DNA of 63,044 nucleotides from an uncultured Thermoplasmata archaeon (GTDB taxonomy: Archaea; Thermoplasmatota; Thermoplasmata; WALJ01). The stretch spans positions 1-63,044 of the forward strand of contig CAYYXK010000003.1 of the NCBI GenBank assembly GCA_964475625.1, read 5' to 3'. The notes under the pieces are model-generated. The model did no database searches. It was not told where the DNA came from and saw nothing but the letters and a program-made list of their open reading frames with translations. Shown piece by piece: positions 1 through 63,044 of the stretch; positions within the stretch are counted from its first letter, which is position 1; every line of letters starts with the position of its first letter. The position numbers and the translations under genes were made by a program.

Positions 1-14
1 TGAACGCTCCAACT

Positions 15-332
15 ATGCCAAATCCCAGAATCATCGTCCCATCCTCCATCTTCACCAACTCCTACTTCTACAAACATGAAATCGAAGACGGCAACGGAAA
101 CGAATCATGGCCAACCCTAACATTCTACGGCGATGATTCATCCGCGGACAACACGACAGCCCATGTCTCCGGCGTGATATACGGAAACATCACCGGAGAT
201 GATCTTGAAAGTCTTCTGACCGAACTCTCAAAGAACACAACCGGAACAGTAACATACGACTACACCACCGACGACCCTTATCAGATAAACCTGCCCTCCG
301 ATGTACTCAAGCTCGTTCCGTTCTCACAATAT
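15..332 (+). repeat. Conserved module, copy A (most divergent copy)
   Basis: The core ATCATCGTCCCATCCTCCATCTTCACCAACTCCTACTTCTACAAACATGAAAT (30-82) matches the other four copies with few mismatches. The rest is conserved mainly at protein level. Confidence 0.85.
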
Positions 333-1526
333 GCAAGCATTTCCAAGGCAGCAAATTCCAATCTGCGCGTTCTCATAGAGAACTCTCCCACTCAGACTCT
401 GAAAGGAACATCATCCAAAGGAGTGCACAACAGCGTCAACGGATGGGGAGACTTCCTTAAAGGAATAGTCAACGCAGCCGTAGAGGTCGGAACCGTCGCA
501 TGGGATTTCGCGGTAATGGCCGCACAGTCCGCGAAGAACATAGTCTGTTCCGCAATCACTGCGATAGCCACCACCGCCGGGGAATTCCTCACCCAGCTAG
601 GAAAAGCAATAATCGACTTCGGAAAGGAAGTAATCGGAACATTCAAGGACAAAATCAGCGAAGTAAAGGCAGCGGTTGAGAAGGTCGTGGATGTGATAGG
701 GGCGATTATTGAGTGGGTGAAAGAAGCGATAATAAATGCGGTTATGTCCGTTGTAAATCCGATCAAAGCCCGTCTGGACGCATTTTATGACACGCTAATA
801 CAGACAATATCCGATGCATTTACAGAGTATAGCAATACTGGGAGGCTCAGTGCTGAAACACAGCAGAATCTGAATTCTGTTCTCAACTTCAACTATCTAT
901 ATGTGGCATTCGGAGCTATGGTCATAGCCATAGATGCCATCGCAATAGCTGCGGGTTCAGTCACTTTGGGAGCAGGATATCTCTTGATAAGTGCAGCCGT
1001 ACCTTTGATCATAATGGCAGTTGTAGTGGCATTTAGTGGAAGCAGTGAATATGAAACTGCGGAAATCTCAGGACTGCAACCGAATCTGGATTTGAATTAC
1101 ATACTCAATTTCGTCAGGGATATGCTCACTAAAAGCAAAGGAAACGGCATAGGAAACCAGTTAATGGGAGCAGATCCAATGGATGTTTTATTCGGCTTTG
1201 TTTCTGTGCTTTTTGGTATGTGGTCGTGGATTACAGGGGCAATTGCTACAATAGATATAGAAGGGGCAGGTGCAGTAGCTTCCGTAGTTTTAGGTGCTAT
1301 TTCGTGGTGGGTTTTTGGTATAGCAGCATTGATTGCTACTGGAACTTCTGCTGGGGACATACTTGGTTTGATGGCGATAATAGGCGGTATATTATCTCTT
1401 ATTGGATCTGGACTGTCCTTAAGAGGGGTGGAAATTGAAGTTGGAACAAAAATAGCTCTTGGTCTGTCGTTAGCTTTCGGAGGTATTGGAATATATACTG
1501 GATATGAATCCCTATCTTTTACATGA
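15..1526 (+). CDS. Cassette-array protein A: conserved ~105-aa sequon-rich module, conserved helical segment, then a divergent Gly/Ala-rich multi-TM C-terminus. It may be the 3' part of a larger gene that starts left of the window.
   Basis: 503-aa ORF whose frame is open back to window position 3, so the 5' end may be cut by the window edge. N-terminus RIIVPSSIFTNSYFYKHEIEDG...LVPFSQY is paralogous to 8659-8973 and 10793-11107. The last ~210 aa hold 5-6 hydrophobic segments with GxxxG/GxxxA spacing. Confidence 0.75.
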   Translation: MPNPRIIVPSSIFTNSYFYKHEIEDGNGNESWPTLTFYGDDSSADNTTAHVSGVIYGNITGDDLESLLTELSKNTTGTVTYDYTTDDPYQINLPSDVLKLVPFSQYASISKAANSNLRVLIENSPTQTLKGTSSKGVHNSVNGWGDFLKGIVNAAVEVGTVAWDFAVMAAQSAKNIVCSAITAIATTAGEFLTQLGKAIIDFGKEVIGTFKDKISEVKAAVEKVVDVIGAIIEWVKEAIINAVMSVVNPIKARLDAFYDTLIQTISDAFTEYSNTGRLSAETQQNLNSVLNFNYLYVAFGAMVIAIDAIAIAAGSVTLGAGYLLISAAVPLIIMAVVVAFSGSSEYETAEISGLQPNLDLNYILNFVRDMLTKSKGNGIGNQLMGADPMDVLFGFVSVLFGMWSWITGAIATIDIEGAGAVASVVLGAISWWVFGIAALIATGTSAGDILGLMAIIGGILSLIGSGLSLRGVEIEVGTKIALGLSLAFGGIGIYTGYESLSFT

Positions 1527-1538
1527 GGGGGCGATGAA

Positions 1539-2171
1539 ATGAAATGTTACGAAGAAAACACAGAATATGTAATCAGAAATGTGGTTAGAAATGCTAAAAG
1601 CCTAGATTTAATATTTATATATATCGCAGTTCCATCGGTAATACTGTATCTTTTATTGCCTGACTTGTTTTTTCTTTCTGGGTTGTTTCTTTTTATGGCA
1701 GTATTCAATGTACTGCTGTTCATAGGATTCCGTTTATATTCTATTATATCAATTAAAAATTGGATGAATTACAGTTTTGTAACAAAAATATGCTTTTGGG
1801 ATGACTGTATAAAACTAATTTTTAAATCTTCAAATGAAATCAAAATATCTCTGAACAGTATTTATTATTTAAAACTACCTAAAATAAATATCGGTGAAAT
1901 ATGTTACTCTGTGAAGATTGGGAATAAACTCAGGCTTAAAAAACTCTATTTGTCGGCAGATCTATTTTATATTATTAAATCTCAATTAATTAAACATTAT
2001 AAAGAAAAAAACAAAACTCCATCTTTCATAATCGTCTCGCCGGAAGACAGGGCTGCAATGAGATGGGTTCTCACCTCTATCCAAACATATGTCACTCAGG
2101 GTAAAAAAGAAAAACTTAATAAAATCCTTGATGAGTTCTGGTCAAAGCACAAGTTAGAGGAGTTCGAGTAA
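1539..2171 (+). CDS. Small membrane protein with two N-terminal TM helices and a beta-rich cytoplasmic domain; candidate cognate partner or immunity protein of protein A
   Basis: 210-aa ORF starting 12 nt after the stop of protein A, with GAGGGGG upstream. Very AT-rich. Two long hydrophobic helices (VPSVILYLLLPDLFFLSGLFLFMAVFNVLLFIGF) are followed by alternating beta-like segments and a C-terminal helix. Confidence 0.6.
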   Translation: MKCYEENTEYVIRNVVRNAKSLDLIFIYIAVPSVILYLLLPDLFFLSGLFLFMAVFNVLLFIGFRLYSIISIKNWMNYSFVTKICFWDDCIKLIFKSSNEIKISLNSIYYLKLPKINIGEICYSVKIGNKLRLKKLYLSADLFYIIKSQLIKHYKEKNKTPSFIIVSPEDRAAMRWVLTSIQTYVTQGKKEKLNKILDEFWSKHKLEEFE

Positions 2172-2172
2172 T

Positions 2173-2640
2173 ATGTGCGGGAAACACGGAAGGATTATTG
2201 CAGATGTCAGCAATCGAAACCTCAAAACAACGAAATGGGTGCTCACAGTGGGAACGTTCGTTGGGGCAGTATTTGCTATTTTTGCAACCCGATTCTCGAT
2301 GAGCCTCAGTCCAGACATGATGTTCATTACTATTGTATTCTTAGCCAATGTCTTTCTTTTCGCCGCAGCTAGCATTTTTGTCTGGCTGTACTTCTCTTCA
2401 AAAGAGATAATTATATATGAAGACGGCATGAAGATTCCAAACAGCAGATTCTCATCCCGACATGTCAGATATGACAAAATAAAATCGATAGATCTGTATG
2501 CCAAAGGAGGAAATGTGATAATTCGCACAGAAACCAGAGATTTAGAGGTTACAAAGGGAATCATAGGAAAATGGGGGGTATTTGTCAAAATGTTAAAAGA
2601 CAAAGGACTTATAAATGAAAACGGAGATATGGAACCATGA
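2173..2640 (+). CDS. Small 2-TM + PH-like (bPH/YdbS-like topology) membrane protein; second candidate partner or immunity gene
   Basis: 155-aa ORF starting 1 nt after the previous stop. TM hairpin (WVLTVGTFVGAVFAIFA / ITIVFLANVFLFAAASIFVWLYF), then EIIIYEDGMKIPN...IKSIDLY...VIIRTE. This aligns by eye with the 12248-12754 product (AIVYENGIYSN...VEDIYV...VLLLKNGEE). Confidence 0.6.
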   Translation: MCGKHGRIIADVSNRNLKTTKWVLTVGTFVGAVFAIFATRFSMSLSPDMMFITIVFLANVFLFAAASIFVWLYFSSKEIIIYEDGMKIPNSRFSSRHVRYDKIKSIDLYAKGGNVIIRTETRDLEVTKGIIGKWGVFVKMLKDKGLINENGDMEP

Positions 2641-5600
2641 ACTTCCAACAAAAGTTTGATGACATATTCCTTTCCTTTGCCCAATTCCCCGATACAGAAT
2701 GTCTTGTGGACTCCTCTTCTTTCACAACCTTCTCATACTCCATCGAATCCGGTATGAACAACACAATCATCATCCCCTCCTCCATCTTCACGAACTCCTA
2801 CTTCTACCAGCACGAAATAGAAGACGGCGACGGTAAGAACAACCTGCACGACTTCGACTCGGACGGAGACCTTCTTTCCGACGGATGGAACGACACCAAC
2901 GCAAACGGGATATATGATGAGGGAGAAGGATACGGAGAACTGGGAGATCCTCTGGCAGGCAATGCCGGCGGCTACGGCACCGACCCGGCCGATACCGATA
3001 GTGACGGCGACGGCCTTACGGATGGCTTTGAAATAAACAAGTTTGGAGCATGGAATCAAACCATAGATCCAGACGGCGATGAATTCAATTTCTGGAACGC
3101 ACTAGGCCCCAATCTATGGGCAGAAGATGAAGACGGTGATTTTTTGATAAATATTATAGATTGGGACTCTGACAACGATGGCCTTCCGGATGGCTGGTTC
3201 GATGAAAATAACGACCAGATATGGGATGACAATGAATCATTTGGTGAGATTGGAGACATTAACAACAATAATAATGGCAGTTATGGAACTGATCCTTTGG
3301 ACAACGATACTGATAAGGATGGAATTTTAGATGGGATGGAAATTCACTTGAATATGGATCCTCTCGTACGGTATGACAACGATATGGACAACGACGGGAT
3401 ATGGGATTCAAATGATTTACAACCTGCTACTTCTTGGGAAAACATAACATTTAATGATTATTACATCCCAACCGGTGAGCTACTCATAAAAGAATGGCAG
3501 AATGTTTATTGGGGGCATACATACTACGATGATGCCACTCCGCCAGCATCTACTGTAAAGTCCCTTCTTAATGAATATTTGTCTTTTGAGTGGAAAGTTT
3601 CATATGATGTAACTCCCCCTAGTGAATGGATCATAAAATCAGATTTTAATGACTCTCTATGGGAGAAAAACATAACTCCTATAGGTAATGGAGATACACC
3701 TAAAACTCCAGCAACAAAAAGGGATTTTGAAGATCTTTATGCAAGAAAAACTTTTGTTTTAGATAAGCCTATTATGAGTGCTTATCTGCGTCTTTCTTCA
3801 GACGATGGTGCAGACATATGGGTAAATGGAGTAAAAGTACTTAATAGTATAACTGATCATCATCCAGCATCTTATTGGGATTATCAGATAAATATTACAA
3901 ATGAGCTTAAGATAGGTGAAAATTTTATAGCGATCCATATCAAAGACTATGGGGGGTCCTGTTATTTTGAACCTATTCTTGAAGTTCAGTATACATATGG
4001 ATTCTATGGAAACATATTGAATCCCTGGAAAGCGATTGATGCTGAACCGGAATATTCAGTAGGTTGGAAATTATACGATGGGACGGATTGGAAATTTTAT
4101 TATATTCCATTTATTAAAACATATCAAAATATTTTACCAATACACACCGATTATAAAGAGGCTAAATTTTTCTTAAGTATGGCACCTAACACCCAACAAA
4201 AAATAACAGTACAGTTTTCATTAGATCCGAGTTACGACACTAGTTACTATAACGACTCAACCTCATACAAATTACCCGGCTTCATATTCACTTTATATAA
4301 AAATGATTCGTGGCATACGAAATTATTTAGTAAAACTGTAGCAGGAAATGAGTTGAACAACCACTCTTTCCAGTGCGATTTCATAATACCTCCTGAAAAT
4401 ATAACAACAAATAGAACACTTCTTAGTATAATACCAGTTTGGATGGAGACAGATAAAAAAGCATCTCCTTTGGATCCTTCACATATGAAAATAGGTGCTT
4501 TTAGGATGGTAGTACTTGTAAATCAATACTTTGTTATATTCAAAAAAGGAGAAAATGAAACAGCAATTATGAATCAAATTCCAGAAGATGTTTATGATAG
4601 AAATTCTGGATATCTCTCAGGGACAAACATATATGTTTTTAACACTGCAGACAACAGTACTGTGATATATAACGAATTTAAGAATGTGGCTGAAACAGGC
4701 GGTGCAGATGCTGTCGTAGTGACTTCCGATTACAGTGATAAAATCCCCAATGCCATAAAAAGCGTCGATTGGAATTATATATGGAAGCTCGAGGATGCGA
4801 ACACTCTTGCAAACCTTCAATCAATATGGGAGCAATATACAGAAATTCTAATTAATTTTTATTATATAAAACAATATTCAGAACTGACCGGATTAAAATT
4901 AATAAAACCAAGAATCATTTTAGGAAGCGGTCTGGGAGCAACAACACTTCTTGAAAATGAAAATTTTGTTCTTTTGGAAAAAACACCTTCCGCTACTAGC
5001 TCTACAGGTTTCAACTATAATTTAAAATACTATGGTCAAAAACTTAATTCTGGCCAAGAGTTAACAAACTTCGTACAAACCTATTTCGGAATGGATAAGC
5101 AGTACATCGGGGAATCCAACGGATGGTATACATTCAAATCTGTAACTGGAGATGGCAGTGTAGTTAGAGTATGTGATACAAGCATATATACGCATTCAAG
5201 TACAAATTTGGATGAAATAAAGACGAATAAGTTGGTTGAACTAGATACGAAACACGAAACAATGATGAAATCTTTGAAAGTTATAAGTGGTACAGCCATA
5301 TTGGTCACATCAGCTATAGGCTTTATAGAAGCGTACAAAGAGGGAGATACTGCGGGCATGGTTGCATATTCGACCTCTGGAGGTGTTTTATTGACCGGAC
5401 TCTATTTTGAAGATGCATGGATTATTCGGGACGGGTCTTTTGTACTCAAACCAATATGGGCGATTGCCTCTATTGTCGCAGGAAGTATTTTTGCTTCATA
5501 TTATCTATATCAGGCATCTCTAACAGACGATCCTGCCTTGAAACATTACTATTATGGTAGAGCAACCTCTGCTTTTATAGATGGTGTTATGTTCTCAAAT

Positions 5601-5831
5601 CCCTTCACAGCACTTGGAGAAGCCGCCGTAATCCTAGGTACTGCTGTTGGTTGGGCATTAGGTCTATTAGATAGACCGATGACTTTTGGTGATGTAGTTG
5701 TCGCCATATGCGACTGGATAACGGGAACGCCCCAGCCAGACCCAGAAAAACAGTATTTTTACTATGTTGTTTGGAAAACTTTTACAGACAATATTCCAGA
5801 TGGTGCCATATATGTAGGAGATTATCCCTAA
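2637..5831 (+). CDS. Large cassette-array protein B: junction motif, TSP3-like Ca-binding repeats, lectin/jelly-roll-like domain, long unknown region, hydrophobic C-terminus
   Basis: 1064-aa ORF with ATGA overlap onto the previous gene and GGAGA 10 nt upstream. Motif GMNNTIIIPSSIFTNSYFYQHEIEDGDG lies at aa 39-66. It is followed by repeated DxDxDGxxDxxE stretches (DSDGDLLSDGW, DTDSDGDGLTDGFE, DSDNDGLPDGW, DNDTDKDGILDGME). AYLRLSSDDGADIWVNGVKV looks like a galactose-binding-like fold. About 4 hydrophobic helices lie in the last 200 aa. An alternative start is the motif Met at 2754. Confidence 0.7.
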   Translation: MNFQQKFDDIFLSFAQFPDTECLVDSSSFTTFSYSIESGMNNTIIIPSSIFTNSYFYQHEIEDGDGKNNLHDFDSDGDLLSDGWNDTNANGIYDEGEGYGELGDPLAGNAGGYGTDPADTDSDGDGLTDGFEINKFGAWNQTIDPDGDEFNFWNALGPNLWAEDEDGDFLINIIDWDSDNDGLPDGWFDENNDQIWDDNESFGEIGDINNNNNGSYGTDPLDNDTDKDGILDGMEIHLNMDPLVRYDNDMDNDGIWDSNDLQPATSWENITFNDYYIPTGELLIKEWQNVYWGHTYYDDATPPASTVKSLLNEYLSFEWKVSYDVTPPSEWIIKSDFNDSLWEKNITPIGNGDTPKTPATKRDFEDLYARKTFVLDKPIMSAYLRLSSDDGADIWVNGVKVLNSITDHHPASYWDYQINITNELKIGENFIAIHIKDYGGSCYFEPILEVQYTYGFYGNILNPWKAIDAEPEYSVGWKLYDGTDWKFYYIPFIKTYQNILPIHTDYKEAKFFLSMAPNTQQKITVQFSLDPSYDTSYYNDSTSYKLPGFIFTLYKNDSWHTKLFSKTVAGNELNNHSFQCDFIIPPENITTNRTLLSIIPVWMETDKKASPLDPSHMKIGAFRMVVLVNQYFVIFKKGENETAIMNQIPEDVYDRNSGYLSGTNIYVFNTADNSTVIYNEFKNVAETGGADAVVVTSDYSDKIPNAIKSVDWNYIWKLEDANTLANLQSIWEQYTEILINFYYIKQYSELTGLKLIKPRIILGSGLGATTLLENENFVLLEKTPSATSSTGFNYNLKYYGQKLNSGQELTNFVQTYFGMDKQYIGESNGWYTFKSVTGDGSVVRVCDTSIYTHSSTNLDEIKTNKLVELDTKHETMMKSLKVISGTAILVTSAIGFIEAYKEGDTAGMVAYSTSGGVLLTGLYFEDAWIIRDGSFVLKPIWAIASIVAGSIFASYYLYQASLTDDPALKHYYYGRATSAFIDGVMFSNPFTALGEAAVILGTAVGWALGLLDRPMTFGDVVVAICDWITGTPQPDPEKQYFYYVVWKTFTDNIPDGAIYVGDYP
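2738..2818 (+). repeat. Junction box, copy B; only the first ~25 codons of the module are present before the sequence switches to TSP3-like repeats
   Basis: CTCCATCGAATCCGG + ATGAACAACACAATCATCATCCCCTCCTCCATCTTCAC(G)AACTCCTACTTCTACCAGCA(C)GAAAT. The 15 nt before the ATG are identical to 10777-10791. Confidence 0.85.
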
Positions 5832-5840
5832 GGTGATAAA

Positions 5841-6395
5841 ATGATCGTAGGATATCTGAGCAGTGATGGAAAGATATACGACAGAAGTGGTAAATTCGTA
5901 AAGGAATTCAAACAGGATGAAGATGAAAAAGAAATAAAAAGATTCGTTTCCACCTCTCTTGTTGTGTCGTTCTGGGGTAGATCAGGAAGATCAAATCCGT
6001 TAGCAGATATGTATCCGGGTGAAGGCTTATTCATACAGACAAACAAAAGACTCATTTTCATCCGGGAATTAAAGCCTTCCAAGTCGTTTGCTGTGAATTC
6101 TTTCTTCGGTTCAGCCATGGTTGAAGCCATGAGAATGAGAGACCTGAAAAGATTGGGTCTCAGAGAGTATTTTGAGGTGTATTTCGACGAAATAATAGGT
6201 CATATCATCCATAAAGATGGTTACACTCTTTTAATATTGACGAGGGATAATGAAATTCGTAGCATCTTTGTTTCAAAGGAATTGAACTCTCCTGAAATTC
6301 TTAAGAAAGAGATATCTCGAAAAGAAGCAAAGAAAATGCAAAAAGAGATTAAAAAGAGAAAAAAGATATATTTTGGGAGGGTTATTTGGGAATGA
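5841..6395 (+). CDS. Soluble small protein, tandem paralog 1 of 3 (PH/GRAM-like guess); candidate immunity or partner of protein B
   Basis: 184 aa. Begins MIVGYLSSDGKIYDRSGKFVKEF behind the shared junction GGTGATAAAATG. Core QTNKRLIFIRELKP...AMRMRDLKRLGLREY is shared with the next two genes. No TM segment. Lys-rich tail. Confidence 0.65.
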   Translation: MIVGYLSSDGKIYDRSGKFVKEFKQDEDEKEIKRFVSTSLVVSFWGRSGRSNPLADMYPGEGLFIQTNKRLIFIRELKPSKSFAVNSFFGSAMVEAMRMRDLKRLGLREYFEVYFDEIIGHIIHKDGYTLLILTRDNEIRSIFVSKELNSPEILKKEISRKEAKKMQKEIKKRKKIYFGRVIWE

Positions 6396-6862
6396 TCATA
6401 GGCTATCTCAGCAGTGACAATAAGATATACACCAGAAACGGCAGGTTCATTAAGGAGTTCAGACTGGAGGAGGATGAAGAAATCATAGAGAAGGATAATG
6501 ATTTTTACTGTGGGGGCATAGCAAAGGCTACCAGAATAGGCGGAAATAGCGTTTTTGATAAGGGCAAATGCACAATCATAAGAACGAACGAGAGGCTGAT
6601 TCTATACAGGGAAATAAAACCAAGAGAGAAAATGTCTCTACATCCTTTCTTAGGTGAGGCATTAATCGAGGCTCTTCGGGCAAAGGAACTTAGCAAACTT
6701 GGGTTAAAGGAATACATCGAATTTCAGATGTCAGAGATAGAAAAGACCGAAAAAGGATGGCTTCTGAAAGGGAGAGAAATAGATTTCCGTTTCAATGGAG
6801 ATAAATATTATATGATATTCCCCAAATCAAAGAAAAATACTTTAGAGGACCTTTTCAGGTGA
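6392..6862 (+). CDS. Soluble small protein, tandem paralog 2 of 3
   Basis: MIIGYLSSDNKIYTRNGRFIKEF...RTNERLILYREIKP...ALRAKELSKLGLKEY. I prefer the ATG at 6392 (ATGA overlap with the paralog 1 stop) over the track TTG start at 6386, because it matches the paralog N-termini. Confidence 0.65.
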   Translation: MIIGYLSSDNKIYTRNGRFIKEFRLEEDEEIIEKDNDFYCGGIAKATRIGGNSVFDKGKCTIIRTNERLILYREIKPREKMSLHPFLGEALIEALRAKELSKLGLKEYIEFQMSEIEKTEKGWLLKGREIDFRFNGDKYYMIFPKSKKNTLEDLFR

Positions 6863-6866
6863 TAAA

Positions 6867-7334
6867 ATGATCGTAGGATACCTCGGTAGTGATGGAAAAA
6901 TATACGACAGAAACGGCAGGTTCATTAAGGAGCTCAGACTAGAGGAGGACGAAGAAATCATGGAAAAAGATGATAAATTTTACTGCGGAGGAATGTCAGA
7001 AAAGGTAGCTTTCGGAGATAGTGTATTTGAGAGAGGATATACCGAAGTCGTGAGGACATCTGCGCGGCTCATATTCATAAGAGAAATGAGGGCGATGGAA
7101 AAATTCTCAAACCATCCTTTCTTTGGAGCAGCCCTTTTAGCGGCCATGAGGGCCAAGGAGATCGCCAGTCTGGGATTCAGAGAGTACCTGGAGATACCAT
7201 TGGAAGAAATAAACGAGGCCAAAAAACGAATAACAGGTGCAAGGAATCTAATAATGAATGCCGATGGAATCGAGTATATCATGGTCTTCCCTAAATCAAA
7301 AAAAGGCACTTTGGAAGAGCTTTTTGGGAAGTGA
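6867..7334 (+). CDS. Soluble small protein, tandem paralog 3 of 3
   Basis: MIVGYLGSDGKIYDRNGRFIKEL...RTSARLIFIREMRA...AMRAKEIASLGFREY. Preceded by AGGTGATAAAATG, in which the TGA is the stop of paralog 2. Confidence 0.65.
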   Translation: MIVGYLGSDGKIYDRNGRFIKELRLEEDEEIMEKDDKFYCGGMSEKVAFGDSVFERGYTEVVRTSARLIFIREMRAMEKFSNHPFFGAALLAAMRAKEIASLGFREYLEIPLEEINEAKKRITGARNLIMNADGIEYIMVFPKSKKGTLEELFGK

Positions 7335-7372
7335 TAAAACGATCTTAGGATATATTAGTAGCAATCAAGATA
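7330..7372 (+). pseudogene. Dead 5' stump of a fourth tandem paralog (start codon ATG changed to ACG), read through in frame into the ORF of protein C
   Basis: GTGATAAAACGATCTTAGGATATATTAGTAGC at 7331-7362 matches the junction GTGATAAAATGATCGTAGGATA seen at 5833 and 6859. It encodes T-ILGYISSN against M-IVGYLSSD. Similarity is lost after about 12 codons. Confidence 0.6.
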
Positions 7373-7395
7373 GCTATAACATAACTAACGTCTCC

Positions 7396-10185
7396 ATGGT
7401 TTTGATACATGTCGGAGAGCTTTCAATTGGAACATCTCCGTTGAACAACGACACGGACGGAGACAACATAACCGACGGAGACGGACTCACTGACTCTCAG
7501 GAAACATACACGAGGACATTCACAATAGACAGCAGGTACACACTCTCATCGGACAGAACGATATCTCTGAACGCGAGGGTCAGCAATTCCGCAGTGGAAT
7601 CCGTATATGTGCGCTTCGGACTCTCCGGCGTCAGCAATACAAAGGTCACTCTCACCCTCGAGAGCCCGGACGGAATCTCCGAGGAGATATACAACAATAC
7701 GCCCTCCTCGGGCTACCTTTTCAACTCCACGGACATAACCTCAATGACATCCGATTATTCCGGAACATGGAAGCTTACCGTAAGCTTAAACTCTCATTCA
7801 CCAAGCAAGATGCTCGAGGACTTCACCCTCACATTCACAATGAAAACCTCACCGGTAAATGATGATTGCGACGGCGACGGCCTCTACGACGGAGAGGAAG
7901 CCACCCCTGGAGAGGACGGATACATAACCGATCCCAACCTTGCAGACACAGACGGTGACGGTCTGTGGGACGGCTATTACACGGGCAATTCCGCAATCTC
8001 TCCGCCTCCCGGAGAAGAATCATATGGAACAAACCCCTTGAACCCGGATACGGATTCCGACGGAGTATCGGACGGCGACGACTTGGCGAAAACTTCAAAC
8101 ACCATGATGAGGATAACCATAAAGAACATCCAGATAAAGAATTCTCCGCCGGATGTCAATGAAGCAAAGGTGCAGGTCATCATCCATGTGAAATCCGGAC
8201 CCGTTAATGCGACCTACATAACGACACATATCGTAATTAAAGACCTCACCAACGGTTCGGGCAGCAAATCACTTGACATAACATATTTCCTCGACATGTC
8301 CGACATCATGGGTGCGACTCATCATTTCGATGTTTACCTTTACAGATACTTAGATCAGGATTCCTATCTGATGAACATAGAAGGTCCTTCCACGGATTAT
8401 TCATACGACTGGCAGACCAACGCAAACGGCGGTATGGAGTATATCAATCTCAATCCCAACGGAGATAACGCATCTCTTCTAATCCATGTTGAGATGGATG
8501 AGCAGCCGAGAAACGATGTTTTCGCATTTTATACCCCGGATATGGCCGTAAATGCAAAGATAGGATCGGAACCTCTGAGATATCTCGGCACATCCTCTTA
8601 CTATGTTTTCATATTGAACACAACCAAGGATTCTTCCGACTCCACCATCCAAGCAGGTATGAACAACACAATCATCGTCCCCTCTTCCATCTTCACCAAC
8701 TCCTACTTCTACCAGCATGAAATTCTCGAAGGCGACGGAGCCACCAACTGGCCGAACCTAACCTTCTACGGCGACAACGAATCATCGGACAGCACAACCG
8801 CTCACATATCGGGAATCATAACAGGCAATCTGACAGGAGACGAAGTCCTCGAACTTCTAACCGAACTCTCAAAGAACACAACCGGAATAGTAACATACAA
8901 TTACTCTCTCGAAGACCCGACACAGCTCAATCTTCCCCCGGATGCACTCAAACTGGTTCCGTTCTCCGGATATGTGAAAAAGCTAGACGGCAAAACGGTC
9001 ATTCTGAAAAATGCCCGGACATCCGATATTCAGGAGCCCCCGACCATCTCCGCAAACGGAGGATATGACACGGTAAACGGATTGATGGACTCGATCAAAC
9101 AGAAATTGCAGGGTGCCGTCAATCTCGGCATCTCCGTCGGAACAGCGGTCTGGGACAAAGCCGTAGACCTTGGAACCGAACTCGCTCACATAGTCTGCTC
9201 GGCAATAACCGCAGTCGCAGTAAAATTCACGGAATTCGTTGTCCAGCTGGGAAAAGCAATAATCGACTTCGGTAAAAAGGTCATAGGAGCCTTCGAAAAA
9301 GCCATGGCCGAAGTAAAGGCAGCGGTTGATAAGGTCGTGGATGTCATCGGCGCACTCTTAAACTCACTCGTCGAAATGGCAAAAAGCATGTTCAACAGCA
9401 TGATAGAGAGCATCCGAAATGCAATACACGACTGGTATATCGGAATAGTCGATGTGGTCGAAAGAATAGTCAATGCAAGCAGTGATGAAGAAGCGATGCA
9501 GCTGGGAGTTGAGTTGTTCAGAGCCACATTCGGAAGCATATTACCTTATGCGATGGCTCTGGTGATAGGCATTGAAGCCGCAATAATGATAATCCAGGGA
9601 CTCAGCGGCGGGCTTACCACCCTTATCTTGCCTCTTATAGCCATGGTCATTATAACCGCGTTCTCCAGCAATGCCGAGCTTCCCGGCAATGTGAACATAG
9701 ATTCGGACCTCACTTTCGAAGGTCTGGTCAATTGGGTTGCGGACAATATGGAAGGAGGAGGAAGCAGCGACAACAGCGAAGAATGGAACCGAGCTTTGGT
9801 ATCCGTTGTTATAGGCGGTTTTGCCACCTTGCTGGCTCTAACAGGATATACCATATCTTGGTATAACACAAAATTAGACGACATGTATAATCGTAGAAAC
9901 ACAATGGTAAAAGAAGAAATGGGTGAGAAGGCAAGCCAAGCAGCTATATTATTAGGATTTCTCAGCATGATACTGTCCGTATCCACAGTGAATGATGTGC
10001 TGATATCCGAAGATGCAAGAGCAGAGTTGAATCTATGGAGCTCCGTACTTGCTGGAATGGGAATCATTCTATCCATTGTCGGTATGTTATTAAATCCAAG
10101 CGCACTAGGAGCCGGTGGAATCATATTGGATTTCTTCGCTCTTATCATGTCTGGAGCCGGTTTAGCACTCTCGGGGGGTCTTTAG
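7396..10185 (+). CDS. Large cassette-array protein C: TSP3-like repeats, P-domain-like jelly roll, unknown beta domain, S/T-rich linker, conserved ~105-aa module, helical segment, divergent multi-TM C-terminus
   Basis: The ORF is open from 7258 (975 aa). The first in-frame ATG past the upstream gene is 7396 and the true start is uncertain. Motifs: NNDTDGDNITDGDGLTD, DDCDGDGLYDGEE, DTDGDGLWDG, DTDSDGVSDGDD. VYVRFGLSGVSNTKVTLTLESPDGISEEIY resembles a proprotein-convertase P-domain. The module starts at Met468 (nt 8659). The C-terminal 280 aa hold about 6 hydrophobic segments. No signal peptide is visible. Confidence 0.7.
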   Translation: MVLIHVGELSIGTSPLNNDTDGDNITDGDGLTDSQETYTRTFTIDSRYTLSSDRTISLNARVSNSAVESVYVRFGLSGVSNTKVTLTLESPDGISEEIYNNTPSSGYLFNSTDITSMTSDYSGTWKLTVSLNSHSPSKMLEDFTLTFTMKTSPVNDDCDGDGLYDGEEATPGEDGYITDPNLADTDGDGLWDGYYTGNSAISPPPGEESYGTNPLNPDTDSDGVSDGDDLAKTSNTMMRITIKNIQIKNSPPDVNEAKVQVIIHVKSGPVNATYITTHIVIKDLTNGSGSKSLDITYFLDMSDIMGATHHFDVYLYRYLDQDSYLMNIEGPSTDYSYDWQTNANGGMEYINLNPNGDNASLLIHVEMDEQPRNDVFAFYTPDMAVNAKIGSEPLRYLGTSSYYVFILNTTKDSSDSTIQAGMNNTIIVPSSIFTNSYFYQHEILEGDGATNWPNLTFYGDNESSDSTTAHISGIITGNLTGDEVLELLTELSKNTTGIVTYNYSLEDPTQLNLPPDALKLVPFSGYVKKLDGKTVILKNARTSDIQEPPTISANGGYDTVNGLMDSIKQKLQGAVNLGISVGTAVWDKAVDLGTELAHIVCSAITAVAVKFTEFVVQLGKAIIDFGKKVIGAFEKAMAEVKAAVDKVVDVIGALLNSLVEMAKSMFNSMIESIRNAIHDWYIGIVDVVERIVNASSDEEAMQLGVELFRATFGSILPYAMALVIGIEAAIMIIQGLSGGLTTLILPLIAMVIITAFSSNAELPGNVNIDSDLTFEGLVNWVADNMEGGGSSDNSEEWNRALVSVVIGGFATLLALTGYTISWYNTKLDDMYNRRNTMVKEEMGEKASQAAILLGFLSMILSVSTVNDVLISEDARAELNLWSSVLAGMGIILSIVGMLLNPSALGAGGIILDFFALIMSGAGLALSGGL
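8636..8973 (+). repeat. Conserved module, copy C, internal to the full-length-like gene
   Basis: CCGACTCCACCATCCAAGCAGGT + ATGAACAACACAATCATCGTCCCC... through PFSGY, 315 nt from the Met. Confidence 0.85.
9111..9344 (+). repeat. Gene-conversion tract, copy in protein C (helical segment GAVNLGISVGTAVWDK...KAAVDKVVDV)
   Basis: 9111-9329 is identical base for base to 11221-11439 (219 bp). One mismatch follows, then 14 more identical bases. The flanking linkers on the 5' side are unrelated. Confidence 0.9.
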
Positions 10186-10187
10186 TA

Positions 10188-10715
10188 ATGGTTAAAATAA
10201 ATTATATATTGAAAAGCTCATACGTTGGCACGATGAGGTCCATGTTATTATTATTTATTTTTATGGATTTTCTGGGTCTGTATTTCATTTTATCCATTAT
10301 CGGGCGAGTGAGTATTCTTTATCCGATACTCTTATTTATTTATATCATATTATCAAATATTTTTTATTTCTTTTATTTATTAGATATATTTGAGCCATAT
10401 ATCATCGAAATAGAAGGCAAAAGTCTAAAAATAATAACAAAAAGAAAAAGAGTATTGAGAGAATTTGATATCTGTAAAGTCAAGGTTCCGTTAATTAGTC
10501 TAAAGATAGATTTTCATGATAAGTTTATAAAAAAGAACAAAGGTGTTTATATGTACTTCTCAGATGACCTAAGACATGGCATTTCTATAGGAAAAGGGTT
10601 CATACGATATGGCAGAATCCCCATGCGCGAAGCCGTAGAGATTGAGAACTGGATAAAAGAATGGAAGAAAAAGCTCTGTGAAACGAACACAAACAAAGGA
10701 GGTGACGAGAGATAG
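10188..10715 (+). CDS. Small 2-TM + beta-rich membrane protein; candidate cognate partner or immunity protein of protein C
   Basis: ATG at 10188 lies 2 nt after the protein C stop (TAG 10183-10185), with GGGGGG upstream. The 10035 track start would overlap protein C and is rejected. TM hairpin MLLLFIFMDFLGLYFILSII / ILYPILLFIYIILSNIFYFFYLL, then YIIEIEGKSLKIITK...FDICKVKV. Very AT-rich. Confidence 0.6.
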   Translation: MVKINYILKSSYVGTMRSMLLLFIFMDFLGLYFILSIIGRVSILYPILLFIYIILSNIFYFFYLLDIFEPYIIEIEGKSLKIITKRKRVLREFDICKVKVPLISLKIDFHDKFIKKNKGVYMYFSDDLRHGISIGKGFIRYGRIPMREAVEIENWIKEWKKKLCETNTNKGGDER

Positions 10716-10776
10716 AGCCGAGATACAGCTTTTCATCGGACGAAGCAATATGTCACGCCTCCTCCGACCCCACCCA

Positions 10777-11107
10777 CTCCATCGAATCCGGAATGAACAA
10801 CACAATCATCATCCCCTCCTCCATCTTCACCAACTCCTACTTCTACCAGCATGAAATCCTCGAAGGCGGCGGAGCCACCAACTGGCCGAACCTCACATTC
10901 TACGGAGACAACGAATCATCGGACAACACAACCGCCCACATATCCGGAATCATAAGCGGAAATCTGACAGGAGACGAAGTCCTCGAACTTCTAACCGAAC
11001 TATCGAAGAACACAACCGGAATAGTAACATACAATTACTCTCTCGAAGACCCGACACGGCTCAATCTGCCCCCGGACGCACTCAAACTCGTTCCTTTCTC
11101 AGGCTAC
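10777..11107 (+). repeat. Conserved module, copy D
   Basis: Same 315-nt module. The 5' flank is shared with copy B and the body is shared with copies C and E. Confidence 0.85.
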
Positions 11108-12238
11108 GGATACCTCATAGACACATATGTAAAACTCAGCAATTCTCCCACCGGGCAGCTTCCGCAGTCAAGGTCAATAGGAGGAAATACTCCCGACAGC
11201 TGGCTCGGCGATCTGGCCAAGGGTGCCGTCAATCTCGGCATCTCCGTCGGAACAGCGGTCTGGGACAAAGCCGTAGACCTTGGAACCGAACTCGCTCACA
11301 TAGTCTGCTCGGCAATAACCGCAGTCGCAGTAAAATTCACGGAATTCGTTGTCCAGCTGGGAAAAGCAATAATCGACTTCGGTAAAAAGGTCATAGGAGC
11401 CTTCGAAAAAGCCATGGCCGAAGTAAAGGCAGCGGTTGAGAAGGTCGTGGATGTGATAGCCTCGTTTATAGACTGGGTTACAGAAGTAATAAAACAAGCA
11501 TTTTCAGACATATTGAAGCCTCTCCTTGACGCAATAGAATCCATAAAACAAGATATGATTGATGCTGGAAAGTACATTCTGGAAAATCTTGATAGATTAA
11601 GTCCGGGAGAAATACAATCTCGTCTTACTAGGGCCCTGCATCCGGAAATTATTATACCTTTATTCATCGGAATAACGGTCACTTCCGTTCTTCTAACAAT
11701 AGCCGCCAAGGTTGGAACAATGGGTACAGACTTTATTTTTGGAATATTGTTGGGTATCATAGTGGGTGCCGCTTCATATATGGTGGAACAGGCAGTATTT
11801 TCAATGTCATCTGCCGAAGACTGGCTTATTGATAAAATACAGGATGCCGAACCTTCGGAAGAGATATCAGAATATGTGGCTCTTATAAGTCTACTTTTTT
11901 CATCATTACATAAACTAATAGATAGCTTGTTTTTCGACAACCGTTTAAAAACTACAGGGGGGTTCGTTCTATCACTAATTTCGGTAATTTTGGTTTTAAG
12001 CGGTTTAATATATGAAGACACAGTCTCACAAGCAATAATTTCTATTTTTTCTATGGTTATAGGCGTTGAAAGTGCATATCAAAGTCTTAAAGGCATAGCA
12101 GGTCCAAAAATAGGAACAATACCCGGATTGCTGGGATTTGCAGGTTTTTGTATAGGGACTCTGTCATCTTCGGCTGCTTTTTTCACTTTTATAGCATCAT
12201 TCGGTCCAAATACGAAATCAATAAAGAGAGGTTCGTGA
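10793..12238 (+). CDS. Cassette-array protein D (orphan-like copy): conserved module, helical segment, then a divergent multi-TM C-terminus, with no N-terminal repeat region
   Basis: 481-aa ORF that starts exactly at the module Met. About 30 nt of the S/T/P-linker coding sequence is still recognisable upstream without a start codon; the frame is open only from 10706. The module is ~90% identical in DNA to 8659-8973. Tract 11221-11439 is 100% identical to 9111-9329. The C-terminus diverges after VVDVI. Confidence 0.7.
   Translation: MNNTIIIPSSIFTNSYFYQHEILEGGGATNWPNLTFYGDNESSDNTTAHISGIISGNLTGDEVLELLTELSKNTTGIVTYNYSLEDPTRLNLPPDALKLVPFSGYGYLIDTYVKLSNSPTGQLPQSRSIGGNTPDSWLGDLAKGAVNLGISVGTAVWDKAVDLGTELAHIVCSAITAVAVKFTEFVVQLGKAIIDFGKKVIGAFEKAMAEVKAAVEKVVDVIASFIDWVTEVIKQAFSDILKPLLDAIESIKQDMIDAGKYILENLDRLSPGEIQSRLTRALHPEIIIPLFIGITVTSVLLTIAAKVGTMGTDFIFGILLGIIVGAASYMVEQAVFSMSSAEDWLIDKIQDAEPSEEISEYVALISLLFSSLHKLIDSLFFDNRLKTTGGFVLSLISVILVLSGLIYEDTVSQAIISIFSMVIGVESAYQSLKGIAGPKIGTIPGLLGFAGFCIGTLSSSAAFFTFIASFGPNTKSIKRGS
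11221..11454 (+). repeat. Gene-conversion tract, copy in protein D
   Basis: See 9111-9344. A 40-bp sub-box GAAGTAAAGGCAGCGGTTGAGAAGGTCGTGGATGTGATAG is also identical in copy A (660-699). Confidence 0.9.
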
Positions 12239-12247
12239 GGTAAGTAT

Positions 12248-12754
12248 ATGAATAATAATACAAAAATATATCTTAGAAATATAATATATAAAGAAAGATT
12301 TCTTTTTAAGAAAGTAGTGGATTGTTTAGAGCTTCCACTCATTGCTTTTTTAACTCTTTTTGTTAATGCTTACTCACATACTCTTTCAAATCCAATAGAG
12401 AAAAATTTATTTTTATATTCTTCATATATACTGCCTATTATATGGTTAACTTTTTTCTTATGGGGTCTTTCTATAAAAGCAATTGTTTACGAAAACGGCA
12501 TTTACTCCAATTACTCCCTGAAATACCGAGGTACATGGCATTTCAAGGATGTCGAAGATATTTATGTCGCACCATTCCCTTACGGAGGAAAAAAGATGAG
12601 GCAGGTCGTTCTTCTCCTGAAAAACGGGGAGGAAAAGACCGTCATAGCATATGATAAGGATGCCGTCATAGATCGGTTCTATGAAGAGGCAAAAAAGGCA
12701 TTTGAGGCATACAAATCAAAAAATAAAGGTGAAAGTGATGATATACATATATGA
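12248..12754 (+). CDS. Small 2-TM + PH-like membrane protein; candidate cognate partner or immunity protein of protein D
   Basis: 168-aa ORF starting 9 nt after the protein D stop. TM hairpin LPLIAFLTLFVNAY / LFLYSSYILPIIWLTFFLWGLSI, then AIVYENGIYSNYSLKYRGTWHFKDVEDIYV...VVLLLKNGEEKTVIAY and a C-terminal helix. Homologous by eye to the 2173-2640 product. Confidence 0.6.
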   Translation: MNNNTKIYLRNIIYKERFLFKKVVDCLELPLIAFLTLFVNAYSHTLSNPIEKNLFLYSSYILPIIWLTFFLWGLSIKAIVYENGIYSNYSLKYRGTWHFKDVEDIYVAPFPYGGKKMRQVVLLLKNGEEKTVIAYDKDAVIDRFYEEAKKAFEAYKSKNKGESDDIHI

Positions 12755-12854
12755 AGAGTACATAAGCAACGATTTTCCGGCTATATCGGGATATTTACAA
12801 CAGAACACAGACCTACCCCCCTTCACCTCCCCCGACTCCACCATCCAAGCAGGT

Positions 12855-12980
12855 ATGAACAACACAATCATCATCCCCTCCTCCATCTTCACCAACTCCT
12901 ACTTCTACCAGCATGAAATCCTCGAAGGCGGCGGAGCCACCAACTGGCCGAACCTCACATTCTACGGAGACAACGCATGA
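12855..12980 (+). pseudogene. Truncated fifth copy (E) of the conserved module: first 40 codons only
   Basis: 12855-12975 is 121/121 identical to 10793-10913. The 26 nt upstream (12832-12857) match copy C (8636-8661), not copy D. Homology stops at 12975 and a TGA follows at 12978-12980, 6 nt before the stop codon (12987-12989) of the convergent neighbour. Confidence 0.8.
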
Positions 12981-12986
12981 AACCTT

Positions 12987-13424
12987 TCACTCGAACAGTA
13001 TCTCTATCCTCTTAACCCTTGAAACCGGAACCCTTTCCCTTCCCTTTTTGACGAGGCTTATCAGCTCCATCTTTTTCATTACCATCAGGTCGTAGTAGAT
13101 GTTCTTGTAGTCGCGGGAGAGCGCTGAAGCGAGCTCCTTGATGGATGACACCCTGTTCTTCTGAAGATAATCCAGTATCTCAACCCTCGATTCCCCCAGA
13201 ACCGAGAAAATGGAATAATCGTGGAACACCGTTTCCTCCTCCATCTCGGCCCCTTTGAGGAGCGCTCTCAGCATCTCATAGTCGTCCACGACCGAAGGAG
13301 ATGCGCACTTACCGATGGAGGCTTTCTGACCGAGGGAATCCACGGAGCCGTAGCGAGTTATAAGTTCATCGGCCTTCTCCTTCACATAGTCGCCGTCCAC
13401 CCTGTTCTTTATCAGAACCTTCAT
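12987..13424 (-). CDS. Winged-helix DNA-binding protein, HVO_A0114/TumA-like putative antitoxin or regulator
   Basis: 145 aa. The C-terminal part, RVEILDYLQKNRVSSIKELASALSRDYKNIYYDLMVMKKMELISLVKKGRERVP, is a typical ArsR-type wHTH. ATGA overlap with the upstream gene. Confidence 0.5.
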   Translation of the reverse strand: MKVLIKNRVDGDYVKEKADELITRYGSVDSLGQKASIGKCASPSVVDDYEMLRALLKGAEMEEETVFHDYSIFSVLGESRVEILDYLQKNRVSSIKELASALSRDYKNIYYDLMVMKKMELISLVKKGRERVPVSRVKRIEILFE

Positions 13425-13777
13425 ACGAGGTCCTCCAGCGACATGGCGGCAAGGTTCCTCCTGAATATGCGGACCAGCCTCTCTATCTCATCCAGTTCCT
13501 TCTCAGGCGTGTTCATCTGTTCAAGGAGAGCACCGTTCTCATCGTACCTGTCAACATGGGGCTGCTGCTGAAAGTTATCCCACCGGACATAGGGCATCCA
13601 TCCCCTTCTGGTCTCCACCATGTATGTGTAGCTGTAGTACTTCCTCCGGTTCTCGTCGTATACCTCCAGAGAATCGACCACCTCGTTCCTGTGGACGTAT
13701 ATCCTCTTTTTCAGCACCTTCATTGCCACGGCATGGGATATACACTTTGATATAACAGCTTTCCTACATCCTTTCAA
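13421..13777 (-). CDS. DUF6516/TumE-like putative toxin
   Basis: About 100-118 aa. KYYSYTYM...YVRWDNFQQQPHVDRYDENG resembles the YSYHW...RYDNAPHH signature of that family, from memory only. The start may be the Met at 13723 rather than 13777. Confidence 0.4.
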   Translation of the reverse strand: MKGCRKAVISKCISHAVAMKVLKKRIYVHRNEVVDSLEVYDENRRKYYSYTYMVETRRGWMPYVRWDNFQQQPHVDRYDENGALLEQMNTPEKELDEIERLVRIFRRNLAAMSLEDLV

Positions 13778-15443
13778 GCACGGTTATCCCGAGAGTTCGC
13801 ATACCGTTCCCGATGACTTTTCTGAAAGCATCCGTGAGGGTGAGTCTGGAATCCCTTTCTTCGGCATTCAGTACGGGGTAATCCCTGTAGAAATCGTTGA
13901 ATGCGGAGGCAAGTCCCCGGAGGTATGAAGCGAGCATATGCGGCTTCTTCTTCTCTGCCGCTTCCTCTATAACGGAGGGGTACTCGGACATCTTCATCAG
14001 AAGGGCCCATTCGCCGTCTTCCTTTGCGGAGAAGACCCTCTCAAAAGCTCCGGCCTTCCGTATTATGCTCGATGCACGGGCATAGGAATATTGGATGAAC
14101 GGAGCGCTCTCTCCCTCGAAGTTAAGTGCATCCTCCCATTTGAAGACCATCCTTTTCTCGGGCTGGACCCTGATTATGTTGTACCTTATGGCCGATATGC
14201 CCACGGCTTCGGCTATCTTTCTCATCTCCTCCTCGGAAAGGTCGTCTCTCCTCTTTTTCACCTCCTCGTAGGCTCTGTCAACGGCCTCGTCCATAAGGTC
14301 GTCGAGGTAGACCACCCTTCCTTTCCTAGTGCTCATTCGCCCTTCGGGAAGCCCGACGAAGGCATAGAAGAGCACATCGGGTTTTTTATGCCCAAGAATA
14401 TCCAGCATTATGGAAACCGCTTTTGACTGCAAACCGTGGTCCTCTCCGAGAACATCGAGCATGATATCCGAGCGATTTCCCTTATCGATATGATATGCCA
14501 CATCTCTCGTGGAATAGAGACTGGTACCGTCAGAGCGCGCGATGAAGAATCTGGTATCTTTTCCCGATATACCGTAATCCGCAAGGTCGATGTAGAGGGC
14601 TCCGCTTTCGTCCTTTTTCAGCACTCCCTTTGCCTCCAAGCCTTCTATGACTTCATCCACCTTTCCTGAGAATACGATATCGGATTCATAAGCGAGATTG
14701 TCCAGTTCTATTCCGAGCCTTTTAAGACTGGCCAGTATGCCGAACATCATCTCATCCACGGTCTTCCTCACATTCTCCCTTATCTCGGCATCACCATTTT
14801 CATACCTTCGTATCCAATCGGATATGCTTTCTTTCGCTTTTTCATCGCTATCCATCAGTTCATTGACCTTCTGATAGTGTTTTACATAGAGATAGTCCGC
14901 TCTCTCGTCCTTCGCCGCTCCGAATCTATCAACACCCCATGCCACCATGACGGCCTGCTTTCCCATATCGTCCACATAGTATTCCGTCTGAACATCATAG
15001 CCAGCGGCCCTCATTATTCCGGCCATGGTGTCTCCTATTATCGGATTTCTCGCCCTGCCGACATGAAGTGGGCCGGTAGGGTTCGCACTGGTATGCTCAA
15101 GAAGGACCCTTTCCTTTCTTTCAGGGGAGAAGAACGAGCCCTCATCTATGGCGGAAAGGAAGAGCTTCGCGAACCCATCCCTGTCAAAGATGAAATTGAT
15201 GTAAGGTCCCTGTGCGGAGACCGAGGCCACCAGTTCATTGGGTTCGAAGCCATCCGCAAGTGCGGCGGCTACCTCGACAGGATTCCTTTTCACCGCTTTC
15301 GCTATCCTGAAGCAGGGGACTGCGGCATCCCCTTTTCCCTCTGGAGCGGGCTGTATGTCCAGAGCCCCGTCGTAACCCAGTTCCTTCAGCCCTTTTTCAA
15401 TCGATTCTTTGATAGAAGAACGGACCTCGTCACTCACTTTCAT
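13764..15443 (-). CDS. argS: Arginyl-tRNA synthetase
   Basis: HTSANPTGPLHVGRARNPIIGD (HIGH-type motif), an ArgRS N-terminal domain, and a C-terminal anticodon-binding domain ending in ...LERM. I prefer the MKVSDEV start at 15443 over the track start at 15485. Confidence 0.92.
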   Translation of the reverse strand: MKVSDEVRSSIKESIEKGLKELGYDGALDIQPAPEGKGDAAVPCFRIAKAVKRNPVEVAAALADGFEPNELVASVSAQGPYINFIFDRDGFAKLFLSAIDEGSFFSPERKERVLLEHTSANPTGPLHVGRARNPIIGDTMAGIMRAAGYDVQTEYYVDDMGKQAVMVAWGVDRFGAAKDERADYLYVKHYQKVNELMDSDEKAKESISDWIRRYENGDAEIRENVRKTVDEMMFGILASLKRLGIELDNLAYESDIVFSGKVDEVIEGLEAKGVLKKDESGALYIDLADYGISGKDTRFFIARSDGTSLYSTRDVAYHIDKGNRSDIMLDVLGEDHGLQSKAVSIMLDILGHKKPDVLFYAFVGLPEGRMSTRKGRVVYLDDLMDEAVDRAYEEVKKRRDDLSEEEMRKIAEAVGISAIRYNIIRVQPEKRMVFKWEDALNFEGESAPFIQYSYARASSIIRKAGAFERVFSAKEDGEWALLMKMSEYPSVIEEAAEKKKPHMLASYLRGLASAFNDFYRDYPVLNAEERDSRLTLTDAFRKVIGNGMRTLGITVLERM

Positions 15444-16053
15444 CCTCACCCGTCTCCTCGTATTCTTCATCATATTCCTCATCATCCGGTTCGGGTCTTT
15501 CCTTTTCCTCGTAATAAACGCCCATCTCAGCGATCTTTATATCCATTCTCCTGCGCTCCAGATATCTGTAGACCGTCGAATGCTCGCTGCCGCTGAGAAG
15601 CATTACGACAGCGTTCTTCGCTATGTCCATCTCAAGGAAATCTCCGATTATTCCCACTGTGTTCCCGTAAACCGAGACATCCGCACCGCTCATTTCCTCT
15701 ATAAGGCTCCTGGTCTTCCCTTTGGTGCCTATGACACGCCCTCTCAGGCGATTAACAGCGTTCTTCTTCTTCCCCGAGAAATCACGGATGTCCATTATTT
15801 CGAGATAGACATCATCCTCCATGAGTCGCATCGCCTTTTCCGGTGAAAATCCCCTCCCCATGGCCCGAATTATGTTCACAGCCTTCATTCCGTTCAGGGG
15901 GTCCTCCGCCTCGGACTCGTCTATGCTTACCTCTCCGTCCTTCGAATCGATGTAGATATGCACCCCGGTCCTCTTTTCCAGAATGCTCTTTGTCCTTCCC
16001 TCTTTTCCTATAATCACTGCGACCCTGTCTCTTGGAACCCTGACATAGTACAT
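15430..16053 (-). CDS. KH-domain RNA-binding protein (archaeal Dim2/Pno1-like) with acidic tail
   Basis: Two KH-like units (VIIGKEGRTKSILE, RVIGTKGKTRSLIE). Sits in the conserved archaeal aIF1A-Rio1-KH gene order. Confidence 0.8.
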   Translation of the reverse strand: MYYVRVPRDRVAVIIGKEGRTKSILEKRTGVHIYIDSKDGEVSIDESEAEDPLNGMKAVNIIRAMGRGFSPEKAMRLMEDDVYLEIMDIRDFSGKKKNAVNRLRGRVIGTKGKTRSLIEEMSGADVSVYGNTVGIIGDFLEMDIAKNAVVMLLSGSEHSTVYRYLERRRMDIKIAEMGVYYEEKERPEPDDEEYDEEYEETGEDESE

Positions 16054-16815
16054 CTAATCCCTCACTCTCTTCATAATATCGTCCTCATCCCTTTCGATAC
16101 CTTTCTTTCCGAAATACCTCACAACATTTCTGACATCCCTTTCAAGGAGTTCCGCAGATGCCGGGTGTTTCAGGTGTACCGCCTGCGAAACATCGATGAG
16201 CACGAACTCGTCTCCGTTCGCCAGTATGTTGTACTCACTGATGTCGCCGTGCACCAGTTTGGCATCCGTATACATCTTCCTCATGGCATCGACTATGAAA
16301 TCGAAACCCTTTCGGACATCGAAATCCACATCTTTTATGAGGGGGGCGGGCTGTTCTTCGGTTCCTATGTATTCCATGATAAGCACATTGTCCTTCTGAG
16401 CGATGGGTATCGGAACCCTGATACCGGAACCCACCATTCTTTCAAGGTTGTTGAATTCCTTCATCGCCCACCGGTAGACCAGCCTTCTGTGGTCGTGCGT
16501 TATCCCTTTGAATCTGGGGTCGCCTTCTATGTAGGACCTCATCTTCCTGAAGTTCCCGGTGGCGATACGATATATCTTGACAGCCACCATCCGCCCCTTC
16601 TTGTCCCTTCCTCTGAAGACATTTCCCTCTTTTCCCGTGGATATAGGAAAATCAAGGGCATCAACATACCCCCGGCTCATCAGATAGTAGATGGACATCA
16701 CGGTGGAATTGTCGAAGACCTCTCCGGCGGTCTTTCTGTCTATGTCCAGAAAATCTCTCCTGACCGACTGCGAAAGTCTCGATTCGACGTATTCCACGGC
16801 TTCTTCATACTTCAT
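16054..16815 (-). CDS. rio1: RIO-type serine/threonine protein kinase Rio1
   Basis: STGKEGNVF ATP-binding loop, HGDISEYNIL catalytic loop and LIDVSQAV metal-binding loop. Confidence 0.9.
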   Translation of the reverse strand: MKYEEAVEYVESRLSQSVRRDFLDIDRKTAGEVFDNSTVMSIYYLMSRGYVDALDFPISTGKEGNVFRGRDKKGRMVAVKIYRIATGNFRKMRSYIEGDPRFKGITHDHRRLVYRWAMKEFNNLERMVGSGIRVPIPIAQKDNVLIMEYIGTEEQPAPLIKDVDFDVRKGFDFIVDAMRKMYTDAKLVHGDISEYNILANGDEFVLIDVSQAVHLKHPASAELLERDVRNVVRYFGKKGIERDEDDIMKRVRD

Positions 16816-16817
16816 GT

Positions 16818-17132
16818 TCAGAATACATCCAGAACAGGCGGTATATAGCCCTTTCTTTTCATAACATGAACCTGATTTCCGGTATAGCGGTATATTATGT
16901 CCGCCTTTTCAGGCTGGAAGTCCCATGGCTTCACTATCAGCAGGTCTCCTTCACGGACCCACATCCTTTTCCTGAACCTGCCGGGTATTCTCCCCATGCG
17001 GGAAACGCCGTCTTCGCAGACGATATCTATGTGGCTCGCACCGTTCAGCTTGTGCGCTATCGCCATCATCTCTCCTTTGTGTTTTTTGGGGAGCGGAAAC
17101 CTCACTACTTCTTCGGGATTGTCGTCGGTCAC
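16818..17132 (-). CDS. eif1a: Translation initiation factor aIF-1A
   Basis: 104 aa with S1-like OB fold. RIPGRFRKRMWVREGDLLIVKPWDFQ is a typical aIF-1A sequence. Confidence 0.9.
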   Translation of the reverse strand: MTDDNPEEVVRFPLPKKHKGEMMAIAHKLNGASHIDIVCEDGVSRMGRIPGRFRKRMWVREGDLLIVKPWDFQPEKADIIYRYTGNQVHVMKRKGYIPPVLDVF

Positions 17133-17157
17133 GTTTATCCTTCATCTCTCTTGTTTC

Positions 17158-17220
17158 TCATATATAAAGGTGTCTATACCTTTCTCAGGACGATATCCGT
17201 GCGATAAAGAATATATACAC
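17158..17220. promoter_or_regulatory. Divergent promoter region with two TATA-like boxes
   Basis: TATATAAA at 17161-17168 lies ~30 nt upstream of the aIF-1A start on the minus strand. AATATATA at 17209-17216 lies ~45 nt upstream of the kptA ATG. Positions only; no transcription start site data. Confidence 0.35.
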
Positions 17221-17259
17221 CCTCCGGTTCGTGAGGAAAAACCACAAGAGAGTGAGAAA

Positions 17260-18072
17260 ATGATAAGGCAGTGTGAGGAACACGGCTACTTCAGAGGAGA
17301 GCTGTGCCCGGTATGTGGAAAGGAAGGGAAGTTCATTCTCAACGATTATGAGACAGAGCGTCTGGGGAAGACCTTAGCCGGAGCGCTCCGCCACTTTCCC
17401 GAGAAGTTCGACCTGACGATGGACCCCAAAGGATGGGTGGATGTCAGACAGTTCGTCAATGCGGTGCGGTCAAGGCAGAGAAGGTTCAAATGGCTGAGGC
17501 CCTACCACATAGTGGCTCTGATAACAACGGACCCGAAAGGCAGGTATCAGTACAAGGACGGATACATAAGGGCGACATACGGGCATACGATAGATGTCGA
17601 CCTCGACCTGCCAACGGACGATATACCGGACATATTGTACTATCCGGCAACGGAAGAGGAGAAAGAATTCCTTCTGGAAACCGGTCTCAAGCCTGCCAGC
17701 CGGGCATTTGTACATCTGAGCGCGACACTTGAATCCGCAGTGGAGGCCGGAAAGGTGAGGACACCGAGACCCGTCGTATTCGAGATAGATGTTCCTTCTG
17801 CAACCGTCACCGGTGTGGAGATAATGCGCTCCGCACCGAACATATTCATAACAAAGGAGGTGCCTCCCGAGTTTCTCAAGGAGATTGAGGTACCGGAGGA
17901 GCTTCTGGAAGTGGAAGAGGATGTACCGCAGGAAGTCAAAGATGCGGAAGAAGAGACCGGTGAAAGCGTGGATGAAGAGGATATAGGCAACAAAGAGGCC
18001 GAGGAAGAAGAGGAAGAGCCCGAGAAATCCGAAGAGGAGATCAAAGAAGGGACGGAAGATACGGAAGATTGA
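17260..18072 (+). CDS. kptA: RNA 2'-phosphotransferase (Tpt1/KptA) with N-terminal Zn-ribbon and long acidic tail
   Basis: CEEHGYFRGELCPVCG, then LRHFPEKFDL...GWVDV...KGRYQYKDGYIRATYGHTI. The track start at 16897 is antisense to aIF-1A and is rejected. Confidence 0.85.
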   Translation: MIRQCEEHGYFRGELCPVCGKEGKFILNDYETERLGKTLAGALRHFPEKFDLTMDPKGWVDVRQFVNAVRSRQRRFKWLRPYHIVALITTDPKGRYQYKDGYIRATYGHTIDVDLDLPTDDIPDILYYPATEEEKEFLLETGLKPASRAFVHLSATLESAVEAGKVRTPRPVVFEIDVPSATVTGVEIMRSAPNIFITKEVPPEFLKEIEVPEELLEVEEDVPQEVKDAEEETGESVDEEDIGNKEAEEEEEEPEKSEEEIKEGTEDTED

Positions 18073-18110
18073 TAAGTAACGGAGCTATATATGGCAAAGA
18101 CGGTGGTAAA

Positions 18111-19238
18111 ATGACAAAAGCGTCGCTTATAAAAGTAAGGGATTTTCTGGAGAAGAAGTATGAGAAAATAGAGGGGGATGAGCCGTTATCCACCCTCATA
18201 GGAAAGCTCAGGAAGAAGGACACGCAGGAAGCAGTCGTTATGGATGGGAAGAGGCCCGTAGGAGTGATAAGTTCGGACATACTCATGAAGAGGGGAAACC
18301 TTCCGATGAATGCCAAGGTGGAGCACCTTATGGTGACACCTCCGGTACTCAGTCCGGACAACGACTTCATAGAGACATGCGAAGTGATGTTCAGTTCCGG
18401 ATTGAGGCTTTGCCCGGTGGAAGAGCGGGGGAAGCTCGTGGGTGTGGTTACAAGACGGTCCATAATGAGAATCGTACCGAACGTGGATGAAATCGCCACT
18501 ATAAAGGCGAAGGAAGTCATGAGCCGGAATCCGGTGGTGGTCAACGAATTCGATGACATCATGAAGGTAAAGAGCATAATGAACACACACGACATCAAGG
18601 CCGTCCCCGTGGTCAACGAGGAAGGGGAGTTGATCGGAGTCGTCGGCATAAAGGATATCGCCATGATTCTTATGCGCGATAAGGACCGCACCACACAGGG
18701 AGATGCGGCAGGCAACAAAGAGCGCGTCAGAATACCCGTTAAGAGCATAATGCACACCCATCCGATCTTTGTCGGTCAGGGTGAGACACTGGGAGAGATA
18801 GCCAAGCTGATGGTAGAGAACAAGATAGGCGGAATAATAATCACCGAAGGAAAGAAACCGGTGGGCATAGTACATCAGATAGACATAATCGAAACAGGTG
18901 CCAATCTCGCACCACGTGAGGGACTATACGTTCAGATATCCGGTGTCGACGAGATAGGTGATGTTTACGAGGAGATGTATGAACTCATAGAGAAATCGAT
19001 GAAGAAGATAGTGGAGATAATTCCCCCTCGCATACTCAACGTTCACATCGTTCATCACCACAACCACGAGGGCATAAATTATACGGTAAGGCTCAGAATG
19101 ACCACCGAGAAGAAGACCTATTATGCATCTCAGGACGATTGGAATCTCTTCAGGGCGCTTGCCATGGCCCTTGAGGACCTCGAGAGACAGGTGAAGAAGG
19201 ACAAGGAGAAGAGCAGGGATGCCAGAAGGAAACCCTGA
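18111..19238 (+). CDS. Four CBS domains fused to a C-terminal HPF/RaiA-like (S30AE) domain
   Basis: Four CBS units are recognisable. The last 104 aa (LYVQISGVDEIGDVYEEMYELIEKSMKKIVE...NVHIVHHH...YTVRLRM...YYASQDDWNLFRALAMALEDLERQVKK) align by eye over the whole length of E. coli HPF. Start ATG at 18111 follows GGTGG. Confidence 0.7.
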   Translation: MTKASLIKVRDFLEKKYEKIEGDEPLSTLIGKLRKKDTQEAVVMDGKRPVGVISSDILMKRGNLPMNAKVEHLMVTPPVLSPDNDFIETCEVMFSSGLRLCPVEERGKLVGVVTRRSIMRIVPNVDEIATIKAKEVMSRNPVVVNEFDDIMKVKSIMNTHDIKAVPVVNEEGELIGVVGIKDIAMILMRDKDRTTQGDAAGNKERVRIPVKSIMHTHPIFVGQGETLGEIAKLMVENKIGGIIITEGKKPVGIVHQIDIIETGANLAPREGLYVQISGVDEIGDVYEEMYELIEKSMKKIVEIIPPRILNVHIVHHHNHEGINYTVRLRMTTEKKTYYASQDDWNLFRALAMALEDLERQVKKDKEKSRDARRKP

Positions 19239-19629
19239 GATAATGGGCACATCTCCCGTCCATGACCCGGAGGCCATACTCTCATCCATAGGCCCGGACA
19301 TAATCGTTGATGCTTCGGTGGTATGCGGAAGAGCCCACATCCTTTCCTCCTATTTTCGAGCCGTGAGGAATGCGGAGCGCGAAACCGCCAAGGGAAGCAG
19401 TCTTGCCACCGAGTTCTTCAGGCAGATAACCGGAGAGCGGCAGGTGTCCGCGGCAATAAAGAAGGCGAGGATAAAGGAAGGAAACCCTGCCGTGATACTG
19501 ACCTACCACAACCCGGAAGAGGTGCTTAAAAGGCTCGGACTGGAAAGGGACGACTCCGCACTTCGATGTGATGGCGAGCACTGCGAGGAAGAATGCCTTG
19601 AAAGGAGCGCTCTGGTGGAGATACTCTGA
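19219..19629 (+). CDS. cgi121: KEOPS complex subunit Cgi121
   Basis: About 130 aa. The pattern ...ILSSYFRAVRNAERETAKGSSLATEFFRQITGERQVSAAIK... and the ALVEIL C-terminus are typical of archaeal Cgi121. The start could be 19243. Confidence 0.6.
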   Translation: MPEGNPEIMGTSPVHDPEAILSSIGPDIIVDASVVCGRAHILSSYFRAVRNAERETAKGSSLATEFFRQITGERQVSAAIKKARIKEGNPAVILTYHNPEEVLKRLGLERDDSALRCDGEHCEEECLERSALVEIL

Positions 19630-20216
19630 CCTTCATAGTCATTGACGGGATAGATGGCTGCGGAAAGAGCAGCCATGCGAGATCTCTCGTGAGATATCTC
19701 AGGTCCATCGGAAGAGATGCCATATTCCTGAAGGAGCCAACTACCGAGAGCTCTGCCGGAAAAATGCTCATGGAGGCCCTGAAAAGCGGGAACCGTCCTT
19801 CTCCCGAGGAAGAACTGCGCCTGTTCATAGAGGACAGGAGATGGGATGTGGAGAACCGCATACTGCCTGCCCTGAAAGATGGAAAGGACATAGTGATGGA
19901 CCGCTATTACTACAGCACCATGGCGTATCAGGGCGCAAGGGGAATGGACATCGGGAAGATACGGAAGATGAACGACTTCGCACCGGTGCCCGACATAGTG
20001 ATAATACTTGACATAGAGCCTGAAACAGCGTGGGAGCGCATAAGCAGGCGGGGAAACGACAATTACTTCGAAAAACTCGATTATCTCGGAAAGGTCAGGG
20101 AGATATTCCTTTCCATGTCGGATATACCGGAAGTCAGGATAATCGATTCATCCGGATCGTTTGAGAGTACAAAGAAGAAGATAATCGCCACTCTGAAGAA
20201 AGAATTCGGTATCTAG
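19626..20216 (+). CDS. tmk: Thymidylate kinase, with no canonical start codon upstream of the P-loop
   Basis: The P-loop FIVIDGIDGCGKSS is encoded at 19632-19673, upstream of the first ATG/GTG/TTG at 19689. The frame is open only from 19602 and contains no ATG/GTG/TTG before the P-loop. CTG at 19626 overlaps the cgi121 stop. Confidence 0.75.
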   Translation: MTFIVIDGIDGCGKSSHARSLVRYLRSIGRDAIFLKEPTTESSAGKMLMEALKSGNRPSPEEELRLFIEDRRWDVENRILPALKDGKDIVMDRYYYSTMAYQGARGMDIGKIRKMNDFAPVPDIVIILDIEPETAWERISRRGNDNYFEKLDYLGKVREIFLSMSDIPEVRIIDSSGSFESTKKKIIATLKKEFGI

Positions 20217-21166
20217 GAGCGTTTGGTTTTTTTCAGAAGAAATACCAGAGGTACAAATGCAATTAAGATAGCATCACCGCATGTGTTCCTTTCAGCGTAT
20301 ATCACACTTATCCTATCAACCACACGCCCTTCATAGACAAGGGTCAGATTGGTTTCACAGCAGGACGGACCGTAGATATCATAATCTTCGTCCGCATAGC
20401 TACAGTTATACCGGCAATGTATATCCACATCGAATTCAGTGGTTTCGCCGCCTTTAAGAACACCTATATGATATATTGTGCTTCCATTATCCACCACATA
20501 TATGTCTCTGGCAGGGAGTATTCCATAATTAACGACACTCAAGTCAGCCGCCGCCGTATCATTGCTTATATAATAGAAATTCGGTGTCGATGAATCACGG
20601 TAAAATTCAACATCCGGTTGCATTATGGGATATATCATATTCAGATTTGCAATGACAATCACTATCACAATAAACAGGAAAACACTACATAGTTTATGTT
20701 TTTTTAGTGTATTTTTGATGTTCATTCCCGACGACCTGAAGGATAGTGCGAAAACAATTACCGGGAGGAAAACGCATGAAAAAAGCAGGATCAGGGTGTC
20801 CAGAAAAATAATATAGTATGTATCTATATATTTATATAACACTGAGATTGGTGTGATTATCAAAAGAAGCAGAAGAAGTCTAAGATGATACCTGTGTTTT
20901 CGGTCTTTCATCATTTCCAGAAAAGAAGCATTCCTTTTCTGTTTTCCCATAAATTCGGCATAGACAATGACAATTACAGAAAGAAATGAGGTGATTAAAA
21001 ACAACGGAGCAAAAAAGTCCAAAACCGGAAAAGTCGTTTTTCCAGAAAAATGATCTCTTAAATCTTCTATAAAAACAATAGAACACAAAGATAGAATAAA
21101 CCACAACATATCCAAGATGAGAAAGGATGTCCGAATACCCCCGACCTTTTTATCCTCACTTTGCAC
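20213..21166 (-). CDS. Hypothetical polytopic membrane protein with Cys-rich extracytoplasmic domain and C-terminal TM anchor
   Basis: 317 aa, markedly AT-rich. About 6 TM helices, then a beta-rich domain with 7 Cys (HCRYNCSY...GPSCCETN...NTCGD) and a terminal helix. Confidence 0.5.
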   Translation of the reverse strand: MQSEDKKVGGIRTSFLILDMLWFILSLCSIVFIEDLRDHFSGKTTFPVLDFFAPLFLITSFLSVIVIVYAEFMGKQKRNASFLEMMKDRKHRYHLRLLLLLLIITPISVLYKYIDTYYIIFLDTLILLFSCVFLPVIVFALSFRSSGMNIKNTLKKHKLCSVFLFIVIVIVIANLNMIYPIMQPDVEFYRDSSTPNFYYISNDTAAADLSVVNYGILPARDIYVVDNGSTIYHIGVLKGGETTEFDVDIHCRYNCSYADEDYDIYGPSCCETNLTLVYEGRVVDRISVIYAERNTCGDAILIAFVPLVFLLKKTKRS

Positions 21167-21225
21167 GGATAAGATATGTGATAGCCGGTATTAATAATTT
21201 ATCATCATCTCTCAGGCTATGTTTC

Positions 21226-21831
21226 TCATTCGCTGATTCCCAGCATTTTTTCCACATTCTTCCTGTTCTTTGCCACGGATTCCTCCACATTCCTGTATAT
21301 GCTGTTACCGTGGGAATCTATCCCGACCACCAGCGGCCCCAGCTCTTCGGCTTCGAGTATCCATATCGCTTCCGGCATCCCGAACTCGAACCATTCGACA
21401 CCGTGCACCTTTTTGAAGGCCGCTGCTGCAAGTGCCGCCGCTCCGCCGGTCATGGCCAGATACACCGCACCGTGCTTTTTCATCGATTCAACGGTTGGTT
21501 CGGACATCCCGCCTTTTCCGATTATCGCACGGACTCCGAAGCGCTCTATGAATTCCGGTTCCAGTGAATTCATCCTCGAACTGGTGGTCGGGCCGGCAGC
21601 TATAACATGCCAGTCACCCTTCTCGTCCTTTTGCATCACAGGGCCACAGTGGAACAGAACCATGTCCTTGAATTCCACGGGAGGATTCTTCCCCTCCTCC
21701 GCGAGTTCGAGCGCATGTATGTGCACCTCATCTCTTCCTGTATATATCATCCCGTTGAGGTAGACGATATCTCCGATACGTAGCTTTCTGACCTCATCCT
21801 CCTTTAGCGGTGTTGTAAGGTGGTATTCCAT
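21226..21831 (-). CDS. Class I fumarate hydratase (or tartrate dehydratase), beta subunit
   Basis: GPTTSSRM and GKGGMS motifs. Directly downstream of the alpha subunit. Confidence 0.85.
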   Translation of the reverse strand: MEYHLTTPLKEDEVRKLRIGDIVYLNGMIYTGRDEVHIHALELAEEGKNPPVEFKDMVLFHCGPVMQKDEKGDWHVIAAGPTTSSRMNSLEPEFIERFGVRAIIGKGGMSEPTVESMKKHGAVYLAMTGGAAALAAAAFKKVHGVEWFEFGMPEAIWILEAEELGPLVVGIDSHGNSIYRNVEESVAKNRKNVEKMLGISE

Positions 21832-21833
21832 CT

Positions 21834-22709
21834 TTATCCCTCCATTATCTCTGTCCTGCCGTCATCGTATATCCTCGCTCTCGCCCTTCTGCCCGTCCAG
21901 CACTGGGTGTTGACCGCAACAGGAAGGCTTGCCGTGTGGCAGTATGCATACTCGACATGCACATCAAGGACCGTGGTCTTTCCCCCAAGCCCCATGGGGC
22001 CTATGCCGGTCTCGTTCATGGCCTTCATCAGTTCGTCCTCAAGTTCTGCGATCTCTTTCTCAGGATGCCTGTCACCTATCGGCCTTAACAGGGATTCCTT
22101 CGCTATGTGCATGGCTATGTCCGATGTTCCGCCTATTCCGACACCGACAACCGTGGGTGTGCATGGCTTTCCTCCGGACCTTATGACGCAGTCCAGAACG
22201 AATTCCTTTATCCCTTTGAGGCCCTGCGAGGGCGTGAGCATCTTCATGAAGCTCATGTTCTCCGAGCCAGCACCCTTGGGGAATGCGATTATCTCGATGT
22301 AAGGGTCATCGCTCGGTATGTAGTTTATGGCAGGGATACCCTTTCCTATGTTGTTGCCGGGGTTCTTTCTCGTGATCGGGTGCACCGCATTCGGCCTGAG
22401 CGGAACCCTTTCGGTGGCTATCTCAACTCCCTTTCTTATCGCATCCTCGAAGTCCGAGAAAGAGGGTATTGACCTCAGATTACCTTTTACGAAGAAAATA
22501 TGCACTCCGGTATCCTGACACAGGGGCAGGCCGGCCTCTTTTGCAACATCTATGTTCTTCAATATCGCCTTCAACTGCATCTTGGGAACCTCGTCATCCT
22601 CCCTTTCATAGGCCTCATGGAGAGCATCCACCACATCGGGCGGGCTCCCCGTGCTTGCCTTTCTCAGAAGTTCCACCACCACATCCGTGACGGTCTCATT
22701 CGGTATCAT
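21834..22709 (-). CDS. Class I fumarate hydratase (or tartrate dehydratase), alpha subunit
   Basis: LCQDTG motif and the GVGIGGTSD segment typical of Fe-S hydro-lyases. Confidence 0.85.
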   Translation of the reverse strand: MIPNETVTDVVVELLRKASTGSPPDVVDALHEAYEREDDEVPKMQLKAILKNIDVAKEAGLPLCQDTGVHIFFVKGNLRSIPSFSDFEDAIRKGVEIATERVPLRPNAVHPITRKNPGNNIGKGIPAINYIPSDDPYIEIIAFPKGAGSENMSFMKMLTPSQGLKGIKEFVLDCVIRSGGKPCTPTVVGVGIGGTSDIAMHIAKESLLRPIGDRHPEKEIAELEDELMKAMNETGIGPMGLGGKTTVLDVHVEYAYCHTASLPVAVNTQCWTGRRARARIYDDGRTEIMEG

Positions 22710-22728
22710 ATGCCGGTATCAGTGAAGG

Positions 22729-23670
22729 TTAATTAACGGTTTCGCCGATTTTCGTCTCCTTCCCCTTCTCACCGACAAGCACGACCCTGCTGGGTGCGTA
22801 TTCCAGAAGAAGCTCCCTTCCGGTGTATTCCCCTATCTTCCGCCCGAACTCCTTTATTTCATCATGAGAGGGCATGTTCGCCATGTTCATTCTCTCCCTA
22901 GAATATCCGACGAAGACATAACCCTTCGCCTCTATGAAGTCCGGATCCGCTTTCTCTATGAGCTTCGCATACTCTTTTTCATACCCCTGCATGTTCCAAT
23001 CCTTTACAAGGGTGTGCCTTATCACGGTTCTGGTGTCAAGGGATGGCAGAATTTCAAGGGTCTCGTTCAGTCTCTCCCATCCGTTCGGTATCATGGGAAC
23101 CAGAAGTTTGTCGTATATCTCCTCATTCGGAGCGGCCACGGTGATGTAAAGCTGTGTCGGAAGCGGGTCAAGGTTCTCTATGACCTTGGGAAGGGTGCCG
23201 TTGCTCACCAGAAAGGTGGTCATCCCTTTTTTATGCGCCAGTTCTATGAACTCCCCGAGCCGAGGATATATGGTCGGCTCTCCGCTCAGAGATATGGCTA
23301 TCTGGTTGGGGTTGTATGCCTCGTCCCACATCTCCCTGCTGACCCTAGGGTCTCCCTTGAAGCCAGATATCAGTTTCCTCTGGGCCTCTATGCTTTGGTC
23401 CAGTATGAACTCGGGGTCATCAACCTGTTTCAGCGTGGATTCGTTGAACGCCTGAAAGCGCCAGCAGAAGAGGCAGTTCTGGGTGCACTGGTTGAGTGCG
23501 GGTGACATCTGAAGGCAGCGGTGAGACTGTATCCCGTAAAAGACCTCCTTGTAGCAGGGCCTACCCCTCACCAGTTTCTCCTTCAGCCAGTGGCACAGCT
23601 TCACGCCGCTGTGCTCTCCGACCACTCTATAGTGCTGTTTCTCCAGTATCTTTTTCAGCTCGGGTTCCAT
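22729..23670 (-). CDS. taw1: 4-demethylwyosine synthase (radical SAM, Taw1/TYW1)
   Basis: CTQNCLFCWR radical SAM cluster plus an upstream Cys motif (CHWLK...CYK). Length and GEPTIYPRL are typical of archaeal Taw1. Confidence 0.8.
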   Translation of the reverse strand: MEPELKKILEKQHYRVVGEHSGVKLCHWLKEKLVRGRPCYKEVFYGIQSHRCLQMSPALNQCTQNCLFCWRFQAFNESTLKQVDDPEFILDQSIEAQRKLISGFKGDPRVSREMWDEAYNPNQIAISLSGEPTIYPRLGEFIELAHKKGMTTFLVSNGTLPKVIENLDPLPTQLYITVAAPNEEIYDKLLVPMIPNGWERLNETLEILPSLDTRTVIRHTLVKDWNMQGYEKEYAKLIEKADPDFIEAKGYVFVGYSRERMNMANMPSHDEIKEFGRKIGEYTGRELLLEYAPSRVVLVGEKGKETKIGETVN

Positions 23671-23929
23671 GATATCACTTTCGCCTATGGTACTAGGTAT
23701 ATGTGGTTTTGCATGGCGGAATCGTCAATATCATGGAATTTTCCGAAAAAATCACCGATATCTGCATCTCACTCAGAAAATATTGATATGTAAAAATCCT
23801 TTCAATGATGACATTCCAAGGACGTTCATCCATGAGAACGGTGATTTCTTTGCTCATAACGATGCGTCTACTGATGCTTCTTACCTATCAGACAGGGGCA
23901 TCCAGACGGTTGATCATAGAATTCAGAGC

Positions 23930-24181
23930 GTTCACGATGCGATTTACATAAAAAACGATACTGACATGGCGTCCACGGTGCTCTCCGGAAGCGGGACGGC
24001 CGACACCCCCTATATCGCAGGCGGGTATGAGATCGACGCATACGATGAAGGCCCTGCTCTGTACATAGGCAATACCCCTGCCCAGTTCATACTCAGGAAC
24101 TCTACGCTGTTCGATTCCACATCTTACTCCTCTTTGGATACCAAGGCACATCCGATAAGGGCGGCCTCTTGTCATCTATAA
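23930..24181 (+). pseudogene. Possible remnant of the N-terminus of a right-handed beta-helix (NosD-like) surface protein
   Basis: IYIKNDTDMASTVLSGSGTADTPYIAGGYEIDAYDEGPALYIGNTPAQFILRNSTL resembles the start of PbH1-repeat proteins, but the ORF ends after ~80 aa. No plausible N-terminus; sits in a ~770-bp gene-poor gap. Confidence 0.25.
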
Positions 24182-24443
24182 CTCAACCAATGTGGTAGGC
24201 CCCGGTAGCACTATGAAGAATATTTATATCTATGCCACATTGGTGGTTGCAATAGTGCTCGCCTCAGCCCTCATTTCGCCATGAAAAGGAGAGAACCCAA
24301 CACTCGTAGCAGAGAATAAGGGAGATATGACTTCTTTCGAAAGCGAAGATGGAAATGAATCCGAGAAGATACAAGAAACCATTTAACCATCAAACCAATT
24401 TTTCCATCTATCGGAAGATTAAAAAAGAATTAAAGAAAGGGAT

Positions 24444-27400
24444 TTACCACTCTACAGTCCAGTCCTGCTCTGTGGTCACATGTATCCAATATCCATGGCC
24501 GGGAACCATCATGTCGCTTCCATTCATGTCAAAGATATTGGTCCCGTTGAATCCCTGAATGAAATCGTAGCTTATTCCGTTCAGAGCATCACTGACGGTG
24601 CGCTCTGTTCCGCTGGGATATCCGACCATGTTCCATCCCGGATGCAGAGTTATTGTGGTGTTTCCTAGGTCATTTGCCGAGCCAGTCAGGGTGTAGTCGG
24701 TGTTGGCATAGACATAGATGGCCACAGTGTTGTCCACCAAGGGGAACCCGAGGTTGAACTTTGCATCTCTGCCTTTGTTATATGTGCGCCAGCATCCGTT
24801 CTGATAGATCATTGCCCGGCTCCAGTCCAGGCCGTTTAGTGCATCGTTTATGTCAGTGGGGGCGCTGAGCCATGGCAGCGATACCAGGTTCCATCCCTGG
24901 TTGAAGCTGACATTCATTGTTTGCAGCTCAGCAATGCTCGGAAGTACATTTGACTCGTGTTCCAATCCGTCGAAAGCGAGGACGAACTGCGGCGCACCCT
25001 TCGTAACTTCTATTGACATATAGTCCACATAGAGGCTGTCTGCATTGCCATTGCTCTCTGTCCTGTCCGCATCCTTCACATATATATAGACCGTTCCGGC
25101 AGTGTCAGAAGGCAGGCTGTAGCTCTGCACCGTATTGTCATCGGATGTTTTGCTCACGGTCAGCATATAGTTGTAGTTGCTCCCGTCGGTTGAGTAATAG
25201 AAGTCGAAGTCATCCCCCTCACTGTTGAAGTCGTGATATGCCTCGACATGGAAGGTCAGAGATGTTCCCCCGTCGCCCACATCGAAGGTCCACTCATGAT
25301 CCATCATACTGGGCCTGTTCCCTGTTATGCTCACATCATCTATCCCCCAGTGATAATCATAGGATGCTATGTAGTGCCACCTTATCTGTACCTGTGAATG
25401 GCCTGCAGCTAGGTTAGTGATATTTATGTTCAAGGTTTCTTGAACAGTCTGATCATATATGTGGTAGACATTGGTCCATGTGCTTCCTCCATCATTGCTC
25501 ACATCCACAAAGCCGCCCTCATCTGAGTTCTCGTTGTAATTCTTGTAGTCATGGTAGAAACTAAGAGAAACTGTGGTGTAGCTGCTGCAATCCAGGATAG
25601 GTGTGTACAGGTAGTCGTCCTGCGTGGCACTGCTTCCTGCAGCATCAGAATCATCATATGCCCAGCTTCCGCTGGATGAACTTCCGCTGGTTATCTCCCA
25701 TCCTCCACCGGTGCCCTGGTTATCTATGGTCCATCCTGCGGGCAAGCTTCCGCTGTCAAAGTTCTCGCTGAGTATTGTGAGTCCGGTGCCTCCAGCCTCC
25801 TCGGTCAGGGTTTCGTATGTCCCATCGCTATCCCAAGTGTCTGTGTAATCTCCACTGGTGCTTCCGGCATATGTGCTCTCTCCATTGGCGTAGGAATATG
25901 CTGTACTTGTATTGGAACCCGATGTTGCATCAAGCATTATCTCAACGATTATCCGATCTCCGGCATTCACCTTTCCACTTGCGGAATCAGTCCATGAGAA
26001 GAGATGATAGTCCGAATAGGAGGAGATGTTCTCGTCGTCCTTTGCCGTTGTGTAAAGAAGAGTGCTGGAAGTTCCGTCATAAGAATATATCTTGGCATAA
26101 AGGTGCCCTCCTGTAGCACTTATGTCCGTAACCTTTCCCCATATGTTGAAGGTCCAGTTCCCGGATATCGTCCTGTCTGTTGAGAAACTATGGCTCATCC
26201 ATGTTCCAAGGGAGAAGTCGCCCGCAGATGTTATGTTTGTGGACACATCCCAGCCGGTGTTCTCCACAGGCTCCATGCTGAGGTTATTGTAGCCATTGGA
26301 AGTCTCCACTTGGAGGAACCACTGGTCGTCAAGTACATTATCTATGGAGAAGAAACCGGAGACATCACTGTCGTTCTGAGGTATAGGGTCTGTGACCACA
26401 ACCTTGACCATGTAATCTATCCCGTCCTGAAGTCCGGTGGTGTCCCAGGCATAGCTTCCGTCATCCGCTTCTCCTGTGGCTATCACATTCCATGTGTTTC
26501 CTCCGTCTCTGCTGTAGTAAAGGTCAACACTGAGCGTGTCACCATCGGAATCGTTAGCGGTCCACTGTATGTTTACATCACCGGACACCACCTCTCCACC
26601 TGTCGGATAGTCAAGGCTGACCGTAGGAGGGCTGTTGGGTATTATTTCTACCCAGATTCCCGGCCATTCTGTGGAAAAGTCAGTCCCATCATAGGAGCGT
26701 GCCATTATGTGGTGCCATCCATATGGCACATCGCGTATATCCCATGTATATGACCAGGAATCTGTACCAGAAGCATCCACCCAGTACTGCCGGTCTATCT
26801 TTATCTGGACCTTCGAGACAGAACCATCGGAATCTGCCGCCGTACCACTTATGGTAACATTTCCATCCGCCCTGGGGATCCTATCTCCATCATGTGGGCT
26901 GTCCAGAGTGACGGTGGGTTCCTCATTGTTCACATCGGCATTAGCATCCACCTGATTTATCATTTCGTCCCACTGATTCTCTTGGAATATCCAGGCCTCG
27001 GCAACATGACTATTAATTGCATCCTTATCTGTCTCATCAGCCATCATCAGTTTTACTCCGTCAGTATCTGTGTCCTGAGAATAAGGTATCAATTTTCCAG
27101 AGGAATATGCACCTGTGTTGTGGGTCATATTCTCGACACACCTGTTAGCCCAGTAAAGTATGTCCGAATCGGTTATCTCTCCATCACCGATGATATGATT
27201 GTTTATCATGTCCCAGTAATCATGGGCAGTCGTCCAGTAAGAGTCGTCGGCATCCGCAGAGTTGCTGAATGCATCCTTTATTCCAGAGTTCTCCGTCCCG
27301 GCCTTGTGCTTCATAGCCTGAGAAAGGGCATTGTAGGCAGGCATCCAATCGTAATCCCATAGAGTCGTGTTAACTACTGCATAGGTGACTATACCTCCGT

Positions 27401-28943
27401 CTGCATTCACCTCATAGGCAAGGTTGTACGCCTGCTTGTCTGCAGTTATTTGTCCCTGGTTCTGGACTATCTCAGAGAATATAGTGTCATAAGACCATCC
27501 GTATCCTCCTTCAGTATGCTCGGATGCGCCCACATAGTCGAACATTATTTTGTTGTGATACTGGATACCTCCATGGTTCGTAAGGCAGGTATCGTATCCG
27601 ATTATATCCAGCGTCCTTCCGAGGGTCGGGTAGATGTCGTTGTAAATCTGAAGGCTGGCATCATGCATATCTCCCAGGGTTATATGGTCATGACCCCATG
27701 AATCTCCACCTGCATCGTCATCCCATATGACGCCGTCATATCCACCGCCGTGGTCCCACATATCGACGAAGTAGTGGTCTGCAGGAAAGTTCTGAACAGT
27801 CCATTCCACGAAATCCACAAAGACGCTGTAATTGCTGAGATAAAGTTCATGGTCACCGTCATTGTTAAGCAGCGGATAATAAGAATCCAGTTTAGGTGAT
27901 GTCACAGTATCGGTGGAATCGGTAGTTTCTGCTCCATTATCATCGTGCCGGATCCAGAGGACATGAGTATCGGGATCGTCACTTCCCTTGTGGTCCCAGA
28001 GTACGACTATGTCGAACAGACCCACATTGTCATCAGTATAGACACTTTCCATCTCATTCAAATCACCCACATCGTACTCGCCTTCCCGTGCACCGGTCCC
28101 TCCCAGATTGTTGTCTCCATTGAGATACACTATAAGGACCCACCTTCCGGTCTGGTTCTGCCTGGCATGGAAGTCCGATGCCAGGTCGTTTGTCTCGTCT
28201 TGAGGTGTGGAACGGGTATCCCGACCAGATGCGCTCTGACTCTCTATAGACCATACTCCATCGGAGTTCTTGAGAACCGTGTCAATCGTCATTCCACTGT
28301 TCCTCTCAACAACTGTCAGGCCGTTATCGGTAGAAAGTGAGTATATCGAGTTGTCTGTATGATATATCATGGAAGGCCTTGAGAACATATCCTGTTCGGA
28401 CGCAGAATAGACATTTCCGTCCATGTCCGCCCAGAATGCTGTAACATATCCATTCACTATCCCGACGCTCGTGGCTATGCCCCGGCCATCTGAGAGAGTG
28501 TATGTCCGCATATCTCTTTCGTCAGTCACAGTGAGGAATACCTTGCCCATGTCAGAGGATGTTATGTATGATCTTCCGCCACCCCTTGCAAGGTCGGCAT
28601 AGTCATGTCCGACGGTGAGCGGCTCCGACCACATGCCGTCTTTATACTCCATATATCTGACATTGCCCCACCTTATGCTGTAGTCCTGGTATATCAGGTA
28701 GATGTCGTCTCCTTCCTGAATATATTTCACTCCGGAAACTAGATCTCCTGAGGTACCCGGTACCACTCCTGTCCGTCCATCTATATTATAGTAAAGAGAG
28801 TCTCCTGAGACAAAAACCGGTTCTGTTCCAGAAGGCTCCGATTGGCCAGTCCCTGCTATCCCGATTGAAAAAGCGGAAAATGCAGAGAACAGCATGATTC
28901 CAATCAGCAACACGCTGATCACCTTCTCATTGCCTCTCTTCAT
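24444..28943 (-). CDS. Secreted 1499-aa multidomain clostripain-like (peptidase C11) cysteine protease with Ig-like, MAM/jelly-roll-like and GWN/PGHGYW C-terminal domains
   Basis: Signal peptide MKRGNEKVISVLLIGIMLFSAFSAFSIG. WVLIVYLNGDNNLG, VDMWDHGGGYDG (His ~398) and IIGYDTCLTNHGG (Cys ~453) fit the C11 His/Cys dyad. Two Ig-like units (PTVTLDSPHDGD..., PPTVSLDYPTGGE...DSDGDTLSVDLYYSRDGGNTW). ENFDSGSLPAGWTIDN...GGFVDVSNDGGSTW is MAM-like. Confidence 0.7.
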   Translation of the reverse strand: MKRGNEKVISVLLIGIMLFSAFSAFSIGIAGTGQSEPSGTEPVFVSGDSLYYNIDGRTGVVPGTSGDLVSGVKYIQEGDDIYLIYQDYSIRWGNVRYMEYKDGMWSEPLTVGHDYADLARGGGRSYITSSDMGKVFLTVTDERDMRTYTLSDGRGIATSVGIVNGYVTAFWADMDGNVYSASEQDMFSRPSMIYHTDNSIYSLSTDNGLTVVERNSGMTIDTVLKNSDGVWSIESQSASGRDTRSTPQDETNDLASDFHARQNQTGRWVLIVYLNGDNNLGGTGAREGEYDVGDLNEMESVYTDDNVGLFDIVVLWDHKGSDDPDTHVLWIRHDDNGAETTDSTDTVTSPKLDSYYPLLNNDGDHELYLSNYSVFVDFVEWTVQNFPADHYFVDMWDHGGGYDGVIWDDDAGGDSWGHDHITLGDMHDASLQIYNDIYPTLGRTLDIIGYDTCLTNHGGIQYHNKIMFDYVGASEHTEGGYGWSYDTIFSEIVQNQGQITADKQAYNLAYEVNADGGIVTYAVVNTTLWDYDWMPAYNALSQAMKHKAGTENSGIKDAFSNSADADDSYWTTAHDYWDMINNHIIGDGEITDSDILYWANRCVENMTHNTGAYSSGKLIPYSQDTDTDGVKLMMADETDKDAINSHVAEAWIFQENQWDEMINQVDANADVNNEEPTVTLDSPHDGDRIPRADGNVTISGTAADSDGSVSKVQIKIDRQYWVDASGTDSWSYTWDIRDVPYGWHHIMARSYDGTDFSTEWPGIWVEIIPNSPPTVSLDYPTGGEVVSGDVNIQWTANDSDGDTLSVDLYYSRDGGNTWNVIATGEADDGSYAWDTTGLQDGIDYMVKVVVTDPIPQNDSDVSGFFSIDNVLDDQWFLQVETSNGYNNLSMEPVENTGWDVSTNITSAGDFSLGTWMSHSFSTDRTISGNWTFNIWGKVTDISATGGHLYAKIYSYDGTSSTLLYTTAKDDENISSYSDYHLFSWTDSASGKVNAGDRIIVEIMLDATSGSNTSTAYSYANGESTYAGSTSGDYTDTWDSDGTYETLTEEAGGTGLTILSENFDSGSLPAGWTIDNQGTGGGWEITSGSSSSGSWAYDDSDAAGSSATQDDYLYTPILDCSSYTTVSLSFYHDYKNYNENSDEGGFVDVSNDGGSTWTNVYHIYDQTVQETLNINITNLAAGHSQVQIRWHYIASYDYHWGIDDVSITGNRPSMMDHEWTFDVGDGGTSLTFHVEAYHDFNSEGDDFDFYYSTDGSNYNYMLTVSKTSDDNTVQSYSLPSDTAGTVYIYVKDADRTESNGNADSLYVDYMSIEVTKGAPQFVLAFDGLEHESNVLPSIAELQTMNVSFNQGWNLVSLPWLSAPTDINDALNGLDWSRAMIYQNGCWRTYNKGRDAKFNLGFPLVDNTVAIYVYANTDYTLTGSANDLGNTTITLHPGWNMVGYPSGTERTVSDALNGISYDFIQGFNGTNIFDMNGSDMMVPGHGYWIHVTTEQDWTVEW

Positions 28944-29050
28944 TCAATCACCTCGCGAACGAAATTCGCACATACTATCCCTTCATTAAGAGCTATTTAA
29001 ACTTATTTCGTATTTTTCCATGTTTATGCCGATTACTCAAAGTCTCATGT

Positions 29051-29062
29051 AAAAGTTTAAAT
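29051..29062 (+). promoter_or_regulatory. TATA-like box upstream of crcB (leaderless-type spacing)
   Basis: AAAGTTTAAATC ends ~23 nt before the ATG at 29085. Confidence 0.3.
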
Positions 29063-29084
29063 CGGCGGCTTCATCCCGATATCT

Positions 29085-29474
29085 ATGCTGAGGATACTTC
29101 TCATAGCCGCAGGAGGAGCGCTCGGCGCTCTTTTCAGATATTATTTGTCGGGCATCCCATATAGATACACAGGGGGAAGCTTTCCATGGGGAACTTTGTT
29201 CGTCAATCTTGTGTGAGCGTTCATAATAGGTCTTCTGTGGGGAATGACGGAGGAGGAGAGCATATCTCCATATATCAAATCCTTCGTCTTCATAGGGGTC
29301 ATCGCCTCGTTCACGACGTTCTCGACATTCGCACTGGAGAGCGCTCTTCTCATACGGGACGGGGAGAATGCAATGGCAGGAGCATACATCCTGCTGATGA
29401 ATGTCGGAATCCTTCTGGTCTTTGCGGGACTCGCAAGTTCAAAATACATGAATGTCATAGGGGGAAGCATATGA
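29085..29474 (+). pseudogene. crcB: Fluoride channel CrcB/Fluc interrupted by an in-frame TGA
   Basis: MLRILLIAAGGALGALFRYYLS...FPWGTLFVNLV*AFIIGLL...FVFIGVIASFTTFSTFALE. The TGA at 29214-29216 sits where CrcB proteins have the conserved Gly of VNxxG(S/C)F, consistent with GGA to TGA. The rest of the frame is intact. Confidence 0.7.
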
Positions 29475-29830
29475 GGGAAGGAATGAGGAAAGGGGACGAT
29501 GCGGTCCTGCTTCGTGTATACATCGGAGAACTGGACAGGTACCATGGAAAGAGCCTCTGCGAGCAGATAATCAGGAAAGCAAGGGAACTCGGCATGGCGG
29601 GCGCAACGGCCATACACGGGGTCATGGGCTTCGGCGCAGCGAGCCACCTGCACACCGCAAAGGTTCTCAGGCTATCGGAGGACCTGCCGGTGCTCATCGA
29701 GATAGTGGACAGGCAGGAGAAGATAGACGAGATAATGCCATTTCTGGATGAAGCGGTCACCGATGGGCTTATAACCACCGAGAAGGTGAAGATAGTGAAG
29801 TATGTTCACAGCAGGTCAGGAAAGGCCTGA
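29471..29830 (+). CDS. DUF190 (PII-like) protein commonly linked to crcB
   Basis: ATGA overlap with the crcB stop. LLRVYIGELDRYHGKSLCEQIIRKARELGMAGATAIHGVMGFG is typical of DUF190. Confidence 0.7.
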   Translation: MREGMRKGDDAVLLRVYIGELDRYHGKSLCEQIIRKARELGMAGATAIHGVMGFGAASHLHTAKVLRLSEDLPVLIEIVDRQEKIDEIMPFLDEAVTDGLITTEKVKIVKYVHSRSGKA

Positions 29831-30570
29831 TCCAGATATTCAAGGCTCTTAAGTGCATCGGGCACACCTCTCTCCATTTCAAGAACGAAGTTTCCATGAT
29901 AATCGGAGAGCGCTCCCAAGACCCTCTTCCAGTCGATATTTCCTTCCCCGAGCGGCAAATGTTCATCTTCCTTTCCCATGTTGTCGTGGATGTGTATATT
30001 GGCGAATCTGTCCTTTCTTCTGAGAAAATCATCCATTGTGCCTGTCGTGTTCGCATGCCCGACATCGAAGCACCACTTTATCTCAAGGCTTTCGCTCATC
30101 TCATCCAGCTCCCATGGCTCCCGCCCCACGGTTATGAAGGTGAGGGGCATGTTCTCAAGTGCGAGGGTGATTCCACGGTCGTTGGCTTCTTTACTGAGTA
30201 TTTTCAGTGTCTCATGCGTTCTCTGCCTGACCTGTTCCGGCCTCCGGTATAGTGGGGTCCTGAAACCGGGGTGAAGCGTCATCACCTCAACGCCCAGATT
30301 CGAGGCGCTTTCCATTGCCAGAACCATTTCTTTTACCACCGCATCATGGACTGGCGGGCTCGCGGCTGCGATATTCACATCGCTCAGGGGAGCGTGTATC
30401 TGAATCAGAAGCTCATGGCTTGCCAGATACTCCGATAATTCTTTCTCGATGTCCGGAAGCCTCAGCGTCCCTTCGGCTGTTATCTCCCAGCCCCTGAAAT
30501 GCGGTGTTATAGCATCCAGAACATCGGAAAGAGCCATCGATGAGAACGAATTGCTGGATATCAGTATCAT
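29806..30570 (-). CDS. Sugar phosphate isomerase/epimerase (xylose isomerase-like TIM barrel)
   Basis: HAP...TLHPG...ALEN...DVGHAN...HIHDN pattern of the AP endonuclease 2 / TIM-barrel family. Confidence 0.7.
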   Translation of the reverse strand: MILISSNSFSSMALSDVLDAITPHFRGWEITAEGTLRLPDIEKELSEYLASHELLIQIHAPLSDVNIAAASPPVHDAVVKEMVLAMESASNLGVEVMTLHPGFRTPLYRRPEQVRQRTHETLKILSKEANDRGITLALENMPLTFITVGREPWELDEMSESLEIKWCFDVGHANTTGTMDDFLRRKDRFANIHIHDNMGKEDEHLPLGEGNIDWKRVLGALSDYHGNFVLEMERGVPDALKSLEYLDQAFPDLL

Positions 30571-30945
30571 CTACTCACCCGTGAATGTCAGCCATTGAAT
30601 GAGTTTCTCAGGGCTTTTGCTTTCAATCTCCACATCGATTTCGCCGAGCGCAGGTTTATTCCCTCCGAAGGATATCTTTCCTACATAGGCGGCCTGCTTG
30701 CTTATGCTGAACGACATCACATCATCATGAAGATGGGACATAAGGTAATGTCTGGCCGTGTCCCTTATCCGCAAATCCCTCAATATCTCCCGGAACCTCT
30801 CGAGGTCACGGGATTCCCCGACAACGGCATCCTTCTCAACCTCGATATCGGCATCCGGGAATATGTTGAGCACGGCCTTTTTCACTTTCTCCTTGGATTC
30901 CGTGGGATAGAGTGGTGTTCTTATTCGAACGAGAGCGGAGGGCAT
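30571..30945 (-). CDS. Conserved archaeal small protein, COG1931/DUF54-type predicted RNA-binding protein
   Basis: 124 aa. The VRIRTPLYPTESKEKVKKAVLNIFP N-terminus is typical of that family, from memory only. Confidence 0.4.
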   Translation of the reverse strand: MPSALVRIRTPLYPTESKEKVKKAVLNIFPDADIEVEKDAVVGESRDLERFREILRDLRIRDTARHYLMSHLHDDVMSFSISKQAAYVGKISFGGNKPALGEIDVEIESKSPEKLIQWLTFTGE

Positions 30946-30988
30946 GAGGGTGGAACGGATGGAGGGTTTAAAGACTTCCCGTTTATTT

Positions 30989-31624
30989 TCAAACCTCTAC
31001 AAAAGTATATCGAAATTTCGACTCTTCTATATCGGAGTACTCTCTCCAGATAATGTTATATGCATTTTTCAAATTTATCTCGTTTTCTCTTCCTTTCATA
31101 GTTCCGATTCCAGTATTCGGCCCCCATCTAAGAGTGCCGTTCAATACCGCATCTTTGTGAATTTTGAATTTTTCATCGTTTGTATTTCGTCGTCCATGTT
31201 TCCAGTATAAATGGTCGTTCGTAAGAAAAATAGCATAGCCTCTGGATTCAGGTTTTTTCTCCACTATTTTTTCCAATCTCCTTATGTCTTTGCAGAAATC
31301 ATATCTAGCTACATCTCTAGCACCCTGATTCTTTAGAGAAAAACTCTCACCATGAATAGTGTATATCTCATCTTTATTCTTCGGATTTATGACAACAGTT
31401 TTGTACTTCAATTCAATGAAATATCGCATTTTCCCATCTTTCAAAACAACCATATCCACATAAAAAGATTCTTTCTCAATATCTATCCTTCCCTCCAGAC
31501 GTATGCCAAAATCGGGGTGTGTTTCATGAATCTCCCACGCCAGTGCGTGCTGAAAATCAGCCTCTGAATGAAACACAGGTCGCTTTTCACTCAGATTTTT
31601 CATAATATCTTCAATATGTATCAT
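30989..31624 (-). CDS. PD-(D/E)xK nuclease-fold protein (hypothetical)
   Basis: 211 aa, AT-rich. FYVDMVVLKDGKMRYFIELKYK gives a D...ExK arrangement after an N-terminal helix with SEADFQHALAWE. Confidence 0.45.
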   Translation of the reverse strand: MIHIEDIMKNLSEKRPVFHSEADFQHALAWEIHETHPDFGIRLEGRIDIEKESFYVDMVVLKDGKMRYFIELKYKTVVINPKNKDEIYTIHGESFSLKNQGARDVARYDFCKDIRRLEKIVEKKPESRGYAIFLTNDHLYWKHGRRNTNDEKFKIHKDAVLNGTLRWGPNTGIGTMKGRENEINLKNAYNIIWREYSDIEESKFRYTFVEV

Positions 31625-31666
31625 AAACTTGACCTATCCATCAACTATAAAGAGCTTTCTGAAATT

Positions 31667-31918
31667 CTATCTGTAAACCTTCCCTCTGTCCCCAACCCTC
31701 AGAACCAGCACGCAATCACCTATTATCTTGTATATCACCCTGTAATCTCCGATTCTGTAGCTGTAAAGCCCTTTGAAATTGCCGGAGAGGGCCTTTCCGG
31801 CCTTCGGGTTCCCGGAAAGCACGGATCCTATCTCGTCCATTATGCGCCGTGCCGTTTCCCTGTCGATGTTCTTCAGGTCATGATAGACCGAGTTCTTGTA
31901 CTTCACCTCACAGCCCAA
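31667..31918 (-). CDS. RelE/ParE-family toxin
   Basis: 83 aa. SVYHDLKNIDRETARRIMDEI...GNFKGLYSYRIGDYRVIYKI...VLVLRVGDRGKVY is a classic RelE/ParE pattern. Overlaps the upstream RHH gene by 11 nt. Confidence 0.8.
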   Translation of the reverse strand: MGCEVKYKNSVYHDLKNIDRETARRIMDEIGSVLSGNPKAGKALSGNFKGLYSYRIGDYRVIYKIIGDCVLVLRVGDRGKVYR

Positions 31919-32126
31919 GCCTTTCCCTCATATCCTTTGAAGAAACAATCTCGTCGTCCTTGTCATTGAGCCTTTCGAGCGCTATCAGATAGTCCGCATA
32001 CTCCGAAAGGTACTCTTCGATGGCCTTCCTTACGATGTATGTCTTCGGCCTGTCGGTGAGTCTTGCGACCTCGTCAATCTCATCCGCCATCTTTTCAGGC
32101 AGCCTTATGGAAAGTGTTGTAGACAT
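31908..32126 (-). CDS. CopG/RHH-family antitoxin
   Basis: MSTTLSIRLPEKMADEIDEVARLTDRPKTYIVRKAIEEYL is a ribbon-helix-helix sequence. I prefer the Met at 32126 over the track start at 32150. Confidence 0.75.
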   Translation of the reverse strand: MSTTLSIRLPEKMADEIDEVARLTDRPKTYIVRKAIEEYLSEYADYLIALERLNDKDDEIVSSKDMRERLGL

Positions 32127-32225
32127 GGTATCACATGTAATACAACGCATTACTAGTATTTCAAACTATCGGAGCCCAAAATGCCTTTCAAAACCCTTAT
32201 TAACCAATCCCCTCATGGAGAGCGC

Positions 32226-32654
32226 ATGAAGGTCCTCATAGTCATGGGAAGCAAGAGCGACATGCATGTTGCCGAGAAGGTCGAGTCAGTACTTAAGGAG
32301 TTCGAGGTGCCCTACGAGATAGAGGTCGCGTCTGCCCACAGGAACCCGCCGAAGGTGGAGGCACTCGCAAAGAGGGACGATGTGGACATTTTCATAGCCA
32401 TCGCGGGGCTGAGCGCAGCGCTCCCCGGTGTAATTGCATCACACACAACGAAGCCGGTCATAGGAGTGCCGGTCAGCGGCAAGGTGAATCTGGATTCCAT
32501 ACTTTCCATAGTCCAGATGCCGCCCGGAATACCCGTGGCAGCCGTGGGACTCGACAACGGTAAGAACGCGGCCACGCTCGCCGTGGAGATTCTGGCTATG
32601 AAGTATCCCGAACTGACCGGGAAGATAGATGCCTATCGTGAGAAAATGAGGTGA
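32226..32654 (+). CDS. purE: Phosphoribosylaminoimidazole carboxylase catalytic subunit / N5-CAIR mutase PurE
   Basis: [15 protein letters not shown]...SAHRNP...[13 protein letters not shown] motifs. Confidence 0.85.
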
Positions 32655-32658
32655 TGAT

Positions 32659-33603
32659 TTGGACCCCGCTAAATTCGTAGAGGATAGCATCAAAGAGCTC
32701 AGGGAGACCATAGACGGAAAAGCGATAATCGCTATATCGGGAGGAGTGGACTCTTCCGTTGCAGCGGCGATAACCGCAGAGGCGATAGGAGATAGGCTCA
32801 CCGGAGTCTTCGTTGATACGGGCTATATGAGAAAGAACGAGGCCGAGCAGGTCAGGGAGATATTCTCTGAGTACGACCTCGAGTTCCGCATAGTCGATGC
32901 CAGCGAAGAATTCTACGAGGCACTTTCGGGTGTGACAGACCCTGAGAGGAAGAGGAAGATAATCGGTGCGAAGTTCATAGATGTGTTCAGGGAGGTTGCC
33001 GCAGAGGTTGGGGCTGAGTACCTGATACAGGGAACCATAGCCCCGGACTGGATAGAGAGCGGCGGAGAGCTGAGAGATACGATAAAGAGCCACCACAATG
33101 TCGGTGGCCTTCCGAAGAAACTCGGCATGAAACTGGTTGAGCCGCTGAGGGACCTTTACAAGGACGAAGTAAGGGAGCTGGCACGCTACCTGAAACTCAA
33201 TGTGGCTGAAAGGCAGCCGTTCCCCGGACCAGGACTTGCCATAAGGGTGATAGGTGAGGCAAGCCCCGAGAGAGTGGAGATAGTGCGTGAGGCCAACTAC
33301 ATCGCAGAACAGGAGATTGAGAAAGCGGTGGAAGAGGGAAAGATGTCAATGCCTTGGCAGTATTTCGCTGCCCTTCTGCCGGTGAACACAGTCGGAGTGC
33401 ACGGAGACCTCAGAGCCTATGGAGAGACCATAGTCGTGAGGGCCGTGGAGTCCATGGATGCGATGAGCGCCACCTATTCAAGGATACCCCACGAGGTTCT
33501 GGACCGCATATCCCGCAGGATAACCAACGAGCTGGGCGACAGGGTGAACCGCGTGGTCTATGACATAACGAACAAACCGCCGGGAACCATAGAGTGGGAG
33601 TGA
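32659..33603 (+). CDS. guaA: GMP synthase subunit B (ATP pyrophosphatase domain)
   Basis: PP-loop SGGVDSSV, the C-terminal dimerisation domain and the terminal ...PPGTIEWE. TTG start. Confidence 0.9.
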   Translation: MDPAKFVEDSIKELRETIDGKAIIAISGGVDSSVAAAITAEAIGDRLTGVFVDTGYMRKNEAEQVREIFSEYDLEFRIVDASEEFYEALSGVTDPERKRKIIGAKFIDVFREVAAEVGAEYLIQGTIAPDWIESGGELRDTIKSHHNVGGLPKKLGMKLVEPLRDLYKDEVRELARYLKLNVAERQPFPGPGLAIRVIGEASPERVEIVREANYIAEQEIEKAVEEGKMSMPWQYFAALLPVNTVGVHGDLRAYGETIVVRAVESMDAMSATYSRIPHEVLDRISRRITNELGDRVNRVVYDITNKPPGTIEWE

Positions 33604-33604
33604 T

Positions 33605-34441
33605 ATGGCAAGGGCCTTCGCTCCGGGCCACATAACCGGGTTCTTCGCACCCTATCGGCACGATGACCCGTTGAAGTCAGGCTCATGGGGCGCGGGTTTT
33701 GCAATAGACCTCGGAGCAACTGCGGAGGTTGAACTCTCCGATTCGATTGATATGGAAATTCCATATGGAAAGGGCGAGGTAACGAGAAAAGCGGTTGAAA
33801 TGGCATTGAAAGAGGCCGGAGAGAAGGGAGCGAGGGTTGAGATAGAGCTTCAATTGCCTGTCGGTCAGGGCTTCGGGATGAGCGCTGCGGGAACTCTTGC
33901 AGCGTCTCTCGCACTTGCGGAGCTGCTCGGAAAGGAAAAGGAGGACGCCCTTCGCTGGGCACACACGGCCGAGGTAATTTCAGGAACCGGGCTAAGCGAT
34001 GTGATAGGCAGTTTTTACGGCGGACTCGTGGTTCGCAAGGAACCGGGGCTTCCTCCGTACGGCGAGGTCATCAAAAAGGATATCGTCAGAGAGATATGGA
34101 TAATGGTGGTGGGTGAGCCGATAGACACCCGTGATTTCCTTGAAAAAAGGGGAAAGGGTGTGGAAGAGGCCGGAAAGAGAGCACTCGAAAGACTTCTCTC
34201 CGAGATATCATTCTCAAGATTCATGGAGGAGAGCAGGGAATTTGCGGAGAGCATAGCCATAAGCGATGTGTTGAAGGAAATACCCGAAGGATTCACAGGA
34301 AGTCAGCTCATGCTGGGAAACTCGGTCTTCTTCACGCAATCAGGTTCCGGAATGGTGAATATCACCGGAAAGAAGGCGGAGCCGCCGATAAAGGCCATAA
34401 GATGTAAAATAGATAATACGGGGGCGAGGGTGATTGGGTAA
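33605..34441 (+). CDS. Pantoate kinase (archaeal CoA pathway, GHMP superfamily)
   Basis: FAPGHITGFF N-terminus and the GHMP motif PVGQGFGMSAAGTLA. Confidence 0.7.
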   Translation: MARAFAPGHITGFFAPYRHDDPLKSGSWGAGFAIDLGATAEVELSDSIDMEIPYGKGEVTRKAVEMALKEAGEKGARVEIELQLPVGQGFGMSAAGTLAASLALAELLGKEKEDALRWAHTAEVISGTGLSDVIGSFYGGLVVRKEPGLPPYGEVIKKDIVREIWIMVVGEPIDTRDFLEKRGKGVEEAGKRALERLLSEISFSRFMEESREFAESIAISDVLKEIPEGFTGSQLMLGNSVFFTQSGSGMVNITGKKAEPPIKAIRCKIDNTGARVIG

Positions 34442-35642
34442 GCAGGGAAAACTGAGTGAGGGTGAGATAAGGTTCGCAAAGGCCCGCTTTTTCAGACATT
34501 ACTCCAGAGCCAGGATAGAGATGCCTCCGAGGGGAGCGCTCCGTGAATGGGGCTTTTTCCTTTTCGGAGGAGAGAGGATGCACAGGCCGGTCACATTCAT
34601 GGGAAGGGAAGAACTTGGGGATTATCTGTTTCGCAAGGTCCCACGCCACACATACTATTCGACGGCATATTACAGGAATCCCGGACTTCCGATGGAATCT
34701 CCGGAAAAGGGCTGGATGGGTGCGGACCTCATATTCGACCTTGATGCGGACGGCCTTCCGGGTGCGGATGAATTGAGCTATGAGGAGCAGCTGGCTGCTG
34801 TGAAGGAGGAGATAATCAGGCTTTACGATGTATTCCTTCAGGAGCATCTGGGATTCTCAGATGATGATATGAGCCTCGTATTCTCGGGCGGTAGAGGATA
34901 TCATATACATATAAGGAAAGCCGAGGTTCTGAATATGAACTCCGATGAGAGAAGACAGATCATGGACTATGTGGCGGGAGCATTTCAGGATTTTACGGAT
35001 ATCTTTCCCAGAAGAAGGCTGATAGGAAGCCGTTCGGTAAAAGAGGAAATGATGCTTCCGAGGGATGGAGGGGGATGGAGGGGCATAGTGTCCGAGACAT
35101 ACCCTGCGCTCATACAGGAGATGCAGATACTGGGTATGGATGCCAGCGTAGAGATGATGAAAAAAATCGGGATAAGGAGGGATGTTGCGGAGCACATATA
35201 CGAGCATCTTTTCGATAACGGGGAGTATGACCGGATGCTCAGGAAAGGAGACCTCAGGATGTTCGGGACAGAGGCGGAGTCAAAGGCATTCCTAAGGCTT
35301 CTGGAGCACAAAGTAAGGGCGAGATACGGAGTCCATCCCGATATCCATGTGACTCCGGATATAAGGAGGCTCATAAGACTGCCCGGTTCACTCCACGGAG
35401 GAACGGGTTTTCTCGTCAAGGAGATATCACGCGACGAACTGGACGATTTTCTCCCGACCCGAGATGCCATACCTGAGATATATGAGGACAAGAAGGTGAG
35501 GGTTCTCACGGAAGATAAGATAAAAATAGCCATCTCCGGCGAGGAATATGTGATAAAAGGCGAGACGGAAGTGCCTGAACCGGTGGCCCTCTTCCTCATA
35601 CTCTCGGGGAGGGCATCATTTCCGGAAAGATTTAAAACATAG
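34434..35642 (+). CDS. priS: DNA primase small (catalytic) subunit PriS
   Basis: DLIFDLDAD catalytic acidic motif and FSGGRGYHIHI. The start is uncertain: TTG at 34434 or a later Met. Confidence 0.85.
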   Translation: MGKQGKLSEGEIRFAKARFFRHYSRARIEMPPRGALREWGFFLFGGERMHRPVTFMGREELGDYLFRKVPRHTYYSTAYYRNPGLPMESPEKGWMGADLIFDLDADGLPGADELSYEEQLAAVKEEIIRLYDVFLQEHLGFSDDDMSLVFSGGRGYHIHIRKAEVLNMNSDERRQIMDYVAGAFQDFTDIFPRRRLIGSRSVKEEMMLPRDGGGWRGIVSETYPALIQEMQILGMDASVEMMKKIGIRRDVAEHIYEHLFDNGEYDRMLRKGDLRMFGTEAESKAFLRLLEHKVRARYGVHPDIHVTPDIRRLIRLPGSLHGGTGFLVKEISRDELDDFLPTRDAIPEIYEDKKVRVLTEDKIKIAISGEEYVIKGETEVPEPVALFLILSGRASFPERFKT

Positions 35643-35658
35643 CGTCCCATAGGCTGAT

Positions 35659-37311
35659 GTGGAAAAAGTATATGCGGTGATAATCGGGGCAATACTCCTT
35701 ACGATGATATTCGCCGGCTGCATCGCTCCCGAAGAGCACGAGGCGGCAGCGGACGAAGTCCCTCCGGAGATAAGCCTGATATATCCCGAAAACAACTCCT
35801 TTATACGTCCGGGGGAGAACATACGATTCTCGATAAAGGACGATAACCTCAGCACTGCGACAATATCCATCGGAAACTCCACCGAACGCTCTTTTTTCCA
35901 GCCTTACGAGATTGACACATCTTCATGGGGCGAAGGGACACACATAGTGTGCATTCGGGCGGAAGACGCGGAAGGGAACAATGAGAGCGCATTCTTCATA
36001 TTCCGCATAGACCTGAGCGCTCCCGCCATATCCCTGATTTTTCCGGCGAACAACTCGGCTATCGAGAGTTCGGCCAAGATACGGCTTTCCATAGAGGATG
36101 AAAACCTTCTCGGTGCCAACTACACTCTGGATGGTGGCGGTCCCAGAATATTGCCCTACCCATATGTCATACCGGTGGATTGGTGGTCCGAAGGCCCGCA
36201 TGACATAAGAGTGAACGCAAACGATAGGGCCGGGAACCGCGCCTCGAAATCATATCATTTCATCATAGACAACCGGCCTACGGGGATAGTGGTACTTTCT
36301 CCGAAGTCCAGAGTCATACGGCCGGGTACACCGATAATATTCGAGATAGACGAAGAGAACCTTGTAAACCTCACATGCACTGTTAACGGAGCCCCTACGG
36401 ACTTCTCATCATATATCATCAACACCACCGGATGGGAGGACGGTTCCTATTACATACTGATAAATGCCACCGACCTTGCGGGGCACATAAAGAGTGTGTC
36501 CTATGCCTTTGAAGTAGATTCACAACCGCCGGTAATAAACTCGTCTGTCAGAGGAGGCTCGGAACTCATGATGAACGGCACACTGGATGTGCTCAATTAC
36601 ACATTCACCCACAGCGGAGGAGAAATCCGGATAAATGCGGATGACCCGCACATTCTCTCCGTGTCATATTCGATTGAAGGGAGCGCGTATACGGAATTGA
36701 AAGCACCGTATGAGCTGAACCTTTACGGAATAAGGGGAAAGGAAGCAAACATCAGCATAATGGCCACGGATATCCCGGGAAATACCGCATACCTGAATCT
36801 GACATTCTTTCCGAGATACAATCTGACAATATTCATGCCTAACGGGAGTTCCGAGATTGCAGTGCCGTTTGTGTTGAACGATACGTACATCCGCCATGTT
36901 TTTCAGTCGGTGGATGACAGTTATTCCCGTGTTTTAACATTCATCAACGGCTCGTGGAGGTCATTCAATCCGGCATATCCTGACAAATTCAATCTCGATC
37001 TCCTCTATGTCGAGATATATATGGGTTTAATCGTACGGCTGAACAACGGCTCTCGTTCATTCACCACAGACGGTTTTCTCCCGTTGGAGTATACCCTGCA
37101 TCTCAGAAGCGGCTCGAACTTTGTCCCGTATCTCTCTATGAGGCCTATGAGACTGGATGCGGCCTTCGCAGATGTTCCATGGTATCGGGTCCAGCGCTGG
37201 GACTCTGAAACCGGGACTTATATCGATATGAAGGGCGATGAACTCCTTCTGCCCGGTCATGCGTACTGGGTCTATGCCTCCGAGATGTCCATTCTAACCG
37301 TTGATTTTTAG
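35659..37311 (+). CDS. Secreted, possibly lipid-anchored protein with ~4 Ig-like repeats and the GWN/PGHAYW C-terminal domain
   Basis: Signal peptide with a lipobox-like IFAGC. Repeated ~95-aa units (PPEISLIYPENNSFIRPGENIRFSIKDDNL; APAISLIFPANNSAIESSAKIRLSIEDENL; ...). The last 159 aa are homologous to the C-terminus of the 24444-28943 protein. Confidence 0.65.
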   Translation: MEKVYAVIIGAILLTMIFAGCIAPEEHEAAADEVPPEISLIYPENNSFIRPGENIRFSIKDDNLSTATISIGNSTERSFFQPYEIDTSSWGEGTHIVCIRAEDAEGNNESAFFIFRIDLSAPAISLIFPANNSAIESSAKIRLSIEDENLLGANYTLDGGGPRILPYPYVIPVDWWSEGPHDIRVNANDRAGNRASKSYHFIIDNRPTGIVVLSPKSRVIRPGTPIIFEIDEENLVNLTCTVNGAPTDFSSYIINTTGWEDGSYYILINATDLAGHIKSVSYAFEVDSQPPVINSSVRGGSELMMNGTLDVLNYTFTHSGGEIRINADDPHILSVSYSIEGSAYTELKAPYELNLYGIRGKEANISIMATDIPGNTAYLNLTFFPRYNLTIFMPNGSSEIAVPFVLNDTYIRHVFQSVDDSYSRVLTFINGSWRSFNPAYPDKFNLDLLYVEIYMGLIVRLNNGSRSFTTDGFLPLEYTLHLRSGSNFVPYLSMRPMRLDAAFADVPWYRVQRWDSETGTYIDMKGDELLLPGHAYWVYASEMSILTVDF

Positions 37312-37330
37312 TTTTTGTCGTTTAGTTATT
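37305..37330 (+). terminator. Oligo-T tract after the stop codon (archaeal-type terminator candidate)
   Basis: TTTTTAGTTTTTGTCGTTTAG spans the stop codon at 37309-37311. Confidence 0.3.
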
Positions 37331-37363
37331 CACTTTTAGACGAAATAGAGGGACTTTTACCAA

Positions 37364-37407
37364 AACATATATATAGGGGACAAAAGTAGACAGGCTAGAA
37401 TGGAGGT
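37364..37407 (+). promoter_or_regulatory. TATA-like box plus Shine-Dalgarno for the surface-protein gene
   Basis: ACATATATATAG at ~37365-37376. GGAGGT at 37402-37407 lies 6 nt before the ATG at 37414. Confidence 0.4.
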
Positions 37408-37413
37408 TTAACC

Positions 37414-39546
37414 ATGAAAAGAACAAATACGATAATAGCGGCGTTCCTTGTGCTCGCAATGGTGGTATCCGTGATACCCATGACAGAAGCGGGAGCACCA
37501 GCTATAGAGACAAATGCGGTAGATACAAACATTCTTATCAACAATGTAACGGCCAGCCCGGCCACAGTTGGACAGGGCGGCACAGTGAACATAACATGCG
37601 ATGTGACAGCGAACGGAGCGGTTGCGATATCCTATGTCAACCTTACCGTGACCGACCCCGCAAACACCACACATACATATACGATGATAACGAACACCAG
37701 CGATGCCAACGGGAACGGTACATACTGGAATGCGACAGCGTATAGCGTGGCAGGAGTCTATCATTACACCATAAATGTGACCGATGCGAACGGAAACTGG
37801 AACATCTCCGGAAACAATACTTTCACCGTTACTGACACCACTGCACCGACGATATCCGATGTAAGCGTCACACCATCCGCGGTCGTCGAAGGAAACGCTG
37901 TTACGATAAGCGCCAATGTTACGGACAATGTGGCCGTTTCCAGCGTCAAGCTCACAGTAAAGAAAGCAACTACGGTCGGAAATAACACCACATATACCGT
38001 GGTTATAAACGCAACGGACATGACAAACAGCAACGGCATTTACACCTATGTTCATACCTATGGAGTCGGCACATATGTCTTCGAGATAGAAGCTAAAGAC
38101 GCTGCTAACAATTCAGCTCTGGACAACAGCACGAATAATACATTCGAAGTAACTGCGGACACATCCGCTCCGGTGATAAGCAATGTTGCGGCAGAGCCCA
38201 CGACTGTCGCACAGGGTGGAAGTGTCAACATAACTGCGGATGTTACCGATGCAGGCGTAGGAGTGGACACCGTTATGGTGAACATAACATATCCTGACGG
38301 CACATTCCGCAACGAGACGATGACACTGTACAACGGCACATATGCGTACAACACGACCTATATGGACATAGGCACCTATTCTTACTTCATATGGGCGAAC
38401 GACACCAACGGAAATGCGGCATCATCCACACTAGCAAGCTTTGAGATAACCGACGGAACAGCACCTGTCATAAGCGATGTCTCGGTCATTCCCGACAAGA
38501 ACATAGTGAATATAACGGCGATAGTAACGGACAACATAGGAGTGGATTCCGTGACCGTAACAATATTCAACAGCACCGGAGACGTACTGGCCGGATATCC
38601 GATGGATATGACGGAAACGAACACCACAACACATACTTACGCTTTCACATCCGAAGCTCTCCCGCTCGGGAACTATACATTTGTGATAAATGCGGCCGAT
38701 GCGGCAGGTAATCCTGCGGTACCAGCAACAGGCTCTTTTTCAATAGTGGACACGGAAGCACCGGAGATATCCGACATAAACGTACCTGCAAACATCGTTG
38801 AACACCAGAATGTCACCATAACATGTGTTGTCACGGACAATGTGAACGATGTGGCAGACATAAGCGTCGTCATAATCGTGGATGGAACAAGCCATGCCAT
38901 GACATATAGCGGTCAGAACAATGTCTTCGAATATACGATATCCGACATAGTATATGGAGACCACAGCTTTACCATCACCGCAACGGATGCGGAAGGAAAC
39001 AGCGCAACAAGTCCCGAAGAGACATTCTCCGCCGCGGATGCCAGCAACCCTGAGATAGATGACTCCGTATCCAGCATACCCACTTCAGTAACACTCGGAG
39101 AGGACATAAAGTTCAGCGTTGCCATCCATGACGATGACCCGATGACCGTCACACTCTACTACTCCGTCGATGGCGGAAACGAGACCAGCGTTGTGATGAC
39201 TCAGGACGCGGATGGAAACTATGTGGCCACCATAAAGGTCGATTCCGGAAGCAAGCTCACATACAGGATTGTGGCCAATGACGGACAGAGTGGAGCCACA
39301 ACAGTCGCACAGGGAGAAATAACTCTCAACGAGAAGTCCACCATATCCACGACGATGCTAGCGGGAATAGGGATACTGCTTCTTGTGATCATCATCGCAG
39401 TCGTAATGATGATGAAGAAGAAACCATCCGCCGCAGCCGCGCCTTCCGAGGAAGAACCTGTCGAAGAAGCTGAGGAAGAGCCTATCGAGGAAGAGGAATT
39501 CGAAGAAATCAGTGAAGAAGAGGATGACCTCGGAGAGGACCTCTAA
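37414..39546 (+). CDS. Cell-surface glycoprotein (S-layer-like candidate): signal peptide, ~6 Ig-like repeats, C-terminal TM anchor, acidic cytoplasmic tail
   Basis: Signal peptide MKRTNTIIAAFLVLAMVVSVIPMTEAG. Repeats begin with D(T)(T/S)AP(T/V)ISDVSV... and contain V(T)DN(V/I)(A/G)V. Many N-x-S/T sequons. TM helix MLAGIGILLLVIIIAVVMMM is followed by KKK and an E/D-rich tail. Confidence 0.7.
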   Translation: MKRTNTIIAAFLVLAMVVSVIPMTEAGAPAIETNAVDTNILINNVTASPATVGQGGTVNITCDVTANGAVAISYVNLTVTDPANTTHTYTMITNTSDANGNGTYWNATAYSVAGVYHYTINVTDANGNWNISGNNTFTVTDTTAPTISDVSVTPSAVVEGNAVTISANVTDNVAVSSVKLTVKKATTVGNNTTYTVVINATDMTNSNGIYTYVHTYGVGTYVFEIEAKDAANNSALDNSTNNTFEVTADTSAPVISNVAAEPTTVAQGGSVNITADVTDAGVGVDTVMVNITYPDGTFRNETMTLYNGTYAYNTTYMDIGTYSYFIWANDTNGNAASSTLASFEITDGTAPVISDVSVIPDKNIVNITAIVTDNIGVDSVTVTIFNSTGDVLAGYPMDMTETNTTTHTYAFTSEALPLGNYTFVINAADAAGNPAVPATGSFSIVDTEAPEISDINVPANIVEHQNVTITCVVTDNVNDVADISVVIIVDGTSHAMTYSGQNNVFEYTISDIVYGDHSFTITATDAEGNSATSPEETFSAADASNPEIDDSVSSIPTSVTLGEDIKFSVAIHDDDPMTVTLYYSVDGGNETSVVMTQDADGNYVATIKVDSGSKLTYRIVANDGQSGATTVAQGEITLNEKSTISTTMLAGIGILLLVIIIAVVMMMKKKPSAAAAPSEEEPVEEAEEEPIEEEEFEEISEEEDDLGEDL

Positions 39547-39570
39547 AACCCTTTCTTTTTCCTTTTGTTT
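39547..39570. terminator. T-rich 24-bp spacer between convergent genes (bidirectional terminator candidate)
   Basis: AACCCTTTCTTTTTCCTTTTGTTT lies between the stops at 39544-39546 (+) and 39571-39573 (-). Confidence 0.35.
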
Positions 39571-40377
39571 TTAACGTTCAGGTTTTGTACCATAGATTTT
39601 GCATGCAAGATATCCTACCATTGCCACGCTCATTCTCGCGGCATACCAGAATGTAAAATGGTGGTCAAGCATATTACTGGGTTTGTACTTTCCCCACAGA
39701 TTGCCGTGTTTCATCGTCAGTTGTTTTCTTCCGTATCCGTTCCAGAAGGCCTGTTTGAAGAATCCCAGAAATGTATCTCTTGTCTTATGATACACTATTG
39801 CTCGCGGATTGTAGATTATCTTTGCGCCTGCCCTCACCGCCCGTATGTTCAGGTCTATGTCTTCGGCAGTTATGAACCACGGGTCGAACCCGCCTATTTT
39901 TTCAAATAATCTCTTTCGGTAAAGAAGGTTGCAGCTCGGATATGTCACATCATATCCTTTGTAGTAGAGTTCCACCCTTTCAAGTTCTTCGAATGCTCTG
40001 TATCCTATCGGTATGCTCATTCCGGCAACGACATCGGCACCTTTCAGCAGACTTTTTCTGAACTCCTTGAGCCAGAAAGGATTGGGGATATCATCTCCGT
40101 CTATGAACGCCACGGCCTCGCCTTTCGCCATTTTCACACCGTAGTTCCTCCCGACACCTCTGGTCCCTCCCCTTTCATAGAGCCTTATGAAATCGTATTT
40201 TTTCCGGTATTTTTTAATGATTTCTTGCGTGCGGTCGGTACTGTGGGCATCCACAATGACCACTTCAAAGGGCTTTTCCTGAACAAGAAGGCTGTCCAGA
40301 AGGTTCACGATGTTCTTTTCCTCGTTTCGGACCGTTATCACGACGCTTATGAGCATCGCATCCGCATGTCCTTTCAA
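39571..40377 (-). CDS. Family 2 glycosyltransferase
   Basis: ISVVITVRNEEKNI...VVIVDAHSTDRT...AFIDGDD motifs of GT-A/GT2 enzymes. Confidence 0.8.
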   Translation of the reverse strand: MKGHADAMLISVVITVRNEEKNIVNLLDSLLVQEKPFEVVIVDAHSTDRTQEIIKKYRKKYDFIRLYERGGTRGVGRNYGVKMAKGEAVAFIDGDDIPNPFWLKEFRKSLLKGADVVAGMSIPIGYRAFEELERVELYYKGYDVTYPSCNLLYRKRLFEKIGGFDPWFITAEDIDLNIRAVRAGAKIIYNPRAIVYHKTRDTFLGFFKQAFWNGYGRKQLTMKHGNLWGKYKPSNMLDHHFTFWYAARMSVAMVGYLACKIYGTKPER

Positions 40378-42140
40378 TTAATAGTATTTTCCTCTATAAG
40401 CCCTTCAATTCTTCCCGGAATTTCAGTGATGGGGAGCCTTATCTGTTCCTTCGTATCCCGGAAACGCAGTGTGGCGCTCCCGTCTTCAAGGCTCCGGTAA
40501 TCCACGGTTATACAGTAGGGGGTGCCGATCTCGTCCATACGTGCATATCTGCGCCCTATCGAACCGGAAGCATCGTATTCCGCCTTTATCCCCCTTTTTC
40601 TCAGAGCATCGAATATCTCCGCGGCCTTCTCATCCAGCCCGTCCTTTGCCATCAGAGGAAATACCGCCGCTTTGACAGGTGCGACGGAGGGCCTGAATTT
40701 GATGGTTCTGTATGTCTCATCCCCTTCTTCGGTCTCGGAATAAGAGTGCTCCATTACCGCATACAGTATCCGGTCCATGCCGTAGGATGGCTCTATCACA
40801 TGGGGGACGAAGTCCTCACCGCTCACTTTCTTCTTTATCGTCCTGAATGTGTACGCATCGGCCGGAACCGTATATTCCTTCCCGTCTATCGTAAGCTTTA
40901 TCTCTCCACCCGTCGGAGGAGCGTCCATCTCTTTCAGCGCTCCCGCTACCTTCTCCGCATCACCTTTGAATAGCGGACCAAGCTTACCGAAGTCAGGTAC
41001 TATTTCTTCAACTTCCATCTCGACAGGCCTGTCATATGTCCTGTGTGCGGAAAGCCTTTCCCCTGAGAACTCCATATGGCGTTTCAGGTCGTAATCCGTC
41101 CTGTCGGCTATTCCGACTATCTCTATCCAGCCGTATGAAAGAAGCACCTCGGCATCCCAGCAGTCATCGGCATAATGCGCCATCTCGTCCGTAAGATGCT
41201 CCCTGAAACGCAGTTTTTTCTCATCGATACCTATCTCAAGCAGAAATGAACGGGTCAACCCGATGAAATATGCAAGGGCCTCGTTCTTTATCATTCCTTT
41301 TTTAACGGCATCGCCAAGAGATATCCTCAACTCGCCACCGGTGTTCGGTAGGAGAAGCACCTCATCATCGGCATATCTTTCGAAGCCCGGCCATATCTTG
41401 TTTTCCGGGTCGAAGAAGACCTCCGCTTCGGCCATATTGAACTCCCTGAGCCTGAGAAGGCCCTGCCTCGGGCTGATCTCGTTTCTGAAACCCTTGCCTA
41501 TCTGGACGGCACCGAAGGGAAGTTTCTCACGAAAATATCTGTAAAGATGCTGGAAATCCATGAACATGGCCTGTGCGGTTTCGGGTCTGAGATAACCCGT
41601 GCGCTCCCTTTTTCCTTTGGGCCCTATATTGGTTTTGAACATCAGATTGAAGGGTTCGGGTTTTGAAAGAGGACCCCCGCATTCCGGACATTTTATTCCT
41701 TTTCTTTGCATAATTATCCATATTGCATCTTGACTCAATGCTTCAAACCAGTATTTCCAGAGATTTGATTCAGGATGAGGTATTTCATCAGAATCTGACA
41801 ATGCTTCTGTGTAGGCATCTAGGTCTTCTTTTCCTATTCCACCAATAAGGTGGTCCGCTCTGAACGAAGAGCCGCATTTCTCGCACACCGTCACCAGGTC
41901 CTCGAACTTGTCCAGATGTCCTGATGCGCGGAAGACATCCTCCGGACTCAGATTCGGCGAGTCTATCTCCGCCATGCCCTCCTGAAGGACATAGTAACGC
42001 CTCCATGTGTCTGTGATATTCCTTTTCAGTTCGGCCCCCATTGGGCCGTAATCATAGAAACCCCGCATTCCGTTGTATATGTCGAAGGCCGGCCAGATGA
42101 AGCCGCGCCTGCGGGCAACGGCAAAGACCTTCTCCCACAC
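40374..42140 (-). CDS. glyS: Glycyl-tRNA synthetase (archaeal/eukaryotic type)
   Basis: FRNEISPR, FNLMFKT, EPSYGMDR and the C-terminal anticodon-binding domain. ATGA-type overlap with the GT2 gene. Confidence 0.92.
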   Translation of the reverse strand: MWEKVFAVARRRGFIWPAFDIYNGMRGFYDYGPMGAELKRNITDTWRRYYVLQEGMAEIDSPNLSPEDVFRASGHLDKFEDLVTVCEKCGSSFRADHLIGGIGKEDLDAYTEALSDSDEIPHPESNLWKYWFEALSQDAIWIIMQRKGIKCPECGGPLSKPEPFNLMFKTNIGPKGKRERTGYLRPETAQAMFMDFQHLYRYFREKLPFGAVQIGKGFRNEISPRQGLLRLREFNMAEAEVFFDPENKIWPGFERYADDEVLLLPNTGGELRISLGDAVKKGMIKNEALAYFIGLTRSFLLEIGIDEKKLRFREHLTDEMAHYADDCWDAEVLLSYGWIEIVGIADRTDYDLKRHMEFSGERLSAHRTYDRPVEMEVEEIVPDFGKLGPLFKGDAEKVAGALKEMDAPPTGGEIKLTIDGKEYTVPADAYTFRTIKKKVSGEDFVPHVIEPSYGMDRILYAVMEHSYSETEEGDETYRTIKFRPSVAPVKAAVFPLMAKDGLDEKAAEIFDALRKRGIKAEYDASGSIGRRYARMDEIGTPYCITVDYRSLEDGSATLRFRDTKEQIRLPITEIPGRIEGLIEENTIN

Positions 42141-42142
42141 AC

Positions 42143-42991
42143 CTATTCCTCCAGAAGAGATTCCAGAAGGTCAAGTTCATAGACCATGGCCATGAGCTTG
42201 TTGTTCTCATCCTTTATCGGAAGCTGGCCGTAGTCATTCTCCAGCATTATGCTTGCGGCCTCACTGACCGGTGTGTTCTTGAATGTGGTCACCGGATCCT
42301 TTATCATTATCTCTTCGACAGGTATGTTGGGAACATCTATCTTGGATGTTTCGTAGTATAATTTCATGACATTCTTCAGGCCTTCCCAGTTCCACGCGTC
42401 CTCATCATCTCCAAGCCCGATTTCCGAGCTTGAAACGCTTTTCTCTATGACATTCGCATTGAAAACATCCCTATCCGTTATCAATCCGATGAGTATGCCA
42501 TCATCATCGACGACCGGGAACGCATAGAGCTTTGCAAGCCTCATCGTAAGGAGGGCGACCTTCAGAGGTGTTTTCCTGTGCAGAGGTATGCACGGGCTCC
42601 GGACATATTCGCTTATCGGTTGGCTCATCCTTTTTTCATGGATTATCCTCAGAAAATCCGCGGGAGTGACTATGCCCTCGACCTTCCCCTTCGAATTGAG
42701 GACCGGCAGGTGGTGCGCTTCATTTCTCAGAAGAAGTTTGGCCGCATGTTCCACGCTGTCATTCATCATCACTGTCGGGTGGTCCTTTATCACAAGGAGG
42801 GCAAGCTGTTCGGTGTCCGGCTTCTCAAAGAGCCTTTGTCTTGTTATGAAACCGACATATTCTCCCGATGATTTCTTTACCACCGGAAGACCGGTTTTTT
42901 TGTTCTTAACGAGGGTTCTGACGACCTCATCCCTGTTTCCCGGAAGATATGCCACAATGGGCTTTTTCACCATTATGTCCGCAACTTTCAT
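42143..42991 (-). CDS. CBS-domain protein (four CBS units)
   Basis: Four CBS repeats are recognisable (e.g. HHLPVLNSKGKVEGIVTPADFL, YAFPVVDDDGILIGLITDRDV). Confidence 0.75.
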   Translation of the reverse strand: MKVADIMVKKPIVAYLPGNRDEVVRTLVKNKKTGLPVVKKSSGEYVGFITRQRLFEKPDTEQLALLVIKDHPTVMMNDSVEHAAKLLLRNEAHHLPVLNSKGKVEGIVTPADFLRIIHEKRMSQPISEYVRSPCIPLHRKTPLKVALLTMRLAKLYAFPVVDDDGILIGLITDRDVFNANVIEKSVSSSEIGLGDDEDAWNWEGLKNVMKLYYETSKIDVPNIPVEEIMIKDPVTTFKNTPVSEAASIMLENDYGQLPIKDENNKLMAMVYELDLLESLLEE

Positions 42992-43441
42992 TCAATTCCT
43001 CCTCTTGTTCCTTACGACAAGAACGGGGCACGGTGCGTGCCTTATCACTTTCTCGGCGACACTTCCCAGCAGGAGCTTTTCCAGAGCGCTCCGCCCGAAG
43101 CTTCCTACGACTACAAGGTCCACATCCAGCTCCTCCGCCGCCGAAACTATCTCGTCGGCGGGAATGCCCTCTTTTTTAACGGTTTTGATGTTCAGACCAA
43201 GTGGTTCGGCTTTTTCTTTGAGTTCTTTGAGAACCGCATCAGCCTGGTCGTTTATCGTGCTGATATATGCATAATCCATGGCTTCCATTGTGGTAAAGGA
43301 ACGGATGTCGACGACATATATCCCTATGACCTCCGCATTCAGCATCTTTGCCAGACTCAGACCTTTCTTTACGGCTCCTTTCGTATATTCCGAGCCATCA
43401 GTCGCTATGAGTATCCGTTTTATCTCGTCCATTAGAACCAC
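42992..43441 (-). CDS. Universal stress protein (UspA family)
   Basis: RILIATDGSEYTKGAV...DLVVVGSFGRSALEKLLLGSVAEKVIRHAPCPVLVV. Confidence 0.85.
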   Translation of the reverse strand: MVLMDEIKRILIATDGSEYTKGAVKKGLSLAKMLNAEVIGIYVVDIRSFTTMEAMDYAYISTINDQADAVLKELKEKAEPLGLNIKTVKKEGIPADEIVSAAEELDVDLVVVGSFGRSALEKLLLGSVAEKVIRHAPCPVLVVRNKRRN

Positions 43442-44456
43442 TTCCTTTTAAGGAGATTATCTCGCTTGAAGCGCTCAGCAACCCTTTTTCAGGGTTTAGC
43501 CAGGGGGCTTTCACCAGCAGCGCCGGTTGGCCAACAGATATACCTAACCCAGTCCCTTTTAAATCTTTTCTATCAAAGATGCCCTTCAGCACACCTTCCA
43601 CATATTTTCTTTCCTTCTTCGGGCTTGAAAGATAAAGATATCTGAGTTCCGCGAGTACATCCGCTTTTGCCAGCATAGCGTTATCGGTCCCCACTCTTAC
43701 ATCAATTCCATGTTCCAGAAGCTCCCTCACCCTCGGCCTCTTTCCGAAAAAGGCATTGGAACGGGGGCATATCACCACCGGTATCCCGGCATCCGATATC
43801 TCCTGAAAATCCTCTTCTTCCATCTCTATCGCGTGGACTATCATGTCCGGGTTCAGTTCAAGCAGTTTTCCAACATCCTCACGCACCCTCTCGCTGAAAT
43901 GTATGGCAAACATCTTTCCCTTATCATGCGCCATTACGGCAGCCCTCCGTATATCTTCGAAGTCGTGGTCGGAAAGCGAGCTTATACCGAAACCGTCCGA
44001 GATTTCAAGGAGTTCCAGCATCTCATTCTCCTTCCATTCAACAGGCCGGGAAAGTATGGTTGCACGGATTTTGCTGCCTTCGAGCGCCTTTTTCAGGAGT
44101 TCGACACCTTTTTTTCCGCCTTCGCGGAAGTCTATGAACCCCGCCGTATATGCGGATTCCATGGTTCGCACGCTCTTTCGCATACCCGAAATTATCACAT
44201 CATCATCCGCTTTTTTCAGTTCCCTCTCTTTGAATCCCCCCGGACCAACAAGCTCTTTCAAGGGGAGTTTCGGAAGGTTTCGTATAAACGAATCTCCCAG
44301 ATGAGTATGGTGGTTGAAAAAATAAGGTGTGACTATGCCCGTTTCATCGGGATACGGAACAAGGTCTCGGGATATATCCGTGACCACTCCGTTCTCCACG
44401 ACGACATGGCCTTCGATGAAGCCGTTCTCGGTAAGTATGGAGCCGTTGACCTTCAT
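43398..44456 (-). CDS. Metal-dependent amidohydrolase (chlorohydrolase/deaminase-like)
   Basis: The FNHHTHLGDS HxH motif and later H and D ligands (HFSE, GTDN). Specificity unknown. Confidence 0.65.
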   Translation of the reverse strand: MKVNGSILTENGFIEGHVVVENGVVTDISRDLVPYPDETGIVTPYFFNHHTHLGDSFIRNLPKLPLKELVGPGGFKERELKKADDDVIISGMRKSVRTMESAYTAGFIDFREGGKKGVELLKKALEGSKIRATILSRPVEWKENEMLELLEISDGFGISSLSDHDFEDIRRAAVMAHDKGKMFAIHFSERVREDVGKLLELNPDMIVHAIEMEEEDFQEISDAGIPVVICPRSNAFFGKRPRVRELLEHGIDVRVGTDNAMLAKADVLAELRYLYLSSPKKERKYVEGVLKGIFDRKDLKGTGLGISVGQPALLVKAPWLNPEKGLLSASSEIISLKGSGSNGRDKTDTHSD

Positions 44457-44687
44457 AGCGCACTATACGAAGCTGATATAATAAGGATATCACGGAGCGG
44501 TGTGTTTAGAAAAATGTAGTTCCGGCGATGTTCAGAAGTTTGCTGTCTCTCCTTCTGTTTTCGAATACGGATATCACAGACAATCCTTTGAGGCCCCATG
44601 CTTCTCAACCCCCTATGTCATTCGGAAATACAACAAGGAAGTTCATCCCAAAAAACTTAAATCATATATGTGTGTGCGGTGGTATAG

Positions 44688-46187
44688 GTGTTAAACATGG
44701 AACCTCTCTCAGCAGTACTGAAAGACAATGTCGATTCATGGACAATAAAGATAAACTCGACGGTCGGAAAGAAGATGGACCTGAAAAAAGGAGACATAGT
44801 TGAGGTCTTCAACAGGGACAGGGGAGAGTCAAAATATTACAGAGTCCTATTCGATTCCCGGATAAAGAAAGGTGATGCGCACATAAACCGGATGAGCGCT
44901 CAGCTTGCGGGTGCCACGAACGGAGATGCGCTTGATATACTTCCTGCGGAGCCTATCGAGGCGGAAGAAGCCGTCATGAGAGTGGAGATGGAAGGCAGTG
45001 AGCGCGGGGAACTACTAGAGATAGTCAAAGAGATAAACGAGAACGGCGGAGAGGCAATACACAATTTCTTCTCCGAAAAACAGCCCGTGTTCAACCACGG
45101 TGCAAAGATATACTGGGACGATAAAGGGATTACCCTTACGGTGGCAAAGATAAACCCGTTCCCGTATGCGATATACACTGAAAAGACGCAGATAAAGGTG
45201 TCCGTGACATCCCCGTTCAACGGGATACTCATGGTTGATACTTCGGGTTCCATGTATTTCAACTACATACACAACACACCCGGAATAATGAAACTCTCCG
45301 GAGACCCGATAATAAGTAAGCTGATGGAGAATCCCAAGTTCGAGATGCTGAAAGAAACGGTTGACAATGTGGAACACAGCAAAGAGGTTCTGAGGATACA
45401 CGGTGCCATAACGGCCGTTCTTCTGTATTTCTCTGAAAAGGCGGAGAGGGAGCTCAGCGAAAGGGTTGCGCTCATATCCTATTCCAGTCAAGCCAAGACC
45501 GCAGCATACAAGTATAAGGGAAACATAAGATACTGGCTGCAGATAGGTGCGGCGGGCGTTGATACCACCGAACAGTACAAAGAGATGCTCATAAAGATGC
45601 TCTTCACATACATACCGAAAGAGAGCAACAAGCCGACGAACGGGGTCAATGCCTTCGAAGAGCTGGATAAACTTCTAAGCCTGATGGAGAAGGACTCCAA
45701 AAAGAAGATGCCTACCATGATCATAATACTTTCGGACGGAGAGTTCAACGGATGGAAGGGAAGCTTCGCAAAGACCGAGGATGTTCTGGAGGTTTCGGAG
45801 TCCATAATCAACTTCGTCAAAGAGAGGTTCCCGCCATCCAGAGGCGTCATAATAAATGCCGTCTATATCGGAGATACCCCTGAAGACCTTATAGAGATAC
45901 CCGAAGGCCCCGAGGGTGAGAGGCTCCAGAAGAAGAGGGAAAGAGCCGAGATAGCCATCGATGTCCTTAGAAGGATAACCGAGATAACAAACGGACAACT
46001 GATAACTCCCAAGGAACTGAAAGAACTGGCGAAATTCTACGAGAGTGCCGCACAGTCCCTTATATTCGACCTCGGAACGATAGACAAAGAAGGAGAGGAA
46101 GAAGAGGAATACGACGAGTTCGAGGACGAAGAGGATTTCGAGGGAGACTTGGAAGGCGTTGAAGAAGACGACTTCGACCAGTTCTAA
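44688..46187 (+). CDS. vWA-domain protein with N-terminal double-psi-barrel-like (VAT-N/AbrB-like) domain and acidic tail
   Basis: MIDAS motif MVDTSGSM. The N-terminus, MDLKKGDIVEVFN...GDAHINRMSAQLAGATNGDALDILP, resembles substrate-recognition N domains. The start may be 44697. Confidence 0.6.
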   Translation: MLNMEPLSAVLKDNVDSWTIKINSTVGKKMDLKKGDIVEVFNRDRGESKYYRVLFDSRIKKGDAHINRMSAQLAGATNGDALDILPAEPIEAEEAVMRVEMEGSERGELLEIVKEINENGGEAIHNFFSEKQPVFNHGAKIYWDDKGITLTVAKINPFPYAIYTEKTQIKVSVTSPFNGILMVDTSGSMYFNYIHNTPGIMKLSGDPIISKLMENPKFEMLKETVDNVEHSKEVLRIHGAITAVLLYFSEKAERELSERVALISYSSQAKTAAYKYKGNIRYWLQIGAAGVDTTEQYKEMLIKMLFTYIPKESNKPTNGVNAFEELDKLLSLMEKDSKKKMPTMIIILSDGEFNGWKGSFAKTEDVLEVSESIINFVKERFPPSRGVIINAVYIGDTPEDLIEIPEGPEGERLQKKRERAEIAIDVLRRITEITNGQLITPKELKELAKFYESAAQSLIFDLGTIDKEGEEEEEYDEFEDEEDFEGDLEGVEEDDFDQF

Positions 46188-46846
46188 ATTCTTTCCACAT
46201 CGAACATCGATATGAGCCTGCGGGCCCATTCGAGCTTTCTTTTCTTTATTTCATTTCTTTTCGGGGTCATTCCCGGTTTTTGTATGGGGTTCTCAAAGTC
46301 GAATCCTGTGATATATATGCGCTCCGCACCTGCGGCTTCCGCAATGCACACGGCTCGGTCCCCGTCGGTGAATCCTCCGAAGTTCATCAGAGGCGGAAAA
46401 GGCTCCGTCTGAACGGTCCCTCCGATGATTCCTGAAAACGCAGGAACATACTGCCTCAAAAGCTCTTTGTTATCTCCATGGGCATGTATCAGCACGATAC
46501 TTCCCCGCGAGTTGGCCCGGAAGATAGCATTCATATCCCCATCGAGATCGCTTACTATCAGCTCGGGTATCACTGAATTACTCAGTATAAGCGGAACGGC
46601 GGAATCCGCAGCGATGACGAGCCCGCTGAAATCAGGCATTGTTTTTGCGGCGGGACCCACCACCAGAACCTTTTTTCCCTTGATCAGACTTCGAATGACG
46701 GCAGGTCCCACAGGCACTCCGTTCCCACTCATTCTCATAAAAAGCTCTGCGAGCAGATACCCCGCACTGGCATCTTCCTCCGGACTGTATCCGAAATCCT
46801 CGGCTATTTTCAGGTAATGCGGCTCCCATTCGGGATACTCCATCAT
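46184..46846 (-). CDS. mptE: 6-hydroxymethyl-7,8-dihydropterin pyrophosphokinase, archaeal MptE type (DUF115)
   Basis: GPAAKT...VIAADSAV...LIVSDLDGD...HAHGDN pattern of MptE/DUF115. Confidence 0.65.
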   Translation of the reverse strand: MMEYPEWEPHYLKIAEDFGYSPEEDASAGYLLAELFMRMSGNGVPVGPAVIRSLIKGKKVLVVGPAAKTMPDFSGLVIAADSAVPLILSNSVIPELIVSDLDGDMNAIFRANSRGSIVLIHAHGDNKELLRQYVPAFSGIIGGTVQTEPFPPLMNFGGFTDGDRAVCIAEAAGAERIYITGFDFENPIQKPGMTPKRNEIKKRKLEWARRLISMFDVERI

Positions 46847-47625
46847 CTCACCGTTATTCGCGTGCCCATCGATACTCTCATCCCATCCTCTGCCGATATC
46901 GTCCGTATTCCTGTTTTTTCCTGAACCCAGTAGGCCTCAACCTCAGGTGGGGCCCTTACCATCTTAAGTCCGAAATGATTGAAGAACACCATCTCCGGAC
47001 CTATTCTGTCTATGAACTTTATTGCATCTTCCGTACATAGGTGTCCGGGTATGCGGGCATTTCTCGGGCGAGTTATTGGGAGTATGAGGACCCTTGAACC
47101 CATGTGCGCATCTATGACGTGAGAGGCCGCCTCCGTATCCGCAACATAAGATATCACTCCGTTCCGTGTGTGAAATTTGAAACCGGCGGTCGCAGGGTCG
47201 GAATGAACCGATGGTGTTGCCTCTATGTCCATGGAATCCGTGCTGAAGAAATCGCCCGGTTCCATTATCTTCGTATCTATCAGAGACTGATGATATTTCG
47301 AAATTGCGGGACCTATACCGGATTCTCCTTTCAGTACGCTCCTTGAGGCCAGAAGCTTTCCTCTCTTCTTTATTCCTCCGCCGGTTATTCCTTCTATGAT
47401 TATCTCCGCATCGGTGTAATGGTCCGGATGTGAGTGAGAAACGAGTACGATGTCGGTCTTTGTCGGATTTATCCTCATGTTCCGCATCTGTATCAACGAA
47501 CCGGGGCCCGGGTCGATATGCATCTTTACCCTGTCCTCAATATAAAGGCCGCCTGTGGACCTTGCCTGAAATATCGTGGTGAACCTTCCTCCGCCTGTTC
47601 CGAGAAATATGAACCTTGTGACCAT
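46843..47625 (-). CDS. MBL-fold metallo-hydrolase
   Basis: HSHPDH motif plus downstream His/Asp ligands. Confidence 0.75.
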   Translation of the reverse strand: MVTRFIFLGTGGGRFTTIFQARSTGGLYIEDRVKMHIDPGPGSLIQMRNMRINPTKTDIVLVSHSHPDHYTDAEIIIEGITGGGIKKRGKLLASRSVLKGESGIGPAISKYHQSLIDTKIMEPGDFFSTDSMDIEATPSVHSDPATAGFKFHTRNGVISYVADTEAASHVIDAHMGSRVLILPITRPRNARIPGHLCTEDAIKFIDRIGPEMVFFNHFGLKMVRAPPEVEAYWVQEKTGIRTISAEDGMRVSMGTRITVR

Positions 47626-47661
47626 AGTGGCACAATATGCCTGCGGATAAAAGCTTAGTGC

Positions 47662-48303
47662 TCAGAGGAGCACTCCCCATTCGACGAGGACAGCATGTAT
47701 TCCTTCTATGACGAACTCCACCGCTATCGCTGTTATGATAAGACCCATTATCCTTGAAAATGCGCGGGAGCCCACCCTGCCTATCCTATTGAAAATCTTA
47801 TCTCCGTAGATGAACAGTGCATAAGTTATCAGCATTGTGGCTAGGACGACGAATAAGACGGAACCGGTCTGTGACACATTCTCGCTCTTTGATACGAATA
47901 TCATAACGGTGGTTATGGAACCCGGACCCGCAAGCATTGGGACGCCCAAGGGCACCACGCCTATGTCCTCTCTGTCGCTGGCCTCTTCCCTTTCTTCTGG
48001 AGTGCTCTTGGTTCTCGGCGGTTGTCCGCGCATCATCGAAAAACCGACGGATATGAGCAGCATACCCCCCGCAATCCTGAAAGCGGATATGGTTATTCCG
48101 AAGAAAGCGAATATGTAGTTTCCGAAGAGCGCGAAGATTATCAGGACCAGAAGGCCCGTGAAAACGGCCTTTGTTATGACCCGTTTCTTCTCATGTTCCG
48201 AATACCCATCGGTAAGGGTGACAAGCAGAGGTATTGCTCCCATCGGGTTCACTATGGCGAAGAGGGCCGTGAATGCCGCTACGGTAAATGAAAGCACGTC
48301 CAC
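47662..48303 (-). CDS. MarC-family (UPF0056) integral membrane protein
   Basis: N-terminal FAIVNPMGAIPLL motif and six TM segments. Confidence 0.75.
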   Translation of the reverse strand: MDVLSFTVAAFTALFAIVNPMGAIPLLVTLTDGYSEHEKKRVITKAVFTGLLVLIIFALFGNYIFAFFGITISAFRIAGGMLLISVGFSMMRGQPPRTKSTPEEREEASDREDIGVVPLGVPMLAGPGSITTVMIFVSKSENVSQTGSVLFVVLATMLITYALFIYGDKIFNRIGRVGSRAFSRIMGLIITAIAVEFVIEGIHAVLVEWGVLL

Positions 48304-48324
48304 GCTCCGCTATTTTTTTACATG

Positions 48325-49131
48325 TTAATAATGCTTTCTAAAACCAATTATGCCGCTCGCGTCTACCGCAAGAGTTCCTTCCTCTCTTTCAATAAGTACG
48401 ACAGGTATGTGGAGAAGCCCGAGATATCTTGAAGATACGTTCTCCCTGAGGGGGCTTATCGTCTTTTTCTCAACAACGGTTACCGGACCCATATCTTCGG
48501 TATCCTCCACCTCTTTCGTGTGGGCGGCTATGATGTGGTCTATGGCGAGTTCCTCCGCCCTCTCAGCGGATATCTCCGGCTCCTTGCTCCGCTCTCCGGG
48601 AATTCCCTGTTCGATAAAAAGGGGTTTTTTCGCCATAAATGCCTCTCCGTCCACCGCATCGATCAGGATTATTCCGGCATCCGTGATGTCTCCAGACTCC
48701 AGAGAGAAATAGATTACATGAAATGGTATTATTTCGTTTATCGACACTACTGCCTCGGAAACATCGTCTCCGAGCTTGTGTAAAGGAAGTTCTCTGGCAA
48801 CGGGTTCGTTTTGCTCCGCGAACGCCTCTTCAAAGGACGAGATTGTCTCCACCGGAGATTTCTTACCGAGCGCTTCATTCAGAAGGGCCTGCCCTATGAA
48901 TGCCTCAAGGTCTTCCCTGCTCCAAAATATGTCACCCTGCGGTTCGGCACCTTCTTCCAGAGCTATTACCAGCTTCTTACCTTCAACTTCGAGAGGAGGT
49001 GGGTTTTCATTATCTGTTAAGACGACAACATATTCGTCCTCAACACCCCTTACGACCAGCGCCAATGAGTCCGATACAACGGTAAAACCCCTGTGTTCAA
49101 GGGCCTTTCTCACGAGTTCCGGAAGTTCCAT
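48325..49131 (-). CDS. Hypothetical cytoplasmic protein
   Basis: 268-aa ORF with host-like composition. No motif recognised. Confidence 0.5.
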   Translation of the reverse strand: MELPELVRKALEHRGFTVVSDSLALVVRGVEDEYVVVLTDNENPPPLEVEGKKLVIALEEGAEPQGDIFWSREDLEAFIGQALLNEALGKKSPVETISSFEEAFAEQNEPVARELPLHKLGDDVSEAVVSINEIIPFHVIYFSLESGDITDAGIILIDAVDGEAFMAKKPLFIEQGIPGERSKEPEISAERAEELAIDHIIAAHTKEVEDTEDMGPVTVVEKKTISPLRENVSSRYLGLLHIPVVLIEREEGTLAVDASGIIGFRKHY

Positions 49132-49214
49132 GACTCTCCATCGATCTGGAATATATAAGCATATCTAATGGTTTTCCTAAAAAATCTTTATAGAGGTGGG
49201 TATAATCGGGCGTT

Positions 49215-50117
49215 ATGGCTGTCCTCGTAAGGGCCCCGGCGCGGCTTCACCTCGGCTTCATACCTCCTGTGCGGACGGGTGATAGTGCCGGCTCTGCGGC
49301 AGTGGCCATAACTCCACCCGAAGTACAGATATATCTGGAAAAAAGCGAGGATATACATGTATCAGGGCCTCATTCCGACGAAATATTTTCCATGGCGCTC
49401 TCCTTTATGAATAGATTCCTTCCCGGAAAGGGTGTGGAAATAGAGGTCCGGTACAGCATACGGAGGCACGCGGGATTCGGCTCGGGAACAAGAATGGCCA
49501 TGTCGGTGGGAATGGGCATATCCGCCCTCTATGGTCTTGACCTTGACCCCTATGATCTGGCCGAGTTCTTCGGAAGAGGAGTGAATTCCAGAGCAGGGCT
49601 CGAATCCCTCATCCACGGAGGGATTGCAGTGGTATCTCCGAGAGGGGGATTACATCTTTTGAAGCTACCTCCCGAGTGGTCTTTCATTGTCGCTCTTCCG
49701 GAATCGGAGCACAGATTCTATGGAGAGAAAGAAAAAAGGGCGATGTCATCCGTGAAGCACAAAGAAATGGTCGGTGAAGACCTTGCGGATCTGCTGGAAA
49801 AGTCTGTTTCAGCCGGAGATATAGAGGAAACAGGTAAGATTCTCGATAGGATTGATATGGAAACAGGCAGGCTCTTCCGCCCCATACAGAAAGGTGATTA
49901 CTCGCATGACGATGTTCTGACTATCATAAAGGCAGGAAAAGATGCGGGTGCATATGCCGCAGGACAGAGTTCATGGGGCCCGGCAGTTTATTTCCTTGTG
50001 GATGAAAACATAAAGCACAAAGTCGATGCGGCCATAGGACAAATCGTCGGGAAGGACCGCGTATATGATGTGAAAATGAGTGAGAAAGGGATCTCCATCG
50101 AAAGATTTGATGAGTGA
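49215..50117 (+). CDS. Beta-ribofuranosylaminobenzene 5'-phosphate synthase-like protein (GHMP superfamily; methanopterin-type pterin pathway)
   Basis: The VRAPARLHLGFI N-terminus and the GHMP-like GFGSGTRMAMS motif match my recollection of beta-RFAP synthase. Confidence 0.55.
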   Translation: MAVLVRAPARLHLGFIPPVRTGDSAGSAAVAITPPEVQIYLEKSEDIHVSGPHSDEIFSMALSFMNRFLPGKGVEIEVRYSIRRHAGFGSGTRMAMSVGMGISALYGLDLDPYDLAEFFGRGVNSRAGLESLIHGGIAVVSPRGGLHLLKLPPEWSFIVALPESEHRFYGEKEKRAMSSVKHKEMVGEDLADLLEKSVSAGDIEETGKILDRIDMETGRLFRPIQKGDYSHDDVLTIIKAGKDAGAYAAGQSSWGPAVYFLVDENIKHKVDAAIGQIVGKDRVYDVKMSEKGISIERFDE

Positions 50118-50164
50118 GGTCTGGGCAAACTATTTATTAAGGTGCCGAATGTCCGGGTGATTCT

Positions 50165-51067
50165 ATGAAAAAATGGATGGTCTATGCTATAACGTGGCTT
50201 GTCGTCATTGCACTGGTCGCAGGTGTCTATCAATTTGCTGTGGTTCCTGCGATGCAGCCCGAGCCCGACAAAGAAAAAACGGTTAGGGAGGGCTCCAAGG
50301 TGCAGGTGAATTACATAGGTATGCTCGCCCCGCAATACGGAGGGGGGCTTGTATTCGATACATCGATATACAGCGTTGCCATGGACAATAAGTCATATCC
50401 GAAAACACCCACATTTAAAATGAGGCCGAAGAACCAATACATCCCGCTTATGGTCCATGTGGGTGGAGCAAGTGAGGGAGGGTATACCTCTGTCATACCC
50501 GGATTCAGTGAAGGGCTCATCGGCATGCGCCCGGGAGAGACCAAAAGCATAACCATACCACCGGAAAAGGGATATGGATACGGCGACCCCAAACTTATAG
50601 AGACCCATCCGATAGTCGAGAAACTGCCGATAAGGGAAGAATATCCGAACAGTAAATTCCTGTATGACTTCGGAAAGAACCCGGAGATCGGGCTTGTGGT
50701 TGAACACCCGAAGTATCACTGGCCGATGGTCGTTGAGAATGTCCTTGACGGATATGCCATAGTTTCAAACCAGCCGACCGAGGGTGAGACATATTACACG
50801 GGATACTGGAATGTCAAAGTGCTGAGCATGGACAGTTCCGCCAACAACGGGAACGGTAGCATAGAGGTCAAGAATCTGATAACTCCGGACGACGCGTATC
50901 ATGTGAAGGGAGTGTCCGTACCGGTGAACGGGGACGGGAAGGAGGCTACTTTCGTCCTTACGGCGGTTGACCTAGAGAACGGCACATATACCATGGACTA
51001 CAATGACCTTACGAAGGGAAGGACCCTTATATTCATCGTGGAACTGATATCCATAGATGTCTACTAA
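50165..51067 (+). CDS. Membrane-anchored FKBP-type peptidyl-prolyl isomerase with extra C-terminal domain
   Basis: N-terminal TM helix. GSKVQVNYIGML...GGLVFDTS and GMRPGETKSITIPPEKGYG. Confidence 0.75.
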   Translation: MKKWMVYAITWLVVIALVAGVYQFAVVPAMQPEPDKEKTVREGSKVQVNYIGMLAPQYGGGLVFDTSIYSVAMDNKSYPKTPTFKMRPKNQYIPLMVHVGGASEGGYTSVIPGFSEGLIGMRPGETKSITIPPEKGYGYGDPKLIETHPIVEKLPIREEYPNSKFLYDFGKNPEIGLVVEHPKYHWPMVVENVLDGYAIVSNQPTEGETYYTGYWNVKVLSMDSSANNGNGSIEVKNLITPDDAYHVKGVSVPVNGDGKEATFVLTAVDLENGTYTMDYNDLTKGRTLIFIVELISIDVY

Positions 51068-51099
51068 ACCCATTTAATCCGTATATTTAAGGGGATAAA

Positions 51100-51822
51100 A
51101 TGAAGAGCGCTCTCATAACAGGCTCCAGCAGGGGCATAGGAAAGGCCATTGCACTTGACCTTGCGACGCATGGCTATTCCGTGGTGATAAACTACGATAG
51201 GGACGAAATGATAGCTCAAGAGACCGCAAGAGTGGTCCATGAGGCGGGTTCCGAGGCGCTTCTTATAAAAGCGGATGTTTCGTGGAAGGAAGATGCGGAG
51301 AACCTTGTCAATCAGGTCATCGATGCGTGGGGAAAAATAGATGTGCTGGTCAACAACGCAGGAATACTTCCCAAAGCGAAGAAAATATGCGAGATACAGG
51401 ATGCCGACTGGGACAGGGTCATGGGTACGAACCTCAGGGGTGCGTTCTACTGCACGAGAGCCGCCGTAAAACACATGAAAAAAGAAAAGAGCGGAAACAT
51501 AGTCTATATGTCCTCAATAGCAGGAAAAGAGGGCGGCACCGTGGGCGCTCATTATGCGGCATCCAAAGCGGGCCTTATAGGGATGATGAAGTCCCTTGCG
51601 AAAGAACTGTCCGCATACAACATACGGGTGAACGCCGTTGCGCCCGGCCCTGTGGACACGGAATTCCTGACGGAAGACATGAAGCAGAAACTGGCGAAGA
51701 TGTCGCTTCTCGGAAGAATTGCGAAACCCGAAGAAATTGCGCATGCGGTTCGCTTTCTCATAGAAAATGAACATATCACCGGTGAAACCCTGAATGTCAA
51801 CGGCGGAAGGTATATGGATTGA
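51100..51822 (+). CDS. Short-chain dehydrogenase/reductase (FabG-like)
   Basis: TGSSRGIGKA, NNAG and YAASKAG motifs. Confidence 0.85.
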   Translation: MKSALITGSSRGIGKAIALDLATHGYSVVINYDRDEMIAQETARVVHEAGSEALLIKADVSWKEDAENLVNQVIDAWGKIDVLVNNAGILPKAKKICEIQDADWDRVMGTNLRGAFYCTRAAVKHMKKEKSGNIVYMSSIAGKEGGTVGAHYAASKAGLIGMMKSLAKELSAYNIRVNAVAPGPVDTEFLTEDMKQKLAKMSLLGRIAKPEEIAHAVRFLIENEHITGETLNVNGGRYMD

Positions 51823-52205
51823 AAGGCACCTACATACTCTTGATATGTCTTGAAAAAGATACTGAGATACCGGTCGGTTCCCTCGGAACTCTCTTCTTCA
51901 AACACGGTATGTACTGTTATGTGGGTTCCGCATACGGCCCCGGCGGTATCGAGGCAAGGGTGAAGAGACACATAAAAAAGGAAAAGAGGATGAGATGGCA
52001 CATAGATTACCTTTTGAAACATGCCGAAGTGAAGGAGGTGTTCGTGAAGGAAAACGGTGACGAGGTCGGCACGGCCGGCTGTCTTTCGGAGATGTATAAT
52101 GGTGTTCCCGGTTTCGGTGCCTCCGATTCTCCGCTGAAAAGTCATCTTTTCATGTGCTCTGATACGATATCTCTTTCGGAACTCGGGTTTACTCCCTACC
52201 CTTGA
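51819..52205 (+). CDS. DUF123 / GIY-YIG-superfamily protein
   Basis: YCYVGSAYGPGGIEARVKRHIKKEKRMRWHIDYL is the DUF123 signature. Confidence 0.7.
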   Translation: MKGTYILLICLEKDTEIPVGSLGTLFFKHGMYCYVGSAYGPGGIEARVKRHIKKEKRMRWHIDYLLKHAEVKEVFVKENGDEVGTAGCLSEMYNGVPGFGASDSPLKSHLFMCSDTISLSELGFTPYP

Positions 52206-52785
52206 AGCCCTTGGCTATCATATATATCTCGGAACTCGAGTTTCTGGATGCGGCCGGAGAATGCATCTTTACCATCCCGAAGTGATTCTTCGCTTTTTTG
52301 ATGAGGGGTGAAAGTAGGTCGCCCTCGAATACCTTGGCGACAAAGACCCCGCCTATCTTCAGATTCTCCAGTGCAAAATCGAGAGCGATTTCGGTAAGAT
52401 AGACGGAGCGCGCATGATCCGTTGAATAGGCCCCGGAGATGTTCGGTGACATGTCCGAGATGACGACTGAGGGGCTTTTTCCGCCAAGTTCCGCCTTTAT
52501 GCGCTCTTTGACCTCATCATCGGTAAAATCCCCTTTTATGAACACCGCTCCTTCCAGTGGTCTTATTCCCTGAAGGTCTACACCAACAAGCCTTCCTTCC
52601 TCACCTATCATCTCAATAGCGACCTGAGACCATCCTCCCGGTGCGGCTCCCAGTTCCACGACCATATCGCCCTTTCTAAAAATATTGAACTTTCTGTGTA
52701 TCTGTATGAGTTTATATGATGCCCGCGAACGATACCCGTTCTGTTTTGCCTTGCGGTAGTAGTAGTCCCGCCTCTTCTGCCTCAT
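52189..52785 (-). CDS. rlmE: 23S rRNA (uridine-2'-O)-methyltransferase RlmE/FtsJ
   Basis: YRSRASYKLIQI...VVELGAAPGGWSQV...ISDMSPNISG. The Met at 52785 is chosen. The track extension to 53037 has no homology and would overlap the MATE gene. Confidence 0.85.
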   Translation of the reverse strand: MRQKRRDYYYRKAKQNGYRSRASYKLIQIHRKFNIFRKGDMVVELGAAPGGWSQVAIEMIGEEGRLVGVDLQGIRPLEGAVFIKGDFTDDEVKERIKAELGGKSPSVVISDMSPNISGAYSTDHARSVYLTEIALDFALENLKIGGVFVAKVFEGDLLSPLIKKAKNHFGMVKMHSPAASRNSSSEIYMIAKGFKGRE

Positions 52786-52884
52786 CCAGTTCTTTGACAC
52801 ATTTTCACAAAGACTTCGGAGTATTTCATACTTTGTGGCGTAACACTTGCATGACGCTACAAAGCTTTTTAAATAAGCTGTAAA

Positions 52885-54330
52885 TTGTGTCCGATGATGA
52901 AGAACCCGAAAGAAGTGCAGAATGAAATTATCAATGGAAATATAATAAAAGCAGCCTTTATTCTCGCATGGCCTATGATGGTTACCAGCCTCATGCAGTC
53001 CGGATATAATCTGGCGGATATGTTCTGGGTGGGACACCTTCCCGAAGGTGAAAGCATGATAGCTATAGCGGCCATGAATGTTTCCTGGCCGTTGATATTC
53101 ATATTCATGTCCCTTGCCATGGGCTTCGGGACCGCGGGTACGGCCCTCGTATCCCAGTATACCGGTGCCGGAAACAAGAAAATGGTGGATTGCGTCGCAG
53201 GACAGATGGTGTTCTTTGCGATTGTCGTCTCGTTCACCATGGGGCTTCTCGGTTTCTTTTTCGTGGGTGACATAGTGAAGTTCATAGGTGCGGACCCGCA
53301 GGTCACAAGGATGGCGATAGATTATGCGAGAGTGATTTTCATAAGCCTTCCGTTCATGTTCCTTACCATAATCTTCGCAAGGATACTCAGGGGATGGGGA
53401 AATACTGTGACCCCCATGTGGATCAACGGTATAACACTGATTTTAAACATCATTCTGGACCCTATTATGATATTCGGGTGGTTCGGTTTTCCTGCCATGG
53501 GCATAGTCGGAGCTGCGATCGCCACACTGATATCCCGCATGCTTTCCGCAGGGATTGCGATGTACTGGCTCTACAGCGGAAGAGCCGACATAAAGGTCGG
53601 TAGAAAGGAAGTGGAGCCCGATTTCGGACTGATAAAGAAGATATTCCGCATAGGTGCGCCCATGTCCATGGCAATGACCTTCACGGCCATCGGGTTCTTC
53701 GTTATGATGCTCATAATAGCATGGCTTCCGGGATACACGCAGGGAATACCGAATTCCAGGATTGCGATGTCCGCATACGGGATAGGAAACCGGATGGTCA
53801 ATCTCACCTTCATAATAGTGGACGGTCTCGCATTCTCGCTCACGACCATAGTGGGCCAGAACATAGGGGCCGGAAAAATAGAAAGGGCAAAAGAGAGCTA
53901 CTGGAAGATTGCAGGGTTGAGCTTCGCCATATTGTGGGGTTTCTCCGCCATGTTCTTCCTCTTCTCCAAGCAGATCCTTTCCTTCTTCACAAACGATCCT
54001 CTGGTAATAGAGAACGGCATTATCTTCATGTCCATAATCTCCATAGGTATGCCCTTCTTCAGCATATTCCGAGCATCCATGGGCTATTTCAACGGTACCG
54101 GCAGGACTGAGTTCAATCTGCTTATGAGCAGCATACGTCTGTGGGGCCTGCGTCTGCCGATGTGCTATGTATTCAGTATGATTTTCGGACTGGGCGCCGC
54201 AGGGATATGGTATGGTATGGCAATGTCCAACATAGTCAGTGCCGCCGTGGGCCTCATACTCGTTTTCTTCGTGAAAATCGAATCCGGGGTCATTGAAAGG
54301 AAGATTAGGGGTCAGTCAAACATGATATAA
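52885..54330 (+). CDS. MATE-family efflux transporter
   Basis: 481 aa, 12 TM segments, with a typical MATE N-terminus (ILAWPMMVTSLMQSGYNLADMFWVGHL). Confidence 0.85.
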   Translation: MCPMMKNPKEVQNEIINGNIIKAAFILAWPMMVTSLMQSGYNLADMFWVGHLPEGESMIAIAAMNVSWPLIFIFMSLAMGFGTAGTALVSQYTGAGNKKMVDCVAGQMVFFAIVVSFTMGLLGFFFVGDIVKFIGADPQVTRMAIDYARVIFISLPFMFLTIIFARILRGWGNTVTPMWINGITLILNIILDPIMIFGWFGFPAMGIVGAAIATLISRMLSAGIAMYWLYSGRADIKVGRKEVEPDFGLIKKIFRIGAPMSMAMTFTAIGFFVMMLIIAWLPGYTQGIPNSRIAMSAYGIGNRMVNLTFIIVDGLAFSLTTIVGQNIGAGKIERAKESYWKIAGLSFAILWGFSAMFFLFSKQILSFFTNDPLVIENGIIFMSIISIGMPFFSIFRASMGYFNGTGRTEFNLLMSSIRLWGLRLPMCYVFSMIFGLGAAGIWYGMAMSNIVSAAVGLILVFFVKIESGVIERKIRGQSNMI

Positions 54331-55922
54331 TCCCGTATCCGGATTTCCTCGTCGAGTACTGCCCTTACCTCCCTGAATGAGGCATACGGCCTTCCGGAGA
54401 TTATCCTCGCGGCCCTTTTCTTTCCTATGCCGGGAAGTTCCTGTATCGCCCTTTGAGGCGCTCTGTTGATGCCAAGGGGTATCTCAACACCACCGGCGCT
54501 CCTCTCGGCGTGGTGTGTTATGAGCACATCCACGAAGCGCTCCGTCTCCGCAGGATATGGCAATTGCACCGCCAGTGGGTATGAGCCTATCTGTCTTCCG
54601 TATGTCACGCCTCCGCGCTTCAGTTCGAGATACACATCCTTTAAGACCGTGCCTTTCGGAAGGATGCGTTTGAGCATCTCCACCTCTATTTCCCTGCGGA
54701 CCTTATTCTTGAAATGCATGAAATCCCTGTAAAGTATGTGAGGAAACTCCGTGCGTATGGGTGCCACCTGCCTTATGTTTATCCTTCGGAGCATAAGCCC
54801 ACGGTCGAATACCTCTTTCAGGAAGAGATAGTTGAGCCTGTATGTTCCCTTTGTCTCGCCTTTCAGACCGCCCAGAAAATTAAGGCCGGGAAGAAGCCTC
54901 GGAAGCCCGTTCTCACCCCTTTCCCTCCCGACCTCGTTTATAATCTCTATCGCCTGCATGACCTCTTCGGGGGATGCGTTCAGGTTGTTCTCTTCTATCA
55001 CTCCCGGGTCCGCGGTTTCCATACCGAAGGCCAGAACATTTCCGGGAGTGGTTTGCTTCACCATTATCTTCGCAGCCTTTACCGATTCTTCGGGGTGCCT
55101 TGCTATGGTGGCCGGGTTCGCATTGTCCAGATGGAGGACCTTTATATCAGGACAGCACTCCCATATGCAGGTAAAAAGTTCCTCTATCACATCCGTATTC
55201 GGTTCGGGAGCCTCATATCTTCCGATGCCCTCTGCCATGTAAGAGAATATGTCTGTCTGCGCCCCTATCCTGAAATTTCTCATTCCCACATCGTACATCG
55301 CCTTTATCTCGGCTATTATGTTATCCGGCGGCCTGAAGGCAGGCTTTCCGTAGATTGGTTCTATGCAGAAGGAGCAGCCCCCCGTGAAGTATCTCGGACA
55401 TCCTCTGAAGCTCTCTATCTCGGCTATGACGTAGTGCGGAAAATCAGGGTGCTCCTTCACCATCTCAGCGCCTTTCACCGACCATTTCAGCCATTCCTCG
55501 TATTTCCTGTTACGCTGTGTGAATGTTCCCTTCTCAATGATGTCGAATACTCCGGCCTCAACGTCCAGCTTCGCCACATAGTCATAGCTCATGGCATCCG
55601 CTTCCTTCGAGAAACGGGCAACCGGCCCCCCCAGTATCGTCGTTCCCTTGGCATGAAGGGCTATCTCCCTCAGTTCCTTCCCGGATGCGGGCAATCCGCG
55701 CATGTATCGGCCGGGCACTATTGCCCCGCCTATGACCACAACGTATTTTGCATTGAGTTCCACCTCGCCTCGCCGATACTGGTCTATGGTGGCATATCTG
55801 ACATCCTGTTCAAGGCTGCGGAGCGCCCCCCAGAGGTATCTCGGATACTGTGAGATGTAGGGGGGGACTCCCAGAGATGCGGGTTCGTCGACATAGGCAT
55901 CAAGTATGAGAAAATCGGACAT
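54312..55922 (-). CDS. Radical SAM protein with N-terminal flavodoxin/B12-like region and C-terminal helix-hairpin-helix
   Basis: ESFRGCPRYFTGGCSFC cluster region and a C-terminal ELPGIGKKRAARII HhH. Function unknown. Confidence 0.65.
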   Translation of the reverse strand: MSDFLILDAYVDEPASLGVPPYISQYPRYLWGALRSLEQDVRYATIDQYRRGEVELNAKYVVVIGGAIVPGRYMRGLPASGKELREIALHAKGTTILGGPVARFSKEADAMSYDYVAKLDVEAGVFDIIEKGTFTQRNRKYEEWLKWSVKGAEMVKEHPDFPHYVIAEIESFRGCPRYFTGGCSFCIEPIYGKPAFRPPDNIIAEIKAMYDVGMRNFRIGAQTDIFSYMAEGIGRYEAPEPNTDVIEELFTCIWECCPDIKVLHLDNANPATIARHPEESVKAAKIMVKQTTPGNVLAFGMETADPGVIEENNLNASPEEVMQAIEIINEVGRERGENGLPRLLPGLNFLGGLKGETKGTYRLNYLFLKEVFDRGLMLRRINIRQVAPIRTEFPHILYRDFMHFKNKVRREIEVEMLKRILPKGTVLKDVYLELKRGGVTYGRQIGSYPLAVQLPYPAETERFVDVLITHHAERSAGGVEIPLGINRAPQRAIQELPGIGKKRAARIISGRPYASFREVRAVLDEEIRIRDYIMFD

Positions 55923-56444
55923 CTACTTCCTCCCTTCCCAGAACCTCACGAAAGCATCGACCATGGTGTCCACGAAGGTCTGCCTGTATGTTATCAGAAC
56001 CTTTGCCACTCTTTCCTCGTCGGTGACATAGTATCTTCCGTCCTCGTCCTTTGCGATTATCTCCGAGTCCAAAAGCTTTTTCAGATGGTATGAAAGGGTG
56101 GATGCGGATACCGCAAAATGGGGCTTAAGTTCACCATGGCTGGAATGCGAGTGCATCATCAGGTGAAGGACTATCAGTCTCGGTATCTCCTGTCTCAGAA
56201 CTGCGAGATACTTCTTATCCTGTGCATCCACGACGCTCCCCGCTCCTGCGGGATAATATGTTATCATCCTTCCCTCTTTTTTCTCAACGACGAACCCGTG
56301 CTTTTCCAAGTATCTGAGCTGATAGCGCAGAGTGCCCATCGGTATCCCTGTCTCTCTCTGCAACCCCCGCATATGTATTCCGGGATTGTCCCTTACCGCC
56401 TCGAACACGCGCCTTCTGGCCTCAAGCTGGAGTATCTTCTCCAT
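55923..56444 (-). CDS. ArsR-type winged-helix transcriptional regulator
   Basis: RRRVFEAVRDNPGIHMRGLQRETGIPMGTLRYQLRYLEKHGFV plus a second wHTH-like half. I prefer the Met at 56444. Confidence 0.7.
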   Translation of the reverse strand: MEKILQLEARRRVFEAVRDNPGIHMRGLQRETGIPMGTLRYQLRYLEKHGFVVEKKEGRMITYYPAGAGSVVDAQDKKYLAVLRQEIPRLIVLHLMMHSHSSHGELKPHFAVSASTLSYHLKKLLDSEIIAKDEDGRYYVTDEERVAKVLITYRQTFVDTMVDAFVRFWEGRK

Positions 56445-56445
56445 G

Positions 56446-56703
56446 TCACTCCTTTCCGAAAAGAGCGCCCAACAAGACAAATGCCATCAGAAGGTCGAAT
56501 CCCGCCATGGTCTCGTAACTCGTGTCCACAATATTCCAGATTCCGAGAAGCAGTAATATCCCTTTGATGAACAGAACTCCGGGTATGCCACCGATTACGA
56601 GCATGCGGTTCATTCCGGTTCGCCTGTATGCTATCATTGAAAAGACAAGCAGTATCAATCCGGCAGCTGTTATCAGTCCGGCCATCACGGGTAGAGCATC
56701 CAT
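56446..56703 (-). CDS. Small membrane protein (3 TM)
   Basis: 85 aa, three hydrophobic helices. Directly abuts the downstream regulator gene. Confidence 0.5.
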   Translation of the reverse strand: MDALPVMAGLITAAGLILLVFSMIAYRRTGMNRMLVIGGIPGVLFIKGILLLLGIWNIVDTSYETMAGFDLLMAFVLLGALFGKE

Positions 56704-56753
56704 ACTATCACCGCTGGTTTATGCACTACCCATTTAATTTCTTTGGGGTTGTC

Positions 56754-57140
56754 TCAGTGATTGTGTTCTCCGAAGTCGCCGCGCTCCTTCCAGTTCTCGT
56801 CCACAGCCAACCTTGCCTCAACATATGCCTGGACGACATCGCCTATTTTTCCCTGTGCCCCTGTGACGACCTTTATTCCCATTTCATCGAAGAACTGCAC
56901 CGCTCTTCCTCCCATTCCGTAGGCTATGACAGTGTCGGCCCCCTGTTCCTTTATGAAACCCGGTATGTCACCCGGCCCATGCTCCTGAAACGGCACGGGC
57001 ACCGCTTTCGCTTCCATGCTCTCGATATCGATTATCGTGTAATATCTTGCCCTTCCGAAGTGCTCTTCCACGCGGCTTTCAAAGCCTTTGTCATCCGTGC
57101 TGGGTATCGCTATCTTCATGATTCCTGATTCTTTTGCCAT
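56754..57140 (-). CDS. NifB/NifX-family (dinitrogenase Fe-Mo cofactor biosynthesis domain) protein
   Basis: HFGRARYYTIIDI...VIAYGMGGRAVQFFDEMGIKV. Confidence 0.7.
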   Translation of the reverse strand: MAKESGIMKIAIPSTDDKGFESRVEEHFGRARYYTIIDIESMEAKAVPVPFQEHGPGDIPGFIKEQGADTVIAYGMGGRAVQFFDEMGIKVVTGAQGKIGDVVQAYVEARLAVDENWKERGDFGEHNH

Positions 57141-57142
57141 AT

Positions 57143-57724
57143 TTAAGGCTGTTGTGTTCGTGTGCTTTCAGCTATTATTTTATCGATTTTTTGAACGATT
57201 CTCTGAGAAATTCCATTGTGGTATAATACCGGGGCCCTAAACTCGGGAACCTTTTCTCCACGCTCGTTCACAGGTATGAGGAGTTCGAAGTCATCGCGGT
57301 AGTCGTCCCAATCTATTATAACAGGGATTTCCAGCCCGTATTTCAGGCATTCATCGAGACTGTTGAGCTGTCTTACGGCCCTGAAAAACCCGGAGATATG
57401 TGAAATCTTCTCATCGTCAATATATGTGAGTACCTCAATGTCTTTAAGGGCTTCCACGGGAATCCCTGTTTTCTGCCGGTACACAAGGGTATAACCACCT
57501 TTGATCCCCAGAAAACGGGTCTCATCGCCCAATTCCTGCCGTTTTGCGCGCCTTCCTATTATGACCCCATCCAGCATGCCGCTCTTCAGCAGAAAAAGAG
57601 CCTGCCCTGCGCTCGGCACAAGAATTATCTCCAGACCGTCTATGTCGGAGAGGTCATTCGTAAATACCTCCATTGTTGGGCAGTAGGCTATTTTTATACT
57701 ATTATTTGTTTCTTTCGTATTCAT
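57143..57724 (-). CDS. Hypothetical protein (periplasmic-binding-protein-like fold is a guess)
   Basis: 193-aa ORF, 2 nt upstream of the NifX-like gene. No motif recognised. Confidence 0.4.
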   Translation of the reverse strand: MNTKETNNSIKIAYCPTMEVFTNDLSDIDGLEIILVPSAGQALFLLKSGMLDGVIIGRRAKRQELGDETRFLGIKGGYTLVYRQKTGIPVEALKDIEVLTYIDDEKISHISGFFRAVRQLNSLDECLKYGLEIPVIIDWDDYRDDFELLIPVNERGEKVPEFRAPVLYHNGISQRIVQKIDKIIAESTRTQQP

Positions 57725-57741
57725 TCATATACCTCCTTACC

Positions 57742-58390
57742 CTAGCTGGTCCGATGCGTTTCAGTGCGGACAGAGTGAGCAGCGGGTGTGTGCATATTAA
57801 CCGGAGAACATGACGCTTTTTTTATCTCTCCTTTCCCAATCGCAAGAAGCGTCTCCACGTCCGGTGCCATCACATATCTGGACATCCGTTCGAACATCCT
57901 TCTCTCCCTTTCGTAGGTTTTCAGAGCCACATAGAGTGTCTTTGCCGATGTTTCTATCTCCCTTCCCCTTGCGGCGGACGATTGCGGAAACGGAGTTCTG
58001 CCTGACGGCCACTCTTTCCAGTACCGTGTTGAACATGAATTCGACGCCCTCTTTCTCTGCAAGTCGTTTAAGTTTGCTGCGGAACTCTCCTGAATCTATC
58101 AGTACGGATGTGCTGTGCGGAATCACCCTTCGGCTGAGTTCCCGGTAGTTTTCGTCCAGGAATATCAGGCCGATATTTTTCGAGTGGGAAAGAACGGATT
58201 CCGCAGCCAGCCTTCTGGCAAAGCCCTCCGGCATGAGGGACAGGGTAGTCATCTCGCCGCAGAAGGAAGTTCTCTCGTCTTTCCTTCTCTCCAGAAGAAC
58301 GACATCGTGTCCCTGACTCACCGCTCGAATGGAAAAACCTGGGCCGGCCGGCCCGGCTCCGGCTACGATTATTTTCATAATATCTGCCAT
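57742..58390 (-). pseudogene. Remnant of an FAD-dependent (geranylgeranyl-reductase-like) oxidoreductase: N-terminal Rossmann part only, frameshifted
   Basis: The dinucleotide-binding motif KIIVAGAGPAGPG and LLERR are present. After ~130 aa the similarity continues only in another frame (ORF 57742-58062: ...REIETSAKTLYVA...) and then ends. About 200 aa are present where about 390 are expected. Confidence 0.4.
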
Positions 58391-58397
58391 TATTTAA

Positions 58398-59918
58398 TTA
58401 TGAAGAGGCATGATTTTTTCCCGACTCCCCCATATGGGCATTATGGATGTCTTCATCCTCTTTTTCAGTCACTTCGTCCCATTTATCCTTCTGTATGATG
58501 CACCCCGGATCCGGGCCCTGAACATCTCCGAAGTATGAATATGCCCTGGCCCTGCATCCTCCGCAGACATACCTGAACGGGCATGTGGAACACGCATATT
58601 CCTCGGCGTCCCTGTCTCTCAATTTTAGAAAGATGTCGCTGGTATCCCATACCTGCTGGAACCCGTCCGTTATAACATTTCCTACTTTTATAGGCATGAA
58701 AACACATGGCTGTACATCTCCGTTGTGCTCTATCGAGCAGTATATTCTTCCGGCACCGCATCCGCCTATGAATTCGGCAAGAGTCCGGCCGGCGTTCATG
58801 TATTCCTCCGGAAGTTCTATATCTGCAAAATGCGTCGGGGATAGTTTGTGACCTTTTTCTTCTGCCACGGCAGTAAGTGATATCCTAGCATAGGCAGGAC
58901 ATGTGGAGAATATCTGCATATCTCCTTTGTGCCACTCGGAATAGAGATATTTCATAAGCTTTTCCCGCTCTTCTGGACGGAGATCTCCTTTCGCGATATC
59001 CTTTCCCCTGCCTGTTGGTATGAAGTTGAAGAATATCATCCGGTCAACATTCAGTTCTCTTCCCAGTTTTATCATGTCGGGCATCGTATCGAGATTGTGA
59101 TGGGTTGCCACCGTTGCAATCCCGACATCTATTCCTCCAAGCTTCTTCAGGATCTTAATCGCGTTTATCGAGCGGTCAAAGGCCCCTTTAACCCCCCGGA
59201 ATTCGTCGTGTATCTCCGCTGTCGGGCCGTCAATACTTATCTCCACATATCTGACGCCGATTTCTTTTAGGCGTTTTGCCACTTCTTCGGTTATAAGCGT
59301 TCCATTTGTTGCGACGCTCACATAGAAGCCGAGCTCCGATGCCTTTTTCGCCACGAGCCAGAAATCGCGATTTATGAGGGGCTCTCCCCCTGAAAACGAT
59401 ATCGCTGCTACGCCTGCCTCGTCCAGTTGCCTGAGGACCTCCATCTTTTGCTCAAGTGTCAGCTCGTCCGGTGCAGGATATGGCTTTGCGTTCGCATAGC
59501 AGTGCTTGCATTTGAGATTGCACTGCTTTGTGAAGTTCCACACCACCATGAAAGGGGCGGAAAGTCTCTGGGGTTTTGATATTCCATACTCTGCAATTCC
59601 CCTTATTATAACGCTGAATCCCTTTCTCATATAAGGGTCCTTCAGAAATGACTTGATATCCTCCGGTTCCGCATTGAACATTTTTGCTGCCCTTTCAATG
59701 GCGACCGAGACTGTCTTTGCACGGAGAGATTCCCTCACGCCCGAGGGTTTTTCCACTCCTGCGTATATCGCCAGTGACTTCTCTATCTTCTTTGTTTCTG
59801 CCATCTCCTTCATGATGTAATGGGCAAATTTGTTGTCCATCACAGTTTGGAGATATTTCAGGATGTCCTCTTCATTAAGTTTTTTCTTATCCATCTCATT
59901 CTTTTCTTTCATTTTCAA
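58398..59918 (-). CDS. Radical SAM / SPASM-domain protein with ~100-aa N-terminal extension
   Basis: FTKQCNLKCKHCY radical SAM cluster, FSGGEPL, and C-terminal SPASM cysteines (CGAGRIYCSI...GDVQPCVFMP...CSTCPFRYVCGGCRARA). The start may be the Met at 59894. Confidence 0.8.
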   Translation of the reverse strand: MKMKEKNEMDKKKLNEEDILKYLQTVMDNKFAHYIMKEMAETKKIEKSLAIYAGVEKPSGVRESLRAKTVSVAIERAAKMFNAEPEDIKSFLKDPYMRKGFSVIIRGIAEYGISKPQRLSAPFMVVWNFTKQCNLKCKHCYANAKPYPAPDELTLEQKMEVLRQLDEAGVAAISFSGGEPLINRDFWLVAKKASELGFYVSVATNGTLITEEVAKRLKEIGVRYVEISIDGPTAEIHDEFRGVKGAFDRSINAIKILKKLGGIDVGIATVATHHNLDTMPDMIKLGRELNVDRMIFFNFIPTGRGKDIAKGDLRPEEREKLMKYLYSEWHKGDMQIFSTCPAYARISLTAVAEEKGHKLSPTHFADIELPEEYMNAGRTLAEFIGGCGAGRIYCSIEHNGDVQPCVFMPIKVGNVITDGFQQVWDTSDIFLKLRDRDAEEYACSTCPFRYVCGGCRARAYSYFGDVQGPDPGCIIQKDKWDEVTEKEDEDIHNAHMGESGKNHASS

Positions 59919-60327
59919 ACCCCCCTTTTATTATATCTATTGATCTCTCCACGGATTCCCAAGCTTTCTCCTCAAGCATATCCCTGTGTTTTTTCATGTG
60001 CTCACCCATCATTTTCAGAATGGAAAGGGTCTTTTCCTTTTCCTTCAAAAGAATTGAGTCGATACTTTTTACAGCGGCGTAGGCGTACTTTCTTCCTTTC
60101 CGTTCCCGGATTATGACTCCTTCTCGCCTGAGTTTGTTCAATTCATTGATCATCGAAGAGTATGCGTAGCCGAGTTCATCGGCCACCTCTTTCGCGGTCA
60201 TGCTATCTTCAGAGATGAAGAGGAGGGCGTATATGGATGAGCATGTTTCTCCAAAGCCCCAATGCATCATAAGTCGCTTTGTTTCGCGGTAAAGACTTCT
60301 GTTTATTGAATTTATGATTTTTCTCAT
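59896..60327 (-). CDS. GbsR/MarR-like winged-helix transcriptional regulator
   Basis: SSIYALLFISEDSMTAKEVADELGYAYSSMINELNKLRREGVI. Confidence 0.65.
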   Translation of the reverse strand: MRKIINSINRSLYRETKRLMMHWGFGETCSSIYALLFISEDSMTAKEVADELGYAYSSMINELNKLRREGVIIRERKGRKYAYAAVKSIDSILLKEKEKTLSILKMMGEHMKKHRDMLEEKAWESVERSIDIIKGGFENERKE

Positions 60328-60484
60328 AGTCGTAGTAAAAACATATGTTAATTTAAGTTTTTCGCCGAACAGAGGGCGAGTCGTATATCCTACTTCCTTT
60401 GGCTTCGGGTTGTCTCGGCAGGCATTTCAACTTTTTTTGAAAAACCTTAAATACTGTCGATTTTTTCCTTTCTCGGTGATACCA

Positions 60485-60853
60485 ATGTCCGAAGATAAAT
60501 TCAGTTACTGGTTCGGAGTCGAGAGAGATAAGTTGGACTGGCACCCCACCATAGATTATGGCAAGTGTGCAAAGTGCATGCTATGTGTCGCCCTCTGTGG
60601 AAGAGGCGTTTACGCCGCCGTTGATGGCAGGCCTGTGGTTGTTCAGCCGAATCACTGCCTTGTTGGTTGCACCACCTGTGCCAACATGTGTCCCGCAAGT
60701 GCCATAGAATTCCCTCCGAAGGAACAGGCAAAGAAGTATGTGGCCGTATATGGAATATGGTCCAAGGTAAAGGACCTCGCAAAGGAGAAGACGGAAAAAC
60801 TTCCCGAAGAGGTTCTGGCCGAGTATCGTCAGGCCATGCGGGATGCGGAGTAA
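60485..60853 (+). CDS. 4Fe-4S dicluster ferredoxin-domain protein
   Basis: [11 protein letters not shown] and [13 protein letters not shown] motifs. The Met at 60485 is chosen. Confidence 0.75.
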
Positions 60854-61805
60854 TGGAGGGCGGTAGGAGGCAATATGCATTGAAGGTCCCCGTGATAGAG
60901 ATTGAAAAACTCACCAAATATTACGGCGATTTCCTCGCTGTGGACAGCATAAGTTTTTCCGTGAATAAAGGCGAGATCTTCGGCTTTCTCGGCCCGAATG
61001 GTGCGGGAAAAACAACCACGATAAGGATGCTCACCGGAATACTGGAACCTACGGATGGAAAGGTAAGGGTTCTCGGCTACGATATGAGATATGAAAAAGA
61101 TAAAGGCGCGGGAAAACATGGGGATTGTGCCCGAAACCGCCAACCCATACATCGACCTCACGGCAATGCAGAATCTCAGACTCGTGGGCGGACTTTGCGG
61201 GATGAAAAAGAGCGTTATAAAGGAAAGGAGTGAATATCTTCTGAGTCTTTTCGAGTTGTCAGATAGAAAGGACAAAAAGGTAAGAGCATTTTCCAAGGGG
61301 ATGAAGCAGAGATTGAGCCTTGCCATGGCGATGCTTCCCGACCCGCAGATTCTGTTCCTGGATGAGCCCACTTCTGGTCTGGATGTGATGAGTGCGAGGA
61401 TGATAAAGAAGATAATTGTGGATGAGAATAAAAAGGGCAAAACCATTTTCATGAACACACAACATGGGCGACGCAAATCGGCTGTGCACAAGGCTTGCCA
61501 TAATTAAAAGAGGGAGGATAATTGCGATAGATACCCCGGAGCAAGTAAAGAAGATTGGAAGGACGCATACGGTGGTGGAAGTGAGCCTTCAGCCGTTCCT
61601 CTTTGATGAAAAATCGGTGAGAGATGCGGAAAAGATTGAGATAACGGGAGATAAGGCGAAAATCTATACGAAGGATGCCGATGCCACGATAAGAGATGTC
61701 GTGAAATATGCTGAACGGAATCGTTTGAAAATCATAACACTGAGCACGCATCCCCCATCCCTTGAAGATGTGTTCCTGTACCTCGTGGGTGATAAAAATG
61801 GTTGA
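60853..61805 (+). pseudogene. ABC transporter ATP-binding protein split by two frameshifts
   Basis: Walker [10 protein letters not shown] is in frame 1. The ABC signature FSKGMKQRLSLA and Walker B ILFLDEPTSGLD are in frame 2 (from ~61091). The H-loop region and C-terminal domain are in frame 3 (from ~61464). The shifts fall at GAAAAAG (61093-61099) and ACACACAAC (61455-61463). Confidence 0.75.
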
Positions 61806-62547
61806 AATCGTATCCCAATTTTTCAGGTCATTATCGGTCGTGGAAAAAGATATGCGTATTTTCTACCTCAAAGGCCCGGTCGTGATAATGGGGCTTCTCT
61901 TCCCCTTCTTTTTGTTTGCCGCATTTCTGATAGGGAAAGACCTACCGGGAGAAGAGTTATTCACAGGGCTGATGGCGATGACGGTCTTTTTCACCTCCAC
62001 TGCGGTAGGGCCGACGATAATCCCGTGGGAAGCGAGAAGCAAGACATTTGAGCGTTTGATTTCCTCTCCCGTGTCAATCACTACGGTTCTGTTTGGCGAT
62101 ATGCAGGCATCTTTCTACTTCGGGTTCATCATCTCTCTCGCAATATCCCTTTCCGCACTATTTCTTGCCCTCTCATTAAATATTTTCGTATTCTTTTTCG
62201 GCCTGATTCTTGCACTTCTCTGTTTCTCATCCCTCTCTATTCTTATGTCCTCATACCCCCCTACGGACATTCCTGCCGATGTCTTGATGCTGTCCTCTCT
62301 TGTGAAGTTTTCTCTTTTATTCATAAGTGGAATCTTTGTCCCAATAGAGAACCTGCCCCCTTCCCTCCGGGCGATATCATTCGTATCGCCGTTAACATAC
62401 TTTGTAGACTTGTTAAGGCACGCGACATATGTGGGTGGTTATTTTCCGTTATGGCTGGACTTTCTGGCCCTTCTTCTCTTTACTTGTTTATTCTTTATCG
62501 GAGGTGTTGCGATTCACCGCAGGGTGCTAGAAAAGAGATTTATGTAA
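61798..62547 (+). CDS. ABC-2-type transporter permease
   Basis: About 249 aa with six TM segments. The start overlaps the ATPase stop by 8 nt. Confidence 0.75.
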   Translation: MVEIVSQFFRSLSVVEKDMRIFYLKGPVVIMGLLFPFFLFAAFLIGKDLPGEELFTGLMAMTVFFTSTAVGPTIIPWEARSKTFERLISSPVSITTVLFGDMQASFYFGFIISLAISLSALFLALSLNIFVFFFGLILALLCFSSLSILMSSYPPTDIPADVLMLSSLVKFSLLFISGIFVPIENLPPSLRAISFVSPLTYFVDLLRHATYVGGYFPLWLDFLALLLFTCLFFIGGVAIHRRVLEKRFM

Positions 62548-62622
62548 TTTTTGACTCTCACGCCGGTATGAATTTCGGGGAAATTCTTATATTCTCTCTC
62601 TAGACCGGTATTTCAAAAAATT

Positions 62623-62997
62623 ATGAAATACGGTGAAAACGATGTTCAAAAAATACTCTTCCCCACGGATTTCAGCGATTCCGCGATGAATGCAGCCATA
62701 CGGTTCGAAAGAGATAATGACATTAAAACCGGGGAGCTCCTGTTACTACATGTGATCGACAATGAGACCATAGAGGCTATGACCGATGGCTACTCGCTCA
62801 TCTATGGCGATGTGGATACGGCGGTTGATGAGATAGAGGCGAGCATGAGGGATGAAGCTATGCTGAAACTGGAAAAGACATCTGAAATCTACCGAAAGAT
62901 GCTGAAAGCGGAGAAAACAACTCTGCTAGTCCGCATTGGCATACCACACGAGCAGATTGTCAAAACAGCCGAGGAGAAGAGAGTCTCCGTGATTTAA
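62623..62997 (+). CDS. Universal stress protein, C-terminally short (possibly truncated)
   Basis: KILFPTDFSDSAMNA...IVKTAEEKRVSVI, then a stop exactly where USPs continue with DLIVMGSHG. Confidence 0.6.
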   Translation: MKYGENDVQKILFPTDFSDSAMNAAIRFERDNDIKTGELLLLHVIDNETIEAMTDGYSLIYGDVDTAVDEIEASMRDEAMLKLEKTSEIYRKMLKAEKTTLLVRIGIPHEQIVKTAEEKRVSVI

Positions 62998-63044
62998 TTA
63001 ATATACCCCGCAGCTTGCTGCGGTTGGGACAGGAGACGATATGG

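Follow-up and report, generated by a model that had tools for sequence, protein, structure and literature searches.

We found that positions 1 to 12,986 of the window, by which we mean the whole 63,044-nucleotide stretch of DNA that was analysed, belong to a hypervariable genomic island of a Thermoplasmata-type archaeon, of which they make up the right-hand part, and that the locus is very probably a recombining effector/partner cassette system of some kind. The effector scaffold consists of a leader of ~45 aa, an alpha/beta module of ~105 aa that is rich in N-glycosylation sequons (6 to 7 per ~130 aa), a linker of one of three types, and an amphipathic helical segment of ~100 aa that terminates in ...AVxKVVDVI. 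It is followed by a tail of ~250 aa, usually Gly/Ala-rich with 4 to 7 transmembrane (TM) segments, and then by the partner gene, which is low in GC and translated separately and whose product has 2 TM segments and a small strand-rich domain. When the window's own proteins were used in tblastn, module starts were placed at 15/21, 2754, 8659, 10793, and 12855, which are the five copies (A to E) listed in a preliminary description of this DNA, with E-values from 1e-8 for copy B, where only ~30 aa are involved, to 1e-118 for C versus D. DNA repeat families D1 to D3, detected with a DNA repeat finder, cover the same places at 69 to 93% identity. The elements of the array and its right flank are as follows.

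1..1526, forward strand: copy A, a 508-aa ORF whose ATG has its first base just left of the window; module 21-335, linker ~336-464, helical segment 465-764, KVVDVI 681-698, then a multi-TM tail of ~250 aa.
1539..2171, forward strand: Ap, first small gene after A, 210 aa; GC 0.30; SD-like GAGGGGG upstream.
2173..2640, forward strand: Ap2, the second of the small genes that follow A, 155 aa; 2-TM hairpin and strand-rich domain; GC 0.40.
2637..5831, forward strand: copy B, a chimeric 1064-aa gene.
5841..7334, forward strand: S1 to S3, three tandem paralogous genes after B (S1 5841-6395, S2 6392-6862, S3 6867-7334).
7258..10185, forward strand: copy C (P0009), 975 aa (929 aa if the ATG at 7396 is the start); module 8659-8976, linker 8977-9114, helical segment 9115-9414, KVVDVI 9331-9348, tail to 10185.
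10188..10715, forward strand: Cp, partner of C, 175 aa; 2-TM hairpin; GC 0.305.
10793..12238, forward strand: copy D, a 481-aa orphan in which the first ATG coincides with the Met of the module; module 10793-11110, linker 11111-11224, helical segment 11225-11524, KVVDVI 11441-11458, tail to 12238.
12248..12754, forward strand: Dp, partner of D, 168 aa; 2-TM hairpin; GC 0.32.
12820..12980, forward strand: copy E, a stump with a leader remnant and the first 41 module codons, then a stop.
12987..13777, reverse strand: conserved right flank, with an HVO_A0114-type HTH gene (12987-13424) and a weakly TumE-like gene (13421-13777), then ArgRS.

Protein alignment showed that A, C, and D have in common the module, one of the three alternative linker types, and the conserved helical segment, followed by C-termini that cannot be aligned. 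By hydropathy, each of these tails has 4 to 7 hydrophobic segments and none of the three proteins has an N-terminal hydrophobic segment. The common layout of module, linker, helix, and multi-TM tail proposed earlier is therefore seen in both analyses. The partner genes begin 12, 2, and 9 nt past the stops of A, C, and D (at 1539, 10188, and 12248), SD-like motifs are present upstream of partners, and each of these partners has a 2-TM hairpin at about residues 20 to 80; coordinates, hydropathy, and GC content agree in placing a low-GC 2-TM gene 2 to 12 nt behind each copy, as first described.

Comparison of C and D located the point at which the copies diverge. Their DNA is 90 to 97% identical in the module, ~45% identical in the linker, and 100% identical across 9128 to 9307; identity drops across 9308 to 9367 and is then random through the tail and the partner. 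This breakpoint coincides with KVVDVI, and the protein alignment agrees. The GC content is 0.49 to 0.50 in the scaffold (genome, 0.49 to 0.51), 0.38 to 0.46 in the tails, and 0.30 to 0.32 in the partners (0.40 in Ap2). Linker and tail assort independently: copy C and P0004 have the same linker and different tails, as do D, P0002, and P0003. The population has at least 8 types of tail. A shared N-terminal region with a C-terminal domain that differs at a sharp junction, the criterion used for polymorphic toxins (Zhang et al. 2012), is thus found in C versus D. These comparisons show that tail and partner have been exchanged jointly, through recombination where the helical segment ends, and that truncated copies and stumps pile up downstream.

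Partial copies arranged in tandem and in one orientation, with 5' homology blocks of high similarity and a stump, two of them (D and E) with no SD motif upstream and no translation signals of their own, could also arise by phase or antigenic variation of a surface glycoprotein, in which a single expression locus receives copies of silent 3' cassettes, so that the displayed protein changes. We consider this alternative, raised in the preliminary description, very improbable, since the variable part is hydrophobic and embedded in the membrane, not displayed, and since each cassette has a separately translated partner with its own SD-like motif, which such variation does not need. In addition, no invertase or recombinase gene was found among the array ORFs or the scanned flanking genes, in keeping with the integrase- and transposase-free locus first reported.

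The individual genes required some revision of the initial annotation. Copy A had been suspected to be the 3' end of a giant gene. Contig L003, which matches window positions 1 to 2979 at 100% identity and extends them leftward, has a preceding gene that ends in ...YINKVTAG and a stop codon, then AGGTGA, then the ATG of A; copy A, directly preceded by a stop and a ribosome-binding motif, is an ORF in its own right and not part of a giant gene. Its tail shares 53% identity with an orphan tail in L006 (the syntenic island in a Thermoplasmata MAG) and 27% with that of P0034, a 3124-aa protein. Ap has an N-terminal hydrophobic stretch of ~55 aa (residues 19 to 73), which we read as a TM hairpin; a 218-aa gene occupies its position in L006, with weak BLAST similarity in the C-terminus only, and both proteins terminate in KLEEFE. 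Ap2 is 63% identical to a 156-aa gene of L006. Copy B consists, in order, of a leader and the first 30 to 43 aa of the module (from 2754), TSP3-like Ca-binding repeats, a unique region of ~600 aa, and three hydrophobic C-terminal segments, and is without the helical segment. The S1 to S3 products are soluble proteins of 155 to 184 aa with no family match, and GGTGA motifs lie upstream of S1 and S3.

The N-terminal part of copy C contains TSP3-like repeats and a weak P-domain match. This copy had been taken for a full-length gene, but it has no signal peptide or N-terminal hydrophobic segment, unlike its longer relatives, which have one and several hundred more residues; because it has no signal peptide, it is probably 5'-truncated. 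Its tail was reached from A's tail in an iterative profile search (E=2e-38, no decoy matches), and Cp has a counterpart in L006, a 170-aa gene (34% identity) that stands alone, with no C-type tail beside it. Copy D does begin exactly at the module, as an orphan, and is preceded by ~25 leader-like codons that have neither a start codon nor an SD motif. The stump reading of copy E likewise stands, and this copy is the last element of the array, abutting the conserved right flank; another array (L001) also terminates in a stump (102 aa), ahead of a CDC48 gene. From 12986 onwards the flank has 77% DNA identity to L006, and its genes at 12987 to 13777 mark the island boundary, outside the array.

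A profile search yielded 71 representatives, and cassettes of the array were found in other genomes and loci. The tail of A recurs together with Ap and Ap2 in L006, behind a 5'-truncated orphan. The tail of P0007 and the start of its partner recur in L015 at 78% DNA identity over 787 nt, where they follow a helical segment that differs greatly, with a 2168-aa PKD protein and that protein's partner upstream. For both cassettes the homology begins at the junction. In L008, from a related sample, another tail/partner set lies between the same conserved flanks. As judged by sequence similarity, these loci show that the same tail-partner cassettes sit behind different scaffolds in other genomes, and the lone Cp-like gene of L006 shows that partners can persist without tails.

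The giant relatives are distant ones, 1.2 to 3.1 kaa long, with N-terminal hydrophobic signals and PKD, TSP3, FN3, and LamG repeats, then the module, helical segment, and tail. In L011, a giant is followed by a 221-aa 2-TM gene, an orphan that starts from the module Met, and a 169-aa 2-TM gene, while in L014 and L015 a giant is followed by a 2-TM partner and L015 adds an orphan, so that the giant-to-partner order is found in three other archaeal lineages and the orphan in two of the three. Tail-bearing and 2-TM genes alternate on a short contig (L013), and small TM ORFs lie downstream in L010 and L016. With the exception of P0068, a giant relative in L009 with no small gene downstream, every tail-bearing gene in the examined loci has a small TM gene or ORF close downstream. 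These loci show the same C-terminal unit terminating giant surface proteins of other archaea, with PKD/TSP3/FN3 repeats and predicted Sec signals, ahead of partner and orphan genes. The downstream gene also co-varies with the C-terminal domain, partners being unrelated between tails and conserved with the same tail across genomes, and orphan cassettes retain partial upstream homology (D, E, the L006/L005 orphans, L011, and L015). The relatives are thus not single-copy genes with invariant C-termini and no linked small gene, the outcome that the preliminary description had named as evidence against its proposal. The array grammar it put forward (a fixed 5' part, a swap junction, a variable 3' part, a linked partner, orphans, and a stump) is borne out by the sharp breakpoint, the GC shift, the mobile tail-plus-partner cassettes, the lone partner, and the giant-to-partner loci.

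Many tails are almost constant in length (~235 to 270 aa), and at least 29 of 62 TM tails were reached from A's tail, without decoys; several tail classes are beyond the reach of this search. Because many are mutually homologous, the TM tails represent one fast-evolving membrane-domain family plus a few others, and not a collection of unrelated pieces. In P0004, which lies on another contig of this array, next to the window's, a C39-like cysteine peptidase tail (Pfam Peptidase_C39_2, E=1.6e-7, 32.4 bits; cut-off 24) takes the place of the TM tail at the same junction, and the remaining tails are TM domains without a Pfam or NCBIfam match. The statement that no known toxin fold is present is therefore correct inside the window and probably does not hold for the array as a whole, although C39-like peptidases can be processing domains instead of toxins. 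Confidence in the structure models was low, and they resembled no pore-former, toxin, or immunity fold that is known.

The constant length and homology of many tails, the sequon-rich module, and the presence of the unit at the C-terminus of Sec-signal-bearing giants would also fit an ordinary envelope family, as would one relative without a small TM gene downstream and two with only short TM ORFs that lack a soluble domain. Here the module, helix, and polytopic domain would be the membrane anchor or stalk of large surface adhesins or S-layer-associated proteins, the 2-TM protein would be an assembly or stabilising factor, and the array would result from duplication, decay, and diversifying selection (for example, by viruses), with no inter-cellular function. 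We think this unlikely, because virus/host selection should vary the exposed ectodomain, whereas the ectodomain-proximal scaffold is 90 to 100% identical and the membrane part is replaced at a sharp GC-shift breakpoint. Moreover, cassettes move with their partner between scaffolds and genomes, a partner is kept without any client, the soluble peptidase tail of P0004 cannot be an anchor, and the surface is out of reach for copies without a signal peptide.

The partners had been described as one divergent family with a PH-like domain. We found no BLAST matches among them except between orthologues of the same cassette, and 5 of the 18 partners matched NCBIfam NF041635 (STM3941_fam) at E<=1, a family of uncharacterised bacterial inner-membrane proteins. 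The scores were 27.3 bits for Ap2 (E=2.8e-6) and 17 bits for Dp (E=0.004); the best is under the curated cut-off of 40 bits, and we did not assign the partners to this family, to which a distant relationship is possible. The AF2 model of Ap2 has 2 TM helices, 5 to 6 strands, and a C-terminal helix (pLDDT 56.6), and only this order of secondary structure is compatible with a PH-like fold: the partners had no bPH match in Pfam at E<=0.1 (only bPH_6, E=0.17, in 1 of 18), a PDB profile search with them found nothing, and Foldseek with a partner model found nothing significant (best PH match, E=1.9).

Pairs of variable membrane proteins are also known from self-recognition. In Proteus mirabilis, the specificity determinants of both IdsD and IdsE are in or next to TM segments, and their interaction is expected to take place inside the membrane. 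In a non-lethal self- or kin-recognition pair of this kind, or like TraA, the variable TM tail of a surface or transferred protein would have to bind its matching 2-TM partner, located either in the membrane of that protein or in a neighbouring one, and match or mismatch would set adhesion, membrane exchange, fusion, or a boundary, not killing. The variability in the array lies in membrane-embedded segments of both proteins, giant adhesin-like ectodomains (PKD, TSP3, FN3, LamG) suit cell-cell contact, and the majority of tails belong to a single homologous family whose length is constant, as expected for alleles of a single domain and not for different weapons. We nevertheless regard this reading as doubtful, given the peptidase tail that replaces a TM tail in P0004, the tail classes unreached from A's tail, and a lone partner gene with many orphan pairs, which is the pattern of stock-piled immunity; identity loci normally have one pair. 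Ids itself is a single T6SS-delivered pair, whereas cassettes are numerous in the array, which also has orphans, a peptidase as an alternative tail, and giant Sec-type ectodomains.

Among known systems, CdiA-CT/CdiI has a giant surface protein with a conserved body, a short pre-toxin motif at the recombination junction (VENN, where the array has ...KVVDVI), and a CT that can be exchanged, an immunity gene directly after the CT where the partner gene is found here, and downstream orphan CT/immunity pairs that retain some upstream homology. In the EC93 class of Escherichia coli CdiA, the CT acts in the membrane as an ionophore and the immunity protein is a small TM protein. In contrast to CdiA, the array has no TpsB/CdiB transporter, FHA repeats, or outer membrane, the last because its host is an archaeon; its module and helical segment have no detectable CdiA similarity, its tails are 4- to 7-TM domains of constant length, many of them mutually homologous, and its orphans are mostly intact ORFs of ~500 aa. 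Pfam and NCBIfam searches of A, B, C, D, and P0002 to P0008 revealed none of the CdiA, Rhs, MafB, or LXG scaffold domains (FHA/VENN, YD repeats, DUF1020, LXG). Rhs/YD-repeat and MafB islands combine a conserved N-terminus and a variable C-terminus at a sharp junction with a downstream immunity gene, arrays of alternative, low-GC CT and immunity cassettes, and lone immunity genes (Zhang et al. 2012, PMC3482391; Maf, PMC4287609). The array likewise has a sharp junction, downstream partners, cassette arrays, low GC content, and a lone partner, but not the YD shell, DPxGL autoproteolysis motif, MafB N-terminal domain, or T6SS/T7SS context, and in this comparison no Pfam or NCBIfam model reached its cut-off. 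In Thermococcales, the VARTIG module comprises a large surface protein, with a C-terminal part that is hypervariable by recombination, and variable small downstream genes, an organisation explicitly compared to polymorphic toxin systems (Makarova et al. 2021, PMC8416519). It resembles the array in being an archaeal locus with a recombining surface-protein C-terminus and small downstream genes; the variable part there is an Ig domain, in contrast to a polytopic membrane domain on another scaffold with a 2-TM partner here. Archaeal polymorphic toxin systems were reportedly predicted by Makarova et al. in mBio in 2019, with ~1,600 unnamed proteins in the catalogue, and some members of the array's family may figure among these.

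Hydropathy detected no signal peptide in the copies of the window, L001, or L002, and no full-length exported gene was seen for this organism; the giant relatives in other archaea begin with signal-like hydrophobic segments. Because none has a signal peptide, no window copy is demonstrably an expressed, exported full-length gene. No secretion-system genes were recognised in the scanned parts of the window, as initially noted.

For the cassette system as a whole, we lean, by a modest margin, toward a toxin/immunity function. In its full-length form the protein would be a stalk exposed on the surface, from which the tail is presented or delivered to the membrane of a neighbouring cell, where a TM tail would perturb the target membrane by a pore or ionophore action like that of CdiA-CT(EC93), pore-forming colicins, or glycine-zipper effectors, and the cognate 2-TM partner would neutralise it within the membrane through direct tail-partner binding. 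The window copies without a signal peptide would then be a recombination reservoir, and their partners stock-piled immunity. Homologous tails of near-constant length would fit a conserved structural membrane domain as well as a toxin family. A more specific form of the toxin/immunity reading, which we offer tentatively and consider rather a long shot, is an archaea-specific competition that depends on contact or membrane exchange. Its weapon would be a polytopic domain at the C-terminus of a giant glycosylated stalk, which would enter the membrane of a neighbour, for instance through transient fusion of membranes or through vesicles in Thermoplasmata that have no wall or only an S-layer, and be neutralised there by the cognate 2-TM protein, with tandem arrays of intact copies that lack signal peptides serving as a recombination library. 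If this is true, no bacterial system that relies on a secretion machine is known to deliver in this way. The organisation of the locus is that of bacterial polymorphic toxin/immunity loci, built here from protein families that no database names.

Positions 1-12986 of the window hold a densely packed gene array, all on the + strand. In the feature list, A to E are the copies of a common 5' module and their partners are the small genes downstream of them.

Features of the array (window coordinates, strand, feature)
15-1526, +, copy A, 508-aa ORF
1539-2171, +, Ap, partner gene of copy A
2173-2640, +, Ap2, second partner gene of copy A
2637-5831, +, copy B
5841-7334, +, S1-S3, three small paralogous genes
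7258-10185, +, copy C
10188-10715, +, Cp, partner gene of copy C
10793-12238, +, copy D
12248-12754, +, Dp, partner gene of copy D
12855-12980, +, module part of copy E, a stump

Using tblastn with the array proteins against the window, we found module starts at 15/21, 2754, 8659, 10793, and 12855 and none elsewhere in the 63 kb, and a DNA repeat finder returned the same module blocks. Copies A, C, and D have in common the ~105-aa module, a linker, a ~100-aa helical segment, and a hydrophobic tail that does not align, and the GC content of the array is below that of the remaining window. Thus, the five-copy array of the preliminary description, with its layout common to A, C, and D, is real and well past chance by tblastn, repeat finding, alignment, and hydropathy.

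Copy A had been proposed to be the 3' end of a giant gene. This was ruled out by L003, a contig 100% identical to window 1-2979, in which the preceding gene ends in a stop before copy A and A has its own AGGTGA-ATG start. Copy B is a chimera, with a leader and 30 to 43 module residues joined to a TSP3-repeat protein whose own end is hydrophobic; genes for three soluble paralogues (S1-S3) come next. These tandem genes (5841-7334) are 40 to 54% identical to each other, lack both TM segments and family matches, and look like immunity-type genes in tandem that would serve a different effector end of B. Copy C has no signal peptide, like the other copies seen here, and is probably 5'-truncated, since its alignment with P0053 and other relatives starts only at about residue 300. 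Copy D retains ~25 leader-like codons without a start codon; SD-like motifs are present at the partner genes and absent at D and E. Copy E closes the array as a stump, and the array on contig L001 also closes with one. At L001 660-1046 there is also a 128-aa mini-gene in which two or three hydrophobic segments follow the leader directly, module and helical segment both being missing; its own 2-TM partner (163 aa) comes next, and it looks like a cassette deletion derivative.

At the DNA level, copies C and D are 90 to 97% identical in the module, ~45% identical in the linker, and 100% identical over 9128-9307; past 9307, identity becomes random within ~60 nt and remains so across tail and partner. 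The last motif in common is KVVDVI (A, 681-698; C, 9331-9348; D, 11441-11458). GC content is 0.49 to 0.50 in the scaffold (the parts before the tail), 0.38 to 0.46 in the tails, and 0.30 to 0.32 in the partners. When paralogues were aligned, linker type and tail type were found to combine independently, which argues for at least two recombination points. The tail of another relative, P0007, and the start of its partner recur in contig L015 with 78% DNA identity over 787 nt from the junction on. There, a very different helical segment precedes them, and further upstream lie a 2168-aa PKD protein and the 2-TM partner belonging to it. In L006, a related Thermoplasmata MAG contig, the tail is 53% identical to the A tail, the Ap2-like protein is 63% identical to Ap2, the gene in the Ap position is weakly similar to Ap, and a Cp-like gene has no adjoining C-type tail. 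Judged at the sequence level, tail and partner cassettes move as units, and the locus has the organization of a polymorphic toxin-type system. We favor, with moderate confidence, a reading in which the tail is a candidate effector that would act on the membrane and the partner a candidate immunity protein that would act inside it.

Most tails are ~235 to 270 aa long, with 4 to 7 hydrophobic segments rich in Gly/Ala/Ser. The A tail matches that of the 3124-aa protein P0034 (E = 8e-12), and an iterative profile search from it reached 29 of 62 tails, that of C included, so the tails are not all unrelated. No reversed or locally shuffled decoys were reached, which rules out mere composition as the source of this likeness; the D tail and a few small tail groups were not reached by this search. 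That most tails are homologous and of constant length speaks for the main rival explanation, a non-lethal identity pair, which we consider unlikely. The tail of P0004, a sister copy on the neighboring contig of the same array, is soluble and gives a full-model match to Pfam Peptidase_C39_2 over the gathering score (E = 1.6e-7); a word-index homology search with this tail gave no matches and also missed P0004 itself.

In each of the 18 partners examined, a 2-TM hairpin at the N terminus precedes 70 to 150 soluble residues, and sequence similarity does not reach beyond orthologues within one cassette type. Weak matches to STM3941_fam, an NCBIfam family of uncharacterised inner-membrane proteins, were given by five of them, and a single homologue of Ap2 was found in the homology search. 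The PH-like fold suggested for the partners was not borne out by the AF2 model, Foldseek, Pfam, or a PDB profile search. The sharp contrast between scaffold and tail, the movement of the partner along with its tail, the partner gene found alone, and the tail that is a peptidase fit poorly with either a plain envelope-anchor family, which we rate as somewhat less probable than an identity pair, or antigenic variation, which we regard as very improbable.

Searches of Pfam, NCBIfam, and PADLOC with all array proteins returned nothing above cut-off apart from TSP3/P-domain fragments and, in the helical segment, weak DUF7217 matches (E ≥ 1.6e-4), and PDB sequence searches with P0004, its tail, a scaffold profile, and a partner profile gave no matches. 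AF2 models of D and Ap2 were of low confidence (pLDDT of 59.6 and 56.6, respectively), and Foldseek comparison of both to the PDB found nothing below an E value of 0.9. Residues 1 to 117 of the D model (window 10793-11143), the module, form an alpha/beta sandwich whose sole Foldseek neighbors are KH and ferredoxin-like folds, all non-significant (E of about 2 to 7). As a lead only, SEA-type domains are brought to mind by the juxtamembrane position that the module has in giant surface proteins and by its richness in sequons. Literature searches, whose reach did not include the 2019 archaeal catalogue (Makarova et al., mBio), found no description of the family. The organizational grammar is already known. 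The module, the helical segment before the tail, the main family of TM tails, and the partner match nothing above the Pfam/NCBIfam cut-off and nothing in the PDB sequence searches.

A profile of leader, module, linker, and helical segment found 71 representatives among 1.84 billion proteins, the family size of ~70 being a count of sequence clusters at 50% identity. Many relatives are 1.2 to 3.1 kaa long, with an N-terminal signal-like segment and PKD/TSP3/FN3/LamG repeats followed by module, helical segment, and tail. The order in L011/L012 is a giant gene, a 221-aa 2-TM gene, an orphan (a copy without the full-length front part) starting at the module Met, and a 169-aa 2-TM gene. Tail-bearing genes alternate with 2-TM genes in L013, a 2-TM partner follows the giant gene in L014 and L015 (the latter with an orphan too), and short TM ORFs lie downstream of the tail-bearing gene in L010 and L016; no small TM gene was found downstream of the tail-bearing gene in L009. 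The neighborhoods examined contain archaeal genes (L19e, L21e, Rpb4, and UPF0179), and by this measure the family looks archaeal.

From 12986 rightwards, the window and L006 are 77% identical in DNA, and both have the HTH gene, the TumE-like gene, ArgRS, and the genes beyond it. At the same site L006 has an island of only ~3 kb, in which a Cp-like gene standing alone is followed by an orphan that lacks its 5' part and has an A-type tail, and then by genes resembling Ap and Ap2. A Mut7-C-like gene flanks the island in L006, and the array of the window is expected to end near it. Because this different island adjoins the same flank, the array is, as judged by this alignment, a hypervariable island that occupies a conserved site in the chromosome of an archaeon. 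L008, from a related sample, has another tail and partner between the same conserved blocks. The array extends left beyond the window (L003, L002, and one JGI contig), with at least four more paralogues on L002 and the JGI contig (P0002, P0008, P0003, and P0004); wherever the sequence is readable, each of them has a small gene of its own downstream. The sources are vent samples (ERZ27248007 and Ga0190311/Ga0190313). The 18.3-kb JGI contig carries P0002, P0003, P0004, P0006, and P0008, and the gene order of this left part rests on two ENA fragments only, L002 and L003. A virus or mobile-element origin was rejected, as no relatives were found in IMG/VR viral contigs, the array ORFs include no integrase or transposase gene, and the window contains neither tRNA nor Rfam RNA.

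The island border is formed by a conserved gene pair (12987-13777, -) that is present in L006 too and encodes an HVO_A0114-type HTH protein (E = 2e-15) and a 118-aa protein with a weak, below-cut-off TumE toxin match (E = 9e-4); it may be a toxin-antitoxin pair. Further right, a ~1-kb block with a GC content of 0.39 (20185-21225) is missing from the otherwise collinear L006, where 19496/19515 joins window 20184 to 21226; it contains a 298-aa hydrophobic ORF (20213-21109, -) with no Pfam matches. Another stretch of low GC content (0.405 over 31001-32000) holds a 211-aa ORF (30989-31624, -), also with no Pfam matches. The window also encodes a 1499-aa signal-peptide protein (24444-28943, -) with clostripain-family (Peptidase_C11), Big_7 Ig, and reelin-subrepeat-like domains and two more Ig-rich surface proteins (35704-37311 and 37414-39546); we saw no relation of these three to the array.

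The action proposed for tail and partner would resemble by analogy that of the CdiA-CT(EC93)/CdiI class, whereas the array belongs to no bacterial family. Archaeal polymorphic toxin and self/non-self systems have been predicted, with experimental tests scarce, and are for the most part assembled from bacterial components, for example Rhs or PVC-type delivery (PMC8416519). This locus adds a family that combines the complete grammar of polymorphic systems with a clear junction for recombination; what is exchanged in it is a membrane domain, and the partner of that domain is likewise a membrane protein. Its clonable tail/partner pairs (A/Ap/Ap2, C/Cp, D/Dp, and at least five more nearby) could be used for testing archaeal inter-cellular antagonism or kin recognition and for asking directly by what means a polytopic domain might affect a different cell. 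For many unannotated giant PKD-rich archaeal surface proteins, the family also offers a way to explain their C-terminal unit.

What the first reader, a model, noticed from the sequence alone, without database searches (positions are those of the whole stretch)
8636..8723. Near-identical ~65-80-bp junction box present five times, always with an in-frame ATG and a preceding S/T/P linker
The box is ATGAACAACACAATCATC(A/G)TCCCCTC(C/T)TCCATCTTCAC(C/G)AACTCCTACTTCTACCAGCA(T/C)GAAAT.
- It recurs at 2754, 8659, 10793 and 12855 with 0-3 mismatches.
- A more diverged copy lies at 15-82.

DNA conservation here exceeds what the protein motif (MNNTIIIPSSIFTNSYFYQHEI) requires.

What follows the box differs between copies. 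In copy B it is TSP3-like repeats. In copies A, C, D and E it is the NWPNLTFYGD domain.

The 15-26 nt before the ATG come in two versions:
- CTCCATCGAATCCGG in copies B and D;
- CCGACTCCACCATCCAAGCAGGT in copies C and E.
These two versions are shuffled relative to the downstream sequence.

In the orphan copies the upstream S/T/P/D-rich linker codons persist without any start codon. The box therefore behaves like the VENN or PxxxxDPxGL demarcation motifs of CDI and Rhs systems, that is, a homologous-recombination handle for cassette exchange. The conserved Met could also let displaced cassettes be translated on their own.
Basis: seen in the sequence. Interest (0 to 1): 0.75.

Follow-up and report, generated by a model that had tools for sequence, protein, structure and literature searches.

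The report
Repeat box in archaeal cassette genes
The repeated 65-base box encodes the first strand of a conserved protein domain shared by a tandem family of variable membrane-protein genes in an uncultured archaeon. Copying between the gene copies keeps it identical, and it marks one edge of the stretch where they recombine, in a locus laid out like bacterial toxin-immunity cassette arrays.

Summary
The box is real. The two upstream versions are indeed shuffled relative to the downstream sequence.

It is not a DNA-level signal. In a second species the same peptide is conserved, but synonymous sites differ as much as in the flanks: 43% identical codons, against 54% and 48%. Within this genome the near-identity runs on for about 700 nt in copies C and D.

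In 43 relatives the box is the first beta-strand of a conserved domain (G-h-N-x-I-I-V-P). It usually lies deep inside surface proteins of 600-3100 aa, and the Met is not conserved. Those relatives that carry a source name come from Thermoplasmata or Methanomassiliicoccales MAGs, and one from a Lokiarchaeota MAG.

The 39-46-codon "linker" is translated and includes the strand before the box.

The genes share one layout: a conserved core of about 230 aa, a hypervariable, mostly multi-transmembrane C-terminus after the motif KVVDVI, and then diverse small membrane-protein genes.

In three lineages arrays contain 5'-truncated copies. Every visible array end carries a 3'-truncated leader+box remnant.

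So the locus is organised like polymorphic-toxin arrays with orphans. The box is the 5' edge of the homology block, and the VENN-like cassette boundary lies about 220 codons downstream. Toxicity is untested.

The parts
8636..8723 (+). Copy C, the finding's coordinates. It comprises 23 nt of pre-ATG linker (TIQAG version) plus the 65-nt box (8659-8723). It is internal to ORF C, where the Met is residue 468.
15..82 (+). Copy A, the diverged box (MPNPRIIVPSSIFTNSYFYKHEI). The gene starts 5 codons upstream (MNAPT), 1 nt before the window.
   Evidence: P0006; L008
2637..2836 (+). Copy B: a 39-codon leader (2637-2753; its ATG overlaps the stop of the upstream small gene), then the box (2754-2818). 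Homology to the other copies ends at about 2836, where TSP3 repeats begin. It looks like a terminal leader+box remnant fused in frame to an unrelated gene body.
10706..10857 (+). Copy D: a vestigial 29-codon leader without a start codon (10706-10792), then the box (10793-10857). This box ATG is the first start codon of ORF D.
12738..12980 (+). Copy E, the terminal 3'-truncated remnant. It has a 39-codon leader, the box (12855-12919) and 19 further codons before the stop. It is identical to D for 121 nt from the ATG and abuts the convergent wHTH gene.
   Evidence: (P0015)
1..1526 (+). Gene A (508 aa, P0006): box, core1, core2 and a multi-TM variable C-terminus.
2637..5831 (+). Gene B (1064 aa): leader, box, TSP3 repeats, a large region with no detectable homologues, and C-terminal TM segments.
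7258..10185 (+). Gene C (975 aa; a gene caller started it at 7396, giving P0009 of 929 aa). It has TSP3 repeats, a P-domain-like region, a C2-like beta-sandwich, then box, core1, core2 and a variable multi-TM C-terminus. No signal peptide, so it is probably itself 5'-truncated.
10793..12238 (+). Gene D (481 aa, P0001): box, core1, core2 and a variable multi-TM C-terminus.
8659..9348 (+). The homology block in C, from the box through core1 and core2. The equivalent blocks are 10793-11458 in D and 15-698 in A. C and D are 92-96% identical over two sub-blocks, separated by a short variable insert.
9331..9348 (+). The KVVDVI motif, which is the conserved/variable junction before the C-terminal cassette. 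Equivalents are 11441-11458 in D and 681-698 in A.
   Evidence: (P0011 vs P0013)
1539..2640 (+). Two small membrane-protein genes after A (1539-2171, 210 aa; 2173-2640, 155 aa). Both stay linked to an A-type C-terminus at the syntenic locus L010.
5841..7334 (+). Three paralogous small soluble-protein genes after B (5841-6395, 6386-6862, 6867-7334).
10188..10715 (+). Small membrane-protein gene after C (about 175 aa from the Met just after C's stop). By eye, a similar gene stands alone as an orphan in L010; no alignment was run.
12248..12754 (+). Small two-TM protein gene after D (168 aa). It has a weak hit to the STM3941 family.

Best explanation
The box is ordinary coding sequence. It encodes the first beta-strand and following turn of a conserved, probably extracellular, domain (core1). 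That domain opens a conserved block of about 230 aa (core1 + core2) in a previously undescribed family of archaeal surface and membrane proteins; the named relatives are mostly from Thermoplasmata and Methanomassiliicoccales.

In this genome at least five tandem paralogues share that block. Each carries a different, mostly multi-transmembrane, C-terminus after the motif KVVDVI, and each is followed by one to three diverse small (mostly membrane) protein genes.

The near-identity of the box DNA is a by-product of recent duplication and gene conversion between these paralogues (inferred). It is not selection on a nucleotide signal (shown). The sequences upstream, the 39-46-codon leaders, are essentially unrelated between copies, so the box is the first stretch where homologous recombination can start. 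This is why upstream and downstream variants appear shuffled there (shown as mosaicism; the mechanism is inferred).

The overall organisation is that of a polymorphic toxin/immunity or self-recognition cassette system. It has long signal-peptide-bearing forms in relatives, 5'-truncated orphan-like copies, orphan small genes and terminal leader+box remnants. The architecture is shown; the function is inferred and untested.

Unequal crossing-over between a gene's box block and the terminal remnant would both expand arrays and regenerate the remnant. This is a hypothesis.
For: 1. Protein-level, not DNA-level, conservation. In L001 (MAG 'archaeon isolate Dive96_bin1.310') the peptide MNNTI(I/L)VPS(S/Q)IFTNS(Y/W)FY is kept, while codons vary (ATA/ATC, CCA/CCC, TCT/TCG/TCC, ACA/ACC, TAT/TAC). 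Pooled synonymous-codon identity is 43% in the box, 54% in core1 and 48% in core2.
2. Within the genome the identity is not box-specific.
3. A profile search found 93 relatives. In 43 of them the box equivalent G-[MLVIFY]-N-x-[IV][IL][VI]-P is present. In most it lies deep inside proteins of up to 3124 aa, preceded by a conserved strand 'RYFVF.L.VTS' plus a linker.
4. The AF2 model (pLDDT 77, pTM 0.69) puts the leader strand at E171-178 and the box at strand E190-198. The region upstream is a C2-like sandwich.
5. Core1 has 7 N-X-S/T sequons in 81 residues. A long relative, P0041, has a signal peptide.
6. Leaders are coding.
7. Mosaicism and switch points are documented.
8. Array architecture is repeated in independent lineages:
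   - L009: long gene, then an 858-aa truncated copy, then a 371-aa copy starting at the box Met, then a 64-nt remnant.
   - L011: gene, small gene, 92-aa remnant.
   - L001 and L005.
9. The syntenic locus L010 keeps an A-type C-terminus with the same two small genes, plus an orphan small gene that by eye resembles the one after C, plus a degenerate remnant.
10. P0011 and P0013 share an identical N-terminus but have different C-termini, which indicates cassette swapping just after KVVDVI.
Against: - No toxin, immunity or secretion domain is recognisable in Pfam, NCBIfam, PADLOC or PDB, so the conflict-system reading rests on architecture only.
- The short forms have no signal peptide, so how their sequon-rich N-terminal domain would reach the outside is unexplained.
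- For A versus D, the box has more identical synonymous codons than core1 (15/17 versus 32/53, p=0.04). A local excess therefore exists in one pair, though it fits a short conversion tract.
- The recurrence of terminal remnants ending 2-62 codons after the box start is not predicted by simple duplication or conversion.
- The sample is small: nine sequences of one lineage, some from the same environment.
Confidence: 0.75

Rival explanations
1. One reading: the box is a selected recombination handle, a demarcation motif like VENN or PxxxxDPxGL, whose DNA identity is maintained so that cassettes can be exchanged there.
For: - Five to seven of about nine inferred switch points fall between -4 and +81.
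- Orphan-like copies begin at or just upstream of the box in two lineages: D, and L009 g4 (P0064).
- Terminal remnants always retain the box region.
- Assemblies break at the box: a scaffold gap in L009, and the window's left end at copy A.
Against: - There is no synonymous-site constraint between species.
- The variable cassette starts about 220 codons further on, after KVVDVI.
- Switches also occur at +126..133 and +167..180.
- The tested intervals were short for several copies, and the leaders are non-homologous, so clustering at the first homologous segment is expected without any selection.
- The isolated remnant in L010 has decayed.
Confidence: 0.12
2. The conserved Met is a functional internal or alternative start codon. 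It would let core plus C-terminus be made without the upstream part, so displaced cassettes are expressed on their own.
For: D (10793) and L009 g4 / P0064 start exactly at this Met. In g4 the upstream homology was converted to a TAG stop.
Against: - The position is L, V, I, F or Y in most distant relatives.
- 9 of 10 short forms keep an open, ATG-initiated leader of 39-46 codons, often overlapping the upstream gene's stop as ATGA.
- No Shine-Dalgarno-like or promoter evidence could be evaluated with these tools.
Confidence: 0.15
3. The leader plus '[ST]-I-[EQ]-[SA]-G | M-N-N-T' is a processing or secretion signal. It would be a double-glycine-like leader cleaved after the Gly, and the box would be the mature N-terminus.
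For: - Leaders have a conserved length and are under coding constraint.
- Ile at -4 and Gly at -1 are conserved with synonymous variation.
- The short forms lack a Sec signal yet carry many sequons.
Against: - In long relatives the same segment is an internal strand-loop-strand between two folded domains.
- No C39 peptidase or ABC exporter was noticed among the called genes of the fetched arrays; no dedicated search was made.
- The typical -7/-8 Leu/Glu positions of double-glycine leaders are absent. That consensus is from my own knowledge and was not tested here.
Confidence: 0.08
4. Assembly artefact: metagenome assemblers mis-joined paralogues at the repeat, creating the apparent shuffling.
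For: - Contigs and scaffolds end at the box (the window's left end).
- D and E share a 121-nt exact run.
Against: - Two independent assemblies reproduce window 1-2979 and 9203-11247 at 100%.
- Exact runs between the other copies are only 20-38 nt.
- Each copy has unique flanks on both sides.
- The same architecture appears in unrelated samples and lineages.
Confidence: 0.03

Closest known systems
CDI (cdiA-CT/cdiI) and Rhs loci with orphan toxin/immunity modules (Poole et al. 2011, PMC3150448; Koskiniemi et al. 2014, PMC3967940)
   Same: - A conserved region is followed by a sharp junction and a polymorphic C-terminus.
- A small variable gene lies immediately downstream.
- Downstream 5'-truncated copies retain part of the conserved region.
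- There are orphan small genes, and mosaicism consistent with homologous exchange.
   Different: - No TPS or FHA repeats, no CdiB, no YD repeats, no VENN or PxxxxDPxGL motif.
- The host is archaeal.
- Most variable C-termini are multi-pass membrane regions, not soluble enzymes.
- Arrays end in a 3'-truncated leader+box remnant.
- The box lies about 220 codons upstream of the variable junction.
Polymorphic toxin systems in general (Zhang et al. 2012, PMC3482391)
   Same: The template matches: an N-terminal trafficking or adhesion region (signal peptide, PKD, TSP3, C2-like domains in long relatives), a conserved 'pre-toxin'-like module, a variable C-terminal domain, and adjacent small genes and cassettes.
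   Different: - That survey reports such systems as generally absent from archaea, apart from a few methanoarchaea and haloarchaea with bacterial-type RHS toxins.
- Here no known toxin or immunity domain is detectable, and the family looks native to archaea (named relatives mostly Thermoplasmata and Methanomassiliicoccales).
- Toxicity and immunity are unproven.
VARTIG module of Thermococcales (Makarova et al. 2021, PMC8416519)
   Same: It is an archaeal, lineage-specific hypervariable module. A large surface protein varies at its C-terminal part by recombination and is followed by variable downstream genes. Its function is unknown, and polymorphic-toxin-like or self/non-self roles have been proposed.
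   Different: VARTIG is defined by Ig domains and a hypervariable C-terminal Ig domain. Here the variable part is a multi-TM region, the conserved part is a different fold, and the taxon is different.
Silent-cassette gene conversion systems (e.g. pilE/pilS, vlsE) - from my own knowledge
   Same: Tandem partial copies are flanked by short conserved blocks that serve as homology for segmental conversion into other copies.
   Different: In those systems the surface-exposed part varies and the silent copies lack expression signals. Here the exposed domain is conserved and most copies look expressible.

Membership tests
CDI (CdiA/CdiB) | VENN (PT-VENN) motif immediately before the variable C-terminus | tested here: not met
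   The junction motif is KAAV(D/E)KVVDVI. No VENN is seen at the junction in the alignment, and there is no DUF637/PT-VENN Pfam hit.
CDI (CdiA/CdiB) | TPS secretion domain, filamentous haemagglutinin repeats and a CdiB transporter gene | tested here: not met
   Pfam and NCBIfam scans of A-D and their homologues found none. The host is an archaeon.
Rhs/YD toxins | YD/RHS repeats and the PxxxxDPxGL demarcation | tested here: not met
   No RHS or YD Pfam hits.
Polymorphic toxin system (generic definition, PMC3482391) | Conserved N-terminal/central architecture with an abruptly variable C-terminal module | tested here: met
   C versus D: 78/79 identical residues before KVVDVI and 11/68 after. P0011 and P0013 have an identical N-terminus and different C-termini.
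Polymorphic toxin system (generic definition, PMC3482391) | Variable small (immunity) gene directly downstream, co-inherited with its C-terminus | tested here: inconclusive
   Small genes are always present and highly diverse. An A-type C-terminus keeps the same two small genes in L010. Only one such pair could be compared, and in several cases the small gene's stop overlaps the next gene's start.
Polymorphic toxin system (generic definition, PMC3482391) | Stand-alone or orphan cassettes near a full-length gene | tested here: met
   L009: a long gene, then 858-aa and 371-aa truncated copies. P0008, P0011, P0013 and P0020 start inside core2. No full-length signal-peptide form was seen in the window itself.
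Polymorphic toxin system (generic definition, PMC3482391) | C-terminal domain is toxic and the downstream protein neutralises it | not testable with these tools
   No known toxin or immunity domain was found. Expression assays are needed.
VARTIG | Large protein with Ig domains and a hypervariable C-terminal Ig domain, in Thermococcales | tested here: not met
   No Ig/CARDB hits in A-D. The variable part is a TM region. The window's GlyRS is nearest to Methanomassiliicoccales and Thermoplasmata.
Double-glycine leader peptides | Leader ending in GG/GA/GS, cleaved by a C39-peptidase ABC transporter encoded nearby | tested here: inconclusive
   Leaders end in SG or AG, with Ile at -4. No C39 peptidase or ABC exporter was noticed among the called genes of the fetched arrays; no dedicated search was made. 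Cleavage is not testable here.

The most novel reading that the evidence does not exclude
This is a native archaeal polymorphic conflict or kin-recognition system that has not been described. Its named relatives are mostly from Thermoplasmata and Methanomassiliicoccales, with one from a Lokiarchaeota MAG.

Surface-anchored proteins would carry exchangeable membrane-embedded C-terminal modules, with cognate small membrane 'immunity' proteins.

Arrays would grow and swap cassettes by recombination between two homology blocks. One is the box/core1 edge, retained as a terminal 'landing-pad' remnant at every array end. The other is the KVVDVI edge.
Probability: 0.35. Interest if true: 0.8.

Novelty: new variant of a known kind. 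Interest (0 to 1): 0.55.

Why it matters
Polymorphic toxin systems were reported as largely absent from archaea, apart from a few bacterial-type RHS loci (PMC3482391). Archaeal self/non-self systems are barely known; VARTIG is one example (PMC8416519).

The work here found:
- a family with no Pfam, NCBIfam or PDB match and with 93 detectable relatives;
- cassette-array organisation in at least three lineages;
- variable modules that are membrane-embedded rather than enzymatic.

If the C-termini are toxins or identity determinants, this would be a new archaeal competition or recognition mechanism. The two homology edges and the terminal remnant would then give a testable model of how cassette arrays are built.

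For the narrow claim, the lesson is cautionary. Intragenomic DNA identity of a short motif can be fully explained by gene conversion among paralogues. One comparison with a second species was enough to remove the appearance of nucleotide-level selection.

Tried and rejected
- Pfam, NCBIfam and PADLOC scans of all large and small proteins gave only TSP3 and P-domain hits, sub-threshold DUF7217 hits on core2, and sub-threshold STM3941-family hits on two small proteins.
- tRNA and Rfam scans of the window found nothing.
- The first AF2 model, built from 8 close sequences, was unusable (pLDDT 39). Only the 21-sequence alignment gave a usable model.
- A PDB profile search with alignment A5 gave no hits.
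- I guessed that the P0004 C-terminus is papain- or C39-like from a Cys...His pattern. Neither Pfam nor PDB sequence search supports this, so I do not claim it.
- A homologue search with B found only TSP3-repeat matches, so the 'other parent' of the B chimera could not be identified.
- The 18.3-kb JGI contig carrying P0002-P0004 could not be retrieved. Only the fragments L002 and L008 were obtained.
- tblastn against phage and plasmid collections found nothing.
- Assembly chimerism was considered and rejected.
- Codon bias was considered as the sole cause of the C-ending codons and set aside. The other species uses other synonymous codons at the same residues.
Full report
**Observation**

A diverged copy lies at 15-82. 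Aligning the five copies with their flanks confirms three things:
- The pre-ATG sequence comes in two versions: ...TCCATCGAATCCGG(T/A) in B and D, and ...CCATCCAAGCAGGT in C and E.
- B diverges completely after about +82 nt.
- C, D and E stay similar well beyond the box.

**Gene context**

All copies lie in one same-strand array at the left end of the window.
- A is 1-1526. Its start codon begins 1 nt before the window (P0006).
- B is 2637-5831. It has a 39-codon leader, the box, TSP3 repeats, a large region with no detectable homologues, and TM segments.
- C is 7258-10185, with the box Met at residue 468.
- D is 10793-12238, and the box ATG is its first start codon.
- E is 12738-12980, 80 aa, truncated.
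- Small genes lie between the large ones: 1539-2171, 2173-2640, a paralogous trio at 5841-7334, 10188-10715 and 12248-12754. Most have two TM segments.

The rest of the window carries archaeal housekeeping genes, including dimeric GlyRS, ArgRS and Tpt1. The GlyRS is 50-56% identical to those of Methanomassiliicoccales and Thermoplasmata MAGs. The organism is therefore most likely a poorly sampled relative of the Thermoplasmata.

**Is the DNA more conserved than the protein requires?**

Only eight close homologues exist among 5.8 billion clustered proteins. Two of them sit on a contig of another species (L001, 'archaeon isolate Dive96_bin1.310'). That contig has three box copies.

In L001 the peptide is conserved but the codons differ freely. 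Among codon pairs encoding the same amino acid, window versus L001, identical codons make up:
- 43/101 (43%) in the box,
- 191/354 (54%) in the next 83 codons (core1),
- 116/244 (48%) in the second conserved block (core2).

Inside the window genome the identity is not box-specific either. For C versus D the figures are 18/20 in the box, 63/78 in core1 and 74/76 in core2. The repeat finder shows blocks of 300 nt (93%) and 255 nt (96%). Only A versus D shows a marginal local excess (15/17 versus 32/53, p=0.04). The likely explanation is a short conversion tract.

**What the box is at the protein level**

Aligning the family shows three parts:
- a variable leader of about 40-47 aa;
- a conserved core of about 230 aa, made of core1 (box to PFSGY), a short variable insert, and core2 (ending KAAVxKVVDVI);
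- an unrelated C-terminus.

A profile of the core, searched against 1.84 billion representative proteins, found 93 relatives. In 43 of them the box equivalent is present, with the consensus G-[MLVIFY]-N-x-[IV][IL][VI]-P-x-x-[IL][FY]. It is nearly always preceded by a conserved strand 'RYFVF.L.VTS...PF..G'. It usually lies far inside proteins of 600-3100 aa that carry PKD, TSP3 and other adhesion domains. One (P0041) has a clear signal peptide. Relatives that carry a source name are Thermoplasmata or Methanomassiliicoccales MAGs, plus one Lokiarchaeota MAG.

An AF2 model of C residues about 278-580, built from 21 diverse sequences, has pLDDT 77 and pTM 0.69. It places the 'leader' strand at E171-178 and the box at strand E190-198, followed by short helices. 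The part upstream is a C2-like beta-sandwich by Foldseek (E about 6e-3, probability 0.97-1.0). Core1 carries seven N-X-S/T sequons in 81 residues, which suggests it is extracellular.

The leaders of the short forms are translated:
- 9 of 10 have no in-frame stop in the 40 upstream codons, against 16 and 12 stops in the other two frames.
- They have an ATG at -39 to -46.
- Gene coordinates show the leader's start overlapping the stop of the preceding small gene in B, L001 (P0005), L002 (P0003) and L005.

Only D lacks a start upstream. A has a 5-codon extension.

**Recombination**

Per-segment mismatch tables for nine sequences of this lineage show different nearest neighbours in adjacent segments. 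The sequences are A-E plus the metagenome fragments L002, L004, L005 and L006.

Switch points, in nt from the A of the ATG:

| Sequence | Switch |
|---|---|
| E | C-like up to -1, D-like from +18 (p=0.003) |
| L005 | B-like up to -4, C-like from +18 |
| D | B-like to +26, C-like from +38 |
| L006a | A-like to +26/44, other from +54 |
| L004 | C-like to +44, L002/A-like +59..+167, C-like from +180 (p=0.0002) |
| L002 | switches at +71/75 and +126/133 |
| A | L006a-like to +44, L002-like from +81 (p=0.0002) |

All four combinations of upstream type (SIESG/TIQAG) and downstream type (NGNESWPT/GATNWPN) occur.

Many switches map to the box, but this needs two cautions. The leaders are almost unrelated (13-27 differences in 34 nt), so the box is simply the first place where homologous exchange can occur. 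The tested intervals were also short for several copies.

Independent assemblies reproduce the junctions (L008 = window 1-2979; L003 = window 9203-11247; both 100%). Exact runs shared between copies are 20-38 nt, except 121 nt for D and E. Assembly chimerism is therefore unlikely.

**The real cassette boundary**

Identity collapses after KVVDVI. For C versus D it is 78/79 residues before and 11/68 after. P0011 and P0013 share an identical N-terminus and core2 but have different C-termini. P0008, P0011, P0012, P0013 and P0020 are 5'-truncated proteins that begin inside core2 and carry a full C-terminus. This is the classic orphan-module form.

**Independent arrays**

- **L009** (a contig whose long gene clusters at 90% identity with a Methanomassiliicoccales MAG protein). 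It has a long gene, interrupted by a scaffold gap exactly at the box. Next come a small gene and an 858-aa 5'-truncated copy that is 99.9% identical over 1249 nt upstream of the box. Then another small gene and a 371-aa copy that starts at the box Met; its roughly 18 nt of upstream homology is mutated to a TAG. Then another small gene, and finally a 64-nt box remnant. Its box DNA is quite different from the window's (ATGAACACGATAATCCTTCCGCGC...) but 100% identical among its own three full copies.
- **L011** (its large gene clusters with a Thermoplasmata MAG protein). It has a 5'-truncated gene, a small gene, and a 92-aa leader-strand+box remnant.
- **L001** ends in a 102-aa remnant.
- **L005** has only a small gene, homologous to the one after P0008 (E=1e-50), plus a 115-aa remnant.
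- **L010** is syntenic with the window, sharing the same wHTH-ArgRS-RIO1-eIF1A-Tpt1 flank at 79% identity. It holds an orphan small gene that by eye resembles the one after C (no alignment run), an A-type 5'-truncated gene (P0011), and homologues of both small genes that follow A. It also holds a 51-aa ORF made of a B-like leader plus a decayed box.

These loci support three conclusions:
- C-terminus and small genes travel together, although only one pair could be compared.
- Small genes persist as orphans.
- Every array end seen (six, in three lineages) carries a 3'-truncated leader+box remnant, ending 2-62 codons after the box start.

B is best read as such a remnant fused in frame to an unrelated TSP3 protein body. 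The body has no homologues beyond the repeats.

**Mechanism**

Shown:
- The box is coding sequence for a conserved strand.
- There is no cross-species DNA constraint.
- Near-identity within the genome extends across the core.
- The paralogues are mosaic.
- There are two homology edges.
- The orphan/remnant architecture recurs.

Inferred:
- Gene conversion and unequal crossing-over among tandem paralogues homogenise the core.
- Exchange in the core, together with the next copy's box block or the terminal remnant, swaps or duplicates [C-terminus + small gene] units.
- Crossing-over between a gene's box block and the terminal remnant would generate short forms that all start at the remnant's 5' boundary, and would regenerate the remnant.

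Functional reading (inferred, untested): a polymorphic toxin/immunity or self-recognition system whose variable modules are membrane-embedded.

**Comparison with known systems**

The organisation works like CDI/Rhs orphan arrays (PMC3150448, PMC3967940) and fits the generic polymorphic-toxin template (PMC3482391). Every family-defining feature of CDI and Rhs is absent: VENN, TPS/FHA, CdiB, YD repeats and PxxxxDPxGL. It also lacks the Ig domains that define VARTIG (PMC8416519). No Pfam, NCBIfam, PADLOC or PDB family covers the core. It is absent from the phage and plasmid collections. The literature searches found no description of it.

**Verdict**

It is wrong about the nature of the box, which is a protein motif at the 5' edge of a homology block, not a selected DNA handle and not the cassette demarcation. 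It is also wrong about the Met.

The wider finding is moderately to highly interesting but functionally unproven: an undescribed archaeal cassette family with a recurrent terminal remnant.

Noticed in passing
window 12738-12980; L001 5743-6051; L005 9881-10228; L009 12066-12129; L010 8173-8328; L011 12502-12780: Every array end that is visible carries a 3'-truncated leader+box remnant. There are six such loci in three lineages. Truncation points are 2-62 codons after the box start. The isolated remnant in L010 is decayed, while E in the window is 100% identical to D over 121 nt.
   Followed up: partly
window 2637-5831: Gene B looks like a terminal leader+box remnant fused in frame to an unrelated TSP3-repeat surface protein. 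Residues from about 260 to 1064 have no detectable homologues.
   Followed up: partly
window 5841-7334: Three tandem paralogous small soluble proteins (184, 158 and 155 aa; pairwise E=1e-25 to 1e-53) lie between B and C. There is no family hit for the one member scanned against NCBIfam and PADLOC, or for the two scanned against Pfam. The C ORF's upstream-most ATG overlaps the third one by 77 nt.
   Followed up: partly
window 2173-2640 and 12248-12754: Two of the small two-TM proteins give sub-threshold NCBIfam hits to the uncharacterised STM3941 family (E=2.8e-6 and 4e-3). By eye they look like two TM segments plus a PH-like domain.
   Followed up: no
L006 149-641: In one population variant a small antitoxin-like ORF and a RelE/ParE-like ORF (both judged by eye) sit between a truncated A-type start+box and a shortened C-type upstream region.
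   Followed up: no
L009 4673-4682; window position 1: Assemblies break at the box. There is a scaffold gap of Ns exactly at the box inside the long gene of L009. The window contig ends 1 nt inside the start codon of gene A.
   Followed up: yes
P0004 residues about 300-502 (18.3-kb JGI contig, not retrievable): One family member has a soluble C-terminus with a Cys...His pattern instead of TM segments. Pfam and PDB sequence searches gave nothing.
   Followed up: partly
P0012 (382 aa, from the profile search): This variant has a B-like leader and a degenerate box, but most of core1 is deleted and it joins directly to core2 and a C-terminus. Core1 is therefore dispensable in at least one copy.
   Followed up: no
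window 9110-9364, 11220-11474; many relatives: Core2 repeatedly gives sub-threshold Pfam hits to DUF7217 (E down to 1.6e-4). It contains a hydrophobic segment followed by long amphipathic helices.
   Followed up: no
window 24444-28943 (- strand): A 1499-aa ORF has no NCBIfam hit. It is unrelated to the box family by the profile search.
   Followed up: no
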